In this document: positions 1 to 64,000 of the stretch, one piece after another
Layout: every line of letters starts with the position of its first letter
How positions within the stretch are numbered: the first letter of the stretch is position 1
The notes under the pieces: generated by a model
Database searches by the model: none
Told to the model about the DNA's origin: nothing
Seen by the model: the letters and a program-made list of their open reading frames with translations, nothing else
Program-made: the position numbers and the translations under genes
Origin: Escherichia coli
GTDB taxonomy: Bacteria; Pseudomonadota; Gammaproteobacteria; Enterobacterales; Enterobacteriaceae
Reading direction: 5' to 3' (one strand)
DNA: 64,000 bases
Assembly: GCF_013315695.1 (NCBI RefSeq)
Contig: NZ_CP054353.1

Positions 1-285
1 TCATACTTCAGAACACATACTCAATGTGTAAACAGCCATCTCTCCATCGGGATTAGAAGGGCGTAATACAAATATCGGTATACTGCCATTGTCAATGTAT
101 GTGGCTGCAACCCCTCCGTCAGGTGTAGCATACAAATCAAGTCCTTCACAAAACTCTTTTGCCGTAACCTTTTTAAGATGGTCAGCATATTTGATCATCT
201 GGAGGTGCATTTCCATCGTTTGGCTATTTCGTGGTGCGCTGCTAATGGCTTGCTTAATGTTCTCGTAGATCTGGGTTTCTGTCAT
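1..285 (-). CDS. Hypothetical protein, 94 aa, complete (stop at 1..3); not recognised
   Basis: Complete ORF in six-frame track; no motif I can assign. It is not the rcnR that I recall next to thiM in K-12 (wrong strand and sequence). Confidence 0.4.
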   Translation of the reverse strand: MTETQIYENIKQAISSAPRNSQTMEMHLQMIKYADHLKKVTAKEFCEGLDLYATPDGGVAATYIDNGSIPIFVLRPSNPDGEMAVYTLSMCSEV

Positions 286-317
286 TGTTTATCCCACCTA
301 TCAAATTTAGAAAAATA

Positions 318-339
318 ATATTAATTAGCTAATTAATAT
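318..339. promoter_or_regulatory. 22-bp perfect palindrome ATATTAATTAGCTAATTAATAT, candidate operator
   Basis: Read directly: sequence equals its own reverse complement over 22 bp; AT-rich, 33 bp upstream of the minus-strand ORF start at 285. Confidence 0.4.
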
Positions 340-497
340 AATCAATGGTTTTCACCATCTGAATGATAGTCGCTAATTGTTTCTTTTTCATTCCTTCTAT
401 GGGGTACAAAATGGGGTACACAGAGAAGAAGCAATTAATGGAGGCGAGCTTGCATCTGCAAGCCACTTCCCCTAAGCTGGCACAAAATATAGAGATT

Positions 498-631
498 CAA
501 CCAAACGACTCGGGGTGCCCTTCTGCGTGAAGGCTGAGAAATACCCGTATCACCTGATCTGGATAATGCCAGCGTAGGGAAGTCACGGACCACCAGGTCA
601 TTGCTTCTTCACGTTATGGCAGGAGCAAACT
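498..631 (+). promoter_or_regulatory. TPP (thiamine pyrophosphate) riboswitch, thi-box leader of thiM
   Basis: Conserved thi-box core CTGAGA...ACCTGATCTGGATAATGCCAGCGTAGGGAA immediately upstream of thiM start with RBS GGAG; matches the known thiM riboswitch from memory. Confidence 0.85.
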
Positions 632-1420
632 ATGCAAGTCGACCTGCTGAGTTCCGCGCAATCTGCGCACGCGTTACATCTTTTTCACAAACATTCCCCC
701 CTTGTGCACTGTATGACCAATGATGTGGTGCAAACCTTTACTGCCAATACCTTACTGGCGCTCGGTGCATCGCCAGCGATGGTCATCGAAACCGAAGAGG
801 CCAGTCAGTTTGCGGCAATCGCCAGTGCGTTGCTGATTAACGTTGGCACGCTGACGCAGCCACGCGCACAGGCGATGCGTGCCGCCGTTGAACAGGCAAA
901 ACGCTCTCAAACACCCTGGACGCTTGATCCAGTAGCGGTGGGTGCACTCGATTATCGCCGCCGTTTTTGTCTGGAACTTCTGTCTCATAAGCCAACCGCC
1001 ATACGTGGTAATGCTTCGGAAATCATGGCATTAGCTGGCGTTGCTAATGGCGGACGGGGAGTGGATACCACTGATGCCGCAGCTAACGCGATACCTGCTG
1101 CACAAACACTGGCACGGGAAACTGGCGCAATCGTCGTGGTCACTGGCGAGGTGGATTATGTTACCGATGGACATCGTATCGTTGGCATTCACGGTGGCGA
1201 TCCGCTAATGACCAAAGTGGTAGGAACTGGCTGTGCATTATCGGCGGTTGTCGCTGCCTGTTGTGCGCTACCAGGCGATACGCTGGAAAATATCGCATCT
1301 GCCTGTCACTGGATGAAACAAGCCGGAGAACGCGCAGTTGCCAGAAGCGAGGGGCCAGGCAGTTTTGTTCCACATTTCCTTGATGCGCTCTGGCAATTGA
1401 CGCAGGAGGTGCAGGCATGA
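632..1420 (+). CDS. thiM: Hydroxyethylthiazole kinase
   Basis: 262-aa ORF recognised as ThiM; preceded by TPP riboswitch; stop overlaps thiD start (ATGA). Confidence 0.9.
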
Positions 1421-2217
1421 AACGAATTAACGCTCTGACGATTGCCGGTACTGATCCGAGTGGTGGTGCGGGGATTCAGGCCGATCTTAAAACCTTCTCG
1501 GCACTTGGCGCTTATGGTTGCTCAGTTATTACTGCACTGGTGGCGCAAAATACCCGTGGCGTACAGTCGGTGTATCGCATTGAGCCTGATTTTGTCGCCG
1601 CCCAGCTCGATTCGGTGTTCAGTGATGTGCGAATCGACACCACTAAAATCGGTATGTTGGCGGAAACCGATATTGTTGAAGCGGTGGCAGAACGGTTGCA
1701 ACGTTATCAGATCCAAAACGTGGTACTCGACACCGTTATGCTGGCAAAAAGCGGCGACCCGCTGCTTTCACCTTCGGCGGTTGCTACGCTGCGCAGTCGA
1801 TTATTGCCACATGTTTCATTAATAACGCCAAACTTGCCCGAAGCAGCCGCCTTGCTCGACGCGCCACACGCGCGCACCGAACAGGAAATGCTGGAACAAG
1901 GGCGATCGCTGTTGGCGATGGGCTGTGGCGCAGTGCTAATGAAAGGTGGTCATCTGGATGATGAGCAAAGCCCGGACTGGCTGTTTACTCGTGAGGGGGA
2001 ACAACGGTTTACCGCACCGCGCATTATGACCAAAAACACTCACGGCACTGGTTGTACGCTCTCTGCGGCGTTGGCTGCACTGCGCCCGCGCCATACAAAC
2101 TGGGCTGACACCGTACAGGAGGCAAAAAGCTGGCTTTCATCGGCGTTAGCCCAGGCCGACACGCTGGAAGTTGGTCACGGTATTGGTCCGGTTCACCACT
2201 TCCACGCCTGGTGGTGA
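1417..2217 (+). CDS. thiD: Hydroxymethylpyrimidine/phosphomethylpyrimidine kinase
   Basis: 266-aa ORF recognised as ThiD (PfkB-like kinase); translationally coupled to thiM. Confidence 0.9.
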
Positions 2218-2272
2218 GCACCGTACTATAGCTGCTTTGGTGATTGTCAGCCTTTGGCGCTGACATTCAGGG

Positions 2273-3100
2273 ATGAAACCAATGCAGCTGAGAATCACCA
2301 GTCGAAAAAAATTCACCGCTTTATTATGCGCTCTTGGGCTAATTTCCATCGTTGCAATTTATCCGCGTCAGACGGTGAATTTTTTCTATTCGACAGCAAT
2401 TCAGATTAAAGACTACATCCACTTCTACGGTTATCGCCCGGTCAAATCTTTTGCTATTCGCATTCCTGCCAGTTACACCATTCATGGTATTGATGTTTCA
2501 CGCTGGCAGGAGCGAATCGACTGGCAGCGGGTGGCAAAAATGCGCGATAACGGTATTCGCTTACAATTTGCCTTTATTAAGGCGACGGAAGGCGAAAAGC
2601 TGGTGGACCCCTATTTTTCGCGTAACTGGCAACTAAGCCGCGAAAATGGCCTGCTGCGCGGGGCGTATCATTATTTTTCCCCGTCGGTATCCGCTTCAGT
2701 TCAGGCGAGATTATTTCTGCAAACGGTGGATTTCTCACAAGGCGATTTCCCTGCCGTGCTGGACGTAGAAGAACGGGGAAAATTATCGGCAAAAGAATTA
2801 CGCAAGCGGGTAAGTCAGTGGCTAAAAATGGTCGAAAAAAGTACGGGGAAAAAGCCGATTATTTACTCAGGAGCCGTTTTTTATCACACGAATCTGGCGG
2901 GCTATTTCAATGAATATCCGTGGTGGGTGGCTCACTACTATCAACGTCGTCCGGACAATGACGGCATGGCCTGGCGCTTCTGGCAGCATTCCGACCGTGG
3001 ACAGGTCGATGGCATTAATGGTCCGGTGGATTTTAATGTGTTTAATGGCACAGAGGAGGAGTTGCAGGGATTCGTTGATGGGATTAAAGAAACGCCTTAA
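2273..3100 (+). CDS. yegX: Glycoside hydrolase family 25 (lysozyme-like) protein
   Basis: 275-aa ORF with N-terminal hydrophobic segment; position after thiD matches K-12 yegX. Start codon uncertain (possibly a few codons downstream). Confidence 0.75.
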   Translation: MKPMQLRITSRKKFTALLCALGLISIVAIYPRQTVNFFYSTAIQIKDYIHFYGYRPVKSFAIRIPASYTIHGIDVSRWQERIDWQRVAKMRDNGIRLQFAFIKATEGEKLVDPYFSRNWQLSRENGLLRGAYHYFSPSVSASVQARLFLQTVDFSQGDFPAVLDVEERGKLSAKELRKRVSQWLKMVEKSTGKKPIIYSGAVFYHTNLAGYFNEYPWWVAHYYQRRPDNDGMAWRFWQHSDRGQVDGINGPVDFNVFNGTEEELQGFVDGIKETP

Positions 3101-3151
3101 ATAAGAAGCAGTGATATACTCCCACCAGACTCCCCGGCAGGAAAAAGACAA

Positions 3152-3898
3152 ATGGAACAAGCGCATACCCAGCTGATTGCCCAACTGAACGAACGTATTT
3201 TAGCGGCGGATAACACGCCGCTTTATATTAAGTTTGCCGAAACGGTAAAAAATGCCGTGCGCAGCGGGGTGCTGGAGCATGGCAATATTTTGCCCGGTGA
3301 GCGTGATTTAAGTCAGTTAACCGGCGTTTCGCGCATTACGGTGCGCAAGGCGATGCAGGCGCTGGAAGAAGAGGGCGTGGTGACGCGTTCGCGTGGTTAC
3401 GGCACGCAGATCAACAACATCTTCGAATACTCGCTGAAAGAAGCGCGGGGGTTTTCTCAGCAGGTGGTATTGCGCGGGAAAAAGCCCGATACGCTATGGG
3501 TTAACAAGCGTGTCGTGAAATGTCCCGAAGAAGTCGCGCAACAGCTGGCGGTCGAAGCGGGAAGTGATGTCTTTTTGCTTAAGCGTATTCGCTATGTCGA
3601 TGAAGAGGCGGTATCGATTGAGGAATCGTGGGTTCCGGCGCATTTAATTCATGATGTTGATGCCATCGGAATTTCTCTTTATGACTACTTCCGCAGCCAG
3701 CACATTTACCCACAACGTACGCGTTCCCGCGTTAGCGCCCGGATGCCGGATGCCGAGTTTCAGTCACATATTCAGTTAGATAGCAAAATACCGGTGCTGG
3801 TGATCAAGCAAGTGGCGCTTGACCAACAGCAACGGCCTATTGAGTACAGCATCAGCTACTGTCGCAGCGATCTATACGTTTTTGTGTGCGAGGAGTAG
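3152..3898 (+). CDS. yegW: GntR-family transcriptional regulator
   Basis: 248-aa ORF; N-terminal winged-HTH of GntR/HutC type (ILPGERDLSQLTGVSRITVRKA). Confidence 0.8.
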   Translation: MEQAHTQLIAQLNERILAADNTPLYIKFAETVKNAVRSGVLEHGNILPGERDLSQLTGVSRITVRKAMQALEEEGVVTRSRGYGTQINNIFEYSLKEARGFSQQVVLRGKKPDTLWVNKRVVKCPEEVAQQLAVEAGSDVFLLKRIRYVDEEAVSIEESWVPAHLIHDVDAIGISLYDYFRSQHIYPQRTRSRVSARMPDAEFQSHIQLDSKIPVLVIKQVALDQQQRPIEYSISYCRSDLYVFVCEE

Positions 3899-4837
3899 TT
3901 CCTCGCGCGTTGGCGCACAATCACCGCCCCGATGCCCGACAACCCACGACGCCACTGCATTGCCCAGTAATACGGCATCCGCCAGTGGCAGACCAGAGGC
4001 CAGCCCGGCAAGTACGCCGCCGGCATGACTGTCGCCCGCCCCAATGGTGTCTACAACTTGCGTTGGAAATGCCGGAATGCAGCCAGAAGCGTCGTTGCTG
4101 AAATACCATGCGCCCTCTTTATCGAGACGAATGATCAACGGCGCGGCAAATTTCTCCTGCCATTGCTTGCCTAGTGTTGTTATCTCTGCGGATAGAGCAA
4201 AACGTTCGGCGGCAATCTCAGCCTCCTGACGATTGAGTGACACTAAAGGTCGACAGGCCATGATCCGCGCCAGTAATACATCCGGGATATCGCCAATACG
4301 TGGGCCAAAATCGATAAACGGCGTCACGTCTTGCAGCTTTTCCAGCCATTCCACTAACAATTCGCCGCAGGGCGAGGCCAGTTGATAACCGGAAAAATAG
4401 AGCAGGCTGCCAGGCGCAACGGTTAATCGCGCCAGCCACTGGCGATTCCACTGATTTTCCACACCGCTGAATGACATAAAAGTGCGTTCGCCATCCGGCT
4501 CAACCAGCGCCAGACACCAGCCGTTATCACCTTCGGCGTTATCGATCAGGCTGATTAAGTCCTCTTTTGCCATCCGGTTGCGAATAATCTCCGCCCACAC
4601 CCCCTGACCGAGCGGCAAGGCATTACCCGCTTCGATGCCGAGGCGCTTTAATGCCACGGCAATATTCAGTGCACAGCCGCCAACGTTAACGCTCTGCTGT
4701 TTCAGTTCGATATCGCACCCACGCCAGGGGAGGGCATAAGCGTCGGCGATCACATCAATGACCGCCGCGCCGACGACCATCACCGGCTGACGCGTGGCTA
4801 ATTCAGGCAGCAGCGTGTGTAATCGAGCGCCGCTCAT
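3872..4837 (-). CDS. yegV: PfkB-family sugar kinase
   Basis: 321-aa ORF with ribokinase/PfkB-type motifs (DTIGAGD); convergent with and overlapping yegW by 27 nt. Confidence 0.8.
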   Translation of the reverse strand: MSGARLHTLLPELATRQPVMVVGAAVIDVIADAYALPWRGCDIELKQQSVNVGGCALNIAVALKRLGIEAGNALPLGQGVWAEIIRNRMAKEDLISLIDNAEGDNGWCLALVEPDGERTFMSFSGVENQWNRQWLARLTVAPGSLLYFSGYQLASPCGELLVEWLEKLQDVTPFIDFGPRIGDIPDVLLARIMACRPLVSLNRQEAEIAAERFALSAEITTLGKQWQEKFAAPLIIRLDKEGAWYFSNDASGCIPAFPTQVVDTIGAGDSHAGGVLAGLASGLPLADAVLLGNAVASWVVGHRGGDCAPTREELLLAHKNV

Positions 4838-5838
4838 ATCGCCTCCCGTTGTTGGCGATACTTCGCCAGCGCCGTGGCATAGCGGTTGAAATCAAGCTGA
4901 TTTACTGCATCCAGTTCCGCCTTTAACGCAGGATCGATAGCGTTAACGCCATGCAACGCGCCGCAAATTGCCGTCGCCATAGCACCGATGGTGTCTGTGT
5001 CGCCGCCAAGGTTAGCGCACAGGACGGCGCAACGGTTCGGGTCGGTTTGTGCCAGTTCAACCAGCGCAATGGCGCACGGAACGGACTCAATAGTGCTGGT
5101 ACCTGCGCCAACGACCTGGTAAAGCTGTTCGCTGGCGGATTCGGTGCCATCGGCATTGCGCACAATTTTCAGCGCAATCTCCAGACGTGCTGCCAGTGAG
5201 GCGCTGAAGGTAGTGATGCGTTTTTGTTGAGCATGTCGCGCAATTGAAGGCAGTGAATCAACAATCGCTGACCAGCTTTCTCCGTCAATGGCACGAGAAA
5301 TCGCCCATGCGATGACTACCGCCCCCGCAACCGCCAGATCGGATTTATGTGTCGGGCTGGAGGCCAGCGCCACATCATCAATAAAAGAGTCAATATCGCG
5401 CGCCGGAAGCAAACAACCTAATGGCGAGACGCGCATCGCTGCGCCGTTGGTCACGCCGTTATTTTCCAGTTCAGCAACGGGTTTACCGTCGCGAATGGCG
5501 TTAAGCGCAATCTTCGAGGTCGGACCTAGTACGTTTTTGTTAAAGGCGTCGAAACGCAGCGCCCAGTCGAGAATATTACGCCCAATCAGATCCGGATCGA
5601 TCTTGCCTTCACGTTCCAGTAACGCATCCGCCAGACACAGCGCCATCGAGGTATCGTCGGTGAATTCGGCGCGGTTAAAATAACAGGCTGCGTTATTCTC
5701 CTTTGGCCCAGGCAGAAAACGGTCAATCCAGCCAAAGTGTGCTTTGACGCGACTGCGCGGCCAAAGCTCGGAGGGCATCCCCATCGCATCCCCTAACGCC
5801 TGCCCATAAAGAGCACCGAGAATACGTTCTGTTTTCAT
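4834..5838 (-). CDS. yegU: ADP-ribosylglycohydrolase-family protein
   Basis: 334-aa ORF; synteny yegT-yegU-yegV; 4-nt overlap with yegV. Confidence 0.75.
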   Translation of the reverse strand: MKTERILGALYGQALGDAMGMPSELWPRSRVKAHFGWIDRFLPGPKENNAACYFNRAEFTDDTSMALCLADALLEREGKIDPDLIGRNILDWALRFDAFNKNVLGPTSKIALNAIRDGKPVAELENNGVTNGAAMRVSPLGCLLPARDIDSFIDDVALASSPTHKSDLAVAGAVVIAWAISRAIDGESWSAIVDSLPSIARHAQQKRITTFSASLAARLEIALKIVRNADGTESASEQLYQVVGAGTSTIESVPCAIALVELAQTDPNRCAVLCANLGGDTDTIGAMATAICGALHGVNAIDPALKAELDAVNQLDFNRYATALAKYRQQREAI

Positions 5839-7112
5839 TTAACTTCCCCTTGTGTCAACGCAATATCGCGATCATCGACCTTGATAGCCGTAATTTCGTT
5901 GTCGGATTCGCGGAAAAAAATCATGAACAGCACGGCGATAATGGCAATCATCACCGCGCCGAAAGTCCACATCCCGGCCCAGTTGAAAGTCAGTCCGTTT
6001 ACCGGTTCCTGATAAGCGAACATCTTTTCCATCATCACACCGCCAAGACGATAGCCGAGCAAACTGCCGAAGCCCTGGCAGCAGAGCGTGATCAGCCCCT
6101 GCGCGGCGGTACGCATATGCACGGGAGCTTTTTTATCGACATAGATGTAAGCGGTAACGTAGTAAAAATCGTAACTTACGCCGTGCAGCAAAATACCGAG
6201 GAACAGTAACGCGTAGGTGAAATATTCATCCGCACTACCGTAAATAAAGAAGCCATAGCGGATCGCAGCGGTGACCAGACCAAGTAATAATACCTTTTTG
6301 ATACCAAAGCGTTTGGTAAAAAACGGTAATGCCAGCATAAAGAAGATTTCAGAGAACTGGCCGAGCGTCATCCAGCCAGTGGCGTTTTTCATGCCAACTT
6401 CGGTCAGATAACCGTTGGCAAAGATGTAATAGAACGCCAGTGGCATCGCAAACAGGAATGAACAGAAGAAAAAGACGAGGAAGTTCTTATCGCGCAGCAG
6501 GATCAGCGCATCCAGGCCGAGCATGACTTTAATATCCATTTTGCCGGTGCTTTTTGGTGGCGTGTCGGGCAGGAAAAACGCAAACACACCAAGCAGAGCA
6601 GAACTTCCGGCGGTAATCAGCAGCGGGATGTTCGTCGGTGAGATATCGGCATAACCCAGCATTTGCGGCAAGAATCCACATGCCAGACCAGAGGCAATCC
6701 AGCCGATAGTGCCCATCACACGAATGCGCGGGAAATCACGCTCCACATCCGGCACGTTGGCAAAAGCGATACTGTTAGTCAGCGCAATGGTCGGCATATA
6801 GGTTAGCGAGTAGGCCAGCAGTAACGGGAAGAAGCCGGCAAAAGTGGTCTGTTGCGCAGCGAAATACATCAGCACCGCACCAGCGAACATCAATACCGCC
6901 AGCACTTTCTGTGCCGAGAAAAAGCGGTCAGTGATGGAGCCAACCAGAATCGGCGACAGGATCGCCGCAATGGCGGTACAGGCATACGACCAGCCAATTT
7001 CTCCGGCACTAAAACCGCTTTTACTTAACCACAACCACAATGGCACAAACCACGCGCCCCAGATAAACCATTCAACAAACATCATGAACGACAGCTTTGC
7101 TGTTGTTTTCAT
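5835..7112 (-). CDS. yegT: MFS nucleoside transporter family protein
   Basis: 425-aa highly hydrophobic multi-TM ORF; first gene of yegTUV operon by synteny. Confidence 0.8.
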   Translation of the reverse strand: MKTTAKLSFMMFVEWFIWGAWFVPLWLWLSKSGFSAGEIGWSYACTAIAAILSPILVGSITDRFFSAQKVLAVLMFAGAVLMYFAAQQTTFAGFFPLLLAYSLTYMPTIALTNSIAFANVPDVERDFPRIRVMGTIGWIASGLACGFLPQMLGYADISPTNIPLLITAGSSALLGVFAFFLPDTPPKSTGKMDIKVMLGLDALILLRDKNFLVFFFCSFLFAMPLAFYYIFANGYLTEVGMKNATGWMTLGQFSEIFFMLALPFFTKRFGIKKVLLLGLVTAAIRYGFFIYGSADEYFTYALLFLGILLHGVSYDFYYVTAYIYVDKKAPVHMRTAAQGLITLCCQGFGSLLGYRLGGVMMEKMFAYQEPVNGLTFNWAGMWTFGAVMIAIIAVLFMIFFRESDNEITAIKVDDRDIALTQGEVK

Positions 7113-7170
7113 CTTTTAATTCCTTCATGACAGGTAATGTAAGGTACGCGATGACGGTAATGACTCCAAC

Positions 7171-7674
7171 TTATTGATAGTGTTTTATGTTCAGATAATG
7201 CCCGATGACTTTGTCATGCAGCTCCACCGATTTTGAGAACGACAGCGACTTCCGTCCCAGCCGTGCCAGGTGCTGCCTCAGATTCAGGTTATGCCGCTCA
7301 ATTCGCTGCGTATATCGCTTGCTGATTACGTGCAGCTTTCCCTTCAGGCGGGATTCATACAGCGGCCAGCCATCCGTCATCCATATCACCACGTCAAAGG
7401 GTGACAGCAGGCTCATAAGACGCCCCAGCGTCGCCATAGTGCGTTCACCGAATACGTGCGCAACAACCGTCTTCCGGAGCCTGTCATACGCGTAAAACAG
7501 CCAGCGCTGGCGCGATTTAGCCCCGACATAGCCCCACTGTTCGTCCATTTCCGCGCAGACGATGACGTCACTGCCCGGCTGTATGCGCGAGGTTACCGAC
7601 TGCGGCCTGAGTTTTTTAAGTGACGTAAAATCGTGTTGAGGCCAACGCCCATAATGCGGGCTGTTGCCCGGCAT
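7171..7674 (-). CDS. insB: IS1 InsB' (transposase catalytic part; expressed as InsAB' by -1 frameshift)
   Basis: 167-aa ORF overlapping insA in the -1 frame; identical to the copy at 12049..12552. Confidence 0.9.
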
Positions 7675-7868
7675 CCAACGCCATTCATGGCCATATCAAT
7701 GATTTTCTGGTGCGTACCGGGTTGAGAAGCGGTGTAAGTGAACTGCAGTTGCCATGTTTTACGGCAGTGAGAGCAGAGATAGCGCTGATGTCCGGCGGTG
7801 CTTTTGCCGTTACGCACCACCCCGTCAGTAGCTGAACAGGAGGGACAGCTGATAGAAACAGAAGCCAC
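7593..7868 (-). CDS. insA: IS1 InsA (DNA-binding protein / transposition inhibitor)
   Basis: 91-aa ORF identical to the second copy at 11855..12130; zinc-finger [15 protein letters not shown]...CSHC. Confidence 0.95.
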
Positions 7869-8145
7869 TGGAGCACCTCAAAAACACCATCATACACTAA
7901 ATCAGTAAGTTGGCAGCATCACCCGCGATGACAATACCACTTAATAATACCTTTTAAATACCTTTGCGGTGAAAACTTGACCGCTGTAACATTTTTTCTG
8001 ATGAATCGAGCCAACAGAAAACGCTGAAAAAACATCCAAAAGATGGAAAAACTCGCCCGTAACGACCAGGATTATGATTGCCCGCAAAAGGCGGGCCAGG
8101 ACAATCCATAGCCGATATCCAATCGGAATTTACGGGAGCATAGTA

Positions 8146-9198
8146 ATGACAGATATTGCGCAGTTGCTTGGCAAAGACGCCGACAACCTTTTACAGCACC
8201 GTTGTATGACTATTCCTTCTGACCAGCTTTATCTCCCCGGACATGACTACGTAGACCGCGTGATGATTGACAATAATCGCCCGCCAGCGGTGTTACGTAA
8301 TATGCAGACGTTGTACAACACCGGGCGTCTGGCTGGCACAGGATATCTTTCTATTCTGCCGGTTGACCAGGGCGTTGAGCACTCTGCCGGAGCTTCATTT
8401 GCCGCTAACCCGCTCTACTTTGACCCGAAAAACATTGTTGAACTGGCGATCGAAGCGGGCTGTAACTGCGTGGCGTCAACTTACGGCGTGCTGGCATCGG
8501 TATCTCGGCGTTACGCGCATCGCATTCCATTCCTCGTCAAACTTAATCACAACGAGACGCTAAGTTACCCGAATACCTACGATCAAACGCTGTATGCCAG
8601 CGTGGAGCAGGCGTTCAATATGGGCGCGGTGGCGGTTGGGGCGACTATCTATTTTGGCTCGGAAGAGTCACGTCGCCAGATTGAAGAAATTTCTGCGGCT
8701 TTTGAACGTGCGCACGAGCTGGGCATGGTGACAGTGCTGTGGGCCTATTTGCGTAACTCCGCCTTTAAGAAAGATGGCGTTGATTACCATGTTTCCGCCG
8801 ACCTGACTGGTCAGGCGAACCATCTGGCGGCAACCATAGGTGCAGATATCGTCAAACAAAAAATGGCGGAAAATAACGGCGGCTATAAAGCGATTAATTA
8901 CGGTTATACCGACGATCGTGTTTACAGCAAATTGACCAGCGAAAACCCGATTGATCTGGTGCGTTATCAGTTAGCTAACTGCTATATGGGCCGGGCTGGG
9001 TTGATAAACTCCGGCGGTGCTGCGGGCGGTGAAACTGACCTCAGCGATGCAGTGCGTACTGCGGTTATCAACAAACGCGCTGGCGGAATGGGGCTGATTC
9101 TTGGACGTAAGGCGTTCAAGAAATCGATGGCTGACGGCGTGAAACTGATTAACGCCGTGCAGGACGTTTATCTCGATAGCAAAATTACTATCGCCTGA
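8146..9198 (+). CDS. fbaB: Fructose-bisphosphate aldolase class I
   Basis: ORF 8074..9198 recognised as FbaB; start placed at internal [10 protein letters not shown] (350 aa) as in K-12 from memory. Confidence 0.85.
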
Positions 9199-9283
9199 TA
9201 CGCCTTATACGAACAGCACTACCCCGTATGACGGAAAAGGCGTTTACGTCGCATCCGGCATAAAAACACGCGCACTTTGCTAC

Positions 9284-9311
9284 GGCTTCCCTATCGGGAG
9301 GCCGTTTTTTT
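9284..9311 (+). terminator. Rho-independent terminator candidate downstream of fbaB
   Basis: Hairpin GGCTTCCC-TATC-GGGAGGCC followed by TTTTTTT; a REP-like GCGTTTACGTCGCATCCGGCAT lies just upstream. Confidence 0.6.
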
Positions 9312-9371
9312 GCCTGTCATTCTGATTAATTTTCGAATTGTCGTTTTTGTGATCGTTATCTCGACATTTGA

Positions 9372-11571
<2,200 letters not shown>

Positions 11572-11854
11572 GGACGGTATATGACTAACCTGTTTGTTCG
11601 TAGCGGAATTTCTTTTGTCGATCGTAGCGAAGTTTTAGCCCATATCGGTAATGAGATGCTCGCGAAAGGTGTGGTTCATGATACCTGGCCACAGGCATTA
11701 ATTGCCAGAGAAGCAGAATTCCCTACCGGGATAATGCTTGAGCAGCACGCCATTGCAATACCGCATTGTGAGGCGATTCATGCTAAGTCGTCAGCCATTG
11801 GTGATGCTGCCAACTTACTGATTTAGTGTATGATGGTGTTTTTGAGGTGCTCCA

Positions 11855-12130
11855 GTGGCTTCTGTTTCTATCAGCTGTCCCTCCTGTTCAGCTACTGACG
11901 GGGTGGTGCGTAACGGCAAAAGCACCGCCGGACATCAGCGCTATCTCTGCTCTCACTGCCGTAAAACATGGCAACTGCAGTTCACTTACACCGCTTCTCA
12001 ACCCGGTACGCACCAGAAAATCATTGATATGGCCATGAATGGCGTTGGATGCCGGGCAACAGCCCGCATTATGGGCGTTGGCCTCAACACGATTTTACGT
12101 CACTTAAAAAACTCAGGCCGCAGTCGGTAA
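11855..12130 (+). CDS. insA: IS1 InsA
   Basis: 91-aa ORF, identical to copy 1. Confidence 0.95.
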
Positions 12131-12552
12131 CCTCGCGCATACAGCCGGGCAGTGACGTCATCGTCTGCGCGGAAATGGACGAACAGTGGGGCTATGTCGG
12201 GGCTAAATCGCGCCAGCGCTGGCTGTTTTACGCGTATGACAGGCTCCGGAAGACGGTTGTTGCGCACGTATTCGGTGAACGCACTATGGCGACGCTGGGG
12301 CGTCTTATGAGCCTGCTGTCACCCTTTGACGTGGTGATATGGATGACGGATGGCTGGCCGCTGTATGAATCCCGCCTGAAGGGAAAGCTGCACGTAATCA
12401 GCAAGCGATATACGCAGCGAATTGAGCGGCATAACCTGAATCTGAGGCAGCACCTGGCACGGCTGGGACGGAAGTCGCTGTCGTTCTCAAAATCGGTGGA
12501 GCTGCATGACAAAGTCATCGGGCATTATCTGAACATAAAACACTATCAATAA
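12049..12552 (+). CDS. insB: IS1 InsB'
   Basis: 167-aa ORF in the -1 frame relative to insA, identical to copy 1. Confidence 0.9.
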
Positions 12553-12840
12553 GTTGGAGTCATTACCTCAGCCATTTATCTGTTAAGGCCAACAAATAAA
12601 GTTCATTTTCAGCAAGCGGATGATGATAACGACGTGGCGGTATCGTTGGTTATTGCGTTGATTGTGGAAAATCCGCAGCAGCAATTGAAACTTTTACGCT
12701 GTTTATTTGGCAAGTTACAACAGCCCGATATCGTCGAGACACTAATTACTCTTCCTGAAACTCAGTTAAAGGAATACTTCACAAAGTATGTTTTAGATTC
12801 AGACGAATAAATCCCTCTGTAACAATAAAAAGGACTGTTT

Positions 12841-13125
12841 ATGAAACGCAAGATTATTGTCGCTTGCGGAGGCGCGGTTGCGACCTCCACGATGGCGGCG
12901 GAAGAAATTAAAGAGTTGTGTCAGAGTCATAATATTCCTGTTGAATTAATCCAGTGTCGGGTTAATGAAATAGAAACCTATATGGATGGCGTGCATTTGA
13001 TATGCACCACGGCCAAAGTGGATCGTAGTTTTGGCGATATTCCGTTAGTTCACGGCATGCCTTTTGTTTCTGGTGTCGGTATCGAAGCATTACAAAATAA
13101 AATTCTGACTATCTTACAGGGGTGA
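12841..13125 (+). CDS. gatB: Galactitol PTS EIIB component
   Basis: 94-aa ORF with PTS EIIB active-site cysteine context ([12 protein letters not shown]). Confidence 0.9.
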
Positions 13126-13128
13126 CCT

Positions 13129-14484
13129 ATGTTTTCAGAAGTCATGCGTTATATTCTCGACCTCGGCCCTACGGTGATGCTGCCGATTGTCATCATTATT
13201 TTTTCTAAAATATTAGGCATGAAGGCAGGCGATTGCTTTAAAGCGGGTCTGCATATCGGGATTGGCTTTGTTGGCATTGGCCTTGTGATTGGCTTAATGC
13301 TGGATTCCATTGGTCCGGCGGCGAAAGCGATGGCGGAAAATTTCGACCTGAATCTGCATGTGGTCGATGTCGGCTGGCCGGGCTCTTCACCCATGACCTG
13401 GGCGTCGCAAATTGCGCTGGTGGCGATTCCGATTGCGATTCTGGTTAACGTGGCGATGTTACTGACCCGTATGACGCGGGTGGTAAATGTTGATATCTGG
13501 AATATCTGGCATATGACCTTCACCGGCGCGTTGCTGCATCTGGCAACCGGTTCATGGATGATAGGGATGGCGGGTGTGGTAATTCACGCGGCGTTTGTTT
13601 ATAAGCTCGGCGACTGGTTTGCCCGCGATACCCGAAATTTCTTTGAGCTGGAAGGCATTGCCATCCCGCACGGTACGTCGGCGTATATGGGGCCAATTGC
13701 GGTGCTGGTGGATGCTATCATCGAGAAAATCCCAGGCGTTAACCGAATTAAATTTAGTGCCGACGATATTCAGCGCAAATTTGGTCCGTTTGGCGAGCCT
13801 GTCACCGTGGGTTTTGTGATGGGGCTGATTATCGGCATCCTCGCGGGTTACGATGTCAAAGGTGTATTGCAGCTGGCGGTAAAAACGGCGGCGGTTATGC
13901 TGCTGATGCCACGGGTGATTAAACCCATCATGGATGGTTTAACGCCCATCGCTAAGCAGGCCCGTAGTCGTTTACAGGCGAAGTTCGGCGGTCAGGAGTT
14001 CCTGATTGGCCTGGATCCCGCATTACTGCTGGGGCATACGGCGGTGGTATCGGCAAGCCTGATTTTTATCCCGCTCACCATTTTAATTGCTGTTTGTGTG
14101 CCGGGTAATCAGGTGCTGCCGTTTGGCGACCTTGCCACCATCGGCTTCTTTGTGGCGATGGCGGTCGCGGTGCATCGTGGAAATCTGTTCCGCACCTTAA
14201 TCTCGGGTGTCATCATTATGAGCATCACCCTGTGGATCGCGACGCAAACTATTGGTTTGCACACCCAACTGGCGGCTAATGCGGGCGCGTTAAAAGCCGG
14301 GGGTATGGTGGCTTCAATGGATCAGGGCGGTTCTCCCATTACCTGGTTACTGATTCAGGTTTTCTCCCCGCAAAATATTCCCGGTTTCATTATTATCGGC
14401 GCAATTTATCTGACCGGTATTTTCATGACCTGGCGTAGAGCGCGTGGTTTTATTAAACAAGAGAAAGCCGTTCTCGCAGAATAA
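13129..14484 (+). CDS. gatC: Galactitol PTS EIIC permease
   Basis: 451-aa polytopic membrane ORF following gatB. Confidence 0.9.
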   Translation: MFSEVMRYILDLGPTVMLPIVIIIFSKILGMKAGDCFKAGLHIGIGFVGIGLVIGLMLDSIGPAAKAMAENFDLNLHVVDVGWPGSSPMTWASQIALVAIPIAILVNVAMLLTRMTRVVNVDIWNIWHMTFTGALLHLATGSWMIGMAGVVIHAAFVYKLGDWFARDTRNFFELEGIAIPHGTSAYMGPIAVLVDAIIEKIPGVNRIKFSADDIQRKFGPFGEPVTVGFVMGLIIGILAGYDVKGVLQLAVKTAAVMLLMPRVIKPIMDGLTPIAKQARSRLQAKFGGQEFLIGLDPALLLGHTAVVSASLIFIPLTILIAVCVPGNQVLPFGDLATIGFFVAMAVAVHRGNLFRTLISGVIIMSITLWIATQTIGLHTQLAANAGALKAGGMVASMDQGGSPITWLLIQVFSPQNIPGFIIIGAIYLTGIFMTWRRARGFIKQEKAVLAE

Positions 14485-14531
14485 TTTTTACCTGAGGGGG
14501 AGGTTATCCCCCTTAACAATCAGGAGTTTTT

Positions 14532-15572
14532 ATGAAATCAGTGGTGAATGATACTGATGGTATCGTGCGCGTAGCAGAAAGCGTCATTCCTGAAATTAAA
14601 CATCAGGATGAGGTGCGGGTAAAAATTGCCAGCTCGGGCTTATGTGGTTCCGATTTACCCAGGATATTTAAAAATGGTGCACATTATTATCCAATAACGT
14701 TAGGCCATGAATTTAGCGGCTATATTGATGCGGTGGGATCCGGTATTGATGATTTACATCCCGGCGATGCGGTTGCCTGTGTGCCGTTATTACCCTGTTT
14801 TACTTGTCCAGAGTGTCTGAAAGGGTTTTATTCCCAGTGCGCAAAATATGATTTTATTGGCTCACGGCGTGATGGTGGATTTGCCGAATATATTGTCGTT
14901 AAGCGAAACAATGTCTTTGCACTACCTGCGGATATGCCTATTGAGGATGGCGCTTTTATTGAACCGATTACCGTTGGCCTGCATGCGTTCCATTTAGCGC
15001 AAGGATGTGAGAATAAAAACGTTATTATTATTGGTGCCGGAACCATTGGCCTGCTGGCAATTCAGTGCGCTGTCGCGCTGGGAGCAAAGAGTGTGACGGC
15101 TATCGACATTAGCTCAGAAAAACTGGCACTGGCAAAATCTTTCGGTGCGATGCAAACATTTAACAGCCGTGAAATGAGCGCGCCGCAAATACAGGGCGTT
15201 TTACGCGAGCTGCGCTTTAATCAGCTTATCCTCGAGACGGCTGGCGTCCCGCAAACCGTCGAACTGGCGGTAGAGATTGCCGGTCCTCATGCCCAACTGG
15301 CGCTGGTGGGCACGTTGCATCAGGATCTGCATTTAACATCGGCAACGTTTGGCAAAATATTGCGTAAAGAGCTGACGGTGATTGGCAGTTGGATGAACTA
15401 CTCCAGCCCTTGGCCGGGGCAGGAGTGGGAAACGGCGAGCCGGTTGCTGACAGAACGTAAGTTAAGCCTGGAGCCATTAATCGCTCACCGTGGAAGCTTT
15501 GAAAGCTTCGCCCAGGCGGTGCGTGACATCGCTCGTAATGCTATGCCGGGCAAAGTGTTGCTCATTCCCTGA
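14532..15572 (+). CDS. gatD: Galactitol-1-phosphate 5-dehydrogenase (Zn-dependent, MDR family)
   Basis: 346-aa ORF with zinc-ADH motifs (GHEFSG; GAGTIGL Rossmann fold). Confidence 0.9.
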   Translation: MKSVVNDTDGIVRVAESVIPEIKHQDEVRVKIASSGLCGSDLPRIFKNGAHYYPITLGHEFSGYIDAVGSGIDDLHPGDAVACVPLLPCFTCPECLKGFYSQCAKYDFIGSRRDGGFAEYIVVKRNNVFALPADMPIEDGAFIEPITVGLHAFHLAQGCENKNVIIIGAGTIGLLAIQCAVALGAKSVTAIDISSEKLALAKSFGAMQTFNSREMSAPQIQGVLRELRFNQLILETAGVPQTVELAVEIAGPHAQLALVGTLHQDLHLTSATFGKILRKELTVIGSWMNYSSPWPGQEWETASRLLTERKLSLEPLIAHRGSFESFAQAVRDIARNAMPGKVLLIP

Positions 15573-15677
15573 AACCGCGGGCCAGCGTGATGCTGGCCCG
15601 GTATTGTGCAAAACAGATCATTCACCAATGGTCCCCCTTCGTTTACACTAGCCACAATTGAATATGGGTAAATGACG

Positions 15678-16451
15678 ATGAATTCATTCGAGCGAAGGAA
15701 TAAGATCATCCAATTAGTGAATGAACAGGGAACCGTGCTTGTTCAGGATCTGGCGGGAGTATTTGCTGCCTCGGAAGCGACAATCCGTGCCGATTTGCGC
15801 TTTCTCGAACAAAAAGGCGTGGTTACGCGCTTTCATGGCGGTGCGGCGAAAATAATGTCCGGTAATAGTGAAACCGAGACCCAGGAAGTCGGGTTTAAAG
15901 AGCGATTTCAGCTCGCCAGCGCGCCAAAAAACAGAATAGCGCAGGCGGCAGTCAAAATGATCCACGAAGGGATGACCGTTATTCTCGACAGCGGAAGTAC
16001 GACAATGCTTATCGCCGAAGGATTAATGACCGCCAAAAATATCACGGTGATTACCAACAGTCTCCCGGCAGCATTTGCCCTTTCCGAAAATAAAGACATT
16101 ACTCTGGTCGTCTGCGGTGGCACGGTCCGCCATAAAACGCGCTCGATGCATGGCTCCATTGCTGAGCGTTCATTGCAGGATATTAATGCCGATTTAATGT
16201 TTGTCGGTGCTGATGGTATTGATGCGGTTAATGGTATTACGACCTTTAATGAAGGCTATTCGATTAGCGGGGCGATGGTCACAGCCGCAAATAAAGTGAT
16301 TGCCGTTCTCGATTCATCGAAATTTAATCGTCGCGGTTTTAATCAGGTACTGCCAATCGAAAAAATTGACATTATTATTACCGATGATGCTGTGTCTGAG
16401 GTGGATAAACTGGCATTGCAGAAGACACGGGTAAAATTAATTACGGTGTAG
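15678..16451 (+). CDS. gatR: DeoR-family repressor of the gat operon, apparently intact
   Basis: ORF 15672..16451 (259 aa) uninterrupted; N-terminal DeoR HTH and C-terminal sugar-phosphate-binding domain. Start codon choice uncertain. Confidence 0.8.
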   Translation: MNSFERRNKIIQLVNEQGTVLVQDLAGVFAASEATIRADLRFLEQKGVVTRFHGGAAKIMSGNSETETQEVGFKERFQLASAPKNRIAQAAVKMIHEGMTVILDSGSTTMLIAEGLMTAKNITVITNSLPAAFALSENKDITLVVCGGTVRHKTRSMHGSIAERSLQDINADLMFVGADGIDAVNGITTFNEGYSISGAMVTAANKVIAVLDSSKFNRRGFNQVLPIEKIDIIITDDAVSEVDKLALQKTRVKLITV

Positions 16452-16460
16452 TATTGTTCT

Positions 16461-16496
16461 GTATGCCGGATAAGGTGTTTACACCGCATCCGGCAT
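16461..16496. repeat. REP (repetitive extragenic palindromic) element
   Basis: GTATGCCGGATAAGGTGTTTACACCGCATCCGGCAT, the typical REP consensus, between convergent gatR and yegS. Confidence 0.7.
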
Positions 16497-16532
16497 TACG
16501 GATTCTCCCTGGTTCAACAGAGAATAGTTTGA

Positions 16533-17432
16533 TTAACGCAATAATGGACAATCTGGTGGTAATCGACAACGCAACGCCGCCGGAAGTATTTCAATATGGA
16601 AGTTTTGCCCACTCAACGGTTCGCCATCAAGATTAAAAGTGATTTCGTGTGGGGCTTGTATATCAAACCACGACGAAGCGCCTTCGATAATATTCGGGTT
16701 ATCTTCGTCAGATTTTAAGGTTGATACGAGAGCCGGAAGAATTTCATCGCCGGTAAAAATGCGCAGTTGCAGCAAGCCATCGTTAATTAACGCGTTCGGG
16801 CACAATTGCTGACCGCCACCGGCCTGACGCCCGTTACCAATACCAATGACCAGGGCGTCACCTTGCCAGTGAAAGTTTTCACCGCGGATTTCACAACGGT
16901 CCGGTTGCAGAGTATCCATGCGCATTAAGCCATGAATGATGTAAGAGACGCCACCCAGCGCGGCTTTTAATTTTTCCGGCGTTTCTGTGGTAATACGCGT
17001 CCCAAATCCGCCTGTCGCCATATTAATAAAACAGGTTTGTTTGTTGACCTGCGCTATATCTATCGCAATGGCGTTACCGGCAATTGCCAGTTTCAGCGCC
17101 TTATCCAGTGCCTCAGGAATCCCTACACTGGTGGCAAAATCATTGGCGGTTCCTAATGGCAAAATTCCCAGCGCGGGTATGTCATCCCCCTCACACTGAA
17201 TCAACGCCGTAGAAACTTCATTAATGGTGCCATCGCCACCACCGGCAATCACCGTTGCGACGCCCAACTTCCGGGCCTCCTCTACATATCGTGCGGCATC
17301 GCCTTTCTCCCAGGTGACCCGCACATGGATCGTCATTCCTTCCTCACGCAACAGCATAATTGCTTCGCGCAGGGGTAGATTGTCAGTACTTTTGCCATTA
17401 AGAATCAGTAAGCTGGCGGGAAATTCTGCCAT
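16533..17432 (-). CDS. yegS: Lipid kinase (diacylglycerol kinase catalytic domain family)
   Basis: 299-aa ORF with DAGK_cat motifs (GGDGT); K-12-like synteny. Confidence 0.85.
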
Positions 17433-17846
17433 GATCGTATGTGCCTTTATGATTGGTCTGTAGATAGTGTAGAGCAGAAAAGAAAAGGTAGAGTCAGAAC
17501 AGGATGAAAGTCGGAGGATAAAAAGTCAGTTCAAGTATGGAAGATTCAGTGGTTACCACCAGGAGCTTGCAATGGGGACAGCGAATACTAACGGCAGCCA
17601 CCGATAAATTTCAAAAAAGAGCATATACCTAATATTCAACTAAACAGTGGCATCTTCAATATACTATTAAAAATATATTAACCCCCCCATGGGGTTACCC
17701 GGAAGGGCATCCGTGTCTGTAATTCCTACTTATGTAGGAAATGTTGTACAGAACATTTATTATAATCCTATTCAAATATAATAATCATGCCATTATTATA
17801 TTTAAACACCAGAGCGTGTCGTTGGTATTTAATGGGGGAAGGTAAG

Positions 17847-18164
17847 ATGAAAAAGATAGCTGCTATATCATTAATTAGTGTTTTTCTTATGTCTGGTTGT
17901 GCTGTGCATAATGATGAGACAAGTATCGGTAAATTTGGCCTTGCATATAAAAGTAATATTCAGCGTAAACTCGATAACCAATACTACACCGAAGCCGAAG
18001 CTTCTTTAGCCAGGGGCAGAATTTCTGGTGCAGAAAATATAGTAAAAAATGATGCAGCTCATTTCTGTGTTACTCAGGGAAAAAAAATGCAGATAGTTGA
18101 CCTGAAGACAGAAGGTGCAGGATTACATGGCGTCGCTCGTCTGACATTCAAATGTGGAGAGTGA
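17847..18164 (+). CDS. yegR: Small lipoprotein
   Basis: Start placed at MKKIAAISLISVFLMSGC (lipobox LMSGC) within ORF 17787..18164; 105 aa. Confidence 0.7.
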   Translation: MKKIAAISLISVFLMSGCAVHNDETSIGKFGLAYKSNIQRKLDNQYYTEAEASLARGRISGAENIVKNDAAHFCVTQGKKMQIVDLKTEGAGLHGVARLTFKCGE

Positions 18165-18324
18165 GAATATTTTTTGGTAAGCGTCAAATATGCGCGTTCT
18201 GGCTGTGCGTAGCCGGAACCTGTGGGAGCACGATGCCGATAAGTGAAAGGCATCGTGCTATGAAGGAGGATTCTATCGATGTGGTCAATGGAAGATGGTT
18301 ACCAGGATACGACGGCTTATGCAT

Positions 18325-18411
18325 AAAAAATAAGCCCGTGTAAGGGAGATTACACAGGCTAAGGAGGTGGTTCCTGGTACAGCTAGCATTTTATGGGTTA
18401 TGTTTTTCAGC
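18325..18411 (-). ncRNA. cyaR: CyaR (RyeE) Hfq-dependent small RNA
   Basis: Minus-strand sequence GCTGAAAAACATAACCCATAAAATGCTAGCTGTACCAGGAACCACCTCCTTAGCCTGTGTAATCTCCCTTACACGGGCTTATTTTTT matches CyaR as I recall it, including the terminal hairpin and U-run. Confidence 0.85.
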
Positions 18412-18495
18412 GAAACGGATGATAACCTTAATAAATGCAGCTGTATGTGATCGGTTTCTAAGAATTTTCCATCCGGGAAAAATAATCGAAATTAA

Positions 18496-19857
18496 TCACT
18501 TACCGTGGGGGTTACGCGTGGTTTCCCCGGAGAAATTACGCATCAGCAGCGCGTAATTTAGCTCAAGATCCTGCGGGACCGGGATCCACACAGTATAACC
18601 ATCGCCTGGTGCGACCGGCATTGCTTCGCCTTTGGCGTTTTCCATATGCTCAAGGGTAAAGTTAATGTTCCCTTGCGGCGTCATCAGCTCAAGGCTGTCG
18701 CCAACGGAGAATTTATTTTTCACCGCTACCGCCGCGAGGTCGCCCTTGCGCTCACCGGTAAACTCACCAACAAACTGCTGGCGGTCAGAAACTGAATAAC
18801 CGTATTCGTAGTTCTGATAATCGTCGTGAGTATGACGACGCAGGAAACCTTCGGTATAGCCACGATGCGCCAGACCTTCCAGAGTTTCCAGCAGGCTGGT
18901 ATCGAATGGTTTTCCCGCAGCTGCGTCATCGATAGCTTTACGGTAAACCTGCGCGGTGCGTGCGCAATAGTAGAAAGATTTTGTACGACCTTCGATTTTC
19001 AGCGAATGCACGCCCATTTTGGTCAGGCGTTCAACGTGGGCGATAGCGCGCAGATCTTTCGAGTTCATGATGTAAGTGCCGTGCTCATCTTCAAACGCAG
19101 TCATATACTCGCCCGGACGCTGAGCTTCTTCGATCATAAACACTTTGTCGGTTGGCGCGCCGATACCCAGCGTCGGCTCAACATTTTGCACCGGAATCGG
19201 CTCGTACTTATGTACGATGTTGCCAACATCATCTTCTTTCCCTTCCTGGACGTTGTACTCCCAGCGGCAGGCGTTGGTGCAGGTGCCCTGGTTCGGGTCG
19301 CGCTTGTTGATATAGCCAGAGAGCAGGCAGCGACCGGAGTAGGCCATGCACAGCGCGCCGTGAACGAAGATTTCGATCTCCATATCCGGCACCTGATTGC
19401 GGATCTCTTCAATCTCTTCCAGCGACAGCTCGCGAGAGAGGATCACGCGGGTCAGGCCCATTTGCTGCCAGAATTTCACCGTCGCCCAGTTCACGGCGTT
19501 AGCCTGCACCGAGAGGTGGATCGGCATTTCAGGGAAGTGCTCGCGCACCAGCATAATCAGCCCTGGATCGGACATAATCAGCGCATCCGGCCCCATCTCC
19601 ACCACCGGTTTCAGGTCACGGATAAAGGTTTTCAGCTTGGCGTTGTGCGGTGCAATGTTGACCACGACATAAAACTTTTTCCCCAGCGCGTGGGCTTCAT
19701 TGATGCCGAGCTGAAGATTTTCGTGGTTGAATTCGTTGTTGCGCACACGCAGGGAGTAACGTGGCTGGCCCGCATAAACAGCATCTGCGCCATAAGCGAA
19801 AGCGTAACGCATATTTTTCAGCGTTCCCGCCGGGGAAAGGAGTTCCGGTTTAAACAT
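18496..19857 (-). CDS. yegQ: Peptidase U32 family protein
   Basis: 453-aa ORF recognised as YegQ; adjacent to cyaR as in K-12. Confidence 0.85.
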   Translation of the reverse strand: MFKPELLSPAGTLKNMRYAFAYGADAVYAGQPRYSLRVRNNEFNHENLQLGINEAHALGKKFYVVVNIAPHNAKLKTFIRDLKPVVEMGPDALIMSDPGLIMLVREHFPEMPIHLSVQANAVNWATVKFWQQMGLTRVILSRELSLEEIEEIRNQVPDMEIEIFVHGALCMAYSGRCLLSGYINKRDPNQGTCTNACRWEYNVQEGKEDDVGNIVHKYEPIPVQNVEPTLGIGAPTDKVFMIEEAQRPGEYMTAFEDEHGTYIMNSKDLRAIAHVERLTKMGVHSLKIEGRTKSFYYCARTAQVYRKAIDDAAAGKPFDTSLLETLEGLAHRGYTEGFLRRHTHDDYQNYEYGYSVSDRQQFVGEFTGERKGDLAAVAVKNKFSVGDSLELMTPQGNINFTLEHMENAKGEAMPVAPGDGYTVWIPVPQDLELNYALLMRNFSGETTRNPHGK

Positions 19858-19959
19858 AATTCTCTCGTTCTGATGACAGGTCAGATCCGCTTCACCTGAT
19901 GAAGCGGTTAGGGGAGTGCCCCCACTTTAAGGGCGGGCATTGTAGCGCAATCGGCGGGT

Positions 19960-20256
19960 TTAGCTCCAGTGTAAATGTCTGGAGGCGTCCTGGTTTTGGT
20001 TAAGGATACGAATGACGATAATTTCCTCTGGCGATTGCAGGAAATAAATTACGTGGCGTTCAAAAGGAAGAACAAAAATACCTTCGCCTAATTCAGGTCT
20101 GGGCGTACCTATATTATTGTTACTCAGAATCTGGAGAACGTCTGAAAGATGTTCCACATATCTGTCGGCTTGTGGTTCGCCGAAATGGTGATAGCTGTAA
20201 TACCAGATGCCTTCTAAATCCTCATTGGCTTTTGGCATGAGTTTTATAGTACGCAC
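19960..20256 (-). CDS. ParE-like type II toxin (RelE/ParE superfamily)
   Basis: 98-aa ORF directly downstream of a ParD-like ORF with a 1-nt gap; C-terminal ParE-like signature (IIVIRILNQNQD). Confidence 0.65.
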   Translation of the reverse strand: MRTIKLMPKANEDLEGIWYYSYHHFGEPQADRYVEHLSDVLQILSNNNIGTPRPELGEGIFVLPFERHVIYFLQSPEEIIVIRILNQNQDASRHLHWS

Positions 20257-20257
20257 A

Positions 20258-20509
20258 TTATTTCCTTATCCCTGCTTTCACCTTCCGTAAAAACGCGTCC
20301 TTTTCCCACGGCTGAGCTTCACCACTACTCAACCCTTCAGCGAGCATGTCACGTAACGCTTGCAGGCGAGACTCTGCTTGCTTTTCTCGAAGTAAGCGCA
20401 GCGACTCACGGATCACTTCGCTTTGGGTGCGATAGTCGCCGGATTCAATTAAGGACTCGATAAATTCACGCAACTCATCGCCGAGATCAACCGTCATCGT
20501 TCTGGCCAT
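20258..20509 (-). CDS. ParD-like antitoxin (ribbon-helix-helix)
   Basis: Start placed at MARTMTVDLGDELREFIESLIESGDYRTQSEVIRESLRLL (about 83 aa); RHH fold typical of ParD/CopG antitoxins. Confidence 0.65.
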   Translation of the reverse strand: MARTMTVDLGDELREFIESLIESGDYRTQSEVIRESLRLLREKQAESRLQALRDMLAEGLSSGEAQPWEKDAFLRKVKAGIRK

Positions 20510-20762
20510 TTTACACCCGCCTGTAAGTAAAAATCTTACATCAGTGTATTTCATAAACCGGATAGCGTCACGAAAGTATTAGAAGATATTTTGGCATATG
20601 AACATGTTCAGGAAGATAAGTATGGGATGGTAAACAAAGAAAGCACAACGAGTGCTCGTCAGTGCCCACTATTTTAATGGCGGAGGTTAATCTTAATTAT
20701 CAATAACTAAGAGTTGTTTTGATATAAAGCCGGACGCCAACAACCCACGCCCGGCATCGTAA

Positions 20763-21095
20763 TTACGTATTGTCTTTTACCGTCTGGCTTGTGCCATTGG
20801 CTTTAACGGAGGCAATTCCGGTTTCACGAGATTGCGCGGTGGCGTACATCTGGCTGGAGCCGATAATTTGATGATTGGCGGCTTTCAGATTGAAATAGAA
20901 TTTGCCGTTACTTGCCGTTTTTTTCTCATAGCGTTCTTCTTGCGGGCTGTTGCTACGTACCGACGCGATGCCCTTTTCCGCAGAGGCTTTTGAGGTATAC
21001 AGCTCGCTGGTGAGGATAGTCTCACCATTGCCCGCTTTTAGCACAAACCGGAATTGATTATCACTGCTCTTACTGAGTTCAAACCAACCAGCCAT
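20763..21095 (-). CDS. yegP: DUF1508/YegP-family protein
   Basis: Start at MAGWFELSK (110 aa); internal duplication of the YegP repeat. Confidence 0.75.
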   Translation of the reverse strand: MAGWFELSKSSDNQFRFVLKAGNGETILTSELYTSKASAEKGIASVRSNSPQEERYEKKTASNGKFYFNLKAANHQIIGSSQMYATAQSRETGIASVKANGTSQTVKDNT

Positions 21096-21285
21096 AATGA
21101 CTCCTTGATTGAAATTGCGTATCGAAAACAGCATCTAAAAGGACTGTTTGCCGATTAAAGTATGAGCGATTTTCAGGTGCTTGCCAGGGCGGAGAGATAA
21201 TGTCAGTTTGCTGACCATGCGTGGGATAATGTTGCCGGATCTGGTCTGAATGCCATCTCCGGCTAACAAAGTCATGTCGCTAAAA

Positions 21286-22008
21286 CTAAACGATGCGGCA
21301 AGCGTCGGCTTCCCAGCGATAACCGACACCGTAGACGGCGCGGATAAAAGACTGCTCTTCGTCCAGAGCTTCCAGCTTGCGGCGCAGGTTTTTAATGTGG
21401 CTGTCGATGGTGCGGTCGGTTACTACGCGGTAGTCGTCATAAAGATGGTTCAGCAACTGCTCGCGGGAGAACACTTTTCCTGGTTCATGAGAGAGCGTTT
21501 TCAGCAGACGAAATTCCGCAGGCGTCAGGTCAAGCATTTTTCCGCGCCATGAAGCCTGAAAACGACCTTCGTCGATAATCAACGGGCTTTCAGCATCCTG
21601 TTGCTGCAACTCGCGCTGCGGTTTGCAACGGCGCAAAATGGTTTTGACGCGCGCTACCACTTCCCGTGGGCTGTACGGCTTACAGATATAATCATCTGCG
21701 CCAATCTCCAGTCCGAGCAGGCGGTCGATCTCTTCGATTTTTGCTGTCACCATCACGATCGGAATGTCAGAAAAACGACGAATCTCCCGACACAACGTCA
21801 GGCCATCGGTGCCAGGGAGCATCAGATCCAACAGGATCAGATCCGGTGGTGTCTGGCGCACATATGGCAGTACCTGATCGCCGTGGCTGATAAGCGTCGG
21901 CGCATAGCTCGCAGCACGCAGATAATCAATGAGTAACTGTCCCAGCTTCGGTTCATCTTCCACGATCAAAATACGCGGTGTGTTTTCGTCGATTGGTAAC
22001 TCGGTCAT
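21286..22008 (-). CDS. baeR: Response regulator BaeR (OmpR family)
   Basis: 240-aa ORF with receiver domain ([10 protein letters not shown]...DLMLPG) and winged-helix output domain; overlaps baeS by 4 nt. Confidence 0.9.
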
Positions 22009-23408
22009 ACTTCTCTCTGTAAATCCCGTTCCAGCGGTAACTCTACTGTAATGCTTACCCCGCCAAAAGGCGAATGGGCAGCAATAATGCGACCATTATG
22101 TGCTTCAACAATGTTCAGGCAAATCGCCAGCCCCAGCCCGGAACCGCCGCTGGCTCGGTTGCGGGAGCCTTCGGTGCGATAAAAACGTTCAAACAATTTT
22201 TGTAGCTGATCGTCACTGACGCCCGGCGCGCTGTCGGCAAAGGTCAGGCGCACCGTTTTGTCGTGCTGCTCGGCAGAGATTTTCAGGCTACCGCCGCTGT
22301 CAGTGTAGCGCAGGCTGTTTTCCAGTAAGTTATTGAATAACTGCATTAAACGGTCGCGATCGCCAAATACGGTAATACTGTCTGGCAGGGAAAATTGCAG
22401 TTTCAGGCCACGGCTGGCGAATCGTTCGCGAAATGCGCCGCCCGCCACTTCCAGCAGTGGGATCAAATCTACCGGTGCTTTTTGATAGGCGAGAGCGCCT
22501 TCATCAGACATCGACAACTGATGGAGATCGTCAACCAGTTTGGTCAGTGTACCGACCTCCGCCTGTAAAGACGCCACCGTCTCCGGCGTGAATTTACGCA
22601 CGCCATCCTGAATAGCTTCCAGTTCGCCGCGCAGTACCGCTAAAGGCGTGCGCAGCTCGTGGGAGATATCGGCCATAAAATCGCGGCGCATCTGTTGGTT
22701 TTTCTCCAGCGTGCTGGCGAGCTGGTTGAAGTCTTGCGCCAGTTTGCCCAATTCATCTTCACTGGTGGGCGTCACGCGAGTAGTGAAATCGCCCGCTGCC
22801 AGTTTGTGTGTACCGTCCACCAGTCGTTTGACCGGAGCCAGCAAACCGCGCGCCAGTGGGAATGTCGCCAGCGCCGCTAACAAGGTAGATAAAGCGACAA
22901 TCAGCCAACTGGTTTGCCTCTGTTGTCTGTCAAAATTGATATCGGTATTGCGGGTCAGTCGTTCAACAGGGGAGGCGATCACCGCACCCACTTCCGCCCC
23001 ATTGACCATAATGGGCCGCCGTGTGCCGTCTGGTGGAATCGGTGCTCGCGGGCCAACCAGCACTTTGTTGTTTTGATCAACCACCCAGAATTGCGTGCGC
23101 CAGCCGTGTGGCGGCATACCGGGGCCGGGCTTATCTTCGTTGTTATCATGCTCCAGCGAACGTAGGATCTGAAATACAAAGCGATCGTTATTACGCAGGA
23201 AGCGCCAGTTCCCGTGCTGGGCGTACTGCTCACCAAGCGCATCGCCGAGCATTTGCAGCCGTTGTTCATTACCATGCTTGATGTAATCAATAAAGCCACG
23301 CTCAAAACTGATACGCACCGCCCAGTGCATACTGATCAGCAAGACAATGCAGGTGGCGAAAATCGCCAGAAACAGTTTGCCGGTAATACCGGGTCGCCAG
23401 AACTTCAT
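22005..23408 (-). CDS. baeS: Sensor histidine kinase BaeS
   Basis: 467-aa ORF with TM segments, HAMP domain, H-box (SHELRTPL) and ATPase motifs. Confidence 0.9.
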
Positions 23409-24820
23409 TGCGCGCTCCTTTTTCGCCGCGAAATAGCGACATTTTGATGCGTATCGTTCGGCACTCTGGCAAAGATGAACGCCGGAAGGGCGATGATAAA
23501 CGCCATGCTAAGCCAGGTGTACATAAAGACGGTTTGTGTGGTGCCGCTGTCGACGCTGACATGCTGTGAACCAAAAAGTCCCAGCAACAGCCCGGCGATA
23601 GTGACGCCGATACTCATCGACAATTGCATAATCATCGACAGCAGGCTGTTTCCGCTGCTCGCCAGATTGTCCGGGAGATCTTTCAGCGTCAGGGTGTTCA
23701 TAGAGGAGAAACGCGTCGAGTTGACCATCCCTTGTAAAAACAGGACGAACGGCAAAACGTAGTACCAGCCCAGCAGAGCGGTAGTCATAAACAGCAGGGT
23801 GACCAGCGACAGGCCCAGCGTGGTCGCCACCAGTACCCGACGGTAGCCAAAGCGATTCACCACCTGCACTACAATTCGCTTCATTCCCATGCTGCCGAGC
23901 ACCATCGGGATCATCATCAGTCCGGCATGGAACGGCGAGAAACCGAGGCCAATCTGTAAGAAAACCGGTGTCATAAAGGGCAACATGCCGCTACCGATAC
24001 GTCCGGCAAAACTCCCCGCCAGACCCAGCGAAAAGGTACGAGTACGGAACAGTTTCAGACTGAACAGGGCGCGGTTGTTATTTCTGGCGTGCAGCAGATA
24101 AAGCACCAGTGCCACCACGCCAACTGCGACCAGGCCAGCAATCGCCAGCGGCGATAAACCTGTACCTTTACTGCCGTCCAGCGCCAGGGTTAATACCGCC
24201 ATGCCAACCGCCAGCAATAAAAAGCCGGAGAGATCAAAGCGCCGCGTCTGCATGGTGTAGTTCGGCATTAACATCAGTGTGGCGATCGCACCGATAATCC
24301 CCACCGGAATGTTGATCAAAAAGATCCAGTGCCAGGAGGCGTACTCCACCAGCAGGCCGCCGAGCGCCGGACCGAGCAGCGGCCCGACCTGACCGGGTAA
24401 CGTGACAAAGGTCATCGCCGCCATATATTGCTCGCGCGGTACGATTTTCATCACCGTCAACCTGCCGACCGGCACCATCATCGCACCGCCAACGCCCTGT
24501 AACGCGCGTGCCAGCAACAGTTCGTTCAGCGTGCCGGAAAGTGCGCAAAATAGTGAACCGAGAGTAAACAGCACGATGGCGGTAAAGAAAATATTGCGCA
24601 CGCCGACTTTGTCCGCCAGCCAGCCGCTGGCGGGCAGCATCACCGCCACGGTCAGCACATAAGAGACAATGACCATGTGCATATGCAACGGACTTTCCCC
24701 GAGGCTTTGCGCCATTGAGGGAAGGGCGGTGTTTACGATGGTGGTGTCCAGCGACTGCATAAAGAAGCCGAAAGCCACAATCCACAATTGCCAGCGGGTG
24801 CTGTCGGGAAGATCTGTCAT
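23405..24820 (-). CDS. mdtD: MFS transporter MdtD
   Basis: 471-aa 14-TM-like hydrophobic ORF between mdtC and baeS. Confidence 0.85.
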
Positions 24821-27800
24821 TTACTCGGTTACCGCTTGTTTAGGTTTACGCGAAAAACGCAGCCGCAGACGGTCGAAAAAGAGATACACCACCGGCGTGG
24901 TATACAGCGTCAGAAGCTGGCTCATGACCAGACCGCCGACAATGGTGATCCCCAATGGTTGCCGCAACTCCGAGCCGTCACCGCCCGACAATACCAGCGG
25001 CAGCGCACCAAACAGCGCCGCCAGGGTAGTCATCATAATCGGGCGAAAACGCAGCAGACAGGCCTGGAAAATAGCTTCCTGCGGCGTGAGGTTACCGTGC
25101 CGTTGGGCTTCAAGCGCAAAATCGACCATCATAATGGCGTTTTTCTTCACGATGCCGATTAATAGCATGATCCCTATCAGGGCGATTAGGCTGAACGGGG
25201 CATTGAACAGCTCCAGCGCCAACAGCGCTCCAACGCCCGCCGAGGGCAGGGTGGAGAGAATCGTCAGCGGATGTACGTAACTCTCGTAAAGGATACCCAG
25301 CACGATATACACCGTGGCGATGGCGGCGATAATCAGGATCACCTGCGAGTTCATCGTCTCCTGGAACACCTGCGCCGTGCCGGCAAAACTACCGCGCACC
25401 GTCGAAGGCACACCAAGCTGGGTCATTGCGCGATCGATCGCCGCACTGGCGTCCGAGAGCGATTTCCCGGTCGGCAGGTTGAACGAGATGGTCGAGGCCG
25501 CCGATAATCCCTGATGATTCACCGATAGTGGGGCATTCGCCGGTTGCCATTTAGCGAAATACGACAGCGGGATCGCTTTTCCTTCGTTATTGATAACGAA
25601 CATTTTTTCCAGCGCACTGATGTCCTGGGTATAGCGCGGATCCACTTCCATCACCACTTTATACTGGTTCATCGGCTGGTAAATGGTCGAGATTTGCCGC
25701 TGACCGAAGGCGTTATTTAACAGGCTGTTGGCGGCCTGCACGTCGATTCCCAGCCGTGCCATGGTGTCGCGGTCGTAAACCAGATTCATTTCCGCGCCGT
25801 TATCCTGCTGGTCGGAGTTCACGTCCGCCAGTTCCGGCAATGTCGCCAGTTTTTTGCGGATTTTCGGCTCCCATTCGCGCAGTGCCGCCAGGTCGTCGGA
25901 TAACAACGTGTACTGATAGCTGGCGTTCGACTGACGTCCGCCAACGCGAATATCCTGCACTGCCATCAGGAACAGATTCGCCCCCGGTTCTTTCGCCAGC
26001 TTCACCCGCAAACGGTCGATAATTTGCTGCGCCGTTTCGCTGCGTTCGTCGCGTGGCTTGAGGGTGATAAACATCATCCCGCTGTTCACTCGCGAACCGC
26101 CGGTAAAGCCGGTGACATTATCCACCGCCGGATCGTCACGGATAATTTTCATGAAATCCTGCAACTTACCGCGCATCGCCTGAAACGAAATACTCTGATC
26201 CGCCTGTATCCCGCCCATCAACACGCCGGTGTCCTGCTCCGGAAAGAAGGTTTTCGGGATCGAGATATACAGCCAGATATTCAGCGCAATGGTGCCAAGC
26301 AGCACCACACCCACCAGACGGGTATGATTGAGCACCCATTTCAGCGACTTGCCGTAGCCTTGTTGCAGAGCAACCAACATGCGACCAAATCCACGCAGTC
26401 GCTTTTGCTCGCGCGGCTTGCTGGCTTTTAGCATCCAGCCGCACATCATTGGCGTTAGCGTCAGGGAAACCAGCAACGAAATACCAATGGCGACAGAAAG
26501 CGTCACGGCAAACTCGCGTAACAGGCGGCCCGGCAATCCGCCCATCAACAGCAGCGGCAGGAACACCGCCACCAGTGACAGACTCATTGATAGCACCGTA
26601 AAGCCGACTTCACGGGTGCCTTGCAGTGCGGCCTGTAGCGGTTTCATCCCCGCTTCCAGATGACGGGCAATGTTTTCCAGCACCACGATGGCGTCATCCA
26701 CCACAAAGCCAGTGGCGATGGTGAGCGCCATTAACGAAATATTATTGAGACTGAAACCACACAGGTACATCGCCGCAAACGTACCAATCAGCGAAACCGG
26801 CACCGCAACGGCGGGAATAATGGTGGCGCGACCCGAACGCAGGAATAAAAACACCACCAGAATCACCAGCGCCACCGAGATAATCAGCGTCTGCTCAACC
26901 TCTTCCAGCGACGCGCGGATAGTAGGGGAGCGATCCTGGGCAATTTGCAGATCAATCGCCGCCGGAATGGTCTCCTGCAACTCCGGTAATTTTGCTCGGA
27001 TGCTGTCTACCGTCTGGATAATATTGGCTTCCGGCAGCTTGCGGATCATCAGCAAAATGGCCGGTTTGGCGTTGGTCATCCCGGCGTTACGTACATCTTG
27101 TACAGAGTCGGTCACCGTCGCCACATCGCCCAGACGAACCGCTCCGCCGTTGTTGTAATGAATAATCAGCGGCTGATATTCAGCGGCAGTTTTCAGTTCG
27201 TCATTGGTCTGGATCTGCCAGCGGTGGGTGCCATCTTCCAGTGCGCCCTGCGGTTTACGCACGTTGGCATTGCTGATGGCAGTGCGTACGTCGTCCAGCG
27301 AGACGCCCTGATTAAACAGCGCCTGCGGATTCAGCCCGACGCGTACGGCGGGCAGCGAGCTGCCGCCAACATCGACATCACCGACACCGTCGATTTGCGA
27401 AATCGTCGGAGCCAGCTGCGTCGAGGCGAAATCGTACAGTTCACCCTGCGAATAAGTATCGGATGTCAGCGTGAGGATCATAATTGGCGCATCCGACGGG
27501 TTCGCTTTGCGATAGGTCGGACGGCTGGGCATCCCGCTGGGTAGCAGACTTTGCGCGGCGTTGATCGCCGCCTGCACATCGCGCGCTGCGCCGTTGATAT
27601 CCCGGTCAAAATCAAACTGCAAAATAATGCGCGTGCTGCCGAGCGAACTGCTGGAGGTCATTTCGCTGACTCCGGCAATGCGCCCAAGTGAGCGCTCCAG
27701 CGGCGTGGCAACGGAAGACGCCATTGTTTCTGGTGACGCACCGGGCAGCGAGGCGCTGACCATGATCACCGGAAAATCGACCTGCGGCAGCGGGGCGACT

Positions 27801-27898
27801 GGCAGCATACGGAAACCCAGTATGCCGCACAGGGTAATGGCGACCGACAGTAAAATCGTCGCCACCGGGCGGTAAATGAAGAGGGCAAAAAACTTCAC
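24821..27898 (-). CDS. mdtC: RND multidrug efflux pump subunit MdtC
   Basis: 1025-aa RND permease; operon position. Confidence 0.9.
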
Positions 27899-30800
27899 TT
27901 ACGCCTCCTCTTCATGACGGGCAAAGCGGCTTTTGGTCCACAATGCCAGGCGGTCGAATAGCAGATAAATCACCGGCGTGGTAAACAGCGTCAGCACCTG
28001 GCTGACAATCAGACCGCCGACCATGCCGATACCTAACGGACGACGCAGTTCCGCGCCGACCCCGGTACTCAACATCAGCGGCAGCGCACCAAGCAGAGCC
28101 GCCAGAGTGGTCATCAGGATCGGACGAAAACGCAACAGACAAGCCTGGTAAATAGCTTCGCGCGGCGACATGCCTTGCTCGCGCTCAGCAGCCAGCGCGA
28201 AGTCGATCATCATGATGGCGTTCTTCTTCACGATACCGATCAGCAAAATAATGCCGATAATGGCAATCACATCCAGTTCGCTACCGGCAATCATTAACGC
28301 CAGCAGCGCGCCGACCCCTGCGGTGGGTAGCGTCGAGAGAATGGTGATCGGGTGAATAAAGCTCTCGTACAGAATGCCGAGCACGATATACATCGCCACC
28401 ACCGCCGCGACAATCAGCCAGACCGTGCTGCCCAGCGCCGACTGGAAGGCGAGGGTGCTGCCCTGGAACTGCGTGGTGATATCCACCGGCAGATTCAGCG
28501 TCTTTTCGGTGTCCATAATCGCTTGCACCGCATCGCCCAGCGAATAGTTATCCGGCACGTTAAAGGAGATGGTCGTTACCGGGAACTGATCCAGATGGTT
28601 GATGGAAAGCGGCGCAAAACGCTGCTCAATTTTGGCAATTGAGCTTAGCGGCACCACGCCGCCGTCGCTGCTGGTCAGGCGAATAGTATCCAGCGCCGCA
28701 AGCCCAGGAGTATTTTCGGTGTTGTGCTCCAGCACCACGCGATACTGGTTGGCCTGAGTATAAATAGTGGAAATCAGTCGCTGACCAAACGCGTTGTAAA
28801 GGGCGTTATCGACGTCCGCCATGCTGATCCCCAGACGGCTGGCGCTGTCGCGATCAACATTGACATACGCCACCAGCCCTTTGTCCTGCCAGTCGCTGGA
28901 GACATCAGAAAGCTGTGGCAGCTGCTGGAGTTTTTCCATCAACTGTGGCACCCAGGTACTGAGCGCATCCAGTGACGTGGCCTGCAAGGTAAACTGGTAC
29001 TGGGTGCGGCTGACCTGAGTATCAATAGTCAGGTCCTGCGTTGGTTGCAGGAAGAGATCGACGCCCGGCACTTTATCTACCGCCGTTTGCAGACGGGCGA
29101 TGACTTTTTGCACCCGGTCATCTCGTTCATCCAGTGGTTTGAGATTGATCTGTAAACGTGCACTGTTCAGCGACGGGTTAGTGCCATCAACGCCAACAAA
29201 TGAGGTCAAACTTTGCACTGCCGGATCCTGCAAAATCACGTCCGCGACCTGGCGTTGCCGCTGGGCCATATTGGCAAAGGAGCTGGATTGCGGTGCCTGC
29301 AAAGTGCCCTGAATAATGCCGTTGTCCTGCACCGGGAAGAAACCTTTCGGAATGAACACCCACAGCAGCACGCTAAGCAGCAGCGTGCTGAGCGCCACGC
29401 TTAAGGTCAGCCACGGATGATTCAGCACTTTCGCCAGTCCACGACCATAGGCGGCGATTATCCTGTCGAACATTTTCTCCGAGGCACGGGAGAAGCGGTT
29501 CTGTTTACGCAGTGACTCCTGGCTGAGCATCCGTGCGCACATCATCGGCGTCAGGGTCAGCGACACCACGGCTGAGATCAAAATCGCGACTGCCAGAGTA
29601 ATGGCAAATTCGCGGAACAGTCGCCCGACGATATCGCCCATAAATAGCAGTGGGATCAACACTGCAATCAGTGAGAAGGTCAGCGAGATAATGGTAAAGC
29701 CGATTTCACCCGCGCCTTTGAGCGCCGCCGCCAGCGGTTTTTCGCCTTTTTCGATATAGCGGGAAATGTTTTCGATCACCACGATGGCGTCATCGACCAC
29801 AAATCCGGTGGCGATAGTTAACGCCATCAGCGTCAGGTTATTGATTGAAAAATCGAGAAACACCATGACCGCGAAGGTGCCGATTAACGACAGCGGCACG
29901 GCGACGCCGGGAATGATGGTCGCCGGAATATTGCGCAAAAACAGGTAGATAATCATGACTACCAGCGCGATAGCCATCATCAATTCAAACTGAGTATCAT
30001 CGACGGATGCGCGAATATTGGTGGTACGGTCAGAAAGTACCGTCACCTTCACCGATTTCGGCAGACTCTCGGTGAGCTGTGGCAGCATCTGCCGGATGCT
30101 GTCGGCGGTGGAGATAATGTTAGCACCTGGCTGGCGCTGAACATTCATCACAATGGCCTGTTCTTTGTTCGCCCACGCGCCGAGCCAGCTGTTTTCTGCT
30201 CCTTGCTCTACGGTTGCGACATCGCCCAGACGAATCGGCGCGCCGTTCTGGTAGGCAATAATTAGCTGGCGATACTCTTCGGCGGATTGCATCTGGTCGT
30301 TCGCGGAAAGGGTGACCGCGCGGGAAGGGCCGTCGAGGCTACCTTTTGCCGAGTTAACGTTAGCGCCGGTAATGGCGGTGCGCACGGTTTCGCTGGTCAG
30401 GCCGAGGGCGGCAATCGCCTGAGCGTTAAGTTTGACGCGAACAGCCGGACGCTGACCGCCGGAAAGTGTCACCAGGCCGACGCCGGAAATCTGCGAGATT
30501 TTCTGCGCGACGCGGGTTTCCACCATATCTTCCACTTGCGTCATCGGCATGGCGGTTGAGGTGACAGCGAGCGTCATGATCGGCGGATCTGCCGGGTTCA
30601 CTTTGCTGTAAACCGGCGGGTTAGGCAGATCGCTCGGCAACAAGTTGGTCGCAGCGTTAATCGCGGCCTGCACTTCCTGCTCGGCGACATCGAGCGGTAA
30701 TGTTAGCTGGAACTGTAAGGTGATAACTGACGCACCGCCGGAACTTTGCGACGACATCTGTTTCAGGCCAGACATCTGCCCAAACTGGCGTTCAAGCGGC

Positions 30801-31021
30801 GCGGTAACGGCAGAGGTCATGACATCCGGGCTCGCACCTGGGTAGAGGGTAACCACCTGAATGGTCGGATAGTCCACTTCCGGCAGCGCCGAAACGGGCA
30901 GGGCTCGATAACCGATAATCCCGGCGAGTAAGATCGCCACCATCAGCAGCGTGGTGGCGACAGGACGCATAATAAACAGGCGCGACGGGCCGCCTGTGCT
31001 GCTCGGGGGTAACACCTGCAT
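27899..31021 (-). CDS. mdtB: RND multidrug efflux pump subunit MdtB
   Basis: 1040-aa RND permease paralogous to MdtC; overlaps mdtA stop by 1 nt. Confidence 0.9.
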
Positions 31022-32268
31022 CAGGAGCGTGCTCCTTTTTTCGCGTATTCGCGGCTGGTGGCTTTCTCTTCCGAAGTGGTGGCGCTCTGGGCTTCCACCA
31101 CTTCCACTTTCGCCCCTTCGGTCAGGCGATCAATTCCGTCCGTCACTACGCGGTCGCCCGCAGAAATACCTGCGCGGATCACCACTTTCTGACTGTCCTG
31201 AATGCCCGGTGTCACCAGATGTTTGCTGACTTTGTTTTCGCTATTCAGTACCCAGACAAAATGGCCTTCGTTGCCCATTTGCAGGGCGGCGGTGGGGATC
31301 ACCACGGCGTTTTGTTCGGTGTCGACTAACATGCGCGCGTTAACAAACTGATTGGGAAACAGCGCATCATCCTGATTATTAAAGCGAGCTTTCACTTTAA
31401 TCGTACCGGTAGTGGCATCGATTTGGTTATCGAGGCTTAACAGCGTGCCTTCGCTTAATTTCTTCGAGTTGGTGCGATCCCAGGCTTCTACCACCAGCGG
31501 TTTCCCGGCTTTTTGCGCCTGCACGACGGTAGCGATATCGCTTTCCGGCAGGGTAAAGAGCAAATCGATAGGATGCGTCTGGGTGATCACCACAATCCCG
31601 GTGGTATCACCACTGGAGATTTGGTTACCAACATCAACCTGCTTGAGACCAACGCGACCATCGACTGGTGCGGTGATGCGGCTCCAGTCGAGTTGCAGCT
31701 GTGCGCTGGCGACGCTTGCTTCATCAGCCTTAATGGTGCCTTCGGTTTCACTGACCAGCGCCTGTTGGGCATCCAGCTCCTGGCGGGAGACAAGATTGGT
31801 TTTTGCCAGTTGTTGATAACGCGCCAGGTCACGGCGGGCGTTGGCAAGCGTGGCTTTATCTTTTGCCAGTTGGCCCTGGGCTTGTGCTAATGCAACTTTG
31901 AACTGGCTGGGGTCAATTTCTGCCAGTAAATCGCCTGCTTTGACCTGCTGGCCTTCCAGGAAATGCAACGCCATCAGTTGACCGTCCACGCGGCTGCGCA
32001 CCGTAACAGTATTAGCGGCGGTAATGGTGCCAAGCCCGGTGAGGTAACGCGGAACAGCCTGTTCTACGGCGGTCGCCGCCTGAACCGGGGCTAATGGGCC
32101 GGAACGCATACCACGGCGACCACCCGCTGGCGATTGCTGCGCTTGTTTCGTCGCCCCTGGGGCTGCACTCCGGGAGTCATTGCGGCCTTGCCAGAACCAG
32201 AATGCGGCGATGGCGGCGATAACCACCACGATTACGATTACCCAACGGGATTTATAACTGCCTTTCAT
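31021..32268 (-). CDS. mdtA: RND efflux membrane fusion protein MdtA
   Basis: Start placed at [16 protein letters not shown] (415 aa) inside the longer six-frame ORF 31021..32415. Confidence 0.85.
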
Positions 32269-32321
32269 CGTTAAGAGTTTCTCTTCCTGAAACGTTTCGC
32301 GGAATGATACTAGTGTAGCCA

Positions 32322-32339
32322 GCCAATCAGGGAGAAAAA
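32322..32339 (-). promoter_or_regulatory. Candidate BaeR-binding box in the mdtA promoter
   Basis: Plus-strand GCCAATCAGGGAGAAAAA is the reverse complement of a sequence close to the BaeR consensus TTTTTCTCCATDATTGGC as I recall it; about 55 bp upstream of mdtA start. Confidence 0.5.
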
Positions 32340-32496
32340 TGGAGGAATTATGAAACACTATCGGGAATCGTCTGAATGGCGGGCACATTTGCGAGCACGC
32401 ATCCAGTAATAACACAGGAAACTATTTTATCTACGCGTTAGCGATAGACTGCATTCAGGGCAAAAGGAGGTAGGCCGACGATTTCAGCGGGACGCT

Positions 32497-32640
32497 GAAA
32501 CGGGAAAGCCCCTCCCGAGGAAGGGGCCTTAAATAAGGAAAGGGTCATGATGAAGCTACTCATCATCGTGGTGCTCTTAGTGATTAGCTACCCTGCATAC
32601 TAAGACTACCAGGGCGGGGGAAACCCCGCTCTACCCTCAC
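32497..32640 (-). ncRNA. sibB: Sib-family antisense sRNA (antitoxin) covering the ibs ORF; ends approximate
   Basis: Inferred from the known ibs/sib arrangement; minus-strand hairpin (GCCCCT...AGGGGC at 32508..32527) followed by a U-rich tract would form its terminator. Confidence 0.5.
32547..32603 (+). CDS. ibsB: Ibs-family type I toxin peptide, 18 aa (MMKLLIIVVLLVISYPAY)
   Basis: Tiny hydrophobic ORF with RBS AAGGAAAGGG, inside the first of two about 325-bp tandem repeat units; A/B naming is tentative. Confidence 0.75.
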   Translation: MMKLLIIVVLLVISYPAY

Positions 32641-32825
32641 TCCTGAAATTATGCCTTCACGATAAGATTGTCAATCCGCAGGCTTTGTAGTCTGCGATCC
32701 TGCCAGCAAATATTCTTTGCGAGTCGTTACGGAATAATCACCGAGGAAACTATTTTGTTCACGCGTTAGCGATAGACTGCATTCAGGGCGAAAGGAGGTA
32801 AGCCGACGATTTCAGCGGGACGCTG

Positions 32826-32962
32826 AAACGGGAAACCCTCTCCCGGAGAAGAGGGCTTTTAATAAGGAAAGGGTTATGATGAAGCACGTCATCATACTGG
32901 TGATACTCTTAGTGATTAGCTTCCAGGCTTACTAAGAACACCAGGGGGAGGGGGAAACCTCT
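32826..32962 (-). ncRNA. sibA: Sib-family antisense sRNA (second copy); ends approximate
   Basis: Same architecture as the first unit; hairpin CCCTCT...AGAGGG at 32835..32855. Confidence 0.5.
32876..32935 (+). CDS. ibsA: Ibs-family type I toxin peptide, 19 aa (MMKHVIILVILLVISFQAY)
   Basis: Second tiny hydrophobic ORF in the second repeat unit with the same RBS context; A/B naming tentative. Confidence 0.75.
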   Translation: MMKHVIILVILLVISFQAY

Positions 32963-33155
32963 CCCTAACCCTCACTCCTGAAATTATGTCACTCCGCCCT
33001 TAGTGTCAATCGACGGCTCTCCGTTCTTGCGAGGCGAATAGCAAAATTTTCTGCGCCGCCGGGCCTAATTCTGAAAGTTTCTTCGTTTGCTCTTATTTCA
33101 TTATTGCAATCGGTATGATACCGGACCTCAATAATTCTCTAAGAAAGGATTTCTT

Positions 33156-33815
33156 ATGAGCGAACAAATCACGTTTGCCACCAGCGATTTTGCCAGTAAC
33201 CCGGAACCACGTTGCCCCTGCATTTTGCTGCTGGATGTTTCTGGTTCTATGAACGGTAGACCCATTAATGAACTTAACGCCGGATTGGTTACCTTTCGCG
33301 ATGAGCTGCTTGCCGACCCGCTGGCCTTAAAAAGAGTGGAACTCGGTATTGTGACGTTCGGCCCAGTGCATGTGGAACAACCCTTTACCAGCGCCGCTAA
33401 TTTTTTCCCGCCCATCCTGTTTGCCCATGGGGATACACCAATGGGCGCCGCCATTACCAAAGCCCTGAATATGGTTGAGGAGCGCAAACGTGAGTATCGC
33501 GCCAATGGTATTTCCTATTATCGTCCGTGGATTTTCCTGATTACCGATGGCGCACCAACCGATGAGTGGCAGGCTGCTGCCAACAAGGTGTTTCAGGGGG
33601 AAGAAGATAAGAAGTTTGCCTTCTTTTCCATCGGTGTTCAGGGGGCGGATATGAAGACGCTGGCCCAAATCAGCGTTCGTCAGCCTTTGCCTCTTCAAGG
33701 ATTACAATTCCGCGAACTATTTAGCTGGTTATCCAGTTCGCTGCGTTCGGTTTCCCGCTCCACGCCGGGAACGGAAGTTGTACTGGAAGCGCCAAAAGGC
33801 TGGACGTCAGTGTGA
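33156..33815 (+). CDS. yegL: von Willebrand factor A (vWA) domain protein, TerY-like
   Basis: 219-aa ORF with MIDAS motif DVSGSM near the N-terminus; stop overlaps yegK start. Confidence 0.85.
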
Positions 33816-34573
33816 GCTGGCGTCTGGTTTATGCATCAGCCGTTGGAACGTCGCACATCAGCGCTGACTTGTCTTGCCAGGATGCCTGCCAGATGCAGGT
33901 TGCCTGGCTAGAAGACCAGCAGCCATTATTGTCGGTATTTGTCGCTGATGGCGCAGGCAGCGTCTCGCAGGGAGGCGAAGGTGCGATGCTTGCCGTCAAT
34001 GAAGCGATGGCTTATATATCGCAAAAAGTGCAGGGTGGGGAATTGGGGCTTAATGATGTCCTCGCAACGGATATTGTACTGACTATTCGTCAGCGATTTT
34101 TTGCCGAGGCAGAGGCCAAAGAATTAGCGGTTCGCGATTTTGCCTGCACATTTCTGGGGCTGATTTCATCGCCTAACGGCACATTGATTATGCAGATTGG
34201 CGATGGTGGCGTGGTGGTAGATTTGGGGCACGGTTTGCAATTGCCGCTCACGCCGATGGTGGGTGAATATGCCAACATGACGCATTTCATTACCGATGAA
34301 GATGCCGTTTCCAGACTGGAAACTTTCACCAGCACTGAGCGTGCGCATAGAGTTGCAGCATTTACGGATGGTATTCAGAGACTGGCGTTAAATATGCTGG
34401 ATAATTCTCCGCATGTGCCTTTCTTTACCCCGTTTTTCAATGGACTGGCGTCAGCAACGCAGGAACAACTCGATTTATTACCTGAATTGTTAAAGCAGTT
34501 TTTGTCCAGCCCGGCGGTAAACGAGCGTACGGATGATGATAAAACGTTGGCACTGGCTATGTGGTTACCATGA
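33812..34573 (+). CDS. yegK: PP2C-family serine/threonine protein phosphatase
   Basis: 253-aa ORF with PP2C-like metal-binding aspartates (FVADGAGS...DGGVVV); 13-nt overlap with yegI start. Confidence 0.8.
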
Positions 34574-36510
34574 AACCCACTTTATATACTGCTACTGGTG
34601 AGTGCGTTACGCCAGGCCGTGAACTGGGCAAAGGCGGTGAAGGTGCGGTTTATGATATCGAGGAGTTTGCCGATAGCGTCGCCAAGATTTATCACACGCC
34701 GCCACCCGCCTTAAAACAGGACAAACTTGCCTTTATGGCTGCGACAGCTGACGCGCAGTTGTTGAATTATGTCGCCTGGCCGCAGGCAACGCTTCACGGT
34801 GGACGAGGCGGAAAAGTAATCGGTTTTATGATGCCAAAAGTTTCTGGTAAAGAACCGATTCATATGATCTATAGCCCGGCACATCGTCGTCAACGTTACC
34901 CTCATAGTGCGTGGGATTTTCTACTCTATGTTGCGCGCAATATTGCTTCATCTTTTGCTACGATTCACGAGCACGGGCACGTCGTGGGTGACGTAAACCA
35001 GAACAGCTTTATGGTAGGTCGCGACAGCAAAGTAGTGTTGATTGATAGCGACTCCTTTCAGATTAACGCCAATGGCACGCTGCATTTATGCGAAGTCGGC
35101 GTGTCGCATTTTACGCCGCCAGAGCTACAAACCTTGCCATCATTTGTCGGCTTTGAACGCACCGCGAATCACGATAATTTTGGCCTTGCGTTGCTGATTT
35201 TTCACGTCTTGTTTGGTGGGCGGCATCCTTATTCCGGTGTACCGCTTGTCTCTGATGCGGGTAATGCACTGGAGACGGATATTGCCCATTTCCGTTATGC
35301 CTACGCGTCAGATAATCAGCGACGTGGTTTAAAACCGCCGCCACGATCTATTCCGCTGTCGATGTTACCGGGCGATGTTGAAGCCATGTTTCAGCAGGCA
35401 TTCACGGAAAGTGGCGTGGCAACCGGGCGTCCGACGGCAAAAGCGTGGGTAGCGGCACTTGATTTACTACGCCAACAGTTAAAGAAATGTACCGTTTCGG
35501 CAATGCATGTTTATCCCGGTCATTTGGCTGACTGCCCGTGGTGTGCGCTGGATAATCAAGGCGTTATCTATTTTATTGATCTCGGCGAAGAGGTCATTAC
35601 CACCAGCGGTGATTTTGTGCTGGCGAAAGTCTGGGCGATGGTGATGGCGTCAGTAGCACCGCCAGCATTGCAACTGCCATTACCCGATCATTTCCAACCG
35701 ACTGGCAGGCCGCTTCCTTTAGGCCTGTTACGGCGTGAATACATCATTCTGATTGAGATCGCACTGTCAGCGTTATCGCTGTTGCTTTGCGGCCTTCAGA
35801 CAGAACCACGTTATATTATTTTGGTTCCTGTGCTGTCGGCTATCTGGATTATTGGCAGCCTGACAAGCAAAGCGTACAAAGCAGAAATCCAGCAACGCCG
35901 TGAGGCGTTTAATCGTGCGAAAATGGACTATGACCATTTAGTCAGCCAGATCCAACAGTTGGGCGGGCTGGAAGGTTTTATCGCCAAACGGATGATGCTC
36001 GAAAAAATGAAGGACGAAATTCTTGGGTTACCGGAAGAAGAAAAGCGCGATCTGGCAGCACTTCAGGACACCGCAAGGGAACGGCAGAAGCAGAAGTTTC
36101 TGGAGGGATTTTTTATTGATGTTGCCTCTATTCCCGGCGTTGGCCCTGCGCGTAAAGCGGCGTTACGGTCCTTTGGTATTGAAACGGCGGCAGACGTTAC
36201 CCGACGGAGCGTTAAGCAAGTAAAAGGTTTTGGTGATCATCTGACCCAGGCGGTTATCGACTGGAAAGCGAGTTGCGAACGCCGTTTTGTGTTCAGGCCG
36301 AATGAAGCGGTAACGCCAGCAGACAGACAAGCGGTAATGGCGAAAATGACCGCCAAACGACATCGGCTGGAATCGGCGTTGACTGTCGGTGCGACAGAGT
36401 TGCAGCGATTCCGCCTTCATGCTCCAGCACGGACCATGCCGTTGATGGAGCCGCTACGTCAGGCGGCAGAAAAACTGGCTCAGGCGAAGGCTGATTTAAG
36501 CCGCTGCTGA
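34561..36510 (+). CDS. yegI: Atypical membrane Ser/Thr protein kinase-like protein with C-terminal helix-hairpin-helix
   Basis: 649-aa ORF; kinase catalytic-loop-like HGHVVGDVNQNS and DSD (DFG-like); two predicted TM helices (about residues 390-430); C-terminal coiled region with HhH motif IPGVGPARKAAL. Confidence 0.8.
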   Translation: MVTMKPTLYTATGECVTPGRELGKGGEGAVYDIEEFADSVAKIYHTPPPALKQDKLAFMAATADAQLLNYVAWPQATLHGGRGGKVIGFMMPKVSGKEPIHMIYSPAHRRQRYPHSAWDFLLYVARNIASSFATIHEHGHVVGDVNQNSFMVGRDSKVVLIDSDSFQINANGTLHLCEVGVSHFTPPELQTLPSFVGFERTANHDNFGLALLIFHVLFGGRHPYSGVPLVSDAGNALETDIAHFRYAYASDNQRRGLKPPPRSIPLSMLPGDVEAMFQQAFTESGVATGRPTAKAWVAALDLLRQQLKKCTVSAMHVYPGHLADCPWCALDNQGVIYFIDLGEEVITTSGDFVLAKVWAMVMASVAPPALQLPLPDHFQPTGRPLPLGLLRREYIILIEIALSALSLLLCGLQTEPRYIILVPVLSAIWIIGSLTSKAYKAEIQQRREAFNRAKMDYDHLVSQIQQLGGLEGFIAKRMMLEKMKDEILGLPEEEKRDLAALQDTARERQKQKFLEGFFIDVASIPGVGPARKAALRSFGIETAADVTRRSVKQVKGFGDHLTQAVIDWKASCERRFVFRPNEAVTPADRQAVMAKMTAKRHRLESALTVGATELQRFRLHAPARTMPLMEPLRQAAEKLAQAKADLSRC

Positions 36511-36522
36511 GCCATTTTTCAA

Positions 36523-37875
36523 TTAACGAAACACCACTTCCGCCCAGCGTGCCAGCCCGGCGGTGACGGAGCCAAAGTCATCGCCGCCTGCAATCGGAAT
36601 GCCCGGCAACTGTTCTGCCAGCGCTTTTTTAATCAGCGGCGATCGGGCGCTACCACCAGTCAGATAGATGACATCCGGTTTTTCCTGGGCGTTATCCAGC
36701 GCCAGTTGCACCTGTTCCAGAATTCGCGCCAGTGGCTGGTTGAGGGCGCTTTCCAGCCCTTGCTGGCTAATCAGAGTAGCCAGTTCATCGCTGATAAACG
36801 GCAGTGAGGCGCGGGTTTCCGCTACGCTTGAAAGCGCAATTTTGCTCTCTTCTGCGCTACGTACCAGGCGATAGCTTAAACGCTGACGCCAGACTTTCTG
36901 TAACAGGGCCACTTTTTCCGGTTCGCGGGCATCGCGTACCAGATCGTTAAGCAGACGACCATTGGCACTACTGTAGAAATCACTTTGCGCAGGGACGTCG
37001 TTGATGGCAACCGCATTCCACCACGGCAGAATCGGCAGCGCGATGCCTTTTTCGGTTTCGCCACCCATGCCCAGTAACGGCATCAGGTTTTTAAACGCCA
37101 GTGCGATATCCAGATCGTTACCGCCAATACGGCAACCACTGTGACCCAGCAGGCTGGCTTCACGATCGAGGCGCGAACGCCACTGTGGCCCCATTAGCAG
37201 TAAAGAACAGTCAGTCGTACCACCGCCGATATCCACCACCAGCACCCGTTTTTCTTCCTGCAAGGTGGCTTCGTAATCCAGCCCAGCCGCGACCGGCTCG
37301 TACTGGAATACCACATCCTTAAACCCGGCACGCTTCGCCGCGCGTTCCAGAATCCCTTGCGCCTGGGTGTTTGCTTCATCGCCGCCCAGCCCCTGGAAGT
37401 TGATCGGGCGACCAATCACTGCCTGAGTAATTGCCTCCGGCAGTTGAGCCTGCGCCTGCTGGCGAATGTGCAACATCATTGCGCAGACCAGATCCTCAAA
37501 CAGCGCTACCTGCTGCGGTTTTAAGCCGCTGGCACCGAGGAACGATTTTGGTGATTTCACAAACCACACCTCTTCTGGATCATCAATGTACTGTGCCAGT
37601 GAGGAAAGACCGAACTGCACGCTTTTCGCCGTAACATCGATATCTTCTTCGCGGTTATAACGAATCGCCCGACGCAGCAGCGCCTGCGTTTCATCGTCGT
37701 CTGCCGGAACGTCATGATGGCGGTACAGCCATTCGCTTACCGCTTCACGCGTTGGCGCGCAAAGCATTGAAGGCAGCAGCGTGCTGTCGTTTTCCATTTT
37801 TAGCAAATGCGGTTTACCGTCGCGCATGACCGCCACTAAACAGTTTGCTGTACCGTAATCAAAACCAATAAACAC
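36523..37875 (-). CDS. yegD: Hsp70/actin-like ATPase family protein
   Basis: Hsp70-type nucleotide-binding motifs (IGFDYGTAN; DIGGGTTD); start placed at a GTG (37873..37875) giving 450 aa; six-frame ORF extends to 37938. Confidence 0.8.
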   Translation of the reverse strand: MFIGFDYGTANCLVAVMRDGKPHLLKMENDSTLLPSMLCAPTREAVSEWLYRHHDVPADDDETQALLRRAIRYNREEDIDVTAKSVQFGLSSLAQYIDDPEEVWFVKSPKSFLGASGLKPQQVALFEDLVCAMMLHIRQQAQAQLPEAITQAVIGRPINFQGLGGDEANTQAQGILERAAKRAGFKDVVFQYEPVAAGLDYEATLQEEKRVLVVDIGGGTTDCSLLLMGPQWRSRLDREASLLGHSGCRIGGNDLDIALAFKNLMPLLGMGGETEKGIALPILPWWNAVAINDVPAQSDFYSSANGRLLNDLVRDAREPEKVALLQKVWRQRLSYRLVRSAEESKIALSSVAETRASLPFISDELATLISQQGLESALNQPLARILEQVQLALDNAQEKPDVIYLTGGSARSPLIKKALAEQLPGIPIAGGDDFGSVTAGLARWAEVVFR

Positions 37876-38008
37876 GAAATAATCCCCATGCCGGTGAAGA
37901 AGGGGCGTGACTTTAGCGAAATGTTGCCGTCGCGACAACCGGAATATGAAAGCAAAGCGCAGCGTCTGAATAACGTTTATGCTGAAAGCGGATTAACAAG
38001 GAGATGCG

Positions 38009-38857
38009 ATGTATACCCTGAACTGGCAGCCGCCGTATGACTGGTCGTGGATGTTGGGATTTCTCGCCGCCCGTGCGGTGAGCAGCGTGGAAACGGTCGC
38101 GGACAGTTATTATGCCCGTAGTCTGGCGGTAGGCGAATATCGCGGCGTGGTGACTGCTATTCCGGATATAGCCCGCCATACTCTGCACATAAATTTAAGT
38201 GCAGGTTTAGAACCTGTTGCCGCTGAGTGTCTGGCGAAAATGAGCTGCCTGTTTGATCTGCAATGTAACCCGCAGATTGTTAACGGTGCGTTGGGCAAGT
38301 TAGGCGCGGCGCGGCCCGGATTGCGTTTACCCGGCAGTGTTGATGCTTTTGAGCAGGGCGTGCGGGCGATTTTAGGCCAACTGGTGAGCGTGGCGATGGC
38401 GGCAAAATTGACCGCCAGAGTGGCACAGCTTTATGGCGAACGGCTGGATGATTTTCCGGATTATGTCTGCTTCCCCACGCCTCAGCGGCTGGCTGCAGCC
38501 GACCCGCAGGCATTAAAAGCGTTAGGTATGCCGTTGAAACGGGCAGAGGCACTGATTCATCTGGCAAATGCGGCGCTGGAGGGCACCTTACCAATGACAA
38601 TACCGGGCGACGTAGAACAAGCGATGAAAAAACTGCAAACTTTTCCGGGGATCGGGCGCTGGACGGCGAATTATTTCGCCTTGCGCGGCTGGCAGGCGAA
38701 AGATGTTTTTCTGCCGGATGATTATCTGATTAAACAGCGATTTCCGGGAATGACACCGGCACAAATCCGCCGTTATGCCGAGCGCTGGAAACCCTGGCGT
38801 TCTTATGCGTTGTTGCATATCTGGTATACGGAAGGCTGGCAACCAGACGAAGCATGA
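38009..38857 (+). CDS. alkA: DNA-3-methyladenine glycosylase II
   Basis: 282-aa ORF recognised as AlkA (HhH-GPD superfamily). Confidence 0.9.
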   Translation: MYTLNWQPPYDWSWMLGFLAARAVSSVETVADSYYARSLAVGEYRGVVTAIPDIARHTLHINLSAGLEPVAAECLAKMSCLFDLQCNPQIVNGALGKLGAARPGLRLPGSVDAFEQGVRAILGQLVSVAMAAKLTARVAQLYGERLDDFPDYVCFPTPQRLAAADPQALKALGMPLKRAEALIHLANAALEGTLPMTIPGDVEQAMKKLQTFPGIGRWTANYFALRGWQAKDVFLPDDYLIKQRFPGMTPAQIRRYAERWKPWRSYALLHIWYTEGWQPDEA

Positions 38858-38862
38858 CGTTG

Positions 38863-38955
38863 GTCGCCGGATGCGGTGCGAGCGCCTTATCCGGCCTGGG
38901 GAATGAGCGATTTGTAGGCATGATAAGACGCGTTAGCGTCGCATCAGGCAATGGG
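38863..38955. repeat. Pair of REP elements between convergent alkA and dgcE
   Basis: GCCGGATGCGGTGCGAGCGCCTTATCCGGCC and GACGCGTTAGCGTCGCATCAGGCA match the REP consensus. Confidence 0.65.
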
Positions 38956-38967
38956 GCAAACGCTCCC

Positions 38968-41900
38968 TCAGTTAATCGCGAAATAACTGCTATTCACCAG
39001 CAAATCCAGCGGTTGGGCATCGGCAATCACATCGCCATAAATCAGATCGACGCCGATGCCCGAAAGCGTATCCATCACTAAGGGTAAAACGACTGGCCCG
39101 GCGATGGTTTTCATCCCGAGTCGCTGAGCATGCCCCTGAATAATCGTAATCAGCATCTCATCCATCAAATTACCCTGCACGCTGGCGCATAACTCACCAT
39201 CAAGTAGCAGGTAATCTGCCATATTTGCTTTCAGCGAGTTGAAGATTTGCAGATCGCGGCCCACCTGACTGAATACGATCCGACATCCCGCCAGCCGCAG
39301 TTTTTGCACGCTTGCTGCGTGATCTAAAATCGCGTCTGCCGGAATAATCAGATGTAATAACCGTGGTGGTAGAGGGCTATTTTCCAGCTGCTCAATTAGT
39401 TCATTCACCAGCGTGGCGCTACTCAAACCGGCAACGGAAAGGGGGAGGGCGATGCTTAAGCCTTTACTGGCAATCGCTTTTGCGGCCTGCTGGAAAAAAT
39501 CGTGGAATACCCGTCGGTCAAGAGCATGGCTAAGTGCCGGATCGCTGAAGCTACGACGAAATGTTTGTTCATCAATAATCTCGCCTTCGCAACTCCAGAG
39601 CTTAAGTGAAATCAGCCACAAATTACGCGCTTGCGGGATCCGCGGCGAAGCGACACCGTGGGCGATCATCATCAACTGATTCTCTTTAATCATCCGCCTC
39701 TGTTCATCAAGCGATATCGCCGCCCGTTCGCTATGTGCGGCAGCTTGCTGCGGTTCGTAAACCGTCACCCGGCCCCGTCCACCATTTTTGGAGGCATAAC
39801 AGGCGATATCAGCCTGCGACATCACTTCAGCCGCCTGATGATTGTTGTCATCAATCAAGGTAATCCCGGCACTGGCACCTACCCGATGTACACGTCCTTC
39901 CCAGATAAAGTGATAGTCATTCACGGCGCTGATAATGCGTGTAGCGATAAAACGCGCACTTTCGACATTACAATCTGGCAGCAGCAGACCAAATTCATCG
40001 CCACCGAGTCGCGCCAGCACGTCGCTGGAGCGCAGCATACTCAGCATCAACGACGCCAGTTCGCGCAGTAAAGCGTCGCCCGCCGCATGCCCGGCGCTGT
40101 CATTCACCGCTTTAAAGCGATCAAGATCGATAAACACCAGGGCATGTCGCTGATGCGTACTGTTTACCGTTTGCAGCAGGATGCGTAGTTGCTTCTCAAA
40201 ACTGGCGCGATTGGCGAGATGCGTCAGTGCATCATGGGAGGCGCTGTAGCTCAGCTGGCGCAGCATTTTGCGTGATTCGGTGACGTCCTGAATCACCAGA
40301 ACCGAGCCTATATTGCTGCCGTCCAGAGTACTTAACGGCGTAATACTGTAATGCACGTCGTAGCTGCCGCCGCTTCGGCAGTGCAACACCACATCTTGTT
40401 CAATCGCGGAACGTGAGGTGTCGGCACTGTAAATGTTCTCCATTAATGGTCCGTTGTCGCCAAAAGTAATATGCAACACCGTCAGGAGCGGAACACCTAA
40501 CGCTTCTTCCTGCGTCCAGCCGCTCATCTTCTCCTTCTCCGCCACCGGATTCATAAAGGTAATTTTCATTGCCATATCAATACAGACCACGGCTTCGCCG
40601 ATGGAATCCAGCGTTATGTGCAGGCGCTCTTTTTCCTGAAACAATGCCTCGTTAAGCTGTTTCACTTCGGTCATATCCATATTAATGCCGAGCAGGCGTT
40701 CGACTTCGCCTTCTTTATTCAGTACCCGGTTAGCGAGGGCGCGGATATGGCGAATGCCGTCTTTCACGGTAATGCGAAATTCCAGTTTAAAGGGCGAGCG
40801 TGATTGCAACGAATCACGAATCACGAATCACTTTTTCGGCGTGTTGGCGATCTTCCGGCAGCACGCACTCGTACCACACCTGCCAGTTCGGTTTGATATG
40901 CGGAGGAATTTCATACAGCTCGAACATCCGCTTATCCCAGCTAAAAATATTCGGCTTCAGCTCCCACTCCCAGATGCCAATCCCGCCCGCTTCGTTAGCC
41001 AGCGTGATGCGCTCCATCAGTTGCTGATTCACCTGTTCGGTGCGTTTTAGCTCGTTAATGTCTTCAATCTGAGCGATAAAATAGAGCGGCGTGCCATCCG
41101 TGTGGCGCACCAGTGAGACGGCAAGCAACGCCCAGACAACATCGCCATTGCGGTTGTAGTAGCGTTTTTCCATTGAATAGGTGTTTATTTCACCGCTGAT
41201 CAGCTTTTCAACCTGTTGGAGATCTTTATTGAGATCCTCCGGCCAGGTCAGTTGCTGAAAGGTGAGTCCGCGCAGCTCTTCCTGACTGTAACCGAGAAAC
41301 TGGCAGAGTGCTTTGTTGGATTGCAGCCATTGCCCCTCGGTGCCCACTAATGCCATGCCGATGGCGGAATATTCCATGGCGTTACGAAAACGGGTTTCGC
41401 TTTCGGAAATGTGTTTGCGTTCCGCACGAAAGGCATACATCACCATGGTCATGATGTTGGCGGGCAGCAGGATCAGCAAAAACGGTAGCCACGGCATATG
41501 GCTCATCAGGTATGTACGCGGCGTAGCAAGCAGGGAGGGATCAGCGGCCATCATCAGTGACACCATCATCACCGTGGTAAGGAAGATCAAAAAGGCTTCC
41601 ATTCGTGGCAGGCGCACGGCGCTCCACATCAACAGCACAATAATGAAAGTAAAAGGCCACGGCAGATACAGCATCGAAAGCCAGCTTAACGTCAGTGTGA
41701 TGGCTAACGTGAGCAGCGACTCAAAAAGCAACCGTGGGTTGCGATGGCGCAGCAGATAGTGTGGTTTAAATAACAATCCCAGCGGCACCAGTGCCAGTGC
41801 GCCGATGGATTCTGACAGTACCCATATCAAAAATGCCCTGAGAGGATCGTCTCCGGGCGTCAGCAGGATAACCAGAACACCCCCTAACAGAGGTGGAACA

Positions 41901-42298
41901 ATGGCGCTGCCGAGTGCTAGACGCAGCCAGTCAGCCAGATTTTGCAATGGGTTATACCACGGCAGCAATTTACGCAGTAGCACTGCCCCGACCACGGCTT
42001 CAACAATATTGATGGTCGTCCAGGTCATGTTCAGCGAGCTGGTGGAAAAAAGCAGGATGGATGCGGCGATATTTCCCAGCGAGCAGCTCAGCGCAATCCC
42101 CGGCCACATGCGCCCGGCATGGCGATAAAACGCCACCATCATGATGGACGTCGGGAACCACAGTGGGGCGAGTTGGGTGCCAAACTGCGAAAGCTCAAGT
42201 GAGAAAAGGGTGAAGATAAACGAGACTAAACCTAAACTGACCAGGTGAAGCAGCGGGTGGGGCAGGGCAATTAATACATGCTGTGATTGTTTGCTCAT
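38968..42298 (-). pseudogene. dgcE: Diguanylate cyclase DgcE (MASE1-PAS-GGDEF-EAL), frameshifted by a 7-bp tandem duplication
   Basis: Two ORFs (40814..42298 membrane MASE1 plus PAS; 38968..40824 PAS-GGDEF-EAL) in different frames overlapping at three tandem copies of GAATCAC (40811..40831); deleting one copy gives a continuous ORF of about 1105 aa. Confidence 0.8.
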
Positions 42299-42615
42299 TA
42301 CCGCTTTATCCGCAAGACCAGGTCGCCAGTATTCGTTTCTGTGTTTATGCTAGTACAAAAGTTTTACATTTTATATGCGAATTGCTCATAAAGTGACGTA
42401 AAGGCGGATAATTTGCGCAACTGCGTATAACAATTTTTACCTTGTATAAAACTGATCAACGTAATTTGCCACCGGGAATTCTTCGTCAACAATTAACTCT
42501 GAGCGCGCGGCAACGCTATTCGACTGGTATCAGGCGGATGAAATCCCTATAATTGCCGCGTTTGGCGCTTCGTCGCCCCCTTCCTAACATCCAGGTTAAT
42601 CAGGTCGCTAAATAT

Positions 42616-43257
42616 ATGACTGATCAGTCTCATCAGTGCGTCATTATCGGTATCGCTGGCGCATCGGCTTCCGGCAAGAGTCTTATTGCCAGTACCCTTT
42701 ATCGTGAATTACGTGAGCAAGTCGGTGATGAACACATCGGCGTAATTCCCGAAGACTGCTATTACAAAGATCAAAGCCATCTGTCGATGGAAGAACGCGT
42801 TAAGACCAACTACGACCATCCCAGCGCGATGGATCACAGCCTGCTGCTTGAGCATTTACAAGCATTGAAACGCGGCTCGGCAATTGACCTGCCGGTTTAC
42901 AGCTATGTTGAACATACGCGTATGAAAGAAACGGTGACGGTTGAGCCGAAGAAAGTCATCATTCTCGAAGGCATTTTGCTGCTAACGGATGCGCGTTTGC
43001 GTGACGAACTTAACTTCTCAATTTTCGTTGATACCCCGCTGGATATCTGCCTGATGCGCCGCATCAAGCGTGACGTTAACGAGCGTGGGCGTTCAATGGA
43101 TTCAGTGATGGCGCAATATCAAAAAACCGTGCGCCCGATGTTTCTGCAATTCATTGAGCCTTCTAAACAATATGCGGACATTATCGTGCCGCGCGGCGGG
43201 AAAAACCGCATCGCCATCGATATATTGAAAGCGAAAATAAGTCAGTTCTTTGAATAA
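42616..43257 (+). CDS. udk: Uridine/cytidine kinase
   Basis: Start at [22 protein letters not shown] (P-loop), 213 aa. Confidence 0.9.
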
Positions 43258-43348
43258 GCTTGATAAATTGTGTACCGTTCAGTGATAACCTGGTATGCCC
43301 TTGACGTAATTGGCGTTAAGGGAGTGATGCGCGAAAGGAGAAAATGCC

Positions 43349-43930
43349 ATGCGTCTGTGTGACCGAGATATTGAAGCCTGGCTTGATGAAGGCCGTTTGT
43401 CGATCAACCCACGTCCGCCAGTGGAGCGTATTAACGGCGCGACGGTGGATGTGCGCCTGGGCAATAAATTTCGTACCTTCCGTGGTCACACGGCAGCGTT
43501 TATCGATCTGAGCGGTCCCAAAGATGAAGTGAGCGCCGCGCTTGACCGCGTGATGAGCGATGAGATCGTTCTCGATGAAAGCGAGGCGTTCTATCTTCAC
43601 CCAGGAGAGCTGGCGCTGGCGGTGACGCTGGAGTCGGTGACGCTGCCAGCCGATCTGGTGGGCTGGCTGGACGGGCGTTCTTCACTGGCGCGTCTGGGGC
43701 TGATGGTGCACGTCACCGCGCACCGCATCGATCCGGGCTGGTCTGGCTGCATTGTGCTGGAGTTCTACAACTCCGGTAAGCTGCCGCTGGCGCTGCGTCC
43801 GGGCATGTTAATTGGTGCGCTGAGCTTTGAGCCGCTTTCCGGCCCGGCGGCGCGACCTTACAACCGCCGTGAAGATGCGAAATATCGCAACCAGCAGGGC
43901 GCGGTAGCCAGCCGAATCGATAAAGACTAA
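43349..43930 (+). CDS. dcd: dCTP deaminase
   Basis: 193-aa ORF recognised as Dcd ([17 protein letters not shown]). Confidence 0.9.
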
Positions 43931-43951
43931 TTCAGGCCCATTGAGGATACC

Positions 43952-45805
43952 ATGAGACGATTTCTGACGACGCTGATGATACTCCTGGTCGTGCTGGTGG
44001 CCGGGTTATCTGCGTTAGTGTTGCTGGTGAATCCGAATGATTTCCGCGACTATATGGTCAAGCAAGTTGCTGCACGTAGCGGTTATCAATTGCAGCTCGA
44101 CGGGCCACTGCGTTGGCACGTCTGGCCGCAGCTTAGTATCCTCTCCGGGCGAATGTCTCTCACCGCCCAGGGCGCGAGCCAGCCACTGGTTCGCGCCGAC
44201 AACATGCGTCTGGACGTGGCGCTTTTACCACTACTGAGTCATCAACTGAGCGTTAAGCAGGTGATGCTAAAAGGGGCTGTGATCCAACTGACGCCGCAGA
44301 CGGAAGCGGTGCGCAGTGAAGACGCTCCGGTTGCACCGCGCGACAATACCTTGCCGGATCTGTCAGACGATCGCGGATGGTCGTTTGATATATCCAGTCT
44401 TAAGATGGCGGACAGCGTGCTGGTGTTCCAGCATGAAGATGACGAGCAGGTGACAATCCGCAATATCCGCCTGCAAATGGAACAAGATCCCCAACATCGT
44501 GGCTCATTTGAGTTCTCCGGGCGGGTTAATCGCGATCAGCGCGACCTCACGATATCCCTTAACGGTACGGTAGATGCTTCTGATTATCCGCATGATTTAA
44601 CGGCGGCTATTGAACAAATTAACTGGCAGTTGCAGGGTGCCGATTTACCAAAACAAGGTATTCAGGGGCAGGGGAGTTTCCAGGCCCAGTGGCAGGAGTC
44701 ACATAAACGCCTTTCATTTAACCAAATTAGTTTGACCGCCAATGACAGTACGCTGAGCGGGCAAGCACAGGTCACGTTGACAGAGAAACCGGAATGGCAG
44801 CTGAGACTGCAATTCCCGCAACTGAATCTTGACAACCTCATCCCGCTTAAAGAAACAGCGAACGGTGAAAACGGTGCCGCGCAGCAAGGGCAGAGCCAAT
44901 CCACGTTGCCGCGCCCGGTCATTTCTTCGCGTATTGATGAACCGGCCTATCAGGGATTGCATGGCTTTACGGCTGATATTTTGTTGCAGGCCAGTAACGT
45001 GCGCTGGCGCGGAATGAATTTTACAGACGTTGCCACGCAAATGACCAACAAGTCGGGTTTGCTGGAAATTACTCAACTGCAGGGCAAGCTTAACGGTGGA
45101 CAGGTTTCGCTGCCGGGCACGCTGGACGCGACATCAATAAATCCGCGGATAAACTTCCAGCCACGGCTGGAAAACGTTGAGATTGGTACCATTCTGAAGG
45201 CGTTTAACTATCCGATTTCGTTGACCGGAAAGATGTCACTGGCTGGTGATTTCTCCGGTGCTGACATAGATGCCGACGCATTCCGCCACAACTGGCAAGG
45301 ACAGGCACATGTCGAAATGACCGACACACGCATGGAAGGGATGAACTTCCAGCAGATGATTCAGCAAGCGGTAGAACGTAATGGTGGTGATGTGAAGGCC
45401 GCTGAAAACTTTGATAACGTGACGCGTCTTGACCGCTTTACCACCGATTTGACGTTGAAGGATGGCGTCGTGACGTTAAACGACATGCAAGGTCAATCGC
45501 CAGTGCTGGCGCTGACAGGGGAAGGCATGTTGAATCTGGCAGATCAAACCTGCGACACCCAGTTTGACATTCGTGTGATTGGTGGCTGGAACGGAGAAAG
45601 CAAACTGATTGATTTCCTCAAAGAAACGCCAGTACCGCTGCGGGTTTATGGCAACTGGCAGCAACTCAATTACAGCCTGCAAGTGGATCAGTTACTGCGC
45701 AAACATCTACAGGACGAAGCGAAACGTCGCCTGAATGACTGGGCCGAGCGGAATAAAGATTCCCGCAATGGCAAAGATGTGAAGAAGTTGCTGGAGAAGA
45801 TGTAA
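43952..45805 (+). CDS. asmA: Outer membrane assembly protein AsmA
   Basis: 617-aa ORF with N-terminal signal anchor; synteny dcd-asmA. Confidence 0.85.
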   Translation: MRRFLTTLMILLVVLVAGLSALVLLVNPNDFRDYMVKQVAARSGYQLQLDGPLRWHVWPQLSILSGRMSLTAQGASQPLVRADNMRLDVALLPLLSHQLSVKQVMLKGAVIQLTPQTEAVRSEDAPVAPRDNTLPDLSDDRGWSFDISSLKMADSVLVFQHEDDEQVTIRNIRLQMEQDPQHRGSFEFSGRVNRDQRDLTISLNGTVDASDYPHDLTAAIEQINWQLQGADLPKQGIQGQGSFQAQWQESHKRLSFNQISLTANDSTLSGQAQVTLTEKPEWQLRLQFPQLNLDNLIPLKETANGENGAAQQGQSQSTLPRPVISSRIDEPAYQGLHGFTADILLQASNVRWRGMNFTDVATQMTNKSGLLEITQLQGKLNGGQVSLPGTLDATSINPRINFQPRLENVEIGTILKAFNYPISLTGKMSLAGDFSGADIDADAFRHNWQGQAHVEMTDTRMEGMNFQQMIQQAVERNGGDVKAAENFDNVTRLDRFTTDLTLKDGVVTLNDMQGQSPVLALTGEGMLNLADQTCDTQFDIRVIGGWNGESKLIDFLKETPVPLRVYGNWQQLNYSLQVDQLLRKHLQDEAKRRLNDWAERNKDSRNGKDVKKLLEKM

Positions 45806-45815
45806 GACAAGTTAT

Positions 45816-45852
45816 GCAGATGGCGGCGTCAATTTGTCGCCATCTGTATTTA
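45816..45852. terminator. Candidate bidirectional terminator between convergent asmA and higA-like gene
   Basis: Hairpin GCAGATGGCGGCG-TCAATTT-GTCGCCATCTG followed by TATTTAT. Confidence 0.5.
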
Positions 45853-45857
45853 TAGCA

Positions 45858-46148
45858 CTAAGCAGCATGTGGATATTGAATTTCAATACGTTGAATATGC
45901 AATCCTGCATGAGCCATCATGGTGATCAATTTATCGATACTAAAGATCTGGATCTTACCTCTGGCAAGTTCAGATATGCGAGGTTGAGTGACCCCTAAAG
46001 CAGACGCTGCCTGAGCCTGGCTAAACCCTTGTTGTTCAATCCAGTTATTAATGATCGTTACAAGTTCGGCACGGATCCGCATATTTTCCGCTTGTTCAGG
46101 GGTGTCACTCACCGCATCCCACACACTATCAAAGGTTTCAATTTTCAT
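45858..46148 (-). CDS. HigA-like antitoxin (XRE-family HTH)
   Basis: HTH QAQAASALGVTQPRISELARGK; immediately downstream of and overlapping a RelE/ParE-superfamily toxin-like ORF, the HigB-HigA gene order. Start codon uncertain (46148 or 46166). Confidence 0.65.
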   Translation of the reverse strand: MKIETFDSVWDAVSDTPEQAENMRIRAELVTIINNWIEQQGFSQAQAASALGVTQPRISELARGKIQIFSIDKLITMMAHAGLHIQRIEIQYPHAA

Positions 46149-46475
46149 TTTTCCGCTCCTGAACAAGTTCTTTATAGCGTCGTTTGTCTAAATCAATATC
46201 CGATTGACTGGTAGTCTGTGTTTTCTTTTGAAAACAATGCAATACGTAAACCGCTTCTTCAAATTTTGCGATATACATGACGCGATAGATCCCATCAGCA
46301 TCGCGAGTACGAATCTCTCGCACACCAGGGCCGATAGTTGAAAAGGTTTCCAGTCGTATGGGTTTAACCCTTGTTGGATCCTGTCGAGTTGATAGCCAAT
46401 TTCCTGTCGAGACGATTCTGGAAATGCGCGTAAATCGTCAAGACTGGTATCAAGAAAAGCCAGCTTTTTTCTCAT
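46138..46475 (-). pseudogene. HigB-like toxin (RelE/ParE superfamily), split by a frameshift
   Basis: N-terminal part (46188..46475) and C-terminal part (46138..46323) are in different frames; adding one T/A in the A4 run at 46341..46344 gives a continuous toxin of about 112 aa. Confidence 0.6.
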
Positions 46476-46549
46476 TACTCCATCCTTAGATTATACTAAA
46501 TTTTGTATAAATCAAATGCGCAGTTTGAACCTGCGCATTTGATGTTTTA

Positions 46550-48133
46550 TCACACTTCGTACTCCATCTCGCCATCCTTACGTAGCGGAATAATTTGCAC
46601 CTTCTGCACGCGATGGCTTTCCACCTGCAACGTTTTAAGCAAATAATCCCCCACCTGAACTTCTTCGCCAGGTTTTGGAATACGCTGCAAATATTCCATC
46701 AATAGCCCGGCAATGGTGTGATATTCACGTTTTTCATCCAGCGGCAGCGGCACATATTGCACCAGATCCTCCAGCGGCATATGACCATTCGCCGTCCAGG
46801 AACCGTCCGCATTTTTCTGAATATCATGGCGGGCGTCGATCTCTTCCACTTCGTTCGGTAAGTTACCGGCAATGGTTTCAGTGACGTCACTTAATGTCAC
46901 AATTCCTTCCACCGAGCCAAACTCATCCACTACAAAAGCAAAGTGCGTGCGGGCATTACGGAACTGCTCCAGGGCAGGTAACAACGGCAAGGTTTCCGGG
47001 AACACCAGCGGCTGGCGAATCAACACCCGCAGGTTGAGCGGTTCGCCGCGCAGAGACTGTTGTAGCAGGTCGATAACGTGAACAACACCGAGCAAATCTT
47101 CTGCGTCATCACCGTCGGTAACCACCAGCCGCGTATGCTGATTTCGCTCCAGCAACTGGCGGATTTCTTCTTCCGGTGCGTTGAGATCGATATGCTCAAT
47201 ATCGTGGCGCGACGTCATAATGCTGCTGACGGTGCGCTGGTTAAGATTAAGTACCCGCTCAATCATCCGCCGTTCCTGCGGATTAAAGATTTGCTGGTTA
47301 CCATGATCCACCAGCATAGACGCGGTTTCGGCGTCCAGTTCCGCATCTTCTTTTTGCCCGCTAAGCAGGCGCATTACCGCTTCGGTAGTCCGCTGGCGCA
47401 GCGTCTGGTTAGCGGAAAGAAAACGTCGCCGGTTAAAGATAGCCAACTGATTGAGCGCCTCGATCATCACCGAGAAACCAATAGCAGCGTACAGGTAGCC
47501 TTTCGGAATGACGAAGCCGAAACCTTCTGCCACCAGGCTAAAGCCAATCATCAACAGGAAGCTTAAGCAGAGAATAACGATCGTCGGGTGACTGTTAACA
47601 AATTGCGTTAATGGCTTGCTGGCCATCAACATCAGGCTGATAGCGATAACGACGGCGGCCATCATGACCAGTAAATGGTCGACCATCCCGACGGCGGTAA
47701 TCACCGAGTCGAGTGAGAAGATGGCGTCCAGTACCACAATTTGTGTCACCACCCCCCAGAACTTCGCACCTTTGCGTTGTGTGGGGTTATTGCTGTCTTT
47801 CCCCTCCAGCCGTTCGTTCAGCTCCATCGTGGCTTTGAACAGCAGGAAGAAACCACCAAACAGCATGATTAAATCGCGGGCGCTAAAGGTAAACGAGCGG
47901 AAGCTGAACAGCGGTTGAGTCAGGGTGACCAGCCAGGAGATTGACGCCAGCAGTAACAGGCGCATTAACATCGCCAGCAGCAGCCCGGTAACCCGTGCGC
48001 GGTCGCGCTGCTTCGGCGGTAGTTTTTCGGCGAGGATGGCAATAAAGACCAGGTTATCAATGCCGAGGACCAGTTCGATTACAATCAGCGTGATTAACCC
48101 GGCCCAGATAGACGGATCGGCAATCCATTCCAT
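46550..48133 (-). CDS. yegH: TerC/CBS/CorC-domain membrane protein
   Basis: Start placed at [13 protein letters not shown] (527 aa); TerC-like membrane domain plus CBS pair and CorC C-terminal domain. Confidence 0.8.
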
Positions 48134-48601
48134 AGTAAGTACAAAACCTATTCGTTGTATGACAAATGTCACAATTCGATCATGGATAAATCGGGGCAAA
48201 AATGCAATGTTGCAGCACTATTTATCTCATATTATTTGAGGGTAATAACCTCACATTATCCCTGAATTAAAAGTGGTAATAATAAAACATTATTTAAGAA
48301 ATATCGCATGTGGAGACACTATATTAAATATTGTCAACCTAAAGAAACTCCTAAAAACCATATTGAATGACACTTAATATAATTCTTAAAAATAGCCAAT
48401 TGCCGAATTGTTACCTTGCCTGCTATTCCGTTAGCTGTAACACTTCCTCCTGCATTATTGGAGAGCCAATATTCAATTACCATAATGTCACCTTATATTC
48501 GGAAGTTAATTTCCGCAATAACCCTTTCTCATCAACGACTGTATGTTGAGAGAGTTTTAAAAATTAAGCTAAATCAGTGTATTGGTAGCTAAAAAGCCAG
48601 G

Positions 48602-48613
48602 GGCGGTAGCGTG
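48602..48613 (+). promoter_or_regulatory. ops element (GGCGGTAGCGTG) within JUMPstart, RfaH-dependent antitermination site in the wza leader
   Basis: Exact ops core GGCGGTAGCGT about 180 bp upstream of wza start. Confidence 0.8.
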
Positions 48614-48791
48614 TCTGGATGCCTGAAAGACCAGTCTGAATTATTCTGTCAATAGCCTGCGGATGAAATCAATTTTTTTAGGACTGATGCCAGTTAAATT
48701 TTTATTCAATTAACTGCAAGGTAAATGTGCATGGCGACATTGCTATTAATAGTGCACAGGATAATTACTCTGCCAAAGTGATAAATAAACA

Positions 48792-49931
48792 ATGATGAAA
48801 TCCAAAATGAAATTGATGCCATTATTGGTGTCAGTAACCTTGATAAGCGGTTGCACAGTACTTCCGGGCAGCAATATGTCGACGATGGGGAAAGACGTCA
48901 TCAAACAGCAGGACGCTGATTTCGATCTCGACAAAATGGTGAATGTTTATCCGCTGACCCCGCGCCTGATTGATCAATTACGCCCACGCCCCAACGTAGC
49001 GCGCCCCAATATGACGCTGGAAAGTGAGATCGCGAATTATCAGTATCGCGTCGGGCCGGGGGACGTTCTTAATGTCACCGTCTGGGATCACCCGGAACTC
49101 ACCACGCCAGCTGGTCAGTACCGCAGCTCCAGCGACACCGGCAACTGGGTACAGCCTGACGGCACCATGTTCTACCCGTATATCGGCAAGGTTCACGTCG
49201 TGGGGAAAACGCTCGCTGAAATCCGCAGTGATATTACCGGGCGCTTAGCGACGTACATCGCTGACCCGCAGGTGGACGTTAATATCGCCGCCTTCCGCTC
49301 ACAAAAGGCCTATATCTCCGGACAGGTGAATAAATCCGGCCAACAGGCGATCACCAACGTGCCACTGACCATTCTCGATGCCATCAACGCCGCGGGTGGC
49401 CTGACTGATACCGCTGACTGGCGCAACGTGGTGCTAACACACAATGGTCGTGAAGAGCGCATTTCTTTGCAGGCGCTGATGCAAAACGGCGACCTCAATC
49501 AGAACCGACTGCTTTACCCCGGCGATATTCTTTACGTGCCGCGTAATGATGATCTGAAAGTATTTGTGATGGGTGAAGTGAAGAAACAGAGCACCCTGAA
49601 AATGGACTTTAGCGGCATGACCCTGACTGAAGCCCTGGGCAATGCTGAAGGCATCGACATGACCACCTCCAACGCCAGCGGCATCTTTGTCATTCGTCCG
49701 CTGAAAGGCGAGGGCGGGCGTAATGGCAAGATTGCCAATATCTACCAGCTGGATATGTCCGATGCCACGTCGCTGGTGATGGCGACAGAATTCCGCCTGC
49801 AACCTTATGACGTGGTGTATGTCACCACCGCCCCGGTTTCCCGCTGGAACCGTCTGATCAATCAGTTGCTGCCAACTATTAGCGGTGTCCGTTACATGAC
49901 GGATACAGCCAGCGACATTCATAACTGGTAA
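48792..49931 (+). CDS. wza: Outer membrane polysaccharide export lipoprotein Wza
   Basis: 379-aa ORF with lipobox LISGC; first gene of the colanic acid cluster. Confidence 0.9.
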
Positions 49932-49936
49932 TCGTC

Positions 49937-50380
49937 ATGTTTAACAACATCTTAGTTGTCTGTGTCGGCAATATTTGCCGCTCCCCGACGGCGGAACGCT
50001 TACTGCAACGTTATCACCCGGAGCTGAAAGTGGAGTCCGCTGGACTCGGCGCGCTGGTCGGTAAGGGCGCTGACCCTACTGCTATCAGCGTCGCCGCAGA
50101 ACATCAACTGTCTCTGGAAGGTCACTGTGCACGGCAAATCAGCCGCCGTCTGTGTCGCAACTACGACCTGATTTTGACCATGGAAAAGCGCCATATCGAA
50201 CGCTTATGCGAGATGGCACCCGAGATGCGCGGCAAAGTGATGCTGTTTGGTCACTGGGATAACGAATGTGAAATCCCCGATCCGTATCGCAAAAGCCGGG
50301 AAACGTTTGCAGCGGTGTACACATTACTTGAACGGTCTGCCCGCCAGTGGGCGCAGGCATTGAACGCAGAGCAGGTATAA
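49937..50380 (+). CDS. wzb: Low-molecular-weight protein-tyrosine phosphatase Wzb
   Basis: 147-aa ORF with LMW-PTP P-loop CVGNICRS. Confidence 0.9.
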   Translation: MFNNILVVCVGNICRSPTAERLLQRYHPELKVESAGLGALVGKGADPTAISVAAEHQLSLEGHCARQISRRLCRNYDLILTMEKRHIERLCEMAPEMRGKVMLFGHWDNECEIPDPYRKSRETFAAVYTLLERSARQWAQALNAEQV

Positions 50381-50382
50381 GA

Positions 50383-52545
50383 ATGACAGAAAAAGTAAAA
50401 CAACATGCCGCTCCGGTAACGGGCAGTGATGAAATCGATATTGGTCGCCTGGTCGGCACCGTCATTGAAGCGCGCTGGTGGGTAATTGGCATCACCGCCG
50501 TATTTGCCCTCTGTGCCGTGGTTTACACCTTCTTCGCCACGCCGATTTATAGTGCCGACGCACTGGTACAAATCGAGCAAAACAGCGGCAATTCGTTAGT
50601 GCAGGACATTGGTTCGGCATTAGCCAACAAACCGCCAGCATCGGACGCCGAGATCCAGTTGATTCGTTCGCGTCTGGTGCTTGGTAAAACGGTGGACGAT
50701 CTCGACCTCGATATTGCAGTGAGCAAAAACACGTTCCCGATTTTCGGTGCGGGCTGGGATCGCCTGATGGGACGCCAGAACGAGACGGTAAAAGTGACCA
50801 CCTTTAACCGCCCGAAAGAGATGGCGGATCAGGTGTTTACGCTTAATGTGCTGGACGATAAAAACTACACTCTGAGCAGCGATGGCGGCTTTAGCGCCCG
50901 TGGGCAAGCGGGCCAGATGCTGAAAAAAGAAGGCGTCACGCTGATGGTTGAAGCCATTCACGCCCGCCCGGGCAGTGAGTTTACCGTCACCAAATACTCC
51001 ACGCTGGGGATGATCAATCAACTGCAAAACAGCCTGACGGTAACGGAGAACGGCAAAGACGCAGGCGTACTGAGCCTGACTTATACCGGTGAAGATCGCG
51101 AACAGATCCGCGACATTCTTAACAGCATCGCCCGTAACTATCAGGAACAAAATATTGAGCGCAAATCCGCGGAAGCGTCGAAAAGCCTCGCCTTCCTCGC
51201 GCAACAGTTACCGGAAGTACGTAGCCGCCTTGATGTTGCCGAAAATAAATTGAATGCCTTCCGTCAGGATAAAGATTCTGTTGATCTGCCGCTGGAAGCG
51301 AAAGCGGTGCTCGATTCGATGGTGAACATCGACGCACAATTGAACGAACTGACCTTTAAAGAAGCGGAAATCTCCAAGCTGTACACCAAAGTTCACCCGG
51401 CGTATCGCACGCTGCTGGAGAAACGGCAGGCGCTGGAAGACGAAAAAGCCAAACTTAATGGTCGCGTAACGGCGATGCCGAAAACCCAGCAGGAGATTGT
51501 CCGTCTGACCCGCGATGTCGAGTCTGGTCAGCAGGTCTATATGCAGCTGCTGAATAAAGAGCAGGAGCTGAAAATCACCGAAGCCAGCACCGTCGGCGAT
51601 GTGCGCATTGTTGACCCGGCAATCACCCAGCCAGGTGTACTGAAACCGAAGAAAGGGCTGATTATCCTCGGCGCGATTATCCTTGGCCTGATGCTCTCTA
51701 TCGTGGGTGTACTGCTGCGCTCGTTGTTTAATCGTGGCATCGAAAGCCCGCAGGTGCTGGAAGAACACGGTATCAGCGTCTATGCCAGCATCCCGTTGTC
51801 GGAATGGCAGAAAGCGCGCGATAGCGTCAAAACCATCAAAGGAGTTAAACGCTATAAACAGAGCCAGCTACTGGCGGTAGGGAATCCAACCGATCTGGCG
51901 ATTGAAGCCATCCGCAGTCTGCGTACCAGTCTGCACTTCGCGATGATGCAGGCGCAGAACAATGTGTTGATGATGACCGGGGTTAGCCCGTCAATCGGTA
52001 AAACCTTTGTCTGCGCTAACCTGGCGGCGGTGATCAGTCAGACCAATAAACGGGTGTTGTTGATCGACTGCGATATGCGCAAAGGCTACACCCACGAGTT
52101 GTTGGGCACCAATAACGTCAATGGCCTGTCGGAAATTTTGATTGGTCAGGGCGATATTACTACCGCTGCTAAACCGACCTCTATTGCCAAATTTGATCTG
52201 ATCCCGCGCGGTCAGGTGCCGCCAAATCCTTCTGAACTGTTGATGAGCGAACGCTTTGCCGAACTGGTGAACTGGGCGAGTAAAAACTACGACCTGGTGT
52301 TGATTGATACGCCGCCGATTCTGGCAGTGACCGATGCGGCAATTGTTGGTCGTCATGTCGGAACCACGTTAATGGTGGCGCGTTATGCGGTCAACACATT
52401 GAAAGAAGTGGAAACCAGTCTGAGCCGCTTTGAGCAAAACGGTATTCCGGTGAAAGGGGTGATTCTGAACTCCATCTTCCGCCGCGCCAGCGCGTATCAG
52501 GATTATGGCTATTACGAATACGAATATAAGTCGGATGCGAAATAA
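50383..52545 (+). CDS. wzc: Tyrosine autokinase / polysaccharide co-polymerase Wzc
   Basis: Start at MTEKVKQHAAPV (720 aa); Walker A GVSPSIGKT and C-terminal tyrosine-rich tail YQDYGYYEYEYKSDAK. Confidence 0.9.
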   Translation: MTEKVKQHAAPVTGSDEIDIGRLVGTVIEARWWVIGITAVFALCAVVYTFFATPIYSADALVQIEQNSGNSLVQDIGSALANKPPASDAEIQLIRSRLVLGKTVDDLDLDIAVSKNTFPIFGAGWDRLMGRQNETVKVTTFNRPKEMADQVFTLNVLDDKNYTLSSDGGFSARGQAGQMLKKEGVTLMVEAIHARPGSEFTVTKYSTLGMINQLQNSLTVTENGKDAGVLSLTYTGEDREQIRDILNSIARNYQEQNIERKSAEASKSLAFLAQQLPEVRSRLDVAENKLNAFRQDKDSVDLPLEAKAVLDSMVNIDAQLNELTFKEAEISKLYTKVHPAYRTLLEKRQALEDEKAKLNGRVTAMPKTQQEIVRLTRDVESGQQVYMQLLNKEQELKITEASTVGDVRIVDPAITQPGVLKPKKGLIILGAIILGLMLSIVGVLLRSLFNRGIESPQVLEEHGISVYASIPLSEWQKARDSVKTIKGVKRYKQSQLLAVGNPTDLAIEAIRSLRTSLHFAMMQAQNNVLMMTGVSPSIGKTFVCANLAAVISQTNKRVLLIDCDMRKGYTHELLGTNNVNGLSEILIGQGDITTAAKPTSIAKFDLIPRGQVPPNPSELLMSERFAELVNWASKNYDLVLIDTPPILAVTDAAIVGRHVGTTLMVARYAVNTLKEVETSLSRFEQNGIPVKGVILNSIFRRASAYQDYGYYEYEYKSDAK

Positions 52546-52550
52546 CGAGA

Positions 52551-52615
52551 TCCGTTGTCGGATGCGATGCTGACGCATCTTATCCGACCTACGTTCACGC
52601 CGCATCCGGCAACAG
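52551..52615. repeat. REP-like palindromic elements downstream of wzc
   Basis: GTCGGATGCGATGCTGACGCATCTTATCCGAC and GCCGCATCCGGCA palindromes. Confidence 0.55.
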
Positions 52616-52673
52616 AACCCGTAAACAAGCTTATAAACCGGCAGAACATCTCGACACTCCGGGAGAACAACCT

Positions 52674-53513
52674 ATGAAAGACAATCCGCTGATCTCAATC
52701 TATATGCCGACCTGGAACCGCCAACAACTGGCGATTCGGGCGATAAAATCGGTCCTGCGCCAGGACTACAACAACTGGGAGATGATTATCGTGGATGATT
52801 GCTCCACCTCCTGGGAACAACTACAACAGTACGTCACCGCCCTCAACGATCCGCGCATCACTTACATTCACAACGACATTAACAGCGGGGCGTGCGCGGT
52901 ACGTAACCAGGCGATTATGCTGGCGCAAGGGGAATACATCACCGGGATCGATGATGATGATGAATGGACACCCAACCGCCTGAGCGTCTTCCTCGCCCAT
53001 AAACAGCAACTGGTCACTCACGCCTTTTTGTACGCTAACGACTACGTTTGCCAGGGCGAAGTCTATTCCCAACCGGCAAGCTTGCCGCTGTATCCCAAAT
53101 CGCCGTATTCACGCCGCCTGTTCTACAAACGCAATATCATTGGCAATCAGGTTTTTACCTGGGCATGGCGTTTCAAAGAGTGTTTGTTCGATACCGAACT
53201 GAAAGCGGCACAGGATTACGACATCTTCCTGCGGATGGTGGTGGAGTACGGCGAACCGTGGAAAGTGGAAGAGGCGACGCAGATCCTGCATATCAATCAC
53301 GGCGAAATGCAGATCACCTCGTCACCGAAAAAATTCTCCGGATACTTCCACTTTTACCGCAAGCACAAAGACAAATTCGACCGCGCCAGCAAAAAATATC
53401 AGCTGTTTACCCTCTACCAGATCCGCAATAAACGCATGACCTGGCGCACTTTGCTGACGCTGCTGTCGGTGCGTAACGGCAAACGTCTGGCTGATGGTAT
53501 TCGGGGGCGCTAA
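52674..53513 (+). CDS. wcaA: Colanic acid biosynthesis glycosyltransferase WcaA (GT2)
   Basis: 279-aa ORF with GT2 motifs (IIVDD...DDDDEW); cluster position. Confidence 0.85.
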   Translation: MKDNPLISIYMPTWNRQQLAIRAIKSVLRQDYNNWEMIIVDDCSTSWEQLQQYVTALNDPRITYIHNDINSGACAVRNQAIMLAQGEYITGIDDDDEWTPNRLSVFLAHKQQLVTHAFLYANDYVCQGEVYSQPASLPLYPKSPYSRRLFYKRNIIGNQVFTWAWRFKECLFDTELKAAQDYDIFLRMVVEYGEPWKVEEATQILHINHGEMQITSSPKKFSGYFHFYRKHKDKFDRASKKYQLFTLYQIRNKRMTWRTLLTLLSVRNGKRLADGIRGR

Positions 53514-53515
53514 AG

Positions 53516-54004
53516 ATGCTGGAAGATCTGCGCGCCAACAGCTGGAGTTTACGCCCGTGCTGCATGGTTCTTGCCTATCGCGCCGCTCATTTTTGTTCGG
53601 TGTGGCGCAAAAAGAACGTCCTCAACAATCTGTGGGCGGCCCCGCTGCTGGTGCTGTATCGCATTATCACCGAATGCTTTTTCGGTTATGAAATCCAGGC
53701 CGCCGCGACCATAGGCCGACGCTTTACTATCCATCACGGTTACGCCGTGGTGATCAATAAAAACGTGGTCGCGGGGGATGATTTCACCATTCGTCACGGC
53801 GTCACTATCGGCAATCGTGGTGCCGATAACATGGCATGTCCACACATTGGCAATGGCGTCGAACTCGGTGCCAACGTCATTATTCTTGGTGATATCACGC
53901 TTGGTAACAACGTCACCGTGGGCGCGGGCAGCGTGGTGCTCGACTCTGTCCCGGACAACGCGCTGGTGGTGGGAGAAAAAGCGCGAGTGAAGGTAATTAA
54001 ATGA
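53516..54004 (+). CDS. wcaB: Colanic acid acetyltransferase WcaB (hexapeptide-repeat)
   Basis: 162-aa ORF with left-handed beta-helix hexapeptide repeats. Confidence 0.85.
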   Translation: MLEDLRANSWSLRPCCMVLAYRAAHFCSVWRKKNVLNNLWAAPLLVLYRIITECFFGYEIQAAATIGRRFTIHHGYAVVINKNVVAGDDFTIRHGVTIGNRGADNMACPHIGNGVELGANVIILGDITLGNNVTVGAGSVVLDSVPDNALVVGEKARVKVIK

Positions 54005-55218
54005 ATATTCTGCAATTTAATGTGCGACTGGCGGAAGGCGGGGCAGCAGGTGTGGCGTTAGATCTCCACCAGCGTGCGCTGCAACAGGGGCTGGCATCAC
54101 ATTTTGTCTACGGCTACGGCAAAGGCGGCAAAGAGAGCGTCAGTCATCAAAACTATCCGCAGGTCATCAAACATACGCCGCGGATGACCGCGATGGCGAA
54201 CATTGCGTTGTTTCGTCTGTTTAATCGCGATCTGTTCGGCAATTTCAATGAGTTATATCGCACCATTACTCGCACACCGGGTCCGGTGGTCCTGCATTTT
54301 CATGTGCTGCACAGCTACTGGTTGAATCTTAAGAGCGTGGTGCGCTTTTGCGAAAAAGTGAAAAACCATAAACCGGATGTCACTCTGGTCTGGACACTGC
54401 ACGACCACTGGAGCGTTACCGGACGCTGCGCCTTTACCGACGGTTGCGAAGGCTGGAAAACGGGCTGCCAGAAATGCCCGACCTTAAATAATTATCCGCC
54501 GGTGAAGATTGATCGCGCACACCAACTGGTGGCGGGCAAACGGCAGTTATTCCGCGAGATGCTGGCACTGGGCTGTCAGTTTATTTCCCCCAGCCAGCAT
54601 GTGGCAGACGCTTTCAATAGTCTGTACGGTCCAGGGCGTTGCCGGATTATCAATAACGGTATTGATATGGCAACCGAAGCGATTCTGGCGGACTTGCCTC
54701 TGGTGCGCGAAACCCAGAACAAGCCGAAAATCGCGGTGGTGGCGCATGATCTGCGTTACGACGGCAAAACTAACCAGCAACTGGTACGCGAGATGATGGC
54801 GCTGGGCGACAAAATCGAACTGCATACCTTTGGTAAGTTCTCGCCGTTCACCGCTGGCAACGTGGTTAATCACGGCTTTGAAACTGACAAGCGCAAGTTG
54901 ATGAGCGCGCTCAATCAGATGGATGCGCTGGTATTCAGTTCTCGCGTCGATAACTACCCGCTGATTTTGTGTGAGGCGCTATCGATTGGCGTGCCGGTGA
55001 TTGCCACCCATAGCGACGCGGCGCGTGAAGTGTTGCAAAAATCCGGCGGTAAAACCGTCAGCGAAGAAGATGTGCTGCAACTGGTGCAGTTAAGCAAACC
55101 GGAAATCGCACAGGCGATATTTGGTACCACGCTGGCTGAGTTCAGCCAGCGCAGCCGCGCCGCCTACAGTGGACAACAGATGCTGGAGGAGTATGTCAAC
55201 TTCTATCAGAATCTGTAG
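54001..55218 (+). CDS. wcaC: Colanic acid glycosyltransferase WcaC (GT1/GT4)
   Basis: 405-aa ORF; cluster position. Confidence 0.85.
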   Translation: MNILQFNVRLAEGGAAGVALDLHQRALQQGLASHFVYGYGKGGKESVSHQNYPQVIKHTPRMTAMANIALFRLFNRDLFGNFNELYRTITRTPGPVVLHFHVLHSYWLNLKSVVRFCEKVKNHKPDVTLVWTLHDHWSVTGRCAFTDGCEGWKTGCQKCPTLNNYPPVKIDRAHQLVAGKRQLFREMLALGCQFISPSQHVADAFNSLYGPGRCRIINNGIDMATEAILADLPLVRETQNKPKIAVVAHDLRYDGKTNQQLVREMMALGDKIELHTFGKFSPFTAGNVVNHGFETDKRKLMSALNQMDALVFSSRVDNYPLILCEALSIGVPVIATHSDAAREVLQKSGGKTVSEEDVLQLVQLSKPEIAQAIFGTTLAEFSQRSRAAYSGQQMLEEYVNFYQNL

Positions 55219-56413
55219 CTACCTGCTGCTGCCGCTGATCTACCTGCTGGTTAACGTCAAAATCGCCCAGCTTGGCGAAAGTTTCCCCATCACCATCGTC
55301 ACTTTTTTACCTGTCTTGTTACTGCTGTTTTTAGAACGCATCAGCGTTAAAAAATTGATGATTGCCTTAGGGATTGGCGCGGGACTCACGGCGTTTAACT
55401 ACCTGTTTGGTCAGTCGTTGGATGCCAGTAAATACGTCACTTCAACCATGCTTTTTGTCTATATTGTGATCATTATTGGCATGGTGTGGAGTATTCGTTT
55501 TAAAACAATTTCGCCACACAACCATTGCAAGATATTACGTTTTTTTTATCTGGTGGTCGGGCTGGTGGTGGCGCTGGCGGCGGTGGAGATGGCGCAAATT
55601 ATCCTCACCGGCGGCAGCAGTATTATGGAGTCGATTTCGAAATATCTGATTTACAGCAACAGCTATGTGCTGAATTTCATTAAATTCGGCGGCAAGCGCA
55701 CGACAGCACTTTATTTCGAACCGGCATTTTTCGCTCTGGCATTAATCTCAATTTGGCTCAGCATCAAACAGTTTGGTATCAAAACGCCTAAAACCGATGC
55801 TATGATTCTCGCAGGGATAATATTATCCGGATCGTTTTCAGGGGTTATGACCTTTATCCTGTTTTATTTGCTGGAGTGGGCATTTCAATATCTGAATAAA
55901 GAGGCGATTAAGAAAAGGTTACCGTTAGCATTGATTTCTCTGGCTGTATTCCTGGTTGGTGTGGTAATTGCATTTCCTTATATTTCCACCCGTCTGGGCG
56001 ATTTAGGTACAGAAGGATCGTCATCATATTATCGTATTGTCGGTCCGCTGGTGATGGTCGGTTATTCTTTGACCCATATTGACGGTGTAGTCAGATTTGG
56101 CTCACTTTATGAATATGTCGCATCATTCGGAATATTTAACGGTGCGGATGTCGGAAAAACCATAGACAATGGTTTGTATCTGCTGATTATTTATTTTTCC
56201 TGGTTCGCGGTGTTTTTATCACTGTGGTACATGGGGAAAGTGATAAAAATGATGATCAACGCTTTTGGTGATAACCGCAATTTTCGCGTGCAATTATATC
56301 TTTTTACTCCGGTATCGCTGTTTTTTACCGGTTCGATATTTAGCCCGGAATATGCATTTTTAATCGTCTGTCCGTTTATTTTGCGAAAAGCGTTAAATAT
56401 ACACCCTAAATAA
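55193..56413 (+). CDS. wcaD: Colanic acid polymerase WcaD
   Basis: Polytopic membrane ORF; start placed at internal MSTSIRICSYLLLPL; overlaps wcaC end. Confidence 0.8.
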   Translation: MSTSIRICSYLLLPLIYLLVNVKIAQLGESFPITIVTFLPVLLLLFLERISVKKLMIALGIGAGLTAFNYLFGQSLDASKYVTSTMLFVYIVIIIGMVWSIRFKTISPHNHCKILRFFYLVVGLVVALAAVEMAQIILTGGSSIMESISKYLIYSNSYVLNFIKFGGKRTTALYFEPAFFALALISIWLSIKQFGIKTPKTDAMILAGIILSGSFSGVMTFILFYLLEWAFQYLNKEAIKKRLPLALISLAVFLVGVVIAFPYISTRLGDLGTEGSSSYYRIVGPLVMVGYSLTHIDGVVRFGSLYEYVASFGIFNGADVGKTIDNGLYLLIIYFSWFAVFLSLWYMGKVIKMMINAFGDNRNFRVQLYLFTPVSLFFTGSIFSPEYAFLIVCPFILRKALNIHPK

Positions 56414-56493
56414 TTCGAGTTGCAGGAAGTTGGTGAGCGAGGAAAACCAACGCACATGCAGTTTGAAGTATGACGGGTATTACGAGGTAAAAC

Positions 56494-57240
56494 ATGTTGC
56501 TTAGCATAATCACTGTCGCGTTTCGTAACCTCGAAGGGATAGTCAAAACACACGCCTCGCTGGCGCATCTGGCGCAGGCGGACGATATCAGCTTCGAATG
56601 GATTGTTGTCGATGGCGGTTCCAATGACGGCACCCGTGAGTACCTGGAAAATCTCAAGGGTATCTATAACCTACGCTTTGTCAGCGAACCAGATAACGGT
56701 ATCTACGACGCCATGAACAAGGGCATTGCGATGGCACAAGGCAAGTTCGCGTTGTTTCTCAACTCGGGCGATATTTTTCATCAGGATGCCGCATATTTTG
56801 TCCGTAAGTTAAAAGTGCAAAAAGATAACGTGATGATCACCGGCGATGCGCTGCTGGATTTTGGCGACGGGCATAAAATTAAACGTAGCGCCAAACCGGG
56901 CTGGTATATTTACCACAGCCTGCCCGCCAGTCATCAGGCGATATTTTTCCCGGTGTCCGGCTTGAAGAAATGGCGTTATGACCTGGAATATAAAGTTTCG
57001 TCCGACTACGCGCTGGCGGCCAAAATGTATAAAGCTGGTTATGCATTTAAAAAACTCAATGGCCTGGTGTCTGAATTTTCTATGGGTGGGGTATCAACCA
57101 CCAATAATATGGAATTGTGTGCTGACGCCAAAAAAGTCCAACGGCAGATATTGCACGTGCCTGGCTTTTGGGCTGAATTATCCTGGCATTTACGCCAACG
57201 TACGACCTCAAAGACGAAAGCCTTATATAACAAAAGCTGA
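56494..57240 (+). CDS. wcaE: Colanic acid glycosyltransferase WcaE (GT2)
   Basis: 248-aa ORF; GT2-like N-terminus ([10 protein letters not shown]...DGGSNDGT). Confidence 0.85.
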
Positions 57241-57255
57241 ATATAAGGGAAAACG

Positions 57256-57804
57256 ATGCAGGATTTAAGTGGATTCTCGGTGCCGAAAGGGTTCCGGGGT
57301 GGCAACGCTATTAAAGTGCAATTGTGGTGGGCAGTACAGGCAACAATATTTGCCTGGTCGCCACAAGTATTGTATCGCTGGCGGGCATTTTTATTACGTT
57401 TATTCGGCGCAAAAATAGGAAAAAACGTAGTGATTCGTCCGTCAGTAAAAATTACCTATCCGTGGAAATTAACCTTAGGTGATTACGCGTGGGTCGGCGA
57501 TGAGGTCAATTTATATACCCTCGGTGAAATAACCATTGGCGCACATTCGGTGATATCGCAAAAAAGTTATTTATGCACCGGTAGCCACGACCATGCAAGT
57601 CAACATTTCACCATTAACGCCACGCCTATTGTGATTGGCGAGAAATGCTGGCTGGCAACCGATGTCTTTGTTGCCCCTGGCGTCACGATCGGCAACGGCA
57701 CCGTCGTGGGTGCGCGAAGCAGTGTTTTTAAATCGCTTCCGGCAAATGTGGTTTGCCGGGGGAATCCCGCAGTGGTGATACGCGAACGCGTTGAAACTGA
57801 ATAA
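57256..57804 (+). CDS. wcaF: Colanic acid acetyltransferase WcaF (hexapeptide-repeat)
   Basis: 182-aa ORF with hexapeptide repeats. Confidence 0.85.
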   Translation: MQDLSGFSVPKGFRGGNAIKVQLWWAVQATIFAWSPQVLYRWRAFLLRLFGAKIGKNVVIRPSVKITYPWKLTLGDYAWVGDEVNLYTLGEITIGAHSVISQKSYLCTGSHDHASQHFTINATPIVIGEKCWLATDVFVAPGVTIGNGTVVGARSSVFKSLPANVVCRGNPAVVIRERVETE

Positions 57805-57830
57805 ATTCAAAAAATACAGAGGAATAAGAC

Positions 57831-58952
57831 ATGTCAAAAGTCGCTCTCATCACCGGTGTAACCGGACAAGACGGTTCTTACCTGGCAGAGTTTCTGCTGG
57901 AAAAAGGTTACGAGGTGCATGGTATTAAGCGTCGTGCATCGTCATTCAACACCGAGCGCGTGGATCACATTTATCAGGATCCGCACACCTGCAACCCGAA
58001 ATTCCATCTGCATTATGGCGATCTGAGTGATACCTCCAACCTGACGCGCATTTTGCGTGAAGTACAGCCGGATGAAGTGTACAACCTGGGGGCAATGAGC
58101 CACGTTGCGGTTTCTTTTGAGTCACCGGAATATACCGCTGACGTTGATGCGATGGGTACGCTGCGCCTGCTCGAGGCGATCCGCTTCCTCGGTCTGGAAA
58201 AGAAAACCCGTTTCTATCAGGCTTCCACCTCTGAACTGTACGGTCTGGTGCAGGAAATTCCGCAGAAAGAAACCACGCCGTTCTACCCGCGATCTCCGTA
58301 TGCGGTCGCCAAACTGTACGCCTACTGGATCACCGTTAACTACCGCGAATCCTACGGCATGTACGCCTGCAACGGTATTCTCTTCAACCATGAATCCCCG
58401 CGCCGTGGCGAAACCTTCGTTACCCGCAAAATCACCCGCGCAATCGCCAATATCGCCCAGGGGCTGGAGTCGTGCCTGTATCTCGGCAATATGGATTCCC
58501 TGCGTGACTGGGGCCACGCCAAAGACTACGTAAAAATGCAGTGGATGATGCTGCAACAGGAACAACCGGAAGATTTCGTTATTGCCACCGGCGTTCAGTA
58601 CTCCGTGCGTCAGTTCGTGGAAATGGCGGCGGCACAGCTGGGCATCAAACTGCGCTTTGAAGGCACGGGCGTTGAAGAGAAGGGCATTGTGGTTTCCGTC
58701 ACCGGGCATGATGCACCAGGCGTTAAACCGGGTGATGTGATTATCGCCGTTGACCCGCGCTACTTCCGTCCTGCTGAAGTAGAAACACTGCTCGGCGACC
58801 CGACCAAAGCGCACGAAAAACTGGGCTGGAAACCGGAAATCACCCTCAGAGAGATGGTGTCTGAAATGGTGGCTAATGACCTCGAAGCGGCGAAAAAACA
58901 CTCTCTGCTGAAATCTCACGGCTACGACGTGGCGATCGCGCTGGAGTCATAA
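57831..58952 (+). CDS. gmd: GDP-mannose 4,6-dehydratase
   Basis: 373-aa SDR-family ORF ([19 protein letters not shown]) recognised as Gmd. Confidence 0.9.
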
Positions 58953-58954
58953 GC

Positions 58955-59920
58955 ATGAGTAAACAACGCATTTTTATTGCTGGCCATCGCGGGATGGTCG
59001 GTTCCGCCATCAGGCGGCAGCTCGAACAGCGCGGTGATGTAGAGCTGGTATTACGCACCCGCGATGAACTGAACCTGCTGGACAGCCGCGCCGTGCATGA
59101 TTTCTTTGCCAGCGAACGTATTGACCAGGTCTATCTGGCGGCGGCGAAAGTGGGCGGCATTGTTGCCAACAACACGTATCCGGCGGATTTCATCTATCAG
59201 AACATGATGATTGAGAGCAACATCATTCACGCCGCGCATCAGAACGACGTGAACAAACTGCTGTTTCTCGGATCGTCCTGTATCTACCCGAAACTGGCAA
59301 AACAGCCGATGGCAGAAAGCGAGTTATTGCAGGGTACGCTGGAGCCGACTAACGAGCCTTATGCTATTGCCAAAATCGCCGGGATCAAACTGTGCGAATC
59401 TTACAACCGCCAGTATGGACGCGATTACCGCTCGGTCATGCCGACCAACCTGTATGGCCCGCATGACAACTTCCACCCGAGTAATTCGCATGTGATCCCT
59501 GCATTGCTGCGTCGCTTCCACGAGGCGACGGCACAGAATGCACCGGACGTGGTGGTGTGGGGCAGCGGTACACCGATGCGCGAATTTCTGCACGTCGATG
59601 ATATGGCGGCGGCGAGCATTCATGTGATGGAGCTGGCGCACGAAGTCTGGCTGGAGAACACCCAACCGATGCTGTCGCACATTAACGTCGGCACGGGCGT
59701 TGACTGCACTATCCGCGAGCTGGCGCAAACCATCGCCAAAGTGGTGGGTTACAAAGGTCGGGTGGTTTTTGATGCCAGTAAACCGGATGGTACGCCGCGC
59801 AAACTGCTGGATGTGACGCGCCTGCATCAGCTTGGCTGGTATCACGAAATCTCACTGGAAGCGGGGCTTGCCAGCACTTACCAGTGGTTCCTTGAGAATC
59901 AAGACCGCTTTCGGGGGTAA
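58955..59920 (+). CDS. fcl: GDP-L-fucose synthase
   Basis: 321-aa SDR-family ORF ([14 protein letters not shown]) following gmd. Confidence 0.9.
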
Positions 59921-60402
59921 TGATGTTTTTACGTCAGGAAGACTTTGCCACGGTAGTGCGCTCCACTCCGCTTGTCTCTCTCGACTTTATTGTCGAGAAC
60001 AGTCGCGGCGAGTTTCTGCTTGGCAAAAGAACCAACCGCCCGGCGCAGGGTTACTGGTTTGTGCCGGGAGGGCGCGTGCAGAAAGACGAAACGCTGGAAG
60101 CCGCATTTGAGCGGCTGACGATGGCGGAACTGGGGCTGCGTCTGCCGATAACAGCAGGCCAGTTTTACGGTGTCTGGCAGCACTTTTATGACGATAACTT
60201 CTCTGGCACGGATTTCACCACTCACTATGTGGTGCTCGGTTTTCGCTTCAGAGTAGCGGAAGAAGAACTGTTACTGCCGGATGAGCAGCATGACGATTAC
60301 CGCTGGCTGACGCCGGACGCGTTGCTCGCCAGTGACAATGTTCACGCTAACAGCCGCGCCTATTTTCTCGCTGAGAAGCGTGCCGGAGTACCCGGATTAT
60401 GA
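59920..60402 (+). CDS. gmm: GDP-mannose mannosyl hydrolase (Nudix)
   Basis: 160-aa ORF; start may be the second ATG (59923). Confidence 0.85.
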
Positions 60403-61622
60403 AAATACTGGTCTACGGCATTAACTACTCGCCGGAGTTAACCGGCATCGGCAAGTACACCGGCGAGATGGTGGAATGGCTGGCGGCACAAGGTCATGAG
60501 GTGCGGGTTATTACCGCACCGCCTTACTACCCGCAATGGCAGGTGGGCGAGAACTATTCCGCCTGGCGGTACAAACGAGAAGAGGGGGCCGCCACGGTGT
60601 GGCGCTGCCCGCTGTACGTGCCAAAACAGCCGAGCACCCTGAAACGCCTGTTACATCTCGGCAGTTTTGCCGTCAGCAGTTTTTTCCCGTTGATGGCGCA
60701 ACGTCGCTGGAAGCCGGATCGCATTATTGGCGTAGTGCCAACGCTGTTTTGCACGCCGGGAATGCGCCTGCTGGCGAAACTCTCTGGTGCGCGTACCGTG
60801 CTGCATATTCAGGATTACGAAGTGGACGCCATGCTGGGGCTGGGCCTTGCCGGAAAAGGCAAAGGCGGCAAAGTGGCACAGCTGGCGACGGCGTTCGAAC
60901 GTAGCGGACTGCATAACGTCGATAACGTCTCCACGATTTCGCGTTCGATGATGAATAAAGCCATCGAAAAAGGCGTGGCGGCAGAAAACGTCATCTTCTT
61001 CCCCAACTGGTCAGAAATTGCCCGTTTTCAGCATGTCGCAGACGCCGATGTTGATGCCCTTCGTAACCAGCTTGGCCTGCCGGATAACAAAAAAATCATT
61101 CTTTACTCCGGCAATATTGGTGAAAAGCAGGGGCTGGAAAACGTTATTGAAGCTGCCGATCGCCTGCGTGATGAACCGCTGATTTTTGCCATTGTCGGGC
61201 AGGGCGGCGGCAAAGCTCGGCTGGAAAAAATGGCGCAACAGCGTGGTCTGCACATCATGCAATTTTTTCCGCTGCAATCGTATGACGCTTTACCCGCACT
61301 GCTGAAGATGGGCGATTGCCATCTGGTAGTGCAAAAACGCGGCGCGGCAGATGCCGTATTACCGTCGAAACTGACCAATATTCTGGCGGTAGGCGGTAAC
61401 GCGGTGATTACTGCTGAAGCCCACACAGAACTGGGACAGCTTTGCGAAACCTTTCCGGGCATTGCGGTTTGCGTAGAACCGGAATCGGTCGAGGCGCTGG
61501 TGGCGGGGATCCGTCAGGCGCTCCTGCTGCCCAAACACAACACGGTGGCACGTGAATATGCCGAACGCACGCTCGATAAAGAGAACGTGTTACGTCAATT
61601 TATAAATGATATTCGGGGATAA
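60399..61622 (+). CDS. wcaI: Colanic acid glycosyltransferase WcaI (GT1/GT4)
   Basis: 407-aa ORF; cluster position. Confidence 0.85.
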
Positions 61623-61624
61623 TT

Positions 61625-63061
61625 ATGGCGCAGTCGAAACTCTATCCAGTTGTGATGGCAGGTGGCTCCGGTAGCCGCTTATGGCCGCTTTCCCGCGTAC
61701 TTTACCCCAAGCAGTTTTTATGCCTGAAAGGCGATCTCACCATGCTGCAAACCACCATCTGCCGCCTGAACGGCGTGGAGTGCGAAAGCCCGGTGGTGAT
61801 TTGCAATGAGCAGCACCGCTTTATTGTCGCGGAACAGCTGTGTCAACTGAACAAACTCACCGAGAACATTATTCTCGAACCGGCAGGGCGTAACACTGCA
61901 CCTGCCATTGCGCTGGCGGCGCTGGCGGCAAAACGTCATAGCCCGGAGAGCGACCCGTTAATGCTGGTCTTGGCGGCGGATCATGTGATTGCCGATGAAG
62001 ACGCGTTCCGTGCCGCCGTGCGTAATGCCATGCCATATGCCGAAGCGGGCAAGCTGGTGACCTTCGGCATTGTGCCGGATCTACCTGAAACCGGATATGG
62101 CTATATTCGTCGCGGTGAAGTGTCTGCGGGTGAGCAGGATACGGTGGCCTTTGAAGTGGCGCAGTTTGTCGAAAAACCGAATCTGGAAACCGCCCAGGCC
62201 TATGTAGCAAGCGGCGAATATTACTGGAACAGCGGCATGTTCCTGTTCCGCGCCGGATGCTATCTCGAAGAACTGAAAAAATATCGCCCGGATATTCTCG
62301 ACGCCTGTGAAAAAGCGATGAGCGCCGTCGATCCGGATCTCGATTTTATTCGTGTGGATGAAGAAGCGTTTCTGGCCTGCCCGGAAGAGTCGGTGGATTA
62401 CGCGGTCATGGAACGAACGGCAGATGCCGTTGTGGTGCCGATGGATGCAGGCTGGAGCGATGTCGGCTCCTGGTCCTCTTTATGGGAGATCAGCGCCCAC
62501 ACCGCCGAGGGCAACGTTTGCCACGGTGATGTGATTAATCACAAAACCGAAAACAGCTATGTGTATGCCGAATCTGGCCTGGTCACCACCGTCGGGGTGA
62601 AAGATTTGGTGGTAGTGCAGACCAAAGATGCGGTGCTGATTGCCGACCGTAACGCGGTTCAGGATGTGAAAAAAGTGGTCGAGCAGATCAAAGCCGATGG
62701 TCGCCATGAGCATCGGGTGCATCGCGAAGTGTATCGCCCGTGGGGCAAATATGACTCTATCGACGCGGGCGATCGCTACCAGGTGAAACGCATCACCGTG
62801 AAACCGGGCGAAGGTTTGTCGGTACAGATGCATCATCACCGCGCGGAACACTGGGTAGTGGTCGCAGGAACGGCAAAAGTCACCATCGACGGTGATATCA
62901 AGCTGCTTGGTGAAAACGAGTCCATTTATATTCCGCTGGGGGCGACGCATTGCCTGGAAAACCCGGGGAAAATTCCGCTCGATTTAATTGAAGTACGCTC
63001 CGGCTCTTATCTCGAAGAGGATGATGTGGTGCGCTTCGCGGATCGCTACGGACGGGTGTAG
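61625..63061 (+). CDS. cpsB: Mannose-1-phosphate guanylyltransferase (ManC)
   Basis: 478-aa ORF with nucleotidyltransferase N-terminus ([15 protein letters not shown]) and cupin C-terminus. Confidence 0.9.
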
Positions 63062-63162
63062 CAGTTGCATAATCAACCGGATTAATTCTTCGGTAAATAA
63101 CGACAAAAACAAAATTGGCCGTTTCGGTCAGGGCCAACTATTGCCTGAAAAAGGGTAAAGAC

Positions 63163-64000
63163 ATGAAAAAATTAACCTGCTTTAAAGCCTATGATATTCG
63201 CGGGAAATTAGGCGAAGAACTGAATGAAGATATTGCCTGGCGCATTGGTCGCGCCTATGGCGAATTTCTCAAACCGAAAACCATTGTGTTAGGCGGTGAT
63301 GTCCGCCTCACCAGCGAAACCTTAAAACTGGCGCTGGCGAAAGGTTTACAGGATGCGGGCGTCGATGTGCTGGATATTGGCATGTCCGGCACCGAAGAGA
63401 TCTATTTCGCCACGTTCCATCTCGGCGTGGATGGCGGCATCGAAGTTACCGCCAGCCATAACCCGATGGATTACAACGGCATGAAGCTGGTGCGCGAAGG
63501 GGCTCGCCCGATCAGCGGCGATACCGGACTGCGCGACGTCCAGCGTCTGGCAGAAGCCAACGACTTTCCTCCCGTTGATGAAACCAAACGCGGTCGCTAT
63601 CAGCAAATCAACCTGCGTGATGCATACGTTGATCACCTGTTCGGTTATATCAATGTCAAAAACCTTACGCCGCTCAAGCTGGTGATCAACTCCGGGAACG
63701 GCGCAGCGGGTCCGGTGGTGGACGCCATCGAAGCCCGTTTTAAAGCCCTCGGCGCACCGGTGGAGTTAATCAAAGTGCATAACACGCCGGACGGCAATTT
63801 CCCCAACGGTATTCCTAACCCGTTGCTGCCGGAATGCCGCGACGACACCCGTAATGCGGTCATCAAACACGGCGCGGATATGGGCATTGCCTTTGATGGC
63901 GATTTTGACCGCTGTTTCCTGTTTGACGAAAAAGGGCAGTTTATTGAGGGCTACTACATTGTCGGCCTGCTGGCAGAAGCATTCCTCGAAAAAAATCCCG
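63163..64000 (+). CDS. cpsG: Phosphomannomutase (ManB), 5' portion only; continues past the window end
   Basis: ORF starting [19 protein letters not shown] with phosphoserine motif TASHNP; no stop within the window. Confidence 0.85.

Follow-up and report, generated by a model that had tools for sequence, protein, structure and literature searches.

The yegL, pphC and yegI genes of Escherichia coli encode a vWA protein, a PP2C phosphatase and a Ser/Thr kinase, and are homologues of the TerY-P triads, with the genes in the same order. In the explanation that we favour, to which we give about an even chance of being correct, they constitute a TerY-P-type triad that spread horizontally as a cassette, became fixed in Escherichia, probably serves in defence and is now nearly silent in E. 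coli. The triad lies in a window of 64,000 nucleotides (the whole stretch of DNA that was analysed), with yegD immediately beyond it:

33156..33815, + strand: yegL, 219-aa TerY-type vWA protein
33812..34573, + strand: pphC (yegK), 253-aa PP2C-like Ser/Thr phosphatase, GTG start
34570..36510, + strand: yegI, 646-aa inner-membrane Ser/Thr kinase, ATG start
36523..37875, − strand: yegD, 450-aa Hsp70/actin-fold ATPase, outside the conserved module

A sequence-only reading of this DNA had described three co-directional, overlapping genes with a convergent Hsp70/actin-like gene directly downstream, and the ORFs are confirmed in that arrangement. The sequence GTGA at 33812–33815 is common to the yegL stop and the yegK start, exactly where that overlap had been placed, and ATGA at 34570–34573 is common to the pphC stop and the yegI start, so that both overlaps are of 4 nt. 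The second had been given as 34561..34573; the overlap stands, but not the in-frame GTG start at 34561 (649 aa), as RefSeq and the published REL606 protein begin at ATG 34570 and have 646 aa. The correction is a small one. Translation of the three genes is coupled, and RefSeq already annotates the operon under the names yegL, pphC(yegK) and yegI. The stop codons of yegI and yegD are 12 nt apart, and YegD matches the NCBIfam 'molecular chaperone' family PRK11678 with 807 bits. The expected conservation in E. coli is borne out, the locus being carried by 5,400 of 5,426 complete genomes (99.5%), and the triad is under purifying selection (dN/dS 0.05–0.21 over dS 0.1–0.4). They are therefore genuine genes and not fortuitous ORFs.

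The vWA and phosphatase components are readily recognized in Pfam profile searches. YegL matches VWA (E = 1.2e-9) and YegK matches PP2C_2 (E = 3.5e-51), in agreement with their original assignment as a MIDAS-containing vWA protein and a PP2C-like phosphatase. The key elements of YegL, all on the + strand, are:

33198–33221: NPEPRCPC, N-terminal family-specific motif
33234–33248: MIDAS D27-x-S29-x-S31 (DVSGS at residues 27–31), vWA metal-ion site
33429–33446: T94
33537–33551: D131
33720–33761: Ser-rich tail of 14 residues

YegL is the best-conserved member of the triad (median 68% identity). It is 29% identical to the plasmid TerY (E = 2e-21), and the MIDAS residues and Ser-rich tail are common to YegL and TerY1-3. 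PphC is a Mn-dependent phosphatase that dephosphorylates YegI (10.1101/303594).

The elements of YegI, on the + strand, are:

34570..35469: residues 1–300, atypical Hanks-type kinase domain (Foldseek against the PDB)
35479..35553: residues 304–328, zinc knuckle or zinc-ribbon-like element (C307, H313, C322-P-W-C325)
35740..35868: residues 391–433, a tight transmembrane hairpin of two hydrophobic helices (hydropathy and model helices)
35875..36507: residues 436–646, antiparallel coiled-coil stalk in the predicted model
36112–36243: two helix-hairpin-helix motifs at the tip of the stalk (IPGVGPARKAAL..., VKGFGDHLTQAV)

The profile searches that detect VWA, PP2C and helix-hairpin-helix domains in the triad give no Pkinase match for YegI, whose sole Pfam match is HHH_5 (E = 7.6e-4, residues 518–554). 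The kinase fold is nevertheless clear from structure, since comparison of its AlphaFold model (pLDDT 88.6) with the PDB using Foldseek returned Hanks kinase domains including PknB and BRAF, with probability 1.0 and TM scores of 0.6–0.7. The catalytic loop is VGDVNQNS, with DSD in place of DFG; K39, D141, D159, D161 and S162 are unchanged across 39 sequences, and the allele in the window retains K39, D141, S153 and D159-S-D-S162. Hydropathy places the membrane segments at 391–409 and 415–433, so that the kinase-like protein with two transmembrane helices and a C-terminal helix-hairpin-helix that was first proposed is upheld in each part.

The zinc knuckle directly follows the kinase domain. C307, H313, C322, W324 and C325 are unchanged in 39 sequences, the most distant of them only 30% identical, and the AlphaFold model of this region is a β-hairpin plus a helix. 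We infer that the element binds metal, presumably zinc. The stalk is modelled with high confidence (pLDDT 94.7 for residues 440–646, nt 35887–36507). Fold searches with it returned coiled-coil hairpins only, and the C-terminal region has an NCBIfam match to the Pol IV thumb at 0.0049. The helix-hairpin-helix motifs suggest that the stalk may bind DNA. Experimentally, YegI is a Ser/Thr kinase of the inner membrane that prefers Mn2+, and PhoA-LacZ topology puts its two termini in the cytoplasm (10.1101/819920). Its autophosphorylation follows second-order kinetics and falls on Ser153, Ser160 and Ser162. PphC takes the phosphates off again, and in vitro PphC is itself a substrate of YegI (10.1101/303594, 10.1101/819920).

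How is the triad related to known systems? The vWA-PP2C-kinase combination, TerY-P, has been published both as a phosphorylation switch, on the basis of prediction, and as a defence system against T7-like phages (PMC11090510, PMC7699616), much as the sequence-only reading had stated. The triad of the ter cluster is attributed to Anantharaman, Iyer and Aravind 2012 where it is cited in PMC11090510 and PMC4978471. Our example was taken from the IncHI2 plasmid pHNBY4G-1. All three of its proteins are homologous to those of the window, in the same order (vWA, PP2C, Ser/Thr kinase), with pairwise E values of 2e-21, 6e-5 and 7e-7. The last alignment spans the CPWC/CPYC ribbon, YegI 304–328 aligning with the C..C..CPYC ribbon of the plasmid kinase at the same post-kinase position. 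The assignment to the TerY-P type is therefore supported by three homologous proteins, a shared gene order and a common post-kinase zinc knuckle. There are also clear differences. The plasmid TerY has an additional TerY-C metal-binding domain (346 aa, compared with 219 for YegL), its phosphatase carries a 270-aa N-terminal extension that is absent from PphC, and its kinase is soluble (499 aa), lacking the transmembrane hairpin, coiled coil and helix-hairpin-helix motifs of YegI. Moreover, the plasmid triad belongs to a ter cluster, where its neighbours are terW, a TerD-family gene and two more TerY-like vWA genes, whereas that in the window stands alone.

In that respect the window triad resembles the anti-phage TerY-P (Gao et al. 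2020; retested in Pseudomonas aeruginosa, 10.1101/2022.08.12.503731), which is likewise a stand-alone cassette of vWA, PP2C and kinase and stops T7-like phages with survival of the cell (PMC7699616, 10.1101/2022.08.12.503731). Both kinases are followed by a putative nucleic-acid-binding module, and relatives of the window triad occur in defence islands, those of Piscinibacter and pQBR103 being examples. The phage-tested kinase has an OB fold after the kinase domain (PMC11090510), where YegI has a zinc knuckle, transmembrane hairpin, coiled coil and helix-hairpin-helix instead. Thus YegI, as modelled, departs from the described TerY-P kinases in its membrane hairpin and helix-hairpin-helix-tipped stalk beyond the knuckle. 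The PADLOC TerY-P models do not recognize the triad, scoring YegL no better than E = 0.019 and missing YegK and YegI, and our literature search found no phage experiments on a YegI-type subfamily. Among the classical Hanks kinase/PP2C pairs (PknB/PstP, PrkC/PrpC and Stk1/Stp1), PknB is structurally the closest to the YegI kinase fold. As in YegI/PphC, the kinase of these pairs autophosphorylates in its activation loop and is dephosphorylated by a PP2C encoded in the same operon (10.1101/303594, 10.1101/819920). YegI differs in having no extracytoplasmic PASTA sensor, both termini being in the cytoplasm, in its atypical catalytic loop (VGDxxQxS plus DSD) to which Pfam Pkinase is blind, and in its obligatory linkage to a TerY-type vWA gene.

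Outside Escherichia the order YegL, YegK, YegI is kept in about 47 of 52 loci from some ten phyla, including Proteobacteria, Acidobacteria, Planctomycetes, Cyanobacteria, Actinobacteria and Verrucomicrobia; among the other five or so, some are truncated by contig ends, some lack a recognizable partner and one is rearranged. The family is large (6,770 cluster representatives at 50% identity match at E ≤ 1e-30), and copies of the triad are found on pQBR103 and further megaplasmids. No conserved fourth gene or other constant neighbour was found across the loci of relatives. The triad needs no fourth gene: it is a self-contained cassette, which in the explanation that we favour has spread horizontally.

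This bears on two alternatives. YegD had been included in the module, and as an Hsp70-like ATPase it might cooperate with the other three proteins, being perhaps targeted by YegL or serving as its chaperone. The close convergence of yegD with yegI would fit this, as would the listing of the two as an overlapping-transcript 'excludon' pair (PMC12288877) and the rise of yegD mRNA on yegJ overexpression (PMC13232886). Yet yegD adjoins the triad in the five Escherichia loci only, whereas the remaining loci with downstream sequence, about 50, all lack it there; E. coli ET5 has the order mdtA-ibs-yegD-alkA, keeping yegD at the same site with the triad missing. On these grounds yegD is ruled out as a member, its dN/dS of 0.02–0.05 is housekeeping-like, and we regard a four-part system as scarcely credible. 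A tellurite or metal stress module, in which the MIDAS of YegL senses or buffers metal or oxyanion stress and kinase and phosphatase act as a metal-dependent switch, is very improbable. It draws on the homology to the ter-plasmid triad and its neighbours, the Mn2+ preference of both enzymes (10.1101/303594, 10.1101/819920) and the TerC-family gene yegH some 9 kb away in syntenic strains, but there is no adjacent TerD, TerZ, TerB or TerC gene within the window, such genes occur in 0 of 10 Pfam-annotated contexts of relatives, and the cassette travels alone.

Known defence genes lie within 8–10 kb in 11 of 18 non-Escherichia contexts (a raw count, without formal background control), and within 10 kb in 7 of the 10 that were Pfam-annotated, where the defence and mobile neighbours are GmrSD, type I RM, BrxR, Wadjet, PifA, AbiH, Hma and a Tn7-like element. 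RM genes are present in 4 of 8 distant-phylum loci, and an SNase nuclease gene is directly upstream of the vWA gene in 4 of 10 contexts. Three of the 18 (L064, L075 and L045) look plainly housekeeping or metabolic.

The situation within E. coli is different. The locus is core and fixed in position, and its neighbours are genes for efflux, DNA repair and c-di-GMP, not for defence; this is unusual for a defence system. It is possible, if doubtful, that the triad performs housekeeping signalling with no phage role, the kinase and phosphatase tuning an endogenous process (stationary phase, envelope stress or DNA metabolism) with YegL as adaptor. Its core status, synteny, purifying selection and non-defence neighbours are consistent with this, as are weak expression in stationary phase only and recurrent yegI mutations in long-term evolution lines (10.1101/819920, 10.1101/303594). 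E. coli also has some 100 Ser/Thr phosphoproteins to which a kinase has yet to be assigned (10.1101/819920). Against it, defence islands or mobile elements account for most of the non-Escherichia contexts that were sampled, and the family is unevenly scattered: within the Enterobacteriaceae, the species representatives with matches were confined to Escherichia and Klebsiella spallanzanii, yet copies of 60% identity occur in Burkholderiales and on plasmids. In addition, two other species of Escherichia have a yegI broken by a frameshift or a stop codon, and ET5 lacks the triad. The disruption of yegI would also fit a silent relic of an old acquisition, tolerated and functionless in E. coli. Expression is undetectable under laboratory conditions, loss-type mutations arise during laboratory evolution (10.1101/303594), and in 1,925 of 5,426 genomes yegJ separates pphC from yegI, although the allele in the window is free of it. 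We nonetheless consider a relic unlikely, given three intact ORFs with catalytic residues preserved, dN/dS well under 1, near-universal retention and the activity of both purified enzymes (10.1101/303594, 10.1101/819920).

For the defence cassette we thus count the homology to the ter triad, the order kept across phyla, the defence contexts, the purifying selection with intact catalytic residues, the published activities, the action of TerY-P on T7-like phages and the recurrent yegI mutations; against it we count the non-recognition by PADLOC, the core E. coli locus with its non-defence neighbours, the undetectable laboratory expression and the three housekeeping-like contexts. By analogy with the tested TerY-P systems, an anti-phage role is plausible, and its purpose would be defence against phages or other invading DNA. 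At rest PphC would keep YegI inactive. A trigger at the membrane, most likely foreign DNA sensed by the zinc knuckle and the helix-hairpin-helix-tipped stalk, would cause YegI dimers to trans-autophosphorylate faster than PphC can reset them. Activated YegI might then phosphorylate host or phage proteins and/or the conserved Ser-rich tail of YegL, which we infer to be a substrate, and the MIDAS metal-ion site could turn phosphorylation into output. In E. coli the cassette would be held nearly silent, and in roughly one strain in three, K-12 among them, yegJ interrupts it. We also count in favour the report that overproduction of YegL or YegI increases DNA damage (10.1101/354589).

The locus had been called under-described. 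This holds for its physiological role in E. coli, but is too strong for PphC and YegI, which have been purified and studied to the level of kinase-dead mutants, the sites of autophosphorylation, the topology in the membrane and the removal of phosphate from YegI by PphC (10.1101/303594, 10.1101/819920). With these activities published, neither the genes nor their family are new. To this our analysis adds the autonomy of the cassette, the exclusion of yegD, the defence-gene contexts, the divergent architecture of YegI and the finding that YegL is the best conserved of the three.

The gene triad is readily placed in its chromosomal setting. The order in the window is mdtB, mdtA (minus strand), two Ibs/Sib repeats, yegL-pphC-yegI (plus strand), the convergent yegD, alkA and dgcE, and the triad region is 100% identical to NZ_OZ547117.1. 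The genes are:

33156-33815, plus strand: yegL, ORF call; RefSeq 'vWA domain-containing protein'
33812-34573, plus strand: pphC/yegK, ORF call; RefSeq 'protein-serine/threonine phosphatase PphC'
34570-36510, plus strand: yegI, ORF call; RefSeq 'protein kinase YegI'
36523-37875, minus strand, convergent with yegI: yegD, ORF call

ORF calls, overlaps and RefSeq names bear out the sequence-only reading of three adjacent, co-directional and overlapping genes. yegL and pphC share GTGA; pphC and yegI share ATGA, whose ATG at 34570 is the start used both by RefSeq and in the published 646-aa protein of strain REL606. The yegI gene proposed earlier is real, and only its start has to be moved, the 649-aa version beginning at an in-frame GTG nine bases upstream of the RefSeq ATG. 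A scan for promoters and terminators gave nothing above shuffled expectation. The 5-kb segment is found at a coverage of at least 80% in 5,400 of 5,426 complete E. coli genomes.

The domain assignments of the first two proteins hold on profile search. YegL, which bears the MIDAS motif DVSGS, is matched by Pfam VWA (1.2e-9), and YegK by PP2C_2 (3.5e-51). For YegI the earlier expectation stood in part: there is no Pfam Pkinase match, the HRD and DFG motifs are replaced, and the helix-hairpin-helix is found as a marginal HHH_5 match (7.6e-4, residues 518-554), and kinase modules of NCBIfam and PADLOC match weakly. The structural comparison is clearer. An AlphaFold model with a 39-sequence alignment as input (pLDDT 88.6) has a bilobal kinase fold in its first ~300 residues, matching the Hanks kinases PknB and BRAF with a Foldseek probability of 1.0 and TM values of 0.6-0.7. 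Thus YegI shares the fold and the catalytic lysine and aspartate of the Hanks-type Ser/Thr kinases (K39 and D141, invariant among aligned relatives), but differs in the replaced HRD and DFG. Beyond the kinase there is a short beta-hairpin and helix bearing C307, H313 and C322-P-W-C325. These four cysteine and histidine positions are invariant down to 30% identity, and they may form a zinc knuckle. Two hydrophobic helices follow (391-409 and 415-433), and the C-terminus is an antiparallel coiled coil of 200 residues whose tip carries two helix-hairpin-helix motifs (residues 440-646, modelled with pLDDT 94.7). The motifs suggest that this stalk could bind DNA; we hold this to be a suggestion because fold searches with the C-terminal part return only generic coiled-coil hairpins. 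The COG database names YegL 'vWA domain of TerY type' and YegI 'protein kinase and helix-hairpin-helix DNA-binding domains'.

Is the triad a TerY-P system? By its published definition, TerY-P comprises a TerY-like vWA protein, a PP2C phosphatase and a Ser/Thr kinase (PMC11090510, PMC4978471; Anantharaman 2012 via these), the kinase being fused to a zinc ribbon or, in versions that block T7-like phages, to an OB fold (PMC11090510, PMC4978471, PMC7699616). We compared the E. coli proteins one by one with the classical triad of the IncHI2 tellurite-resistance plasmid. YegL has 29% identity to the plasmid TerY (BLASTP, E=2e-21), and in tblastn it matches TerY genes in about 2,300 ter plasmids; YegK matches the plasmid PP2C at E=6e-5, and YegI the plasmid kinase at E=7e-7 over 408 aa, the C...CPWC of YegI aligning on the ribbon C..C...CPYC. 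The gene order is identical. Aligned with the three plasmid TerY proteins, YegL relatives share with them the MIDAS DxSxS, T and D residues, and the Ser-rich C-terminal motif F..W(L/V)S.S...S.S is common to the YegL relatives and plasmid TerY1-3. Protein-by-protein homology, gene order and these motifs support broad-sense membership of TerY-P on every sequence criterion testable, and the TerY-P interpretation of the sequence-only reading is upheld for all three proteins.

The catalogues define TerY-P more narrowly (Gao 2020 / PADLOC), and the E. coli triad does not match that definition. The anti-phage system of Gao 2020 has a kinase with a C-terminal OB fold (PMC11090510), whereas YegI has a zinc knuckle, a transmembrane hairpin, a coiled coil and helix-hairpin-helix motifs, and there is no beta-barrel in the high-confidence models. 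PADLOC made no TerY-P calls on the three proteins and YegD: its 'TerY' model scores YegL at E=0.019 (12.5 bits), YegK has no match and YegI matches generic kinase models only. This is a weak negative that we do not take as exclusion, because the canonical ter-plasmid triad is likewise missed, and the PADLOC TerY-P models are therefore narrow.

The limits of the cassette can be drawn by comparison. A scan with one genome per species gave 56 loci, in Escherichia species, Klebsiella spallanzanii, many Burkholderiales, Acidobacteria, Planctomycetes, Cyanobacteria, an actinobacterium, Verrucomicrobia, Lentisphaerae and Myxococcota. By phmmer of all ORFs, about 47 of the 52 non-Escherichia loci have the order YegL>YegK>YegI; the rest are truncated by the contig, have an undetectable partner or, in one case, are rearranged. 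All-against-all clustering of the neighbourhood ORFs gave no conserved fourth gene; nothing recurs besides the triad and the shadow ORFs antisense to it. The earlier inclusion of the Hsp70-like yegD in a four-gene module has to be given up. YegD homologues flank the triad in Escherichia loci only, with no co-occurrence across taxa, and in E. coli strain ET5 the order is mdtA-ibs-yegD-alkA, without the triad; yegD is thus a resident gene in its own right. We accordingly consider a YegD-containing system, for which the adjacency in Escherichia would speak, very improbable.

How widely has the three-gene cassette spread? Full-length YegI-type triads are carried by pQBR103 and other megaplasmids. 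When 1.84 billion cluster representatives (50% identity) were searched with a profile, 6,770 matched at E<=1e-30, and the best 150 of these are mostly of ~646 aa. Of the three partners YegL is the best conserved in 28 of 28 loci, with a median identity of 68%, compared with 48% for YegK and 47% for YegI. Three PHROGs families (28389, 37072 and 37888) are near-identical to YegL, YegK and YegI at or near full length (window 33156-36510). We set aside phage carriage on this basis: the GenBank phages have no YegI-type gene, and the families therefore probably come from chromosomal DNA swept into prophage prediction.

Some of the loci fetched for comparison (L numbers, with positions within each locus) depart from the common form. 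The rearranged case is in an Obscuribacterales genome (L054 7022-9967), where the YegL-like vWA lies inside an ORF of ~980 aa. In Planctomycetes and some Alphaproteobacteria (L035-L037, L042-L053) the YegI homologues have 900-1,060 aa, with extra inserted sequence. On pAt of Agrobacterium tumefaciens the C-terminal coiled-coil/helix-hairpin-helix module occurs alone, as a 293-aa protein (L074 5776-6657), its gene coming immediately behind hxsB, hxsC and hxsA of the His-Xaa-Ser radical-SAM group; L066/L067 likewise have two radical-SAM genes, at a distance of about 8 kb from the triad.

Outside Escherichia, defence or mobile-element genes occur within 10 kb in 7 of the 10 Pfam-annotated contexts; two others have a housekeeping or metabolic look and one is unclear.

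Neighbours of the triad in the seven contexts
Klebsiella spallanzanii: GmrSD, SymE, type I RM
Piscinibacter: SLFN-like helicase, NOV_C, SNase, BrxR, JetB
Chromobacterium: PifA, AbiH, Tn7-like transposon
Other: type I RM, Mrr
Other: BrxR and a complete Hma system
Other: dCTP deaminase, E2/JAB, resolvase
Other: Wadjet, ScoMcrA-like and GmrSD-like genes

In loci of distant phyla, RM genes are among the five nearest large ORFs in 4 of 8. RM or restriction-type neighbours are found in 11 of 18 contexts of relatives; they are absent around the E. coli triad. These neighbourhoods may point to a defence role, and we treat them as suggestive because this is guilt by association, read against no formal background. 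The homology to a tellurite-resistance plasmid could also bring to mind a metal or tellurite stress module. No ter genes adjoin the triad in the window or in the contexts of the 10 annotated relatives, and we give this explanation little credence. A second 'Ter'-family gene does lie in the neighbourhood of yegL: yegH, encoding a TerC-family membrane protein, is placed by synteny at about 46080-47660 of the window, about 9 kb downstream of yegL (it is annotated in L069 at 22244+, L070 at 22065+ and L071 at 22736+). This is probably coincidence, because udk, dcd and asmA intervene.

Directly upstream of the vWA gene, and on its strand, several Burkholderiales relatives carry a conserved 70-aa ORF and a staphylococcal-nuclease-like (SNase) gene; this arrangement is seen in 4 of the 10 Pfam-annotated contexts. 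The pairs are at:

L061: 7719-8474
L066/L067: 7700-8501
L076: 7685-8467
L078: 7691-8473

The SNase gives a hit at 1.2e-9 to the PADLOC candidate family C3a212 (SNc+LTD), and the pair may be an effector add-on that is lacking in E. coli.

In E. coli, purifying selection acts on all three genes, each of them intact, with dN/dS of 0.05-0.08 for yegL, 0.07-0.13 for pphC and 0.14-0.21 for yegI. Amino-acid change in pphC and yegI is 3-10 times faster than in the flanking genes (mdtABC, yegD, udk, dcd), in agreement with the 92% identity of PphC between K-12 and REL606 (10.1101/303594). Positive selection in an arms race was considered and dropped, because dN/dS does not exceed 0.21 and the high synonymous divergence covers mdtABC too. 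Indeed, the whole of mdtC-alkA (window 24821-38857) has an unusually high dS between lineages (0.08-0.30), the genes udk, dcd and asmA just downstream having 0.03-0.10. Only 11 of 5,419 matching E. coli records have at least 99% identity to the window over the triad region.

One variant is an interruption. In K-12 and others, 1,925 of the 5,426 E. coli genomes in all, yegJ is inserted in opposite orientation between pphC and yegI, within a segment of ~730 bp (compare L001 4575-5300) that separates the two genes and so breaks their translational coupling. The window has the uninterrupted form, without yegJ (junction 34573/34570). The laboratory that characterised the enzymes detected no expression (10.1101/303594), as a silenced relic would lead one to expect; given the purifying selection on three intact genes, we regard such a relic as improbable. 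Individual copies of yegI are disrupted: an in-frame stop interrupts the gene of Escherichia sp. MOD1-EC7003 (L003 9378-9380) and a frameshift that of Escherichia sp. E1V33 (L004 about 5950-6056), yegL and pphC being intact in both.

The surroundings vary as well. Two tandem Ibs/Sib type I toxin-antitoxin repeats lie between mdtA and yegL (window 32532-33009):

32532-32674 and 32861-33009, minus strand: Sib RNAs
about 32547-32603 and 32876-32935, plus strand: Ibs ORFs

The copy number at this site is three or four in other E. coli strains and one in ET5; the mdtA-yegD interval is therefore a small variable hotspot. Further along, in comparison with ST131, a tandem duplication of 7 bp, GTGATTC (about 40825-40831), divides dgcE (yegE, diguanylate cyclase; 38968-42298, minus strand) into two ORFs; the gene has a second, in-frame 6-bp duplication, GGAGAA, near 40535-40540. 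It is probably a pseudogene in the window's strain.

Both the operon and its enzymes were known before, as was the TerY-P kind of system. Rajagopalan and Dworkin purified both PphC and YegI (10.1101/303594, 10.1101/819920). PphC, a PP2C that depends on Mn, dephosphorylates YegI (10.1101/303594), and YegI is a Mn-preferring Ser/Thr kinase, dead as K39D or D141N, with an essential DSD in place of DFG (10.1101/819920). The YegI allele of the window keeps all residues characterised in the published work. DNA damage rises when YegL or YegI is overproduced (10.1101/354589), and mutations in yegI turn up repeatedly in long-term evolution lines (10.1101/303594). Within the searchable literature, papers about YegI and PphC make no mention of TerY, phages or the helix-hairpin-helix region, and we found there no paper co-mentioning 'yegI' and 'TerY' and no phage-resistance experiment on yegLKI or close relatives.

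From these elements a mechanism can be sketched. The membrane kinase YegI has been shown to be activated by trans-autophosphorylation and reset by the co-translated phosphatase PphC. The zinc knuckle and the helix-hairpin-helix-tipped stalk would read a nucleic-acid cue near the membrane; YegI would then phosphorylate the Ser-rich tail of YegL and/or other proteins, and the MIDAS site of YegL would deliver the output. As to the purpose, we put the chances of defence against phages or incoming DNA at about even. The same enzymes could serve endogenous signalling, a reading favoured by the non-defence neighbours in E. coli and the recurrent yegI mutations of the long-term evolution lines, and opposed by the defence neighbourhoods of relatives; we think it rather unlikely. 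The defence reading has a bolder form, which we offer tentatively and with more doubt than belief: that YegI-type triads are a distinct, membrane-anchored class of TerY-P immunity missed by the catalogues, in which a kinase sitting in the inner membrane would detect entering phage or plasmid DNA by its stalk and zinc knuckle and would then switch on YegL by phosphorylation.

YegI and PphC are the sole Hanks-type kinase and PP2C pair described in E. coli, and the TerY-P placement turns a vague question about their role into specific testable ones. Specific experiments follow because the triad is a mobile three-gene cassette, its relatives lie in defence islands and the K-12 copy is interrupted. 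If the membrane-anchored immunity class is real, nearly every E. coli would have an innate-immunity cassette that is silent and fixed in the chromosome and that yegJ breaks in K-12, and a purpose would be found for this only kinase-phosphatase pair. If the role is defence, a widespread subtype of 6,770 clusters at 50% identity would be added to the catalogues. Even if the defence idea fails, yegD is removed from the module, and it is the vWA protein, not the enzymes, that is the most constrained.

Follow-up and report, generated by a model that had tools for sequence, protein, structure and literature searches.

A spontaneous frameshift hotspot at a (CTGG)3 repeat in the Escherichia coli lacI gene was reportedly described by Farabaugh, Schmeissner, Hofer and Miller in 1978. 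The dgcE (yegE) tract analyzed here, located in a 64,000-nucleotide stretch of E. coli DNA (hereafter, the window), resembles that repeat in that a short tandem repeat within a gene gains or loses exactly one unit, with recurrent identical alleles in both directions and revertibility in principle; it differs in that the unit is 7 nt, the wild type has two copies, and the evidence consists of homoplasy in natural populations and not of measured mutation spectra. The SSR contingency loci in surface genes of Haemophilus, Neisseria, and Campylobacter are similar to dgcE in having a unit within the ORF whose length is not divisible by 3, a change in copy number turning the full-length product on or off, whereas the dgcE tract is far shorter (2–3 units) and its states are clonally fixed, with no polymorphism seen within the clone and no revertants among three two-copy relatives, two of them typable. 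Known slippage-based phase variation relies on much longer tracts, typically of at least five units, and phase variation by SSR slippage is not known to be typical of E. coli.

Natural lesions of dgcE itself are the other related cases. Interrupted dgcE genes in pathogenic E. coli were reportedly noted by Povolotsky and Hengge in 2016, and the window allele belongs to this recognized pattern of dgcE pseudogenization in pathogens. The dgcE 1456delC lesion (H486fs, stop at codon 490) abolished CsgD and curli, and the curli-negative strains were complemented by wild-type dgcE (Somorin et al. 2018, PMC6029578). It is likewise a natural truncation at nearly the same residue (stop codon 490 versus 495 in the window) and also ends at a TGA within the same heptamer array; unlike the window allele, it arose by deletion of one base 12 nt upstream, in soil-persistent E. 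coli of another lineage and habitat (PMC6029578). Like the window allele, the interrupted dgcE of Shigella flexneri belongs to a host-adapted lineage and has its early stop before a GGDEF-coding frame that is still intact, whereas the lesion there is an IS insertion with the stop at residue 366, and residual c-di-GMP synthesis was demonstrated: the truncated gene still raises c-di-GMP, and its deletion lowers c-di-GMP (Ojha et al. 2024, PMC11327459).

The heptamer array and the two frames of dgcE

The dgcE pseudogene occupies positions 38968–42298 of the minus strand of the window (3331 nt) between alkA and udk, according to synteny and the RefSeq annotation of 100%-identical genomes. The intact dgcE allele is 3318 nt long and encodes 1105 aa, and its product makes a signal that induces biofilms. 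The identity of the gene, which had been proposed in the initial annotation, was confirmed by its position between alkA and udk and by its near-identity to annotated dgcE; intact two-copy relatives differed from the window gene by 0–1 SNPs, and the comparison with intact dgcE of MS 21-1 revealed zero SNPs and two indels only. On the plus strand, positions 40811–40831 read GAATCAC GAATCAC GAATCAC, as the initial annotation had it (GTGATTC three times on the gene strand), and the 7-nt periodicity spans 40809–40831 (ACGAATC three times followed by AC, 23 nt). The wild-type array consists of two copies coding for V-I-R-D-S of PAS2, and an extra unit is a frameshift. The closest intact relatives, MS 21-1 and ATCC 11775, carry two copies and a 1105-aa gene, and by comparison with them the lesion in the window is a 2→3 expansion, which upholds its earlier description as a 7-bp tandem-repeat gain that frameshifts the gene. 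Reference alleles carrying three copies in an intact frame were looked for as a refutation of that description; the intact references carried two copies and never three. This array is the sole perfect tandem repeat with at least three copies of a 5–10 nt unit in the window; the average chance expectation was 0.07 such repeats per window, and any were present in 6 of 100 mononucleotide shuffles.

The N-terminal ORF (40814–42298, minus strand, 494 aa, ending in HAEKVIRDS) terminates at a TGA created within the third heptamer and, according to Pfam, comprises MASE1 (residues 19–294), PAS1 (residues 303–419), and the first half of PAS2. The C-terminal open frame (38968–40824, minus strand), 618 aa from a mechanical GTG start (VIRDSLQSRSPFKLEF...), contains the second half of PAS2, PAS3, GGDEF (E-value = 9e-46), and a degenerate EAL (E-value = 3e-19), and gene callers list this 618-aa frame as a gene of its own. 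PAS2 is broken in its middle, at position 43 of 89 in the PAS_3 model, and the Pfam matches of both halves together make up MASE1, three PAS, GGDEF, and a degenerate EAL, which matches the described architecture of DgcE (PMC6510439). The two ORFs overlap by 11 nt within the repeat in different frames, the N-terminal ORF stop lying 8 nt downstream of the second unit's GTG; no obvious Shine–Dalgarno sequence was read upstream of this GTG. The ORFs and the Pfam matches bear out both the overlap of two minus-strand ORFs at the repeat and the separation of the MASE1/PAS part from the GGDEF-EAL output, as initially annotated. An uninterrupted reading frame is absent from dgcE in the window, the frame being shifted after codon 494, and RefSeq flags the gene as a frameshifted pseudogene. 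Removal of one unit did join the two ORFs into one, as had been expected; the expected length of about 1105 aa was not correct, the joined frame here being 1107 aa because of a 6-bp duplication at 40528–40539.

An inverted copy of the heptamer unit adjoins the array: in the 7-nt inverted repeat at 40799–40825, CGTGATT (40799–40805) is complementary to AATCACG (40812–40818 and 40819–40825). This repeat could stabilize misaligned intermediates and is kept as a possible contributor only. A DNA hairpin with a 7-bp stem and a 6-nt loop was predicted at this place and was rejected as the cause of the hotspot, its folding energy being indistinguishable from that of shuffled sequence (z from −0.8 to −1.5).

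Inheritance of the three-copy allele in one clone

Two complete genomes, those of AF3 (a blood isolate from the UK) and MSB1_4I (an Australian isolate), matched the window exactly, with 100% identity over 24.9 kb, and in both of them RefSeq annotates "dgcE diguanylate cyclase, frameshifted". The exact 494-aa product was present on 809 public contigs, one of them from E. coli KTE69. It was also found in 1250 collection blocks, among which are Illumina-era KTE strains and a metagenome scaffold, and the exact 618-aa C-terminal product carrying the Glu-Lys marker was present on 728 contigs. Long-read-only assemblies can miscall short tandem repeats, and the third heptamer might accordingly be a sequencing or assembly error that is absent from the organism. 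However, the identical allele occurs in the complete genomes of two isolates that come from different countries and were sequenced independently, in drafts of KTE strains from the Broad Institute, in the ENA metagenome scaffold, and in hundreds of other contigs, and the three-copy allele of O111:H8 was seen twice, in the draft of DEC8B and in the complete genome of strain 8B. With three copies in independent assemblies, an artefact, which had been named earlier as a possible refutation, is negligibly probable. The three-copy state was shown to exist in the organism and to be passed on stably within one phylogroup-B2-like clone, found in blood and gut on two continents.

The in-frame tandem duplication CTTCTC ×2 at 40528–40539, which had been overlooked in the initial annotation, is present in one copy in the wild type; the second copy adds Glu-Lys in PAS3 (VAEKMSGW → VAEKEKMSGW). 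Among 5,391 complete genomes, it was found in only two, AF3 and MSB1_4I. A hypothetical repaired allele, with the Glu-Lys duplication and two heptamers, was constructed to look for revertants; this intact 1107-aa allele does exist (loci L012–L014) and was present on 20 contigs and in 56 collection blocks. Over 23.3 kb, loci L012 and L013 departed from the window only in the heptamer count and in an ancestral G at position 30851 (L012 also had two 1-bp gaps), whereas in L014, which does not extend to this SNP, the heptamer count was the sole difference over 13.4 kb. Because the linked SNP has its ancestral state in L012 and L013, these two near-identical relatives look like basal predecessors and not revertants, as judged from three representative loci, two of them typable at 30851. 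The existence of the intact Glu-Lys allele with two copies and the state of the linked SNP also mean that the 6-bp duplication is older than the frameshift, and on the evidence of these sequences the frameshift was shown to have followed the in-frame duplication within the same gene.

Copy number and recurrence across E. coli

Heptamer copies were counted in 5,413 complete E. coli genomes using blastn with a word size of 11; an 81-nt megablast query was set aside, its 28-nt word requirement missing about 1,500 genomes. About 5,300 of the genomes aligned with the 7-nt gap expected for two copies, the normal state, while four carried three copies, 109, most of them from the O26:H11 EHEC lineage, had one, and none carried four. 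In 113 genomes (about 2%), which also include a widely sampled B2 clone, dgcE is thus disrupted precisely at this 14-bp sequence, and all four of the inspected variant alleles from outside the clone (strain 8B, D10, O26 RM10386, and MIN9) are annotated as frameshifted. Programmed ribosomal frameshifting was rejected as an explanation, the two-copy state being the prevailing one and every two-copy dgcE read or seen annotated being one unbroken ORF (1105 or 1107 aa).

Loss of one unit (2→1) was found in O26 and O176:H45 strains, and the O26-type one-copy product was present on at least 1000 contigs. The dgcE backgrounds of the variant copy-number alleles differ by 50–110 SNPs or are told apart by the Glu-Lys marker: 52 SNPs lie between the O176-type one-copy allele and three-copy D10, 80 SNPs between it and one-copy O26, and a three-copy allele without the Glu-Lys duplication (L011) is 3 SNPs from two-copy ATCC 11775. 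Since copy number and dgcE genealogy disagree, the events are independent (homoplasy), and the distribution of alleles points to at least four independent gains and at least two independent losses of one unit, i.e., to a recurrent slippage hotspot. General proneness of dgcE to tandem duplication was considered and rejected, since the CTCCCA ×3 allele of a sister lineage (two of the 5,413 genomes) represents one event, CTTCTC is clone-specific, and only the heptamer site is recurrent. No description of a dgcE heptamer hotspot was found in the literature on dgcE/yegE frameshifts, pseudogenes, O26, and curli, the 2016 work of Povolotsky and Hengge being outside the scope for the O26 site. Meanwhile, the window itself is ordinary: it holds an annotated, inherited frameshift pseudogene produced by an ordinary kind of mutation, and it is the hotspot for which no description was found.

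The suggestion in the initial annotation was that the tract might be a phase-variable-like on/off switch of c-di-GMP signaling; the unusual mutability of the site was confirmed by the gains and losses in unrelated lineages, whereas reversible switching was not. A contingency switch would require the tract to flip between two and three copies (or one) often enough to toggle DgcE-dependent signaling. The unit length is indeed not divisible by 3, gains and losses recur species-wide at exactly the heptamer site, three copies give more slippage homology than the wild type, and the open, undecayed C-terminal frame would permit perfect restoration. However, the tract has only 2–3 units; four copies are absent from the 5,413 genomes, although a 3→4 step would be expected to occur about as readily as a 3→2 step; the variants are clonally fixed, with both complete genomes of the clone in the three-copy state and its 618-aa product on 728 contigs, compared with 20 contigs carrying the intact Glu-Lys allele; both typable two-copy relatives carry the ancestral base at 30851; and the one-copy state is concentrated mostly in a single lineage, O26:H11. 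Such a switch is thus very unlikely, and the site is with good confidence a slippage hotspot giving repeated heritable knock-outs. Rare 3→2 reversions may nevertheless exist beyond the three representative two-copy relatives examined. A related and rather improbable reading is that the (GTGATTC)2 pair beside its inverted copy would be the preferred, potentially reversible DgcE shut-off of E. coli, repeatedly used by selection in host-associated lineages (O26:H11 EHEC, the B2 bloodstream/gut clone, and O111:H8 DEC8B), in which rare 3→2 or 1→2 changes could re-arm curli and cellulose production under conditions that favor biofilm life; if true, E. coli, which is not known for SSR phase variation, would have a contingency-like locus of low frequency.

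Predicted consequences of the truncation and the question of selection

The mutation in the clone is best explained by replication slippage of the Streisinger type. The pair GTGATTC GTGATTC of the gene strand in the second PAS gained one 7-bp unit; the added unit shifts the frame, the TGA in the third unit ends translation after codon 494, and full-length DgcE can no longer be made. The clone has probably lost the pathway DgcE → PdeR/DgcM/MlrA → CsgD by which curli and cellulose production is triggered. According to published genetics, deletion of MASE1, deletion of the PAS region, or the GGDEF → GGAAF substitution each produced the dgcE null phenotype, and chromosomal DgcE without MASE1 was null for CsgD and matrix production, although it was expressed and dimerized better than the full-length protein (Pfiffer et al. 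2019, PMC6510439). Since MASE1, the PAS region, and the GGDEF site are each essential and the upstream frameshift is curli-negative, the clone is probably without the CsgD trigger, and DgcE-driven induction of curli and cellulose has probably been lost, to judge from this published genetics. The heptamer copy number may be considered as a simple genotype marker predicting altered biofilm and matrix behavior.

The C-terminal frame was fully open in all six of the frameshifted alleles examined, including the O26:H11 allele. This, together with the identical 618-aa product on 728 contigs, fits a very young pseudogene and also fits retained function. In the latter case, the gene would be split but not dead, its C-terminal half being translated by re-initiation at the overlapping GTG or at an internal start and forming a soluble, MASE1-independent cyclase that rewires c-di-GMP. 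The position of the GTG just before the N-terminal stop and the 11-nt frame overlap are compatible with this, as are the contribution of truncated S. flexneri dgcE to c-di-GMP (PMC11327459) and the expression and improved dimerization of MASE1-less DgcE (PMC6510439). However, the GTG is not preceded by a recognizable Shine–Dalgarno sequence, PAS2 is severed in mid-domain, the MASE1-less chromosomal protein is null for CsgD and matrix (PMC6510439), and a frameshift 12 nt upstream is curli-negative (PMC6029578), while an intact C-terminal frame is expected for very recent events, window dgcE having no SNPs relative to intact relatives. A split but active protein is therefore considered unlikely; the S. 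flexneri case suggests that dgcE "null" may hold for the CsgD pathway only.

Whether the heritable knock-outs supplied by the hotspot were also favored is a separate matter. It is possible, though still doubtful, that loss of DgcE was advantageous, for example because the cells made less curli and cellulose or were more motile in the host, and that this caused the frameshifted sublineage to expand, the hotspot merely supplying the mutation. The frameshifted descendant is sampled far more often than its intact predecessor (728 versus 20 contigs and 1250 versus 56 collection blocks), but the sampling of clinical clones is strongly biased, and a single linked SNP cannot distinguish hitch-hiking from selection. 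Three separate small tandem duplications occurred in dgcE of three sister lineages with zero SNPs in the gene, and independent inactivations of dgcE have been reported in EHEC, EPEC, EAEC, Shigella, and soil strains; on the other hand, a dispensable gene holding a hotspot can just as well be expected to be lost repeatedly. As a mutational hotspot, the dgcE heptamer is a concrete case of mutation bias steering parallel gene loss, and isogenic one-, two-, and three-copy alleles would constitute a test system for adaptive loss and for the activity of truncated diguanylate cyclases. A comparison within the gene that also speaks for selection is that of the two kinds of repeats: the in-frame hexamer CTCCCA ×2 changed once in the 5,413 genomes, versus at least six events at the frameshifting heptamer.

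The interrupted dgcE gene and its intact relatives

Three tandem copies of GAATCAC were found on the plus strand at 40811-40831, with the 7-nt periodicity extending beyond the whole units (40809-40831), in dgcE (yegE), which is flanked by alkA and udk. Two minus-strand ORFs, an N-terminal one of 494 aa ending in ...HAEKVIRDS* (40814..42298) and a C-terminal one of 618 aa beginning with VIRDSLQSRSPFKLEF (38968..40824), overlap by 11 nt within the repeat and are read in different frames. According to the Pfam search, MASE1 and PAS1 lie in the 494-aa ORF, where a PAS_3 match also begins and runs for 43 positions; its positions 43-89 are in the 618-aa ORF, together with PAS3, GGDEF (E-value = 9e-46) and EAL (E-value = 3e-19). 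The division of this match between the ORFs places the break in the middle of PAS2. No other perfect tandem repeat of three or more units, each 5-10 nt long, occurred in the 64-kb window, and shuffled sequence gave 0.07 such repeats per window.

Over a stretch of 24.9 kb, the window matched two RefSeq chromosomes at 100% identity: that of AF3, from a UK blood culture, and that of MSB1_4I, from an Australian rectal swab. In both, dgcE is labeled 'frameshifted' by the NCBI pipeline; the allele is an ordinary, already annotated pseudogene. An assembly artefact as the source of the third heptamer was rejected because the exact products recur in independently sourced public contigs: the 494-aa product was present in 809 contigs (1250 blocks) of the public protein collection, among them a metagenome scaffold from ENA and contigs of KTE69 and KTE143, both Broad Institute genomes, and the 618-aa product in 728 contigs.

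The closest intact relatives, MS 21-1 and AF14, were each 99.9% identical to the window across 24.9 kb and had no SNPs in dgcE, from which the window allele differed by two tandem duplications, namely, the 7-bp unit (two to three copies) and the 6-bp unit CTTCTC (one to two copies). The initial annotation had placed the heptamer array correctly, and the mechanism it proposed, a change in tandem-unit number shifting the dgcE frame, is confirmed. The second duplication (CTTCTC x2, 40528-40539) had been overlooked; it is in-frame, adds Glu-Lys to PAS3 (VAEKMSGW to VAEKEKMSGW) and is specific to the clone (2/5,391 complete genomes). Removal of one heptamer does yield a single ORF, as had been predicted, but because of this duplication its length is 1107 aa instead of about 1105 aa. 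A third small duplication was observed in the sister lineage of AF14 and OZ546911 (locus L007, 12443-12460), where the CTCCCA pair encoding the PAS2 WEWE motif (40961-40972 in the window) has grown to three units (WEWEWE) and dgcE is intact at 1107 aa (2/5,413 complete genomes; 116 contigs). A 450-bp stretch of dgcE thus bears three distinct small tandem duplications in three sister lineages that have no SNPs in the gene.

Heptamer copy number across E. coli

The census was performed with word-11 blastn on the 5,413 complete E. coli genomes carrying the locus, with synthetic one-copy and four-copy queries for these states. Three copies were found in four genomes (AF3, MSB1_4I, O111:H8 strain 8B (= DEC8B) and dog strain D10) and one copy in 109, apparently for the most part O26:H11 EHEC (reference strain 11368 among them); these 109 also take in a group of small genomes, O176:H45 MIN9 being one of its members. 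The four-copy query had no matches among the 5,413 genomes. Examples of the one-copy (-7 bp) allele are loci L008 (O26 RM10386) and L009 (O176:H45 MIN9). Its 506-aa truncated product was present in at least 1000 public contigs, with the C-terminal frame still open, and all variant alleles inspected outside the clone were annotated 'frameshifted'. The yegE gene of O157:H7 Sakai (NC_002695.2) likewise bears a pseudogene annotation despite two heptamers, which indicates a different lesion.

Judged by allele sequence, the heptamer variants do not form one family. The O176-type one-copy dgcE had 52 SNPs relative to three-copy D10, 61 relative to three-copy O111 and 80 relative to one-copy O26, whereas the three-copy contig L011, without the Glu-Lys duplication, had three SNPs relative to two-copy ATCC 11775 and four relative to the window. 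These distances point to at least four independent gains and at least two independent losses of one unit. In contrast, the in-frame CTCCCA x2 pair about 140 bp away has expanded only once (AF14 and its sister, 2/5,413). Having gained or lost a unit independently on several occasions, a 14-bp PAS2 sequence is the site of frameshifts in about 2% of the complete E. coli genomes, and it is this species-wide picture, not the window allele itself, that is of value.

The lacI CTGG repeat is a classical frameshift hotspot, and the dgcE heptamer behaves similarly. The simplest mechanism would be slipped-strand mispairing of the two direct units. A 7-nt inverted repeat (40799-40825) is formed by CGTGATT (40799-40805) and AATCACG inside the array, 6 nt away, so that in the wild type one motif occurs three times, twice in direct and once in inverted orientation. 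The inverted copy could help to stabilize misaligned intermediates; since the predicted hairpin energy was not unusual relative to shuffles, it is treated as a possible contributor only. Programmed frameshifting was rejected for lack of conservation. No description of the heptamer as a recurrent hotspot was found in the literature that could be read, which did not extend to the survey closest to the topic (Povolotsky and Hengge 2016).

Predicted consequences for DgcE function

The frameshift fits the documented pseudogenization of dgcE in pathogenic E. coli and Shigella (PMC11327459), and yegE was noted as split in O156:H25/O182:H25 STEC, being described as 'probably two genes' in O156:H25 (Geue et al. 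2017, PMC5359238). Deletion of MASE1, deletion of the PAS region or mutation of GGDEF each results in a dgcE null with respect to CsgD, curli and cellulose (Pfiffer et al. 2019, PMC6510439). The natural 1456delC of soil-persistent E. coli, with a stop at codon 490, is curli-negative and rescued by wild-type dgcE (Somorin et al. 2018, PMC6029578). This deletion maps to about 40843 in the window, 12 nt upstream of the array, and its frame terminates at the TGA within the first GTGATTC unit; thus, three different lesions in one short stretch lead to truncations at residues 490-506. By analogy, the clone would lack DgcE input to the CsgD pathway. A residual soluble cyclase could nevertheless be produced from the C-terminal half, the frame of which was intact in all six frameshifted alleles examined, and interrupted dgcE of Shigella flexneri still supplies c-di-GMP (Ojha et al. 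2024, PMC11327459); however, the overlapping GTG has no upstream Shine-Dalgarno sequence, and PAS2 is halved by the break.

Order of events in the clone

The hypothetical repaired allele (Glu-Lys duplication with two heptamers) was constructed and searched for by exact sequence. It exists as P0019, an intact 1107-aa allele present in 20 contigs (56 collection blocks), and the window was set against three representative two-copy loci, L012, L013 and L014. In the 23.3 kb compared, L012 and L013 differed from the window only in heptamer number, position 30851 and two single-base gaps in L012, and carried the derived bases of the lineage; in L014 (13.4 kb, ending short of 30851), heptamer number was the only difference. 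Position 30851 (mdtB) is A in the window and the ancestral G in L012, L013, MS 21-1 and AF14. It is the sole substitution over 23 kb between the frameshifted genomes and their intact predecessors and can serve as a linked marker to date or order the frameshift. The ancestral G places L012 and L013 below the frameshifted genomes; they read as predecessors rather than revertants, and the Glu-Lys duplication preceded the frameshift.

The initial annotation had also suggested a phase-variable switch, a reading that the data do not support. The tract is shorter than in SSR contingency loci. Near relatives with two copies exist; of the three representative loci, two have the ancestral base at 30851 and L014 ends short of it. 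Within the clone, the genomes and contigs reached showed no copy-number polymorphism, and O26 is likewise fixed for one copy. When the shortness of the tract and the lack of any four-copy allele in 5,413 genomes are added, the evidence speaks against a switch, although rare reversion could in principle occur. Repeated dgcE loss may be a product of selection: the frameshifted sublineage was sampled about 20-35 times more than its intact predecessor, an excess for which sampling bias could account.

In a RelE/ParE-family toxin gene (46138-46475, minus strand), a 1-bp deletion near 46340 relative to MS 21-1 and AF14 leaves two ORFs (95 and 61 aa), and the gene is annotated 'frameshifted' in AF3. 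The adjoining helix-turn-helix antitoxin gene is intact, and the deletion is common to the two-copy predecessors L012-L014.

Follow-up and report, generated by a model that had tools for sequence, protein, structure and literature searches.

A two-gene module (45858..46475) sits between the convergent genes asmA (43952..45805, plus strand) and yegH (46550..48133, minus strand) in the window, the stretch of 64,000 nucleotides of Escherichia coli DNA analysed here. In the list of open reading frames (ORFs), both reading frames of the module are on the minus strand. The first gene is a toxin pseudogene and the second is an intact gene for a predicted antitoxin (Table 1). An earlier note on this DNA described a toxin-like ORF upstream of and overlapping an antitoxin-like ORF; its coordinates are exact, and the overlap is 11 nt (ATGAAAATTGA). 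The module here lies outside any prophage.

The spacer between asmA and yegH departs from that of K-12 at the asmA stop codon, which is TAA here and TAG in the K-12 sequence, and continues to differ up to the first bases past the yegH stop codon. K-12 MG1655 is without the module, in line with the earlier note. Two hairpins form the edges of the module: the terminator-like one on the yegH side, and on the asmA side one that is likely a bidirectional terminator. In an Rfam scan of the whole window, the interval 45800..46560 gave no match, so neither an RNA element nor a type I or type III antitoxin RNA was found there.

Table 1. Features of the asmA-yegH spacer and their positions in the window
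Feature	Position	Strand	Description
Strain-variable spacer, entire	45806..46549		744 nt, asmA to yegH; compared with K-12
Hairpin, asmA side	45814..45849		between the convergent stop codons of asmA and the antitoxin gene; 12-nt arms
Predicted antitoxin/autorepressor gene, intact	45858..46148	-	96 aa, identical to WP_000687871.1; XRE-type HTH, Pfam HTH_37
Toxin pseudogene, gp49/Tad family of the RelE/ParE superfamily	46138..46475	-	start ATG at 46475; repaired product 112 aa, identical to WP_001227699.1
Residual 95-aa ORF	46188..46475	-	45 native N-terminal residues and 50 out-of-frame residues; stop at 46188
Frameshift site	46341..46344		A4 on the plus strand (T4 in the coding strand); A5 in 790 other E. 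coli records
-10 hexamer TATAAT, perfect	46490..46495	-	14 nt upstream of the toxin ATG; the minus-strand 3' half of the palindrome runs into it
Palindrome, 20 nt	46491..46510		TTATACTAAATTTTGTATAA; core ATAC-N8-GTAT at 46493..46508
Hairpin, yegH side	46511..46543		from the yegH stop codon to the module promoter region; terminator-like, 16-nt arms

The toxin reading frame is not intact in the window because of a one-base deletion. When the 744-nt spacer was aligned with that of E. coli UTI89, the sole difference was one T missing from the coding-strand T5 run. This is, to the base, the lesion that the earlier note had located in the A run, and the length of about 112 aa predicted there for the repaired product is that of the uninterrupted UTI89 protein. 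The frame is lost after residue F45, that is, after 45 sense codons, and the remainder of the toxin is read in a second frame that ends at 46138. The stop of the residual ORF is 39 nt upstream of the ATG of the antitoxin gene. The native overlap of stop and start codons no longer exists, and translational coupling is lost with it. With everything from G49 on deleted by the shift, neither the C-terminal helix nor any main strand of the sheet is left, and the candidate catalytic residues E54, R56, R65, F82, K84 and Q87 are all downstream of it. Deprived of its sheet, its C-terminal helix and all conserved candidates for catalytic residues, the toxin is dead in the window strain. The module in the window is a remnant, a family member by descent and no working system. 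RefSeq labels the same gene in two other E. coli genomes, AF3 and MSB1_4I, as 'type II toxin-antitoxin system RelE/ParE family toxin, frameshifted'.

The antitoxin gene has its own Shine-Dalgarno sequence, AGGAG, 7 nt before the ATG. The gene is annotated as intact, under the accession WP_000687871.1, in AF3, UTI89, MSB1_4I and O157:H16.

Family and fold of the module proteins

The earlier note had assigned the pair to a RelE/ParE-superfamily toxin and an XRE-HTH antitoxin, and the profile searches bear this out. The repaired toxin matched Pfam Gp49 (PF05973) with E=3.3e-28 over model positions 1-90 of 90. The antitoxin matched Pfam HTH_37 (PF13744) with E=4.9e-22 and HTH_3 with E=5.4e-07. The Gp49 and HTH_37 matches lie well outside what chance would give. 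For the toxin, 6707 homologues were found, and PF05973 was carried by 120 of 120 among the matches listed. Identity to gp49 of phage N15, the namesake of the family, is 32%. The toxin homologues are named 'phage-related protein' and those of the antitoxin 'predicted XRE-type DNA-binding protein' in the JGI data. The nearest solved relative of the antitoxin is a structural-genomics HTH protein (2a6c, E=3e-14), and the antitoxin of Streptococcus pneumoniae HigBA is a weak match.

The predicted fold of the toxin agrees with this assignment. The AlphaFold (AF2) model, built on 53 homologues, has a pLDDT of 90.1 and a beta-alpha-alpha-beta4-long alpha topology, with a four-stranded sheet, a short extra strand at 42-44 and a C-terminal helix at 91-111. 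When it was compared with the PDB by Foldseek, the top 24 matches were all toxins of the RelE/ParE superfamily. The first was Mycobacterium tuberculosis HigB1, free (7awk) or ribosome-bound (7nbu), with TMq 0.67, E=4e-4 and an identity of 18-20% in the structural alignment. It was followed by S. pneumoniae HigB, ParE2, RelE, Vibrio cholerae HigB2 and YafQ. HigB1 was missed by the sequence and profile searches of the PDB and was found by fold comparison only. The sequence search with the single toxin gave just a marginal match to S. pneumoniae HigB, and with the profile search the match to that toxin strengthened to E=0.0012. The motif R..Y...LHxFxKKTQKT is common to the toxin and S. pneumoniae HigB (6af3).

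Twenty positions are invariant in the alignment of 53 sequences: L15, F18, P19, G27, Q29, P39, W42, G49, G51, E54, R56, R65, Y68, H80, C81, F82, K84, T89, D93 and R100. The catalytic pocket proposed for HigB1 consists of E66, R68, N73, R77, F93, K95, Q98 and K99, and the K95A variant is inactive (PMC9098466). Judged from spacing, not from a residue-level superposition, E54-x-R56, R65, F82-x-K84 and Q87 of the E. coli toxin appear to match this pocket at nearly equal intervals.

The description of the module as HigBA-like in the earlier note stands for the gene order and the superfamily and falls for the family. The toxin had no match to the HigB Pfam families even at E<=10. The antitoxin scored 16.3 bits against the HigA equivalog TIGR02607, whose cut-off of 47.7 was not reached. 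Against NCBIfam TIGR02683 (upstrm_HI1419 RelE/ParE toxin), the toxin scored 23.3 bits with a cut-off of 62.85, and no NCBIfam match was above the curated cut-off. PADLOC-DB v2 gave no credible defence-system match: the best was to PDC-M64C, a candidate family, for the HTH protein (6.9e-05), and the toxin reached 0.0031. By these sequence and profile comparisons, the module belongs to the Tad-Ata/gp49 branch (COG4679-COG5606) of the type II RelE/ParE toxin-antitoxin (TA) systems and not to canonical HigB/HigA.

A palindrome fused to the -10 box of the module

Upstream of the toxin gene, the palindrome lies directly before the ribosome-binding site and overlaps the -10 hexamer. The same arrangement, ATAC-N8-GTAT fused to TATAAT or TATAAA, was also found in Salmonella, Alcaligenes, Methylohalobius, Yersinia and Tepidiphilus, that is, in six genera with E. 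coli, and the flanks are unrelated. In the five other genera the core is 10-20 nt upstream of the toxin ATG; the Tepidiphilus core is the variant ATAT-N8-GTAT. Conserved in this way, the palindrome at 46491..46510 is the likely operator for the HTH antitoxin and overlaps the -10 of the promoter.

The gene pair itself recurs in the same way. A Gp49 gene followed by an overlapping HTH_37 gene was also found in Alcaligenes, Salmonella diarizonae, Methylohalobius, Yersinia and Tepidiphilus with unrelated neighbours. Recurrence of the gene pair in unrelated contexts of five other genera is the hallmark of a two-gene module that is mobile.

The strength of the promoter is uncertain, because E. coli has no acceptable -35. 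A scan of the minus strand for the sigma-70 consensus gave no promoter, with no acceptable -35 at 16-18 nt from the -10; the claim made here is limited to the perfect -10 within the palindrome and does not extend to a mapped promoter. By our own reading, the Alcaligenes module has a good -35 (TTGCCA) 17 nt upstream; the corresponding position in E. coli is taken by the yegH-side hairpin. Transcription of the module may be weak or may rely on read-through from yegH.

Loss of the toxin at the asmA-yegH locus in E. coli

The earlier note supposed that the module is strain-variable and proposed comparing the asmA-yegH interval across E. coli genomes. This comparison gave the module in 910 of 5426 complete genomes, with a near-full-length spacer in 792 of these. 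About 118 records cover the query in part, mostly its first 67%. Carriers include the UTI89/APEC O1 group as well as O157:H7, in which both genes are intact and the toxin is WP_001227701.1. Spacers of the K-12 type are present in 4169 genomes, and A0 34/86 has a minimal spacer of 67 nt that is largely a REP-like palindrome.

Five toxin-destroying events were examined at the locus. One is the A4 frameshift carried by the window. AR202.2 and MSB1_8G have lost 23 nt between CTCGACAGGA direct repeats, and ECONIH4 has an IS1 insertion. In other genomes, such as O157:H16, a sequence that bears an IS110-family element stands in place of the promoter and of the toxin's N-terminal half. WB61 has a larger deletion reaching into yegH. 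These five disruptions are independent events. Four of the five loci retain an intact antitoxin ORF, the exception being WB61, in which nearly all of the antitoxin is lost. Further broken alleles were found in the protein collection, namely an 82-aa truncated toxin (326 contigs), a second frameshift and a toxin-antitoxin fusion. In the hybrid genomes an IS110-family repeat lies next to the truncated toxin, and the K-12-type spacer contains a fragment of this repeat. The 'empty' site of K-12 is not actually empty.

Why the antitoxin is retained can be read in more than one way. It is possible, though we consider it unlikely, that the toxin is dead and the antitoxin is kept by selection, either as an anti-addiction factor against related gp49 toxins of plasmids or phages or because it acts on other targets as a transcription factor. 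The four disruptions that spare the antitoxin and the additional broken alleles in public data speak for such selection. The toxin family is also present on 575 plasmid records, 275 of them conjugative, with three E. coli records at 97-98% identity and a near-identical module on, for example, NZ_CP083887.1, and orphan antitoxins are abundant in phylogroup B2 E. coli (PMC10790755). However, the asymmetry is expected without selection, because an active toxin cannot survive loss of the antitoxin: antitoxin-first loss would be lethal and toxin-first loss is the route that remains. Moreover, the events are recent, which leaves little time for decay of the antitoxin, and one genome, WB61, has lost nearly all of it. 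The asymmetry is therefore compatible with selection for an orphan antitoxin and does not prove it. Taken one step further, the antitoxin, kept together with its putative operator although the toxin is destroyed in at least five independent ways, might be selected as an anti-addiction factor against closely related toxins of E. coli plasmids or as a regulator of other genes, and decay of this kind might have ended in the K-12-type spacer; this extended proposal seems to us doubtful.

It is also conceivable that the intact E. coli toxin is weak and that its loss is neutral. Such weakness might be expected since some gp49-family toxins, namely HigB2 and HigB3 of M. tuberculosis, are not toxic (PMC9098466).

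Relation to known toxin-antitoxin systems

The Tad-Ata system corresponds to COG4679-COG5606 of Makarova et al. 2009 (PMC2701414). The gp49 family is one of 13 RelE/ParE families; it is toxin-first, acts by ribosome-dependent mRNA degradation and has gp49, tad, HigB1 and HigB3 as members (PMC11980606). The Gp49 branch also holds HigB1-3 of M. tuberculosis.

The E. coli module resembles tad-ata on plasmid pAMI2 from Paracoccus aminophilus and gp49/gp48 of N15 in its Gp49/DUF891 toxin, its XRE-type HTH antitoxin, the toxin-first order and the gene overlap. However, those systems are on a plasmid and a prophage, whereas the E. coli module is in a chromosomal spacer between housekeeping genes and its toxin is a pseudogene. 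The best structural match, HigB1 of M. tuberculosis (HigB-TAC, Rv1955), has a similar spacing of the candidate catalytic residues, E-x-R...R...F-x-K-x-x-Q, and also the long C-terminal helix that is said to typify Gp49-like toxins (PMC9098466). Its own system, of the toxin-antitoxin-chaperone kind, comprises three genes and includes a SecB-like chaperone, whereas the E. coli module has two genes only.

S. pneumoniae HigBA (6af3/6af4) contains the only solved toxin that is detectable by sequence, with the motif R..(Y/F)...LHxFxKxTQKT, but the similarity is confined to the C-terminal 40 residues and the TM-score is lower (0.49-0.55). Canonical HigBA systems, such as those of Proteus Rts1 and V. 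cholerae and ygjN-ygjM of E. coli K-12, are likewise toxin-first and combine a RelE/ParE-superfamily toxin with an HTH antitoxin. Their families (PF05015/PF09907, and TIGR02607 for HigA) are not matched by the E. coli module. V. cholerae HigB2 belongs to PF06296 and not to PF05973 (PMC11980606). HigBA of Acinetobacter baumannii, whose regulation and activity have been studied, is alike by description, with a GP49-domain toxin, a reverse (toxin-first) operon and an HTH antitoxin (PMC5906591), but it is plasmid-borne. Our literature search for the E. coli asmA-yegH module, WP_001227699 and WP_000687871 returned nothing, and no experimental study was found.

These comparisons bear on whether the pair is a TA system at all. 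It could instead be a phage-derived pair of regulators whose likeness to toxins is a matter of shared fold only. The Pfam family takes its name from a phage protein, the best PHROG match is phrog_2523, whose function is not known in PHROG, and the curated NCBIfam cut-offs were not passed. However, Dziewit et al. 2007 validated members of the family, pAMI2 tad-ata among them, as TA systems, according to the accounts in PMC2701414 and PMC5906591, where the title listed for that work names N15 and SXT as having homologous systems. HigB1 has been proven to be an RNase that depends on the ribosome (PMC9098466), the candidate catalytic residues are invariant in the 53 homologues, and the module here is not within a prophage. 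We therefore consider a mere regulator pair very improbable and retain the assignment to the gp49/Tad-Ata TA systems.

Origin of the one-base deletion

The earlier note had left two explanations for the short A run, inactivation of the toxin or a homopolymer sequencing error. With a 70-nt probe across the run, 791 of the 5426 complete E. coli genomes proved to carry the segment, in 792 records altogether. The run is A5 in 790 of the 792 records and A4 in two, from two of the 791 genomes, and the lengths show no scatter. The two A4 records are AF3 (NZ_OZ547117.1), from a blood culture in the UK, and MSB1_4I (NZ_LR898874.1), from a rectal swab in Australia. The window is the third A4 genome, and the three form a single tight lineage. 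It differs from MSB1_4I by 1 SNP in 24 kb; over 50 kb, 3 SNPs and two indels, of 27 nt and 1 nt, separate it from AF3. Two private defects of AF3, a stop codon in yegT and a 1-nt deletion that shifts the frame of gatY, are absent from the window. The nearest outgroups, MS 21-1 and AF14, have A5 and are 10-13 SNPs per 24 kb from the window; the other indels relative to them are only 6-7-nt tandem duplications in dgcE.

If the missing base were an error of sequencing or assembly, the toxin would truly be intact. A single base in a homopolymer is the classic type of error, and the gatY deletion and the nearby yegT stop codon of AF3 could themselves be errors. Against this, the same A4 is present in three assemblies of different source, and the A5 in 790 other records, obtained with all technologies, indicates that the site is not error-prone. 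A run of five is also short for systematic errors, and 24 kb of the window has no further homopolymer-length difference from the nearest outgroups. We thus hold an error to be highly improbable. Real inactivation is strongly favoured, because A4 is common to the window and two independently sequenced, near-identical isolates and is absent from the 790 other records. Resting on the agreement of the three assemblies, A4 is very probably a genuine, inherited and lineage-specific deletion.

The frameshifted gene might still function through slippage of the ribosome or of transcription on the T run, through a reversible phase-variable switch, or through a C-terminal half started at an internal GTG (V52, 46323), which opens a 61-aa ORF holding the conserved C-terminal residues. 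Although the shift is in a homopolymer, we regard this as extremely improbable: programmed frameshifting and phase variation were rejected since T4/T5 is far below the tract lengths known for such processes and the frame-preserving length is found in 790 of 792 records, and restart at the GTG was rejected since no Shine-Dalgarno sequence precedes it and the fragment would lack beta1 and both N-terminal helices, a third of the modelled fold.

Discussion

We consider it highly probable that the asmA-yegH spacer of the window holds a chromosomal gp49/Tad-Ata type II TA module in decay, in which the toxin was killed by a real one-base deletion and the antitoxin was kept. In the intact form, as in UTI89 and O157:H7, one promoter with its -10 inside the conserved palindrome would transcribe both genes. 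By analogy with HigB1, the 112-aa toxin may be an mRNA endonuclease that depends on the ribosome. It would be neutralised by the antitoxin, which would also repress the operon by binding the palindrome with its HTH. In the window lineage, the deletion in the T5 run shifted the frame after residue 45 and left a dead toxin. What persists is the antitoxin gene with its ribosome-binding site and the putative operator, and the product is presumably still expressed as an orphan antitoxin and autorepressor.

The finding is ordinary in that the TA family has been described and RefSeq already labels the gene as a frameshifted RelE/ParE toxin. The present analysis adds the precise family, evidence for a real and clonal frameshift, a catalogue of independent knock-outs of the toxin, a conserved operator candidate and the observation that the K-12 site is not empty. 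It has little import beyond annotation. Nevertheless, the locus is a clean natural case of a chromosomal TA module that loses its toxin first, having been knocked out several times independently. The A4 allele marks a small clinical or commensal lineage, and the palindrome of ATAC-N8-GTAT with the -10 provides a testable putative operator for an uncharacterised E. coli member of the gp49/Tad-Ata family.

Discussion

Judging by its sequence, the K-12-type spacer between asmA and yegH, which lacks the toxin-antitoxin (TA) module, is not an empty site. Of its 273 nt, 195 show 97% identity to the end that lies outside the coding region in an IS110-family element whose protein is annotated as 'RNA-guided transposase' (WP_000868863.1), and the same element adjoins the truncated toxin gene of hybrid genomes such as O157:H16. 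In strain A21 both ends of the element are kept without the transposase. In K-12 and in WB61, a genome with a larger deletion that extends into yegH, a sequence containing TGAATATGYAA directly borders the element end. Full copies of the element were found in 173 genomes, and fragments of it occur at a median of three places per genome.

The RefSeq genome NZ_CP026085.1 (4.83 Mb), labelled DH5alpha, carries the TA module with the A5 allele, while its counterpart in K-12 MG1655 is the IS-remnant spacer; the label may be wrong, or the strain may not descend from K-12. In the plasmid collection, three E. coli records, NZ_CP114132.1 (438 kb), CP137936.1 (365 kb) and NZ_CP083887.1 (43 kb), encode a toxin that shares 97-98% identity with its chromosomal counterpart, and homologues of about 70% identity are present on large plasmids of Pantoea and Erwinia. 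Those 'plasmids' that are very large may be chromosomal fragments.

Other TA loci and RNA elements were located in the window (see table). In the second accessory type II pair the antitoxin gene comes first; the pair encodes a ParD-family antitoxin followed by a RelE/ParE-family toxin, and both genes are annotated as intact. The two Ibs/Sib loci gave SIB_RNA scores of 141.7 and 149.5 bits.

Features in the window and in the extracted asmA-yegH loci (L007 and L005, own numbering)
Feature	Coordinates	Strand	Basis or remark
TPP riboswitch	window 501..597		Rfam match
IS1A, two copies	window 7172..7869 and 11581..12810		
CyaR	window 18328..18413		Rfam match
Second accessory type II TA pair, between trhP and yegP	window 19960..20554	-	annotation of near-identical AF3 record
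Ibs/Sib type I TA loci, two	window 32532..33009		Rfam SIB_RNA matches opposite ibs ORFs
dgcE (diguanylate cyclase)	window 38968..42298	-	indels at about 40528 and 40809
JUMPstart element, upstream of wza	window 48575..48613		Rfam match
algC RNA motif	window 63109..63158		Rfam match
asmA-yegH spacer, K-12 MG1655	L007 4487-4759		
IS110-family element, O157:H16	L005 3004-3198 and 3489-4514		

The dgcE gene, 4 kb from the toxin gene, has its reading frame shifted by a tandem duplication of 7 nt (ACGAATC) and, compared with the nearest outgroups, contains an additional in-frame 6-nt duplication. Because both duplications are common to the window and the near-identical genomes AF3 and MSB1_4I, dgcE is a second lineage-specific pseudogene.

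Unlike the window, the AF3 record has an internal stop in yegT and a 1-nt deletion in gatY (window positions 5968 and 9465), and it differs from the window by a 27-nt indel near position 133, within an HTH-like pseudogene. These three differences are either private mutations of AF3 or errors in its assembly. Over the IS1A copies the two sequences align without gaps. One copy adjoins yegT and the other interrupts gatA, the gene for the PTS galactitol IIA component, so galactitol utilisation has probably been lost in the lineage of the window.

Follow-up and report, generated by a model that had tools for sequence, protein, structure and literature searches.

The yegH–wza intergenic region of Escherichia coli: a JUMPstart/ops leader preceded by a candidate array of three RcsAB-like boxes

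The colanic acid operon is controlled through the JUMPStart-RfaH mechanism and by RcsA/RcsB (PMC9976346), and described examples of both kinds of control are available for comparison. The RfaH elements of polysaccharide, haemolysin and F-pilus operons (rfaQ, rfb/wzx, kps, hlyCABD and tra) carry a JUMPstart structurally like that of wza, and the 12-mer GGCGGTAGCGTG is found in identical form at rfaQ, wzx and tssH of CFT073; the wza copy stands on the non-template strand and, given the putative promoter described below, would likewise belong to the 5' leader of an operon of about 20 kb. The wza ops is one of the eight leader ops sites that load RfaH by ChIP-seq in CFT073 (PMC9765446, Data set S2), ops copies located within genes failing to recruit it (PMC9765446). 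The RfaH ChIP signal at the identical wza ops (GGCGGTAGCGTG, at -190) is seen only in delta-hns delta-stpA cells and is gone in delta-rfaH, and wza has been termed a 'cryptic' RfaH locus; otherwise, RfaH is absent from wza because H-NS, which is bound at the yegH–wza region of CFT073, silences initiation there in rich medium (PMC9765446).

With respect to initiation, the consensus of the RcsAB box is TaAGaatatTCctA (PMC4325325, PMC3950696) and that of the RcsB homodimer box is TN(G/A)GAN4TC(T/C)NA (PMC7913699). A compiled table gives, with reference to Wehland & Bernhard 2000 and Stout 1996, TAAAGAAACTCCTA for the RcsAB box of E. coli wza, and also lists TAAGGATTATCCGA for that of rcsA (PMC4381331, Table S1); an equivalent of the rcsA box is listed for Salmonella (PMC7913699). 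Two RcsA/B boxes have been reported in the promoter of rcsA, which is autoregulated; the first of them (box1) overlaps TGAATTGCCATTAATATA (PMC11879457); in K-12, ATTAATATAATTCCGT is followed, 33 bp further on (centre to centre), by box2, TAAGGATTATCCGA.

The DNA analysed here (the window, 64,000 nucleotides) derives from an E. coli chromosome; over 751 bases around the wza leader its identity to several complete E. coli genomes is 100%. These 751 bases are found in 4838 of 5426 genomes, where the flanking genes are annotated as yegH (TerC family, minus strand) and wza (plus strand). The intergenic DNA is 99% identical to that of K-12 MG1655, with all promoter and leader elements discussed below unchanged, and its GC content is 27-39%, against 50-59% in the flanks, with values of 27-33% around positions 48375-48388. 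A preliminary description of the sequence had rightly seen a divergent yegH/wza region, but its size of roughly 590 bp was an underestimate: it had begun the region at 48200, in keeping with the longest ORF of yegH (start at 48199) and not with the annotated ATG at 48133. Its mention of a 'long colanic acid operon' agrees with the gene order wza-wzb-wzc-wcaA...cpsG, all on the plus strand and reaching the end of the window, the operon measuring about 20 kb. The features on which the following discussion is based are these:

48134..48791, no strand: yegH–wza divergent intergenic region, 658 bp, from the RefSeq annotation of identical E. coli records
48295..48308, minus strand: site C, an inverted RcsAB-like box found by position weight matrix (PWM), TGCGATATTTCTTA on the minus and TAAGAAATATCGCA on the plus strand; centre about -150
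48340..48353, plus strand: site A, the RcsAB box documented for wza, TAAAGAAACTCCTA, of published sequence; centre about -105
48375..48388, plus strand: site B, an RcsAB-like box found by PWM and conservation, TAATATAATTCTTA (reverse complement TAAGAATTATATTA); centre about -70
48416..48444, plus strand: putative core promoter, from conservation, with -35 TTGCCT (48416-48421), a 17-bp spacer and extended -10 TG-t-AACACT (48436-48444)
48451..48791, plus strand: wza 5' leader of about 340 nt, its 5' end placed from the putative promoter
48575..48613, plus strand: JUMPstart element with hairpin, a full-length match to Rfam RF01707
48602..48613, plus strand: ops element GGCGGTAGCGTG, an exact 12-mer of the non-template strand, the wza ATG following 190 nt further on
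48792..49931, plus strand: wza, first gene of the colanic acid operon, from the annotation of identical records

The RefSeq/PGAP annotation also places in this region a 49-aa 'hypothetical protein' (WP_162829205.1, 48334-48483, minus strand), whose open reading frame shares DNA with boxes A and B as well as with the core promoter. Of 76 orthologous regions, only 2 keep this frame intact; an internal stop interrupts it even in a further E. coli, and the annotated gene is almost certainly a spurious product of annotation. On the far side of yegH, genes for a RelE/ParE-family toxin and an HTH antitoxin (45857-46475, minus strand) lie between asmA and yegH, where K-12 MG1655 has 273 bp of intergenic DNA only; the pair is, therefore, a strain-variable toxin-antitoxin insertion.

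The exact ops core that the preliminary description had placed at 48602..48613 is indeed present on the plus strand, and lies within a full RF01707 match (57.3 bits, the gathering score being 35; E 7.6e-12; model positions 1-38 of 38 covered). The JUMPstart element is 39 nt long and GGCGGTAGCGTG forms its 3' end. The exact 12-mer occurs once in the 64 kb, while two matches with at most one mismatch are found in the window against 0.32 expected from shuffles; as the 3' end of a complete JUMPstart match, the ops is far beyond chance. The other match, GGCGGTAGCCTG (one mismatch; 22284-22295, minus strand), lies where mdtC and mdtD meet, on the coding strand, and is probably a chance occurrence because intragenic ops copies, according to the published data, do not load RfaH. 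Among 80 enterobacterial wza loci (Enterobacteriaceae, one genome per species, including Escherichia, Citrobacter, Salmonella, Enterobacter, Kosakonia, Lelliottia, Cedecea, Buttiauxella and others), the ops core GGCGGTAG is found at about -190 from the wza ATG in nearly all; the value of 217 in some loci is only apparent, the protein match having begun at residue 10. All 34 orthologues of a leader alignment retain the JUMPstart hairpin TTGGT...GCCAG. Together with the conserved position, the JUMPstart and the RfaH ChIP signal at the same ops (PMC9765446) bear out the RfaH-dependent expression that had been proposed from the 12-mer.

The JUMPstart element lies about 190 nt before the first gene and about 150 nt past a conserved core promoter, whose start is placed by inference. 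TTGCCT is found in 66 of 74 orthologues and TG plus AACAAT in 65 of 74, at fixed spacing; E. coli has AACACT, a poor hexamer that is missed by a simple promoter scan. This arrangement suggests a transcription start near 48451, from which the length of the leader (about 340 nt), the positions of the boxes (about -150, -105 and -70) and that of the ops (about +152) follow. The RcsAB boxes would, then, sit upstream of the promoter and outside the leader, and the preliminary view of the whole of the roughly 590 bp as 'leader' has to be given up, as the boxes precede the conserved core promoter. A combination of -35 TTAGCT with a -10 further downstream was considered and rejected, since that -10 varies in both sequence and position. 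The simple scan returned one match, TGGAGA-16-CATAAT (48459-48486, 9/12), against 3.5 expected in shuffles, and no terminators in the region.

Within the leader, positions 48455-48570 are poorly conserved and variable in length. RNAalifold, applied to the alignment of 34 leader sequences, gave three hairpins and nothing more: that of JUMPstart, a small one at the ops and one of 4 bp close to the start codon. Covariation was essentially absent, so that no further structured RNA element is supported, and a permissive Rfam scan returned JUMPstart alone and no other family. Past the ops, the blocks 48640-48660, 48676-48697, 48708-48719 and 48755-48791 are near-invariant across genera; they include ATTATTCTGTCAATAGCC, TTTTTAGGACTGATGCCAGTTA and, just before the ATG, CAGGATAATTACTCTGCCAAAGTGATAAATAA, and contain no strong Shine-Dalgarno sequence.

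Consensus matching for RcsAB boxes gave three places at 9-10 of 14 (48295-308, 48340-353 and 48375-388), among which the consensus alone could not discriminate; a literature-derived PWM and phylogenetic footprinting were, therefore, used. The PWM was built from 16 distinct RcsAB boxes of PMC4381331 Table S1, leaving the wza box out, and the footprinting alignment comprised 76 sequences of 420 nt upstream of the ops. With the leave-wza-out PWM, exactly three intergenic sites exceed 7 bits, at the very positions of sites C, A and B. All three, the documented one included, score below the range of the training sites (7.8-10.5 bits against 10.7-18.9), and singly none is significant in shuffles (P 0.15-0.22). 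Taken together, the real 420-nt upstream regions hold 2.89 PWM matches each against 0.21 in shuffles, and that of the window holds three against 0.26, a number reached in 0 of 300 shuffles; moreover, no alignment position other than those of sites A, B and C is PWM-positive in many species.

The spacing of these elements is likewise constrained: sites C and A are 48±1 bp apart in 47 of 52 cases, 66 of 71 have 34-35 bp between sites A and B, and all 71 have 30-31 bp between site B and the -35 block; the distance between the -35 and -10 blocks is fixed in 70 of 71. The distance from promoter to ops, in contrast, varies from 152 to 190 nt, and the boxes and the block 48410-48447 therefore appear as one promoter module. 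At 48216-48229, a weaker fourth position is PWM-positive in about 21% of the orthologous regions and lies beside a short stretch of conserved sequence around 48220-48229; it may be part of the divergent promoter of yegH.

Site A, TAAAGAAACTCCTA, occurs once in the intergenic region and is the same in K-12; the single wza box in the published compilation of RcsAB boxes (PMC4381331, Table S1) is this one, at 48340-48353. Its leave-wza-out PWM score is 7.8 bits (plus strand), and 64% of the 76 orthologues are PWM-positive here, with a median of 11.1 bits; in other genera the site reads TGAGGATAATCCTA, a much better match to the consensus. The right half with the following A-tract, TCCTAAAA, is near-invariant in the 76 orthologous regions, the left half being looser. 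Two nucleotides upstream of site A, at 48332-48337, the sequence TGTCAA is invariant in nearly all aligned regions and present in all but two of the displayed sequence variants; a similar flank, TGTnAnCC, precedes rcsA box2 in K-12, and these flanks may represent an extension of the RcsAB recognition sequence.

Site B lies in the AT-rich string CTTAATATAATTCTTAAAAATAGCC, which had been put forward as a candidate RcsAB box 'around 48370..48396'. The string is real, with its true position, 48373-48397, 1-3 nt away; it is not the documented box, which lies 35 bp upstream, but does contain a conserved RcsAB-like 14-mer. Indeed, the PWM scan that the preliminary description had suggested as a check, and whose failure to find a site would have spoken against the candidate, returned site B at 8.9 (plus) and 9.2 (minus) bits, above the 7.8 bits of site A and below all 16 training sites. 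Site B matches TaAGaatatTCctA at 10 of 14 positions on either strand and departs from it at conserved ones, G4 being T on the plus strand and C11 being A on the minus strand; the T in place of G4 is invariant in the orthologous regions that have the site. At the orthologous positions the PWM medians are 10.1-10.5 bits, and 87-89% of the 76 orthologues are PWM-positive, which makes this the most consistent position of the alignment. Variation among the 76 regions is limited to positions 7 and 9, which belong to the unconstrained middle of the motif; TAATA....TCTTAAAA is otherwise invariant. The right half, TC(C/T)TAAAA, is common to sites A and B, the left half of site B being the invariant TAATA and not TaAGa, and the distances to site A and to the -35 block place it at fixed spacing upstream of the promoter. 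Thus, although not the documented RcsAB box, site B is a credible additional RcsAB-like sister box as judged from sequence and conservation.

Site C is the best PWM match of the intergenic region (10.5 bits on the minus and 8.5 on the plus strand), and its aligned position is PWM-positive in 58-71% of the 76 orthologous regions. When compared with the RcsB homodimer box, each of the three wza boxes has one canonical half-site (TCCTA, TCTTA, or TAAGA/TAGGA) and one mismatch in the other half. The imperfect half fits the requirement for RcsA at the wza promoter, and explains why a strict pattern search listed no wza promoter site in the part of the Salmonella table examined (PMC7913699). Lacking G4 on the plus strand and C11 on the minus strand, site B departs by at least one mismatch from the RcsAB consensus and from the strict RcsB box alike.

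The rcsA promoter offers a precedent for such an arrangement: both loci have, at a great distance upstream of the start, two boxes that are some 33-35 bp apart. A 12-mer, TTAATATAATTC, is common to wza site B and to the region of rcsA box1, the upstream box, its sharing being only marginally significant (98 of 2000 shuffles, P about 0.05), and rcsA box2 resembles wza site A, flank included (CCTAA....TCC.AAAAA, 16/22 identical by eye). The order is swapped, however, with the B-like box upstream in rcsA and downstream in wza, and wza, unlike rcsA, has an extra third, inverted box.

On these grounds, the colanic acid promoter of the Enterobacteriaceae may be under the control of a rigidly spaced three-box RcsAB array rather than of a single box, a reading to which an even chance is given as a whole, inclusive of its two corollaries: that the promoter-proximal box B would position RcsB beside RNA polymerase, and that a multi-dimer RcsAB complex would both displace H-NS and activate a weak extended -10 promoter. 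As far as could be checked, boxes B and C appear not to have been described for wza in the literature examined; several reviews and application papers refer to the RcsAB box but give no coordinates, and full-text searching with the sequences of the candidate boxes returned nothing relevant.

The chief competing view is that site B is conserved for some reason other than RcsAB/RcsB, the RcsAB complex acting through 48340-48353 alone; site B could, then, be the site of another regulator, an H-NS nucleation or curvature element (through its A-tract TTAAAAA), or a spacing or architectural element. The compiled table with its one wza box (PMC4381331), the invariant T where the consensus has a conserved G, a PWM score under those of all known sites, and a location in very AT-rich DNA that is bound by H-NS in vivo (PMC9765446) are all in keeping with it. 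That variation is confined to positions 7 and 9, precisely the unconstrained centre of the RcsB/RcsAB motif, would be harder to understand on such grounds, as would the invariance of an RcsB-type half-site, TCTTA, followed by an A-tract as in the documented box TCCTAAAA; the consistency with which this alignment position is PWM-positive across species (87-89%), the co-conservation of three boxes far above chance and the paired boxes of the rcsA promoter point the same way. A role for site B outside the Rcs system is, on balance, considered rather unlikely.

The position of the promoter and the significance of the ops can be questioned with less force. The functional wza promoter might be TGGAGA-16-CATAAT at 48459-48486, with a start at about 48493 and the block 48410-48447 serving as a further activator site. 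RcsAB boxes typically lie 'far upstream' of the promoter, and site B would, in that case, fall at about -110, near the usual position; the match is also the only one (9/12) of the consensus scan. One match where shuffles give 3.5 is, however, not significant, conservation is at its lowest in this part of the region (identity scores 0-5 of 9), and in K-12 its -35 already differs (TGGAAA), whereas TTGCCT-17-TGnAACAAT is fixed in 65-66 of 74 orthologues at rigid spacing to the boxes, so that this alternative is improbable. Even less can be said for a fortuitous ops 12-mer without a role in cps expression: chance ops-like 12-mers do occur, e.g. the one-mismatch copy at mdtC/mdtD, and intragenic ops copies recruit no RfaH (PMC9765446), but the wza copy forms part of a complete JUMPstart of 39 nt, hairpin included (E 7.6e-12), occupies the non-template strand in the leader of an operon and holds its position across about 75 species. 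With RfaH ChIP published at the same site (PMC9765446), such a view, hardly conceivable from the start, is effectively refuted.

The region thus serves, with high confidence, to regulate the colanic acid (cps/wca) operon of E. coli, and initiation and elongation would be controlled in succession. Transcription would initiate at a weak, activator-dependent sigma-70 promoter (TTGCCT, 17 bp, TGnAACACT), which, according to the literature, H-NS silences on the AT-rich DNA and phospho-RcsB with RcsA switches on from the documented box at 48340-48353. Boxes B and C, which flank site A, would also be occupied by RcsAB or RcsB, a step held to have an even or marginally better chance of being correct. 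RNA polymerase would then cross the leader of about 340 nt, transcribing the JUMPstart element at roughly +125 to +163; the ops, on the exposed non-template strand, would pause the polymerase and recruit RfaH, by which elongation would be made resistant to Rho and to H-NS over the operon of about 20 kb.

The control of cps by JUMPstart/ops-RfaH and by RcsAB is already known, and the window carries the standard E. coli allele. What is gained for annotation is that the documented RcsAB box is placed at 48340-48353, that the leader is set apart from the promoter and that a spurious open reading frame is exposed. The two further RcsAB-like boxes, at fixed spacing and conserved across about 75 species, constitute a modest lead: if functional, they would guide the design of Rcs-responsive reporters and of strains for the overproduction of colanic acid, and boxes B and C would refine the understanding of how RcsA and RcsB overcome H-NS and activate the wza promoter.
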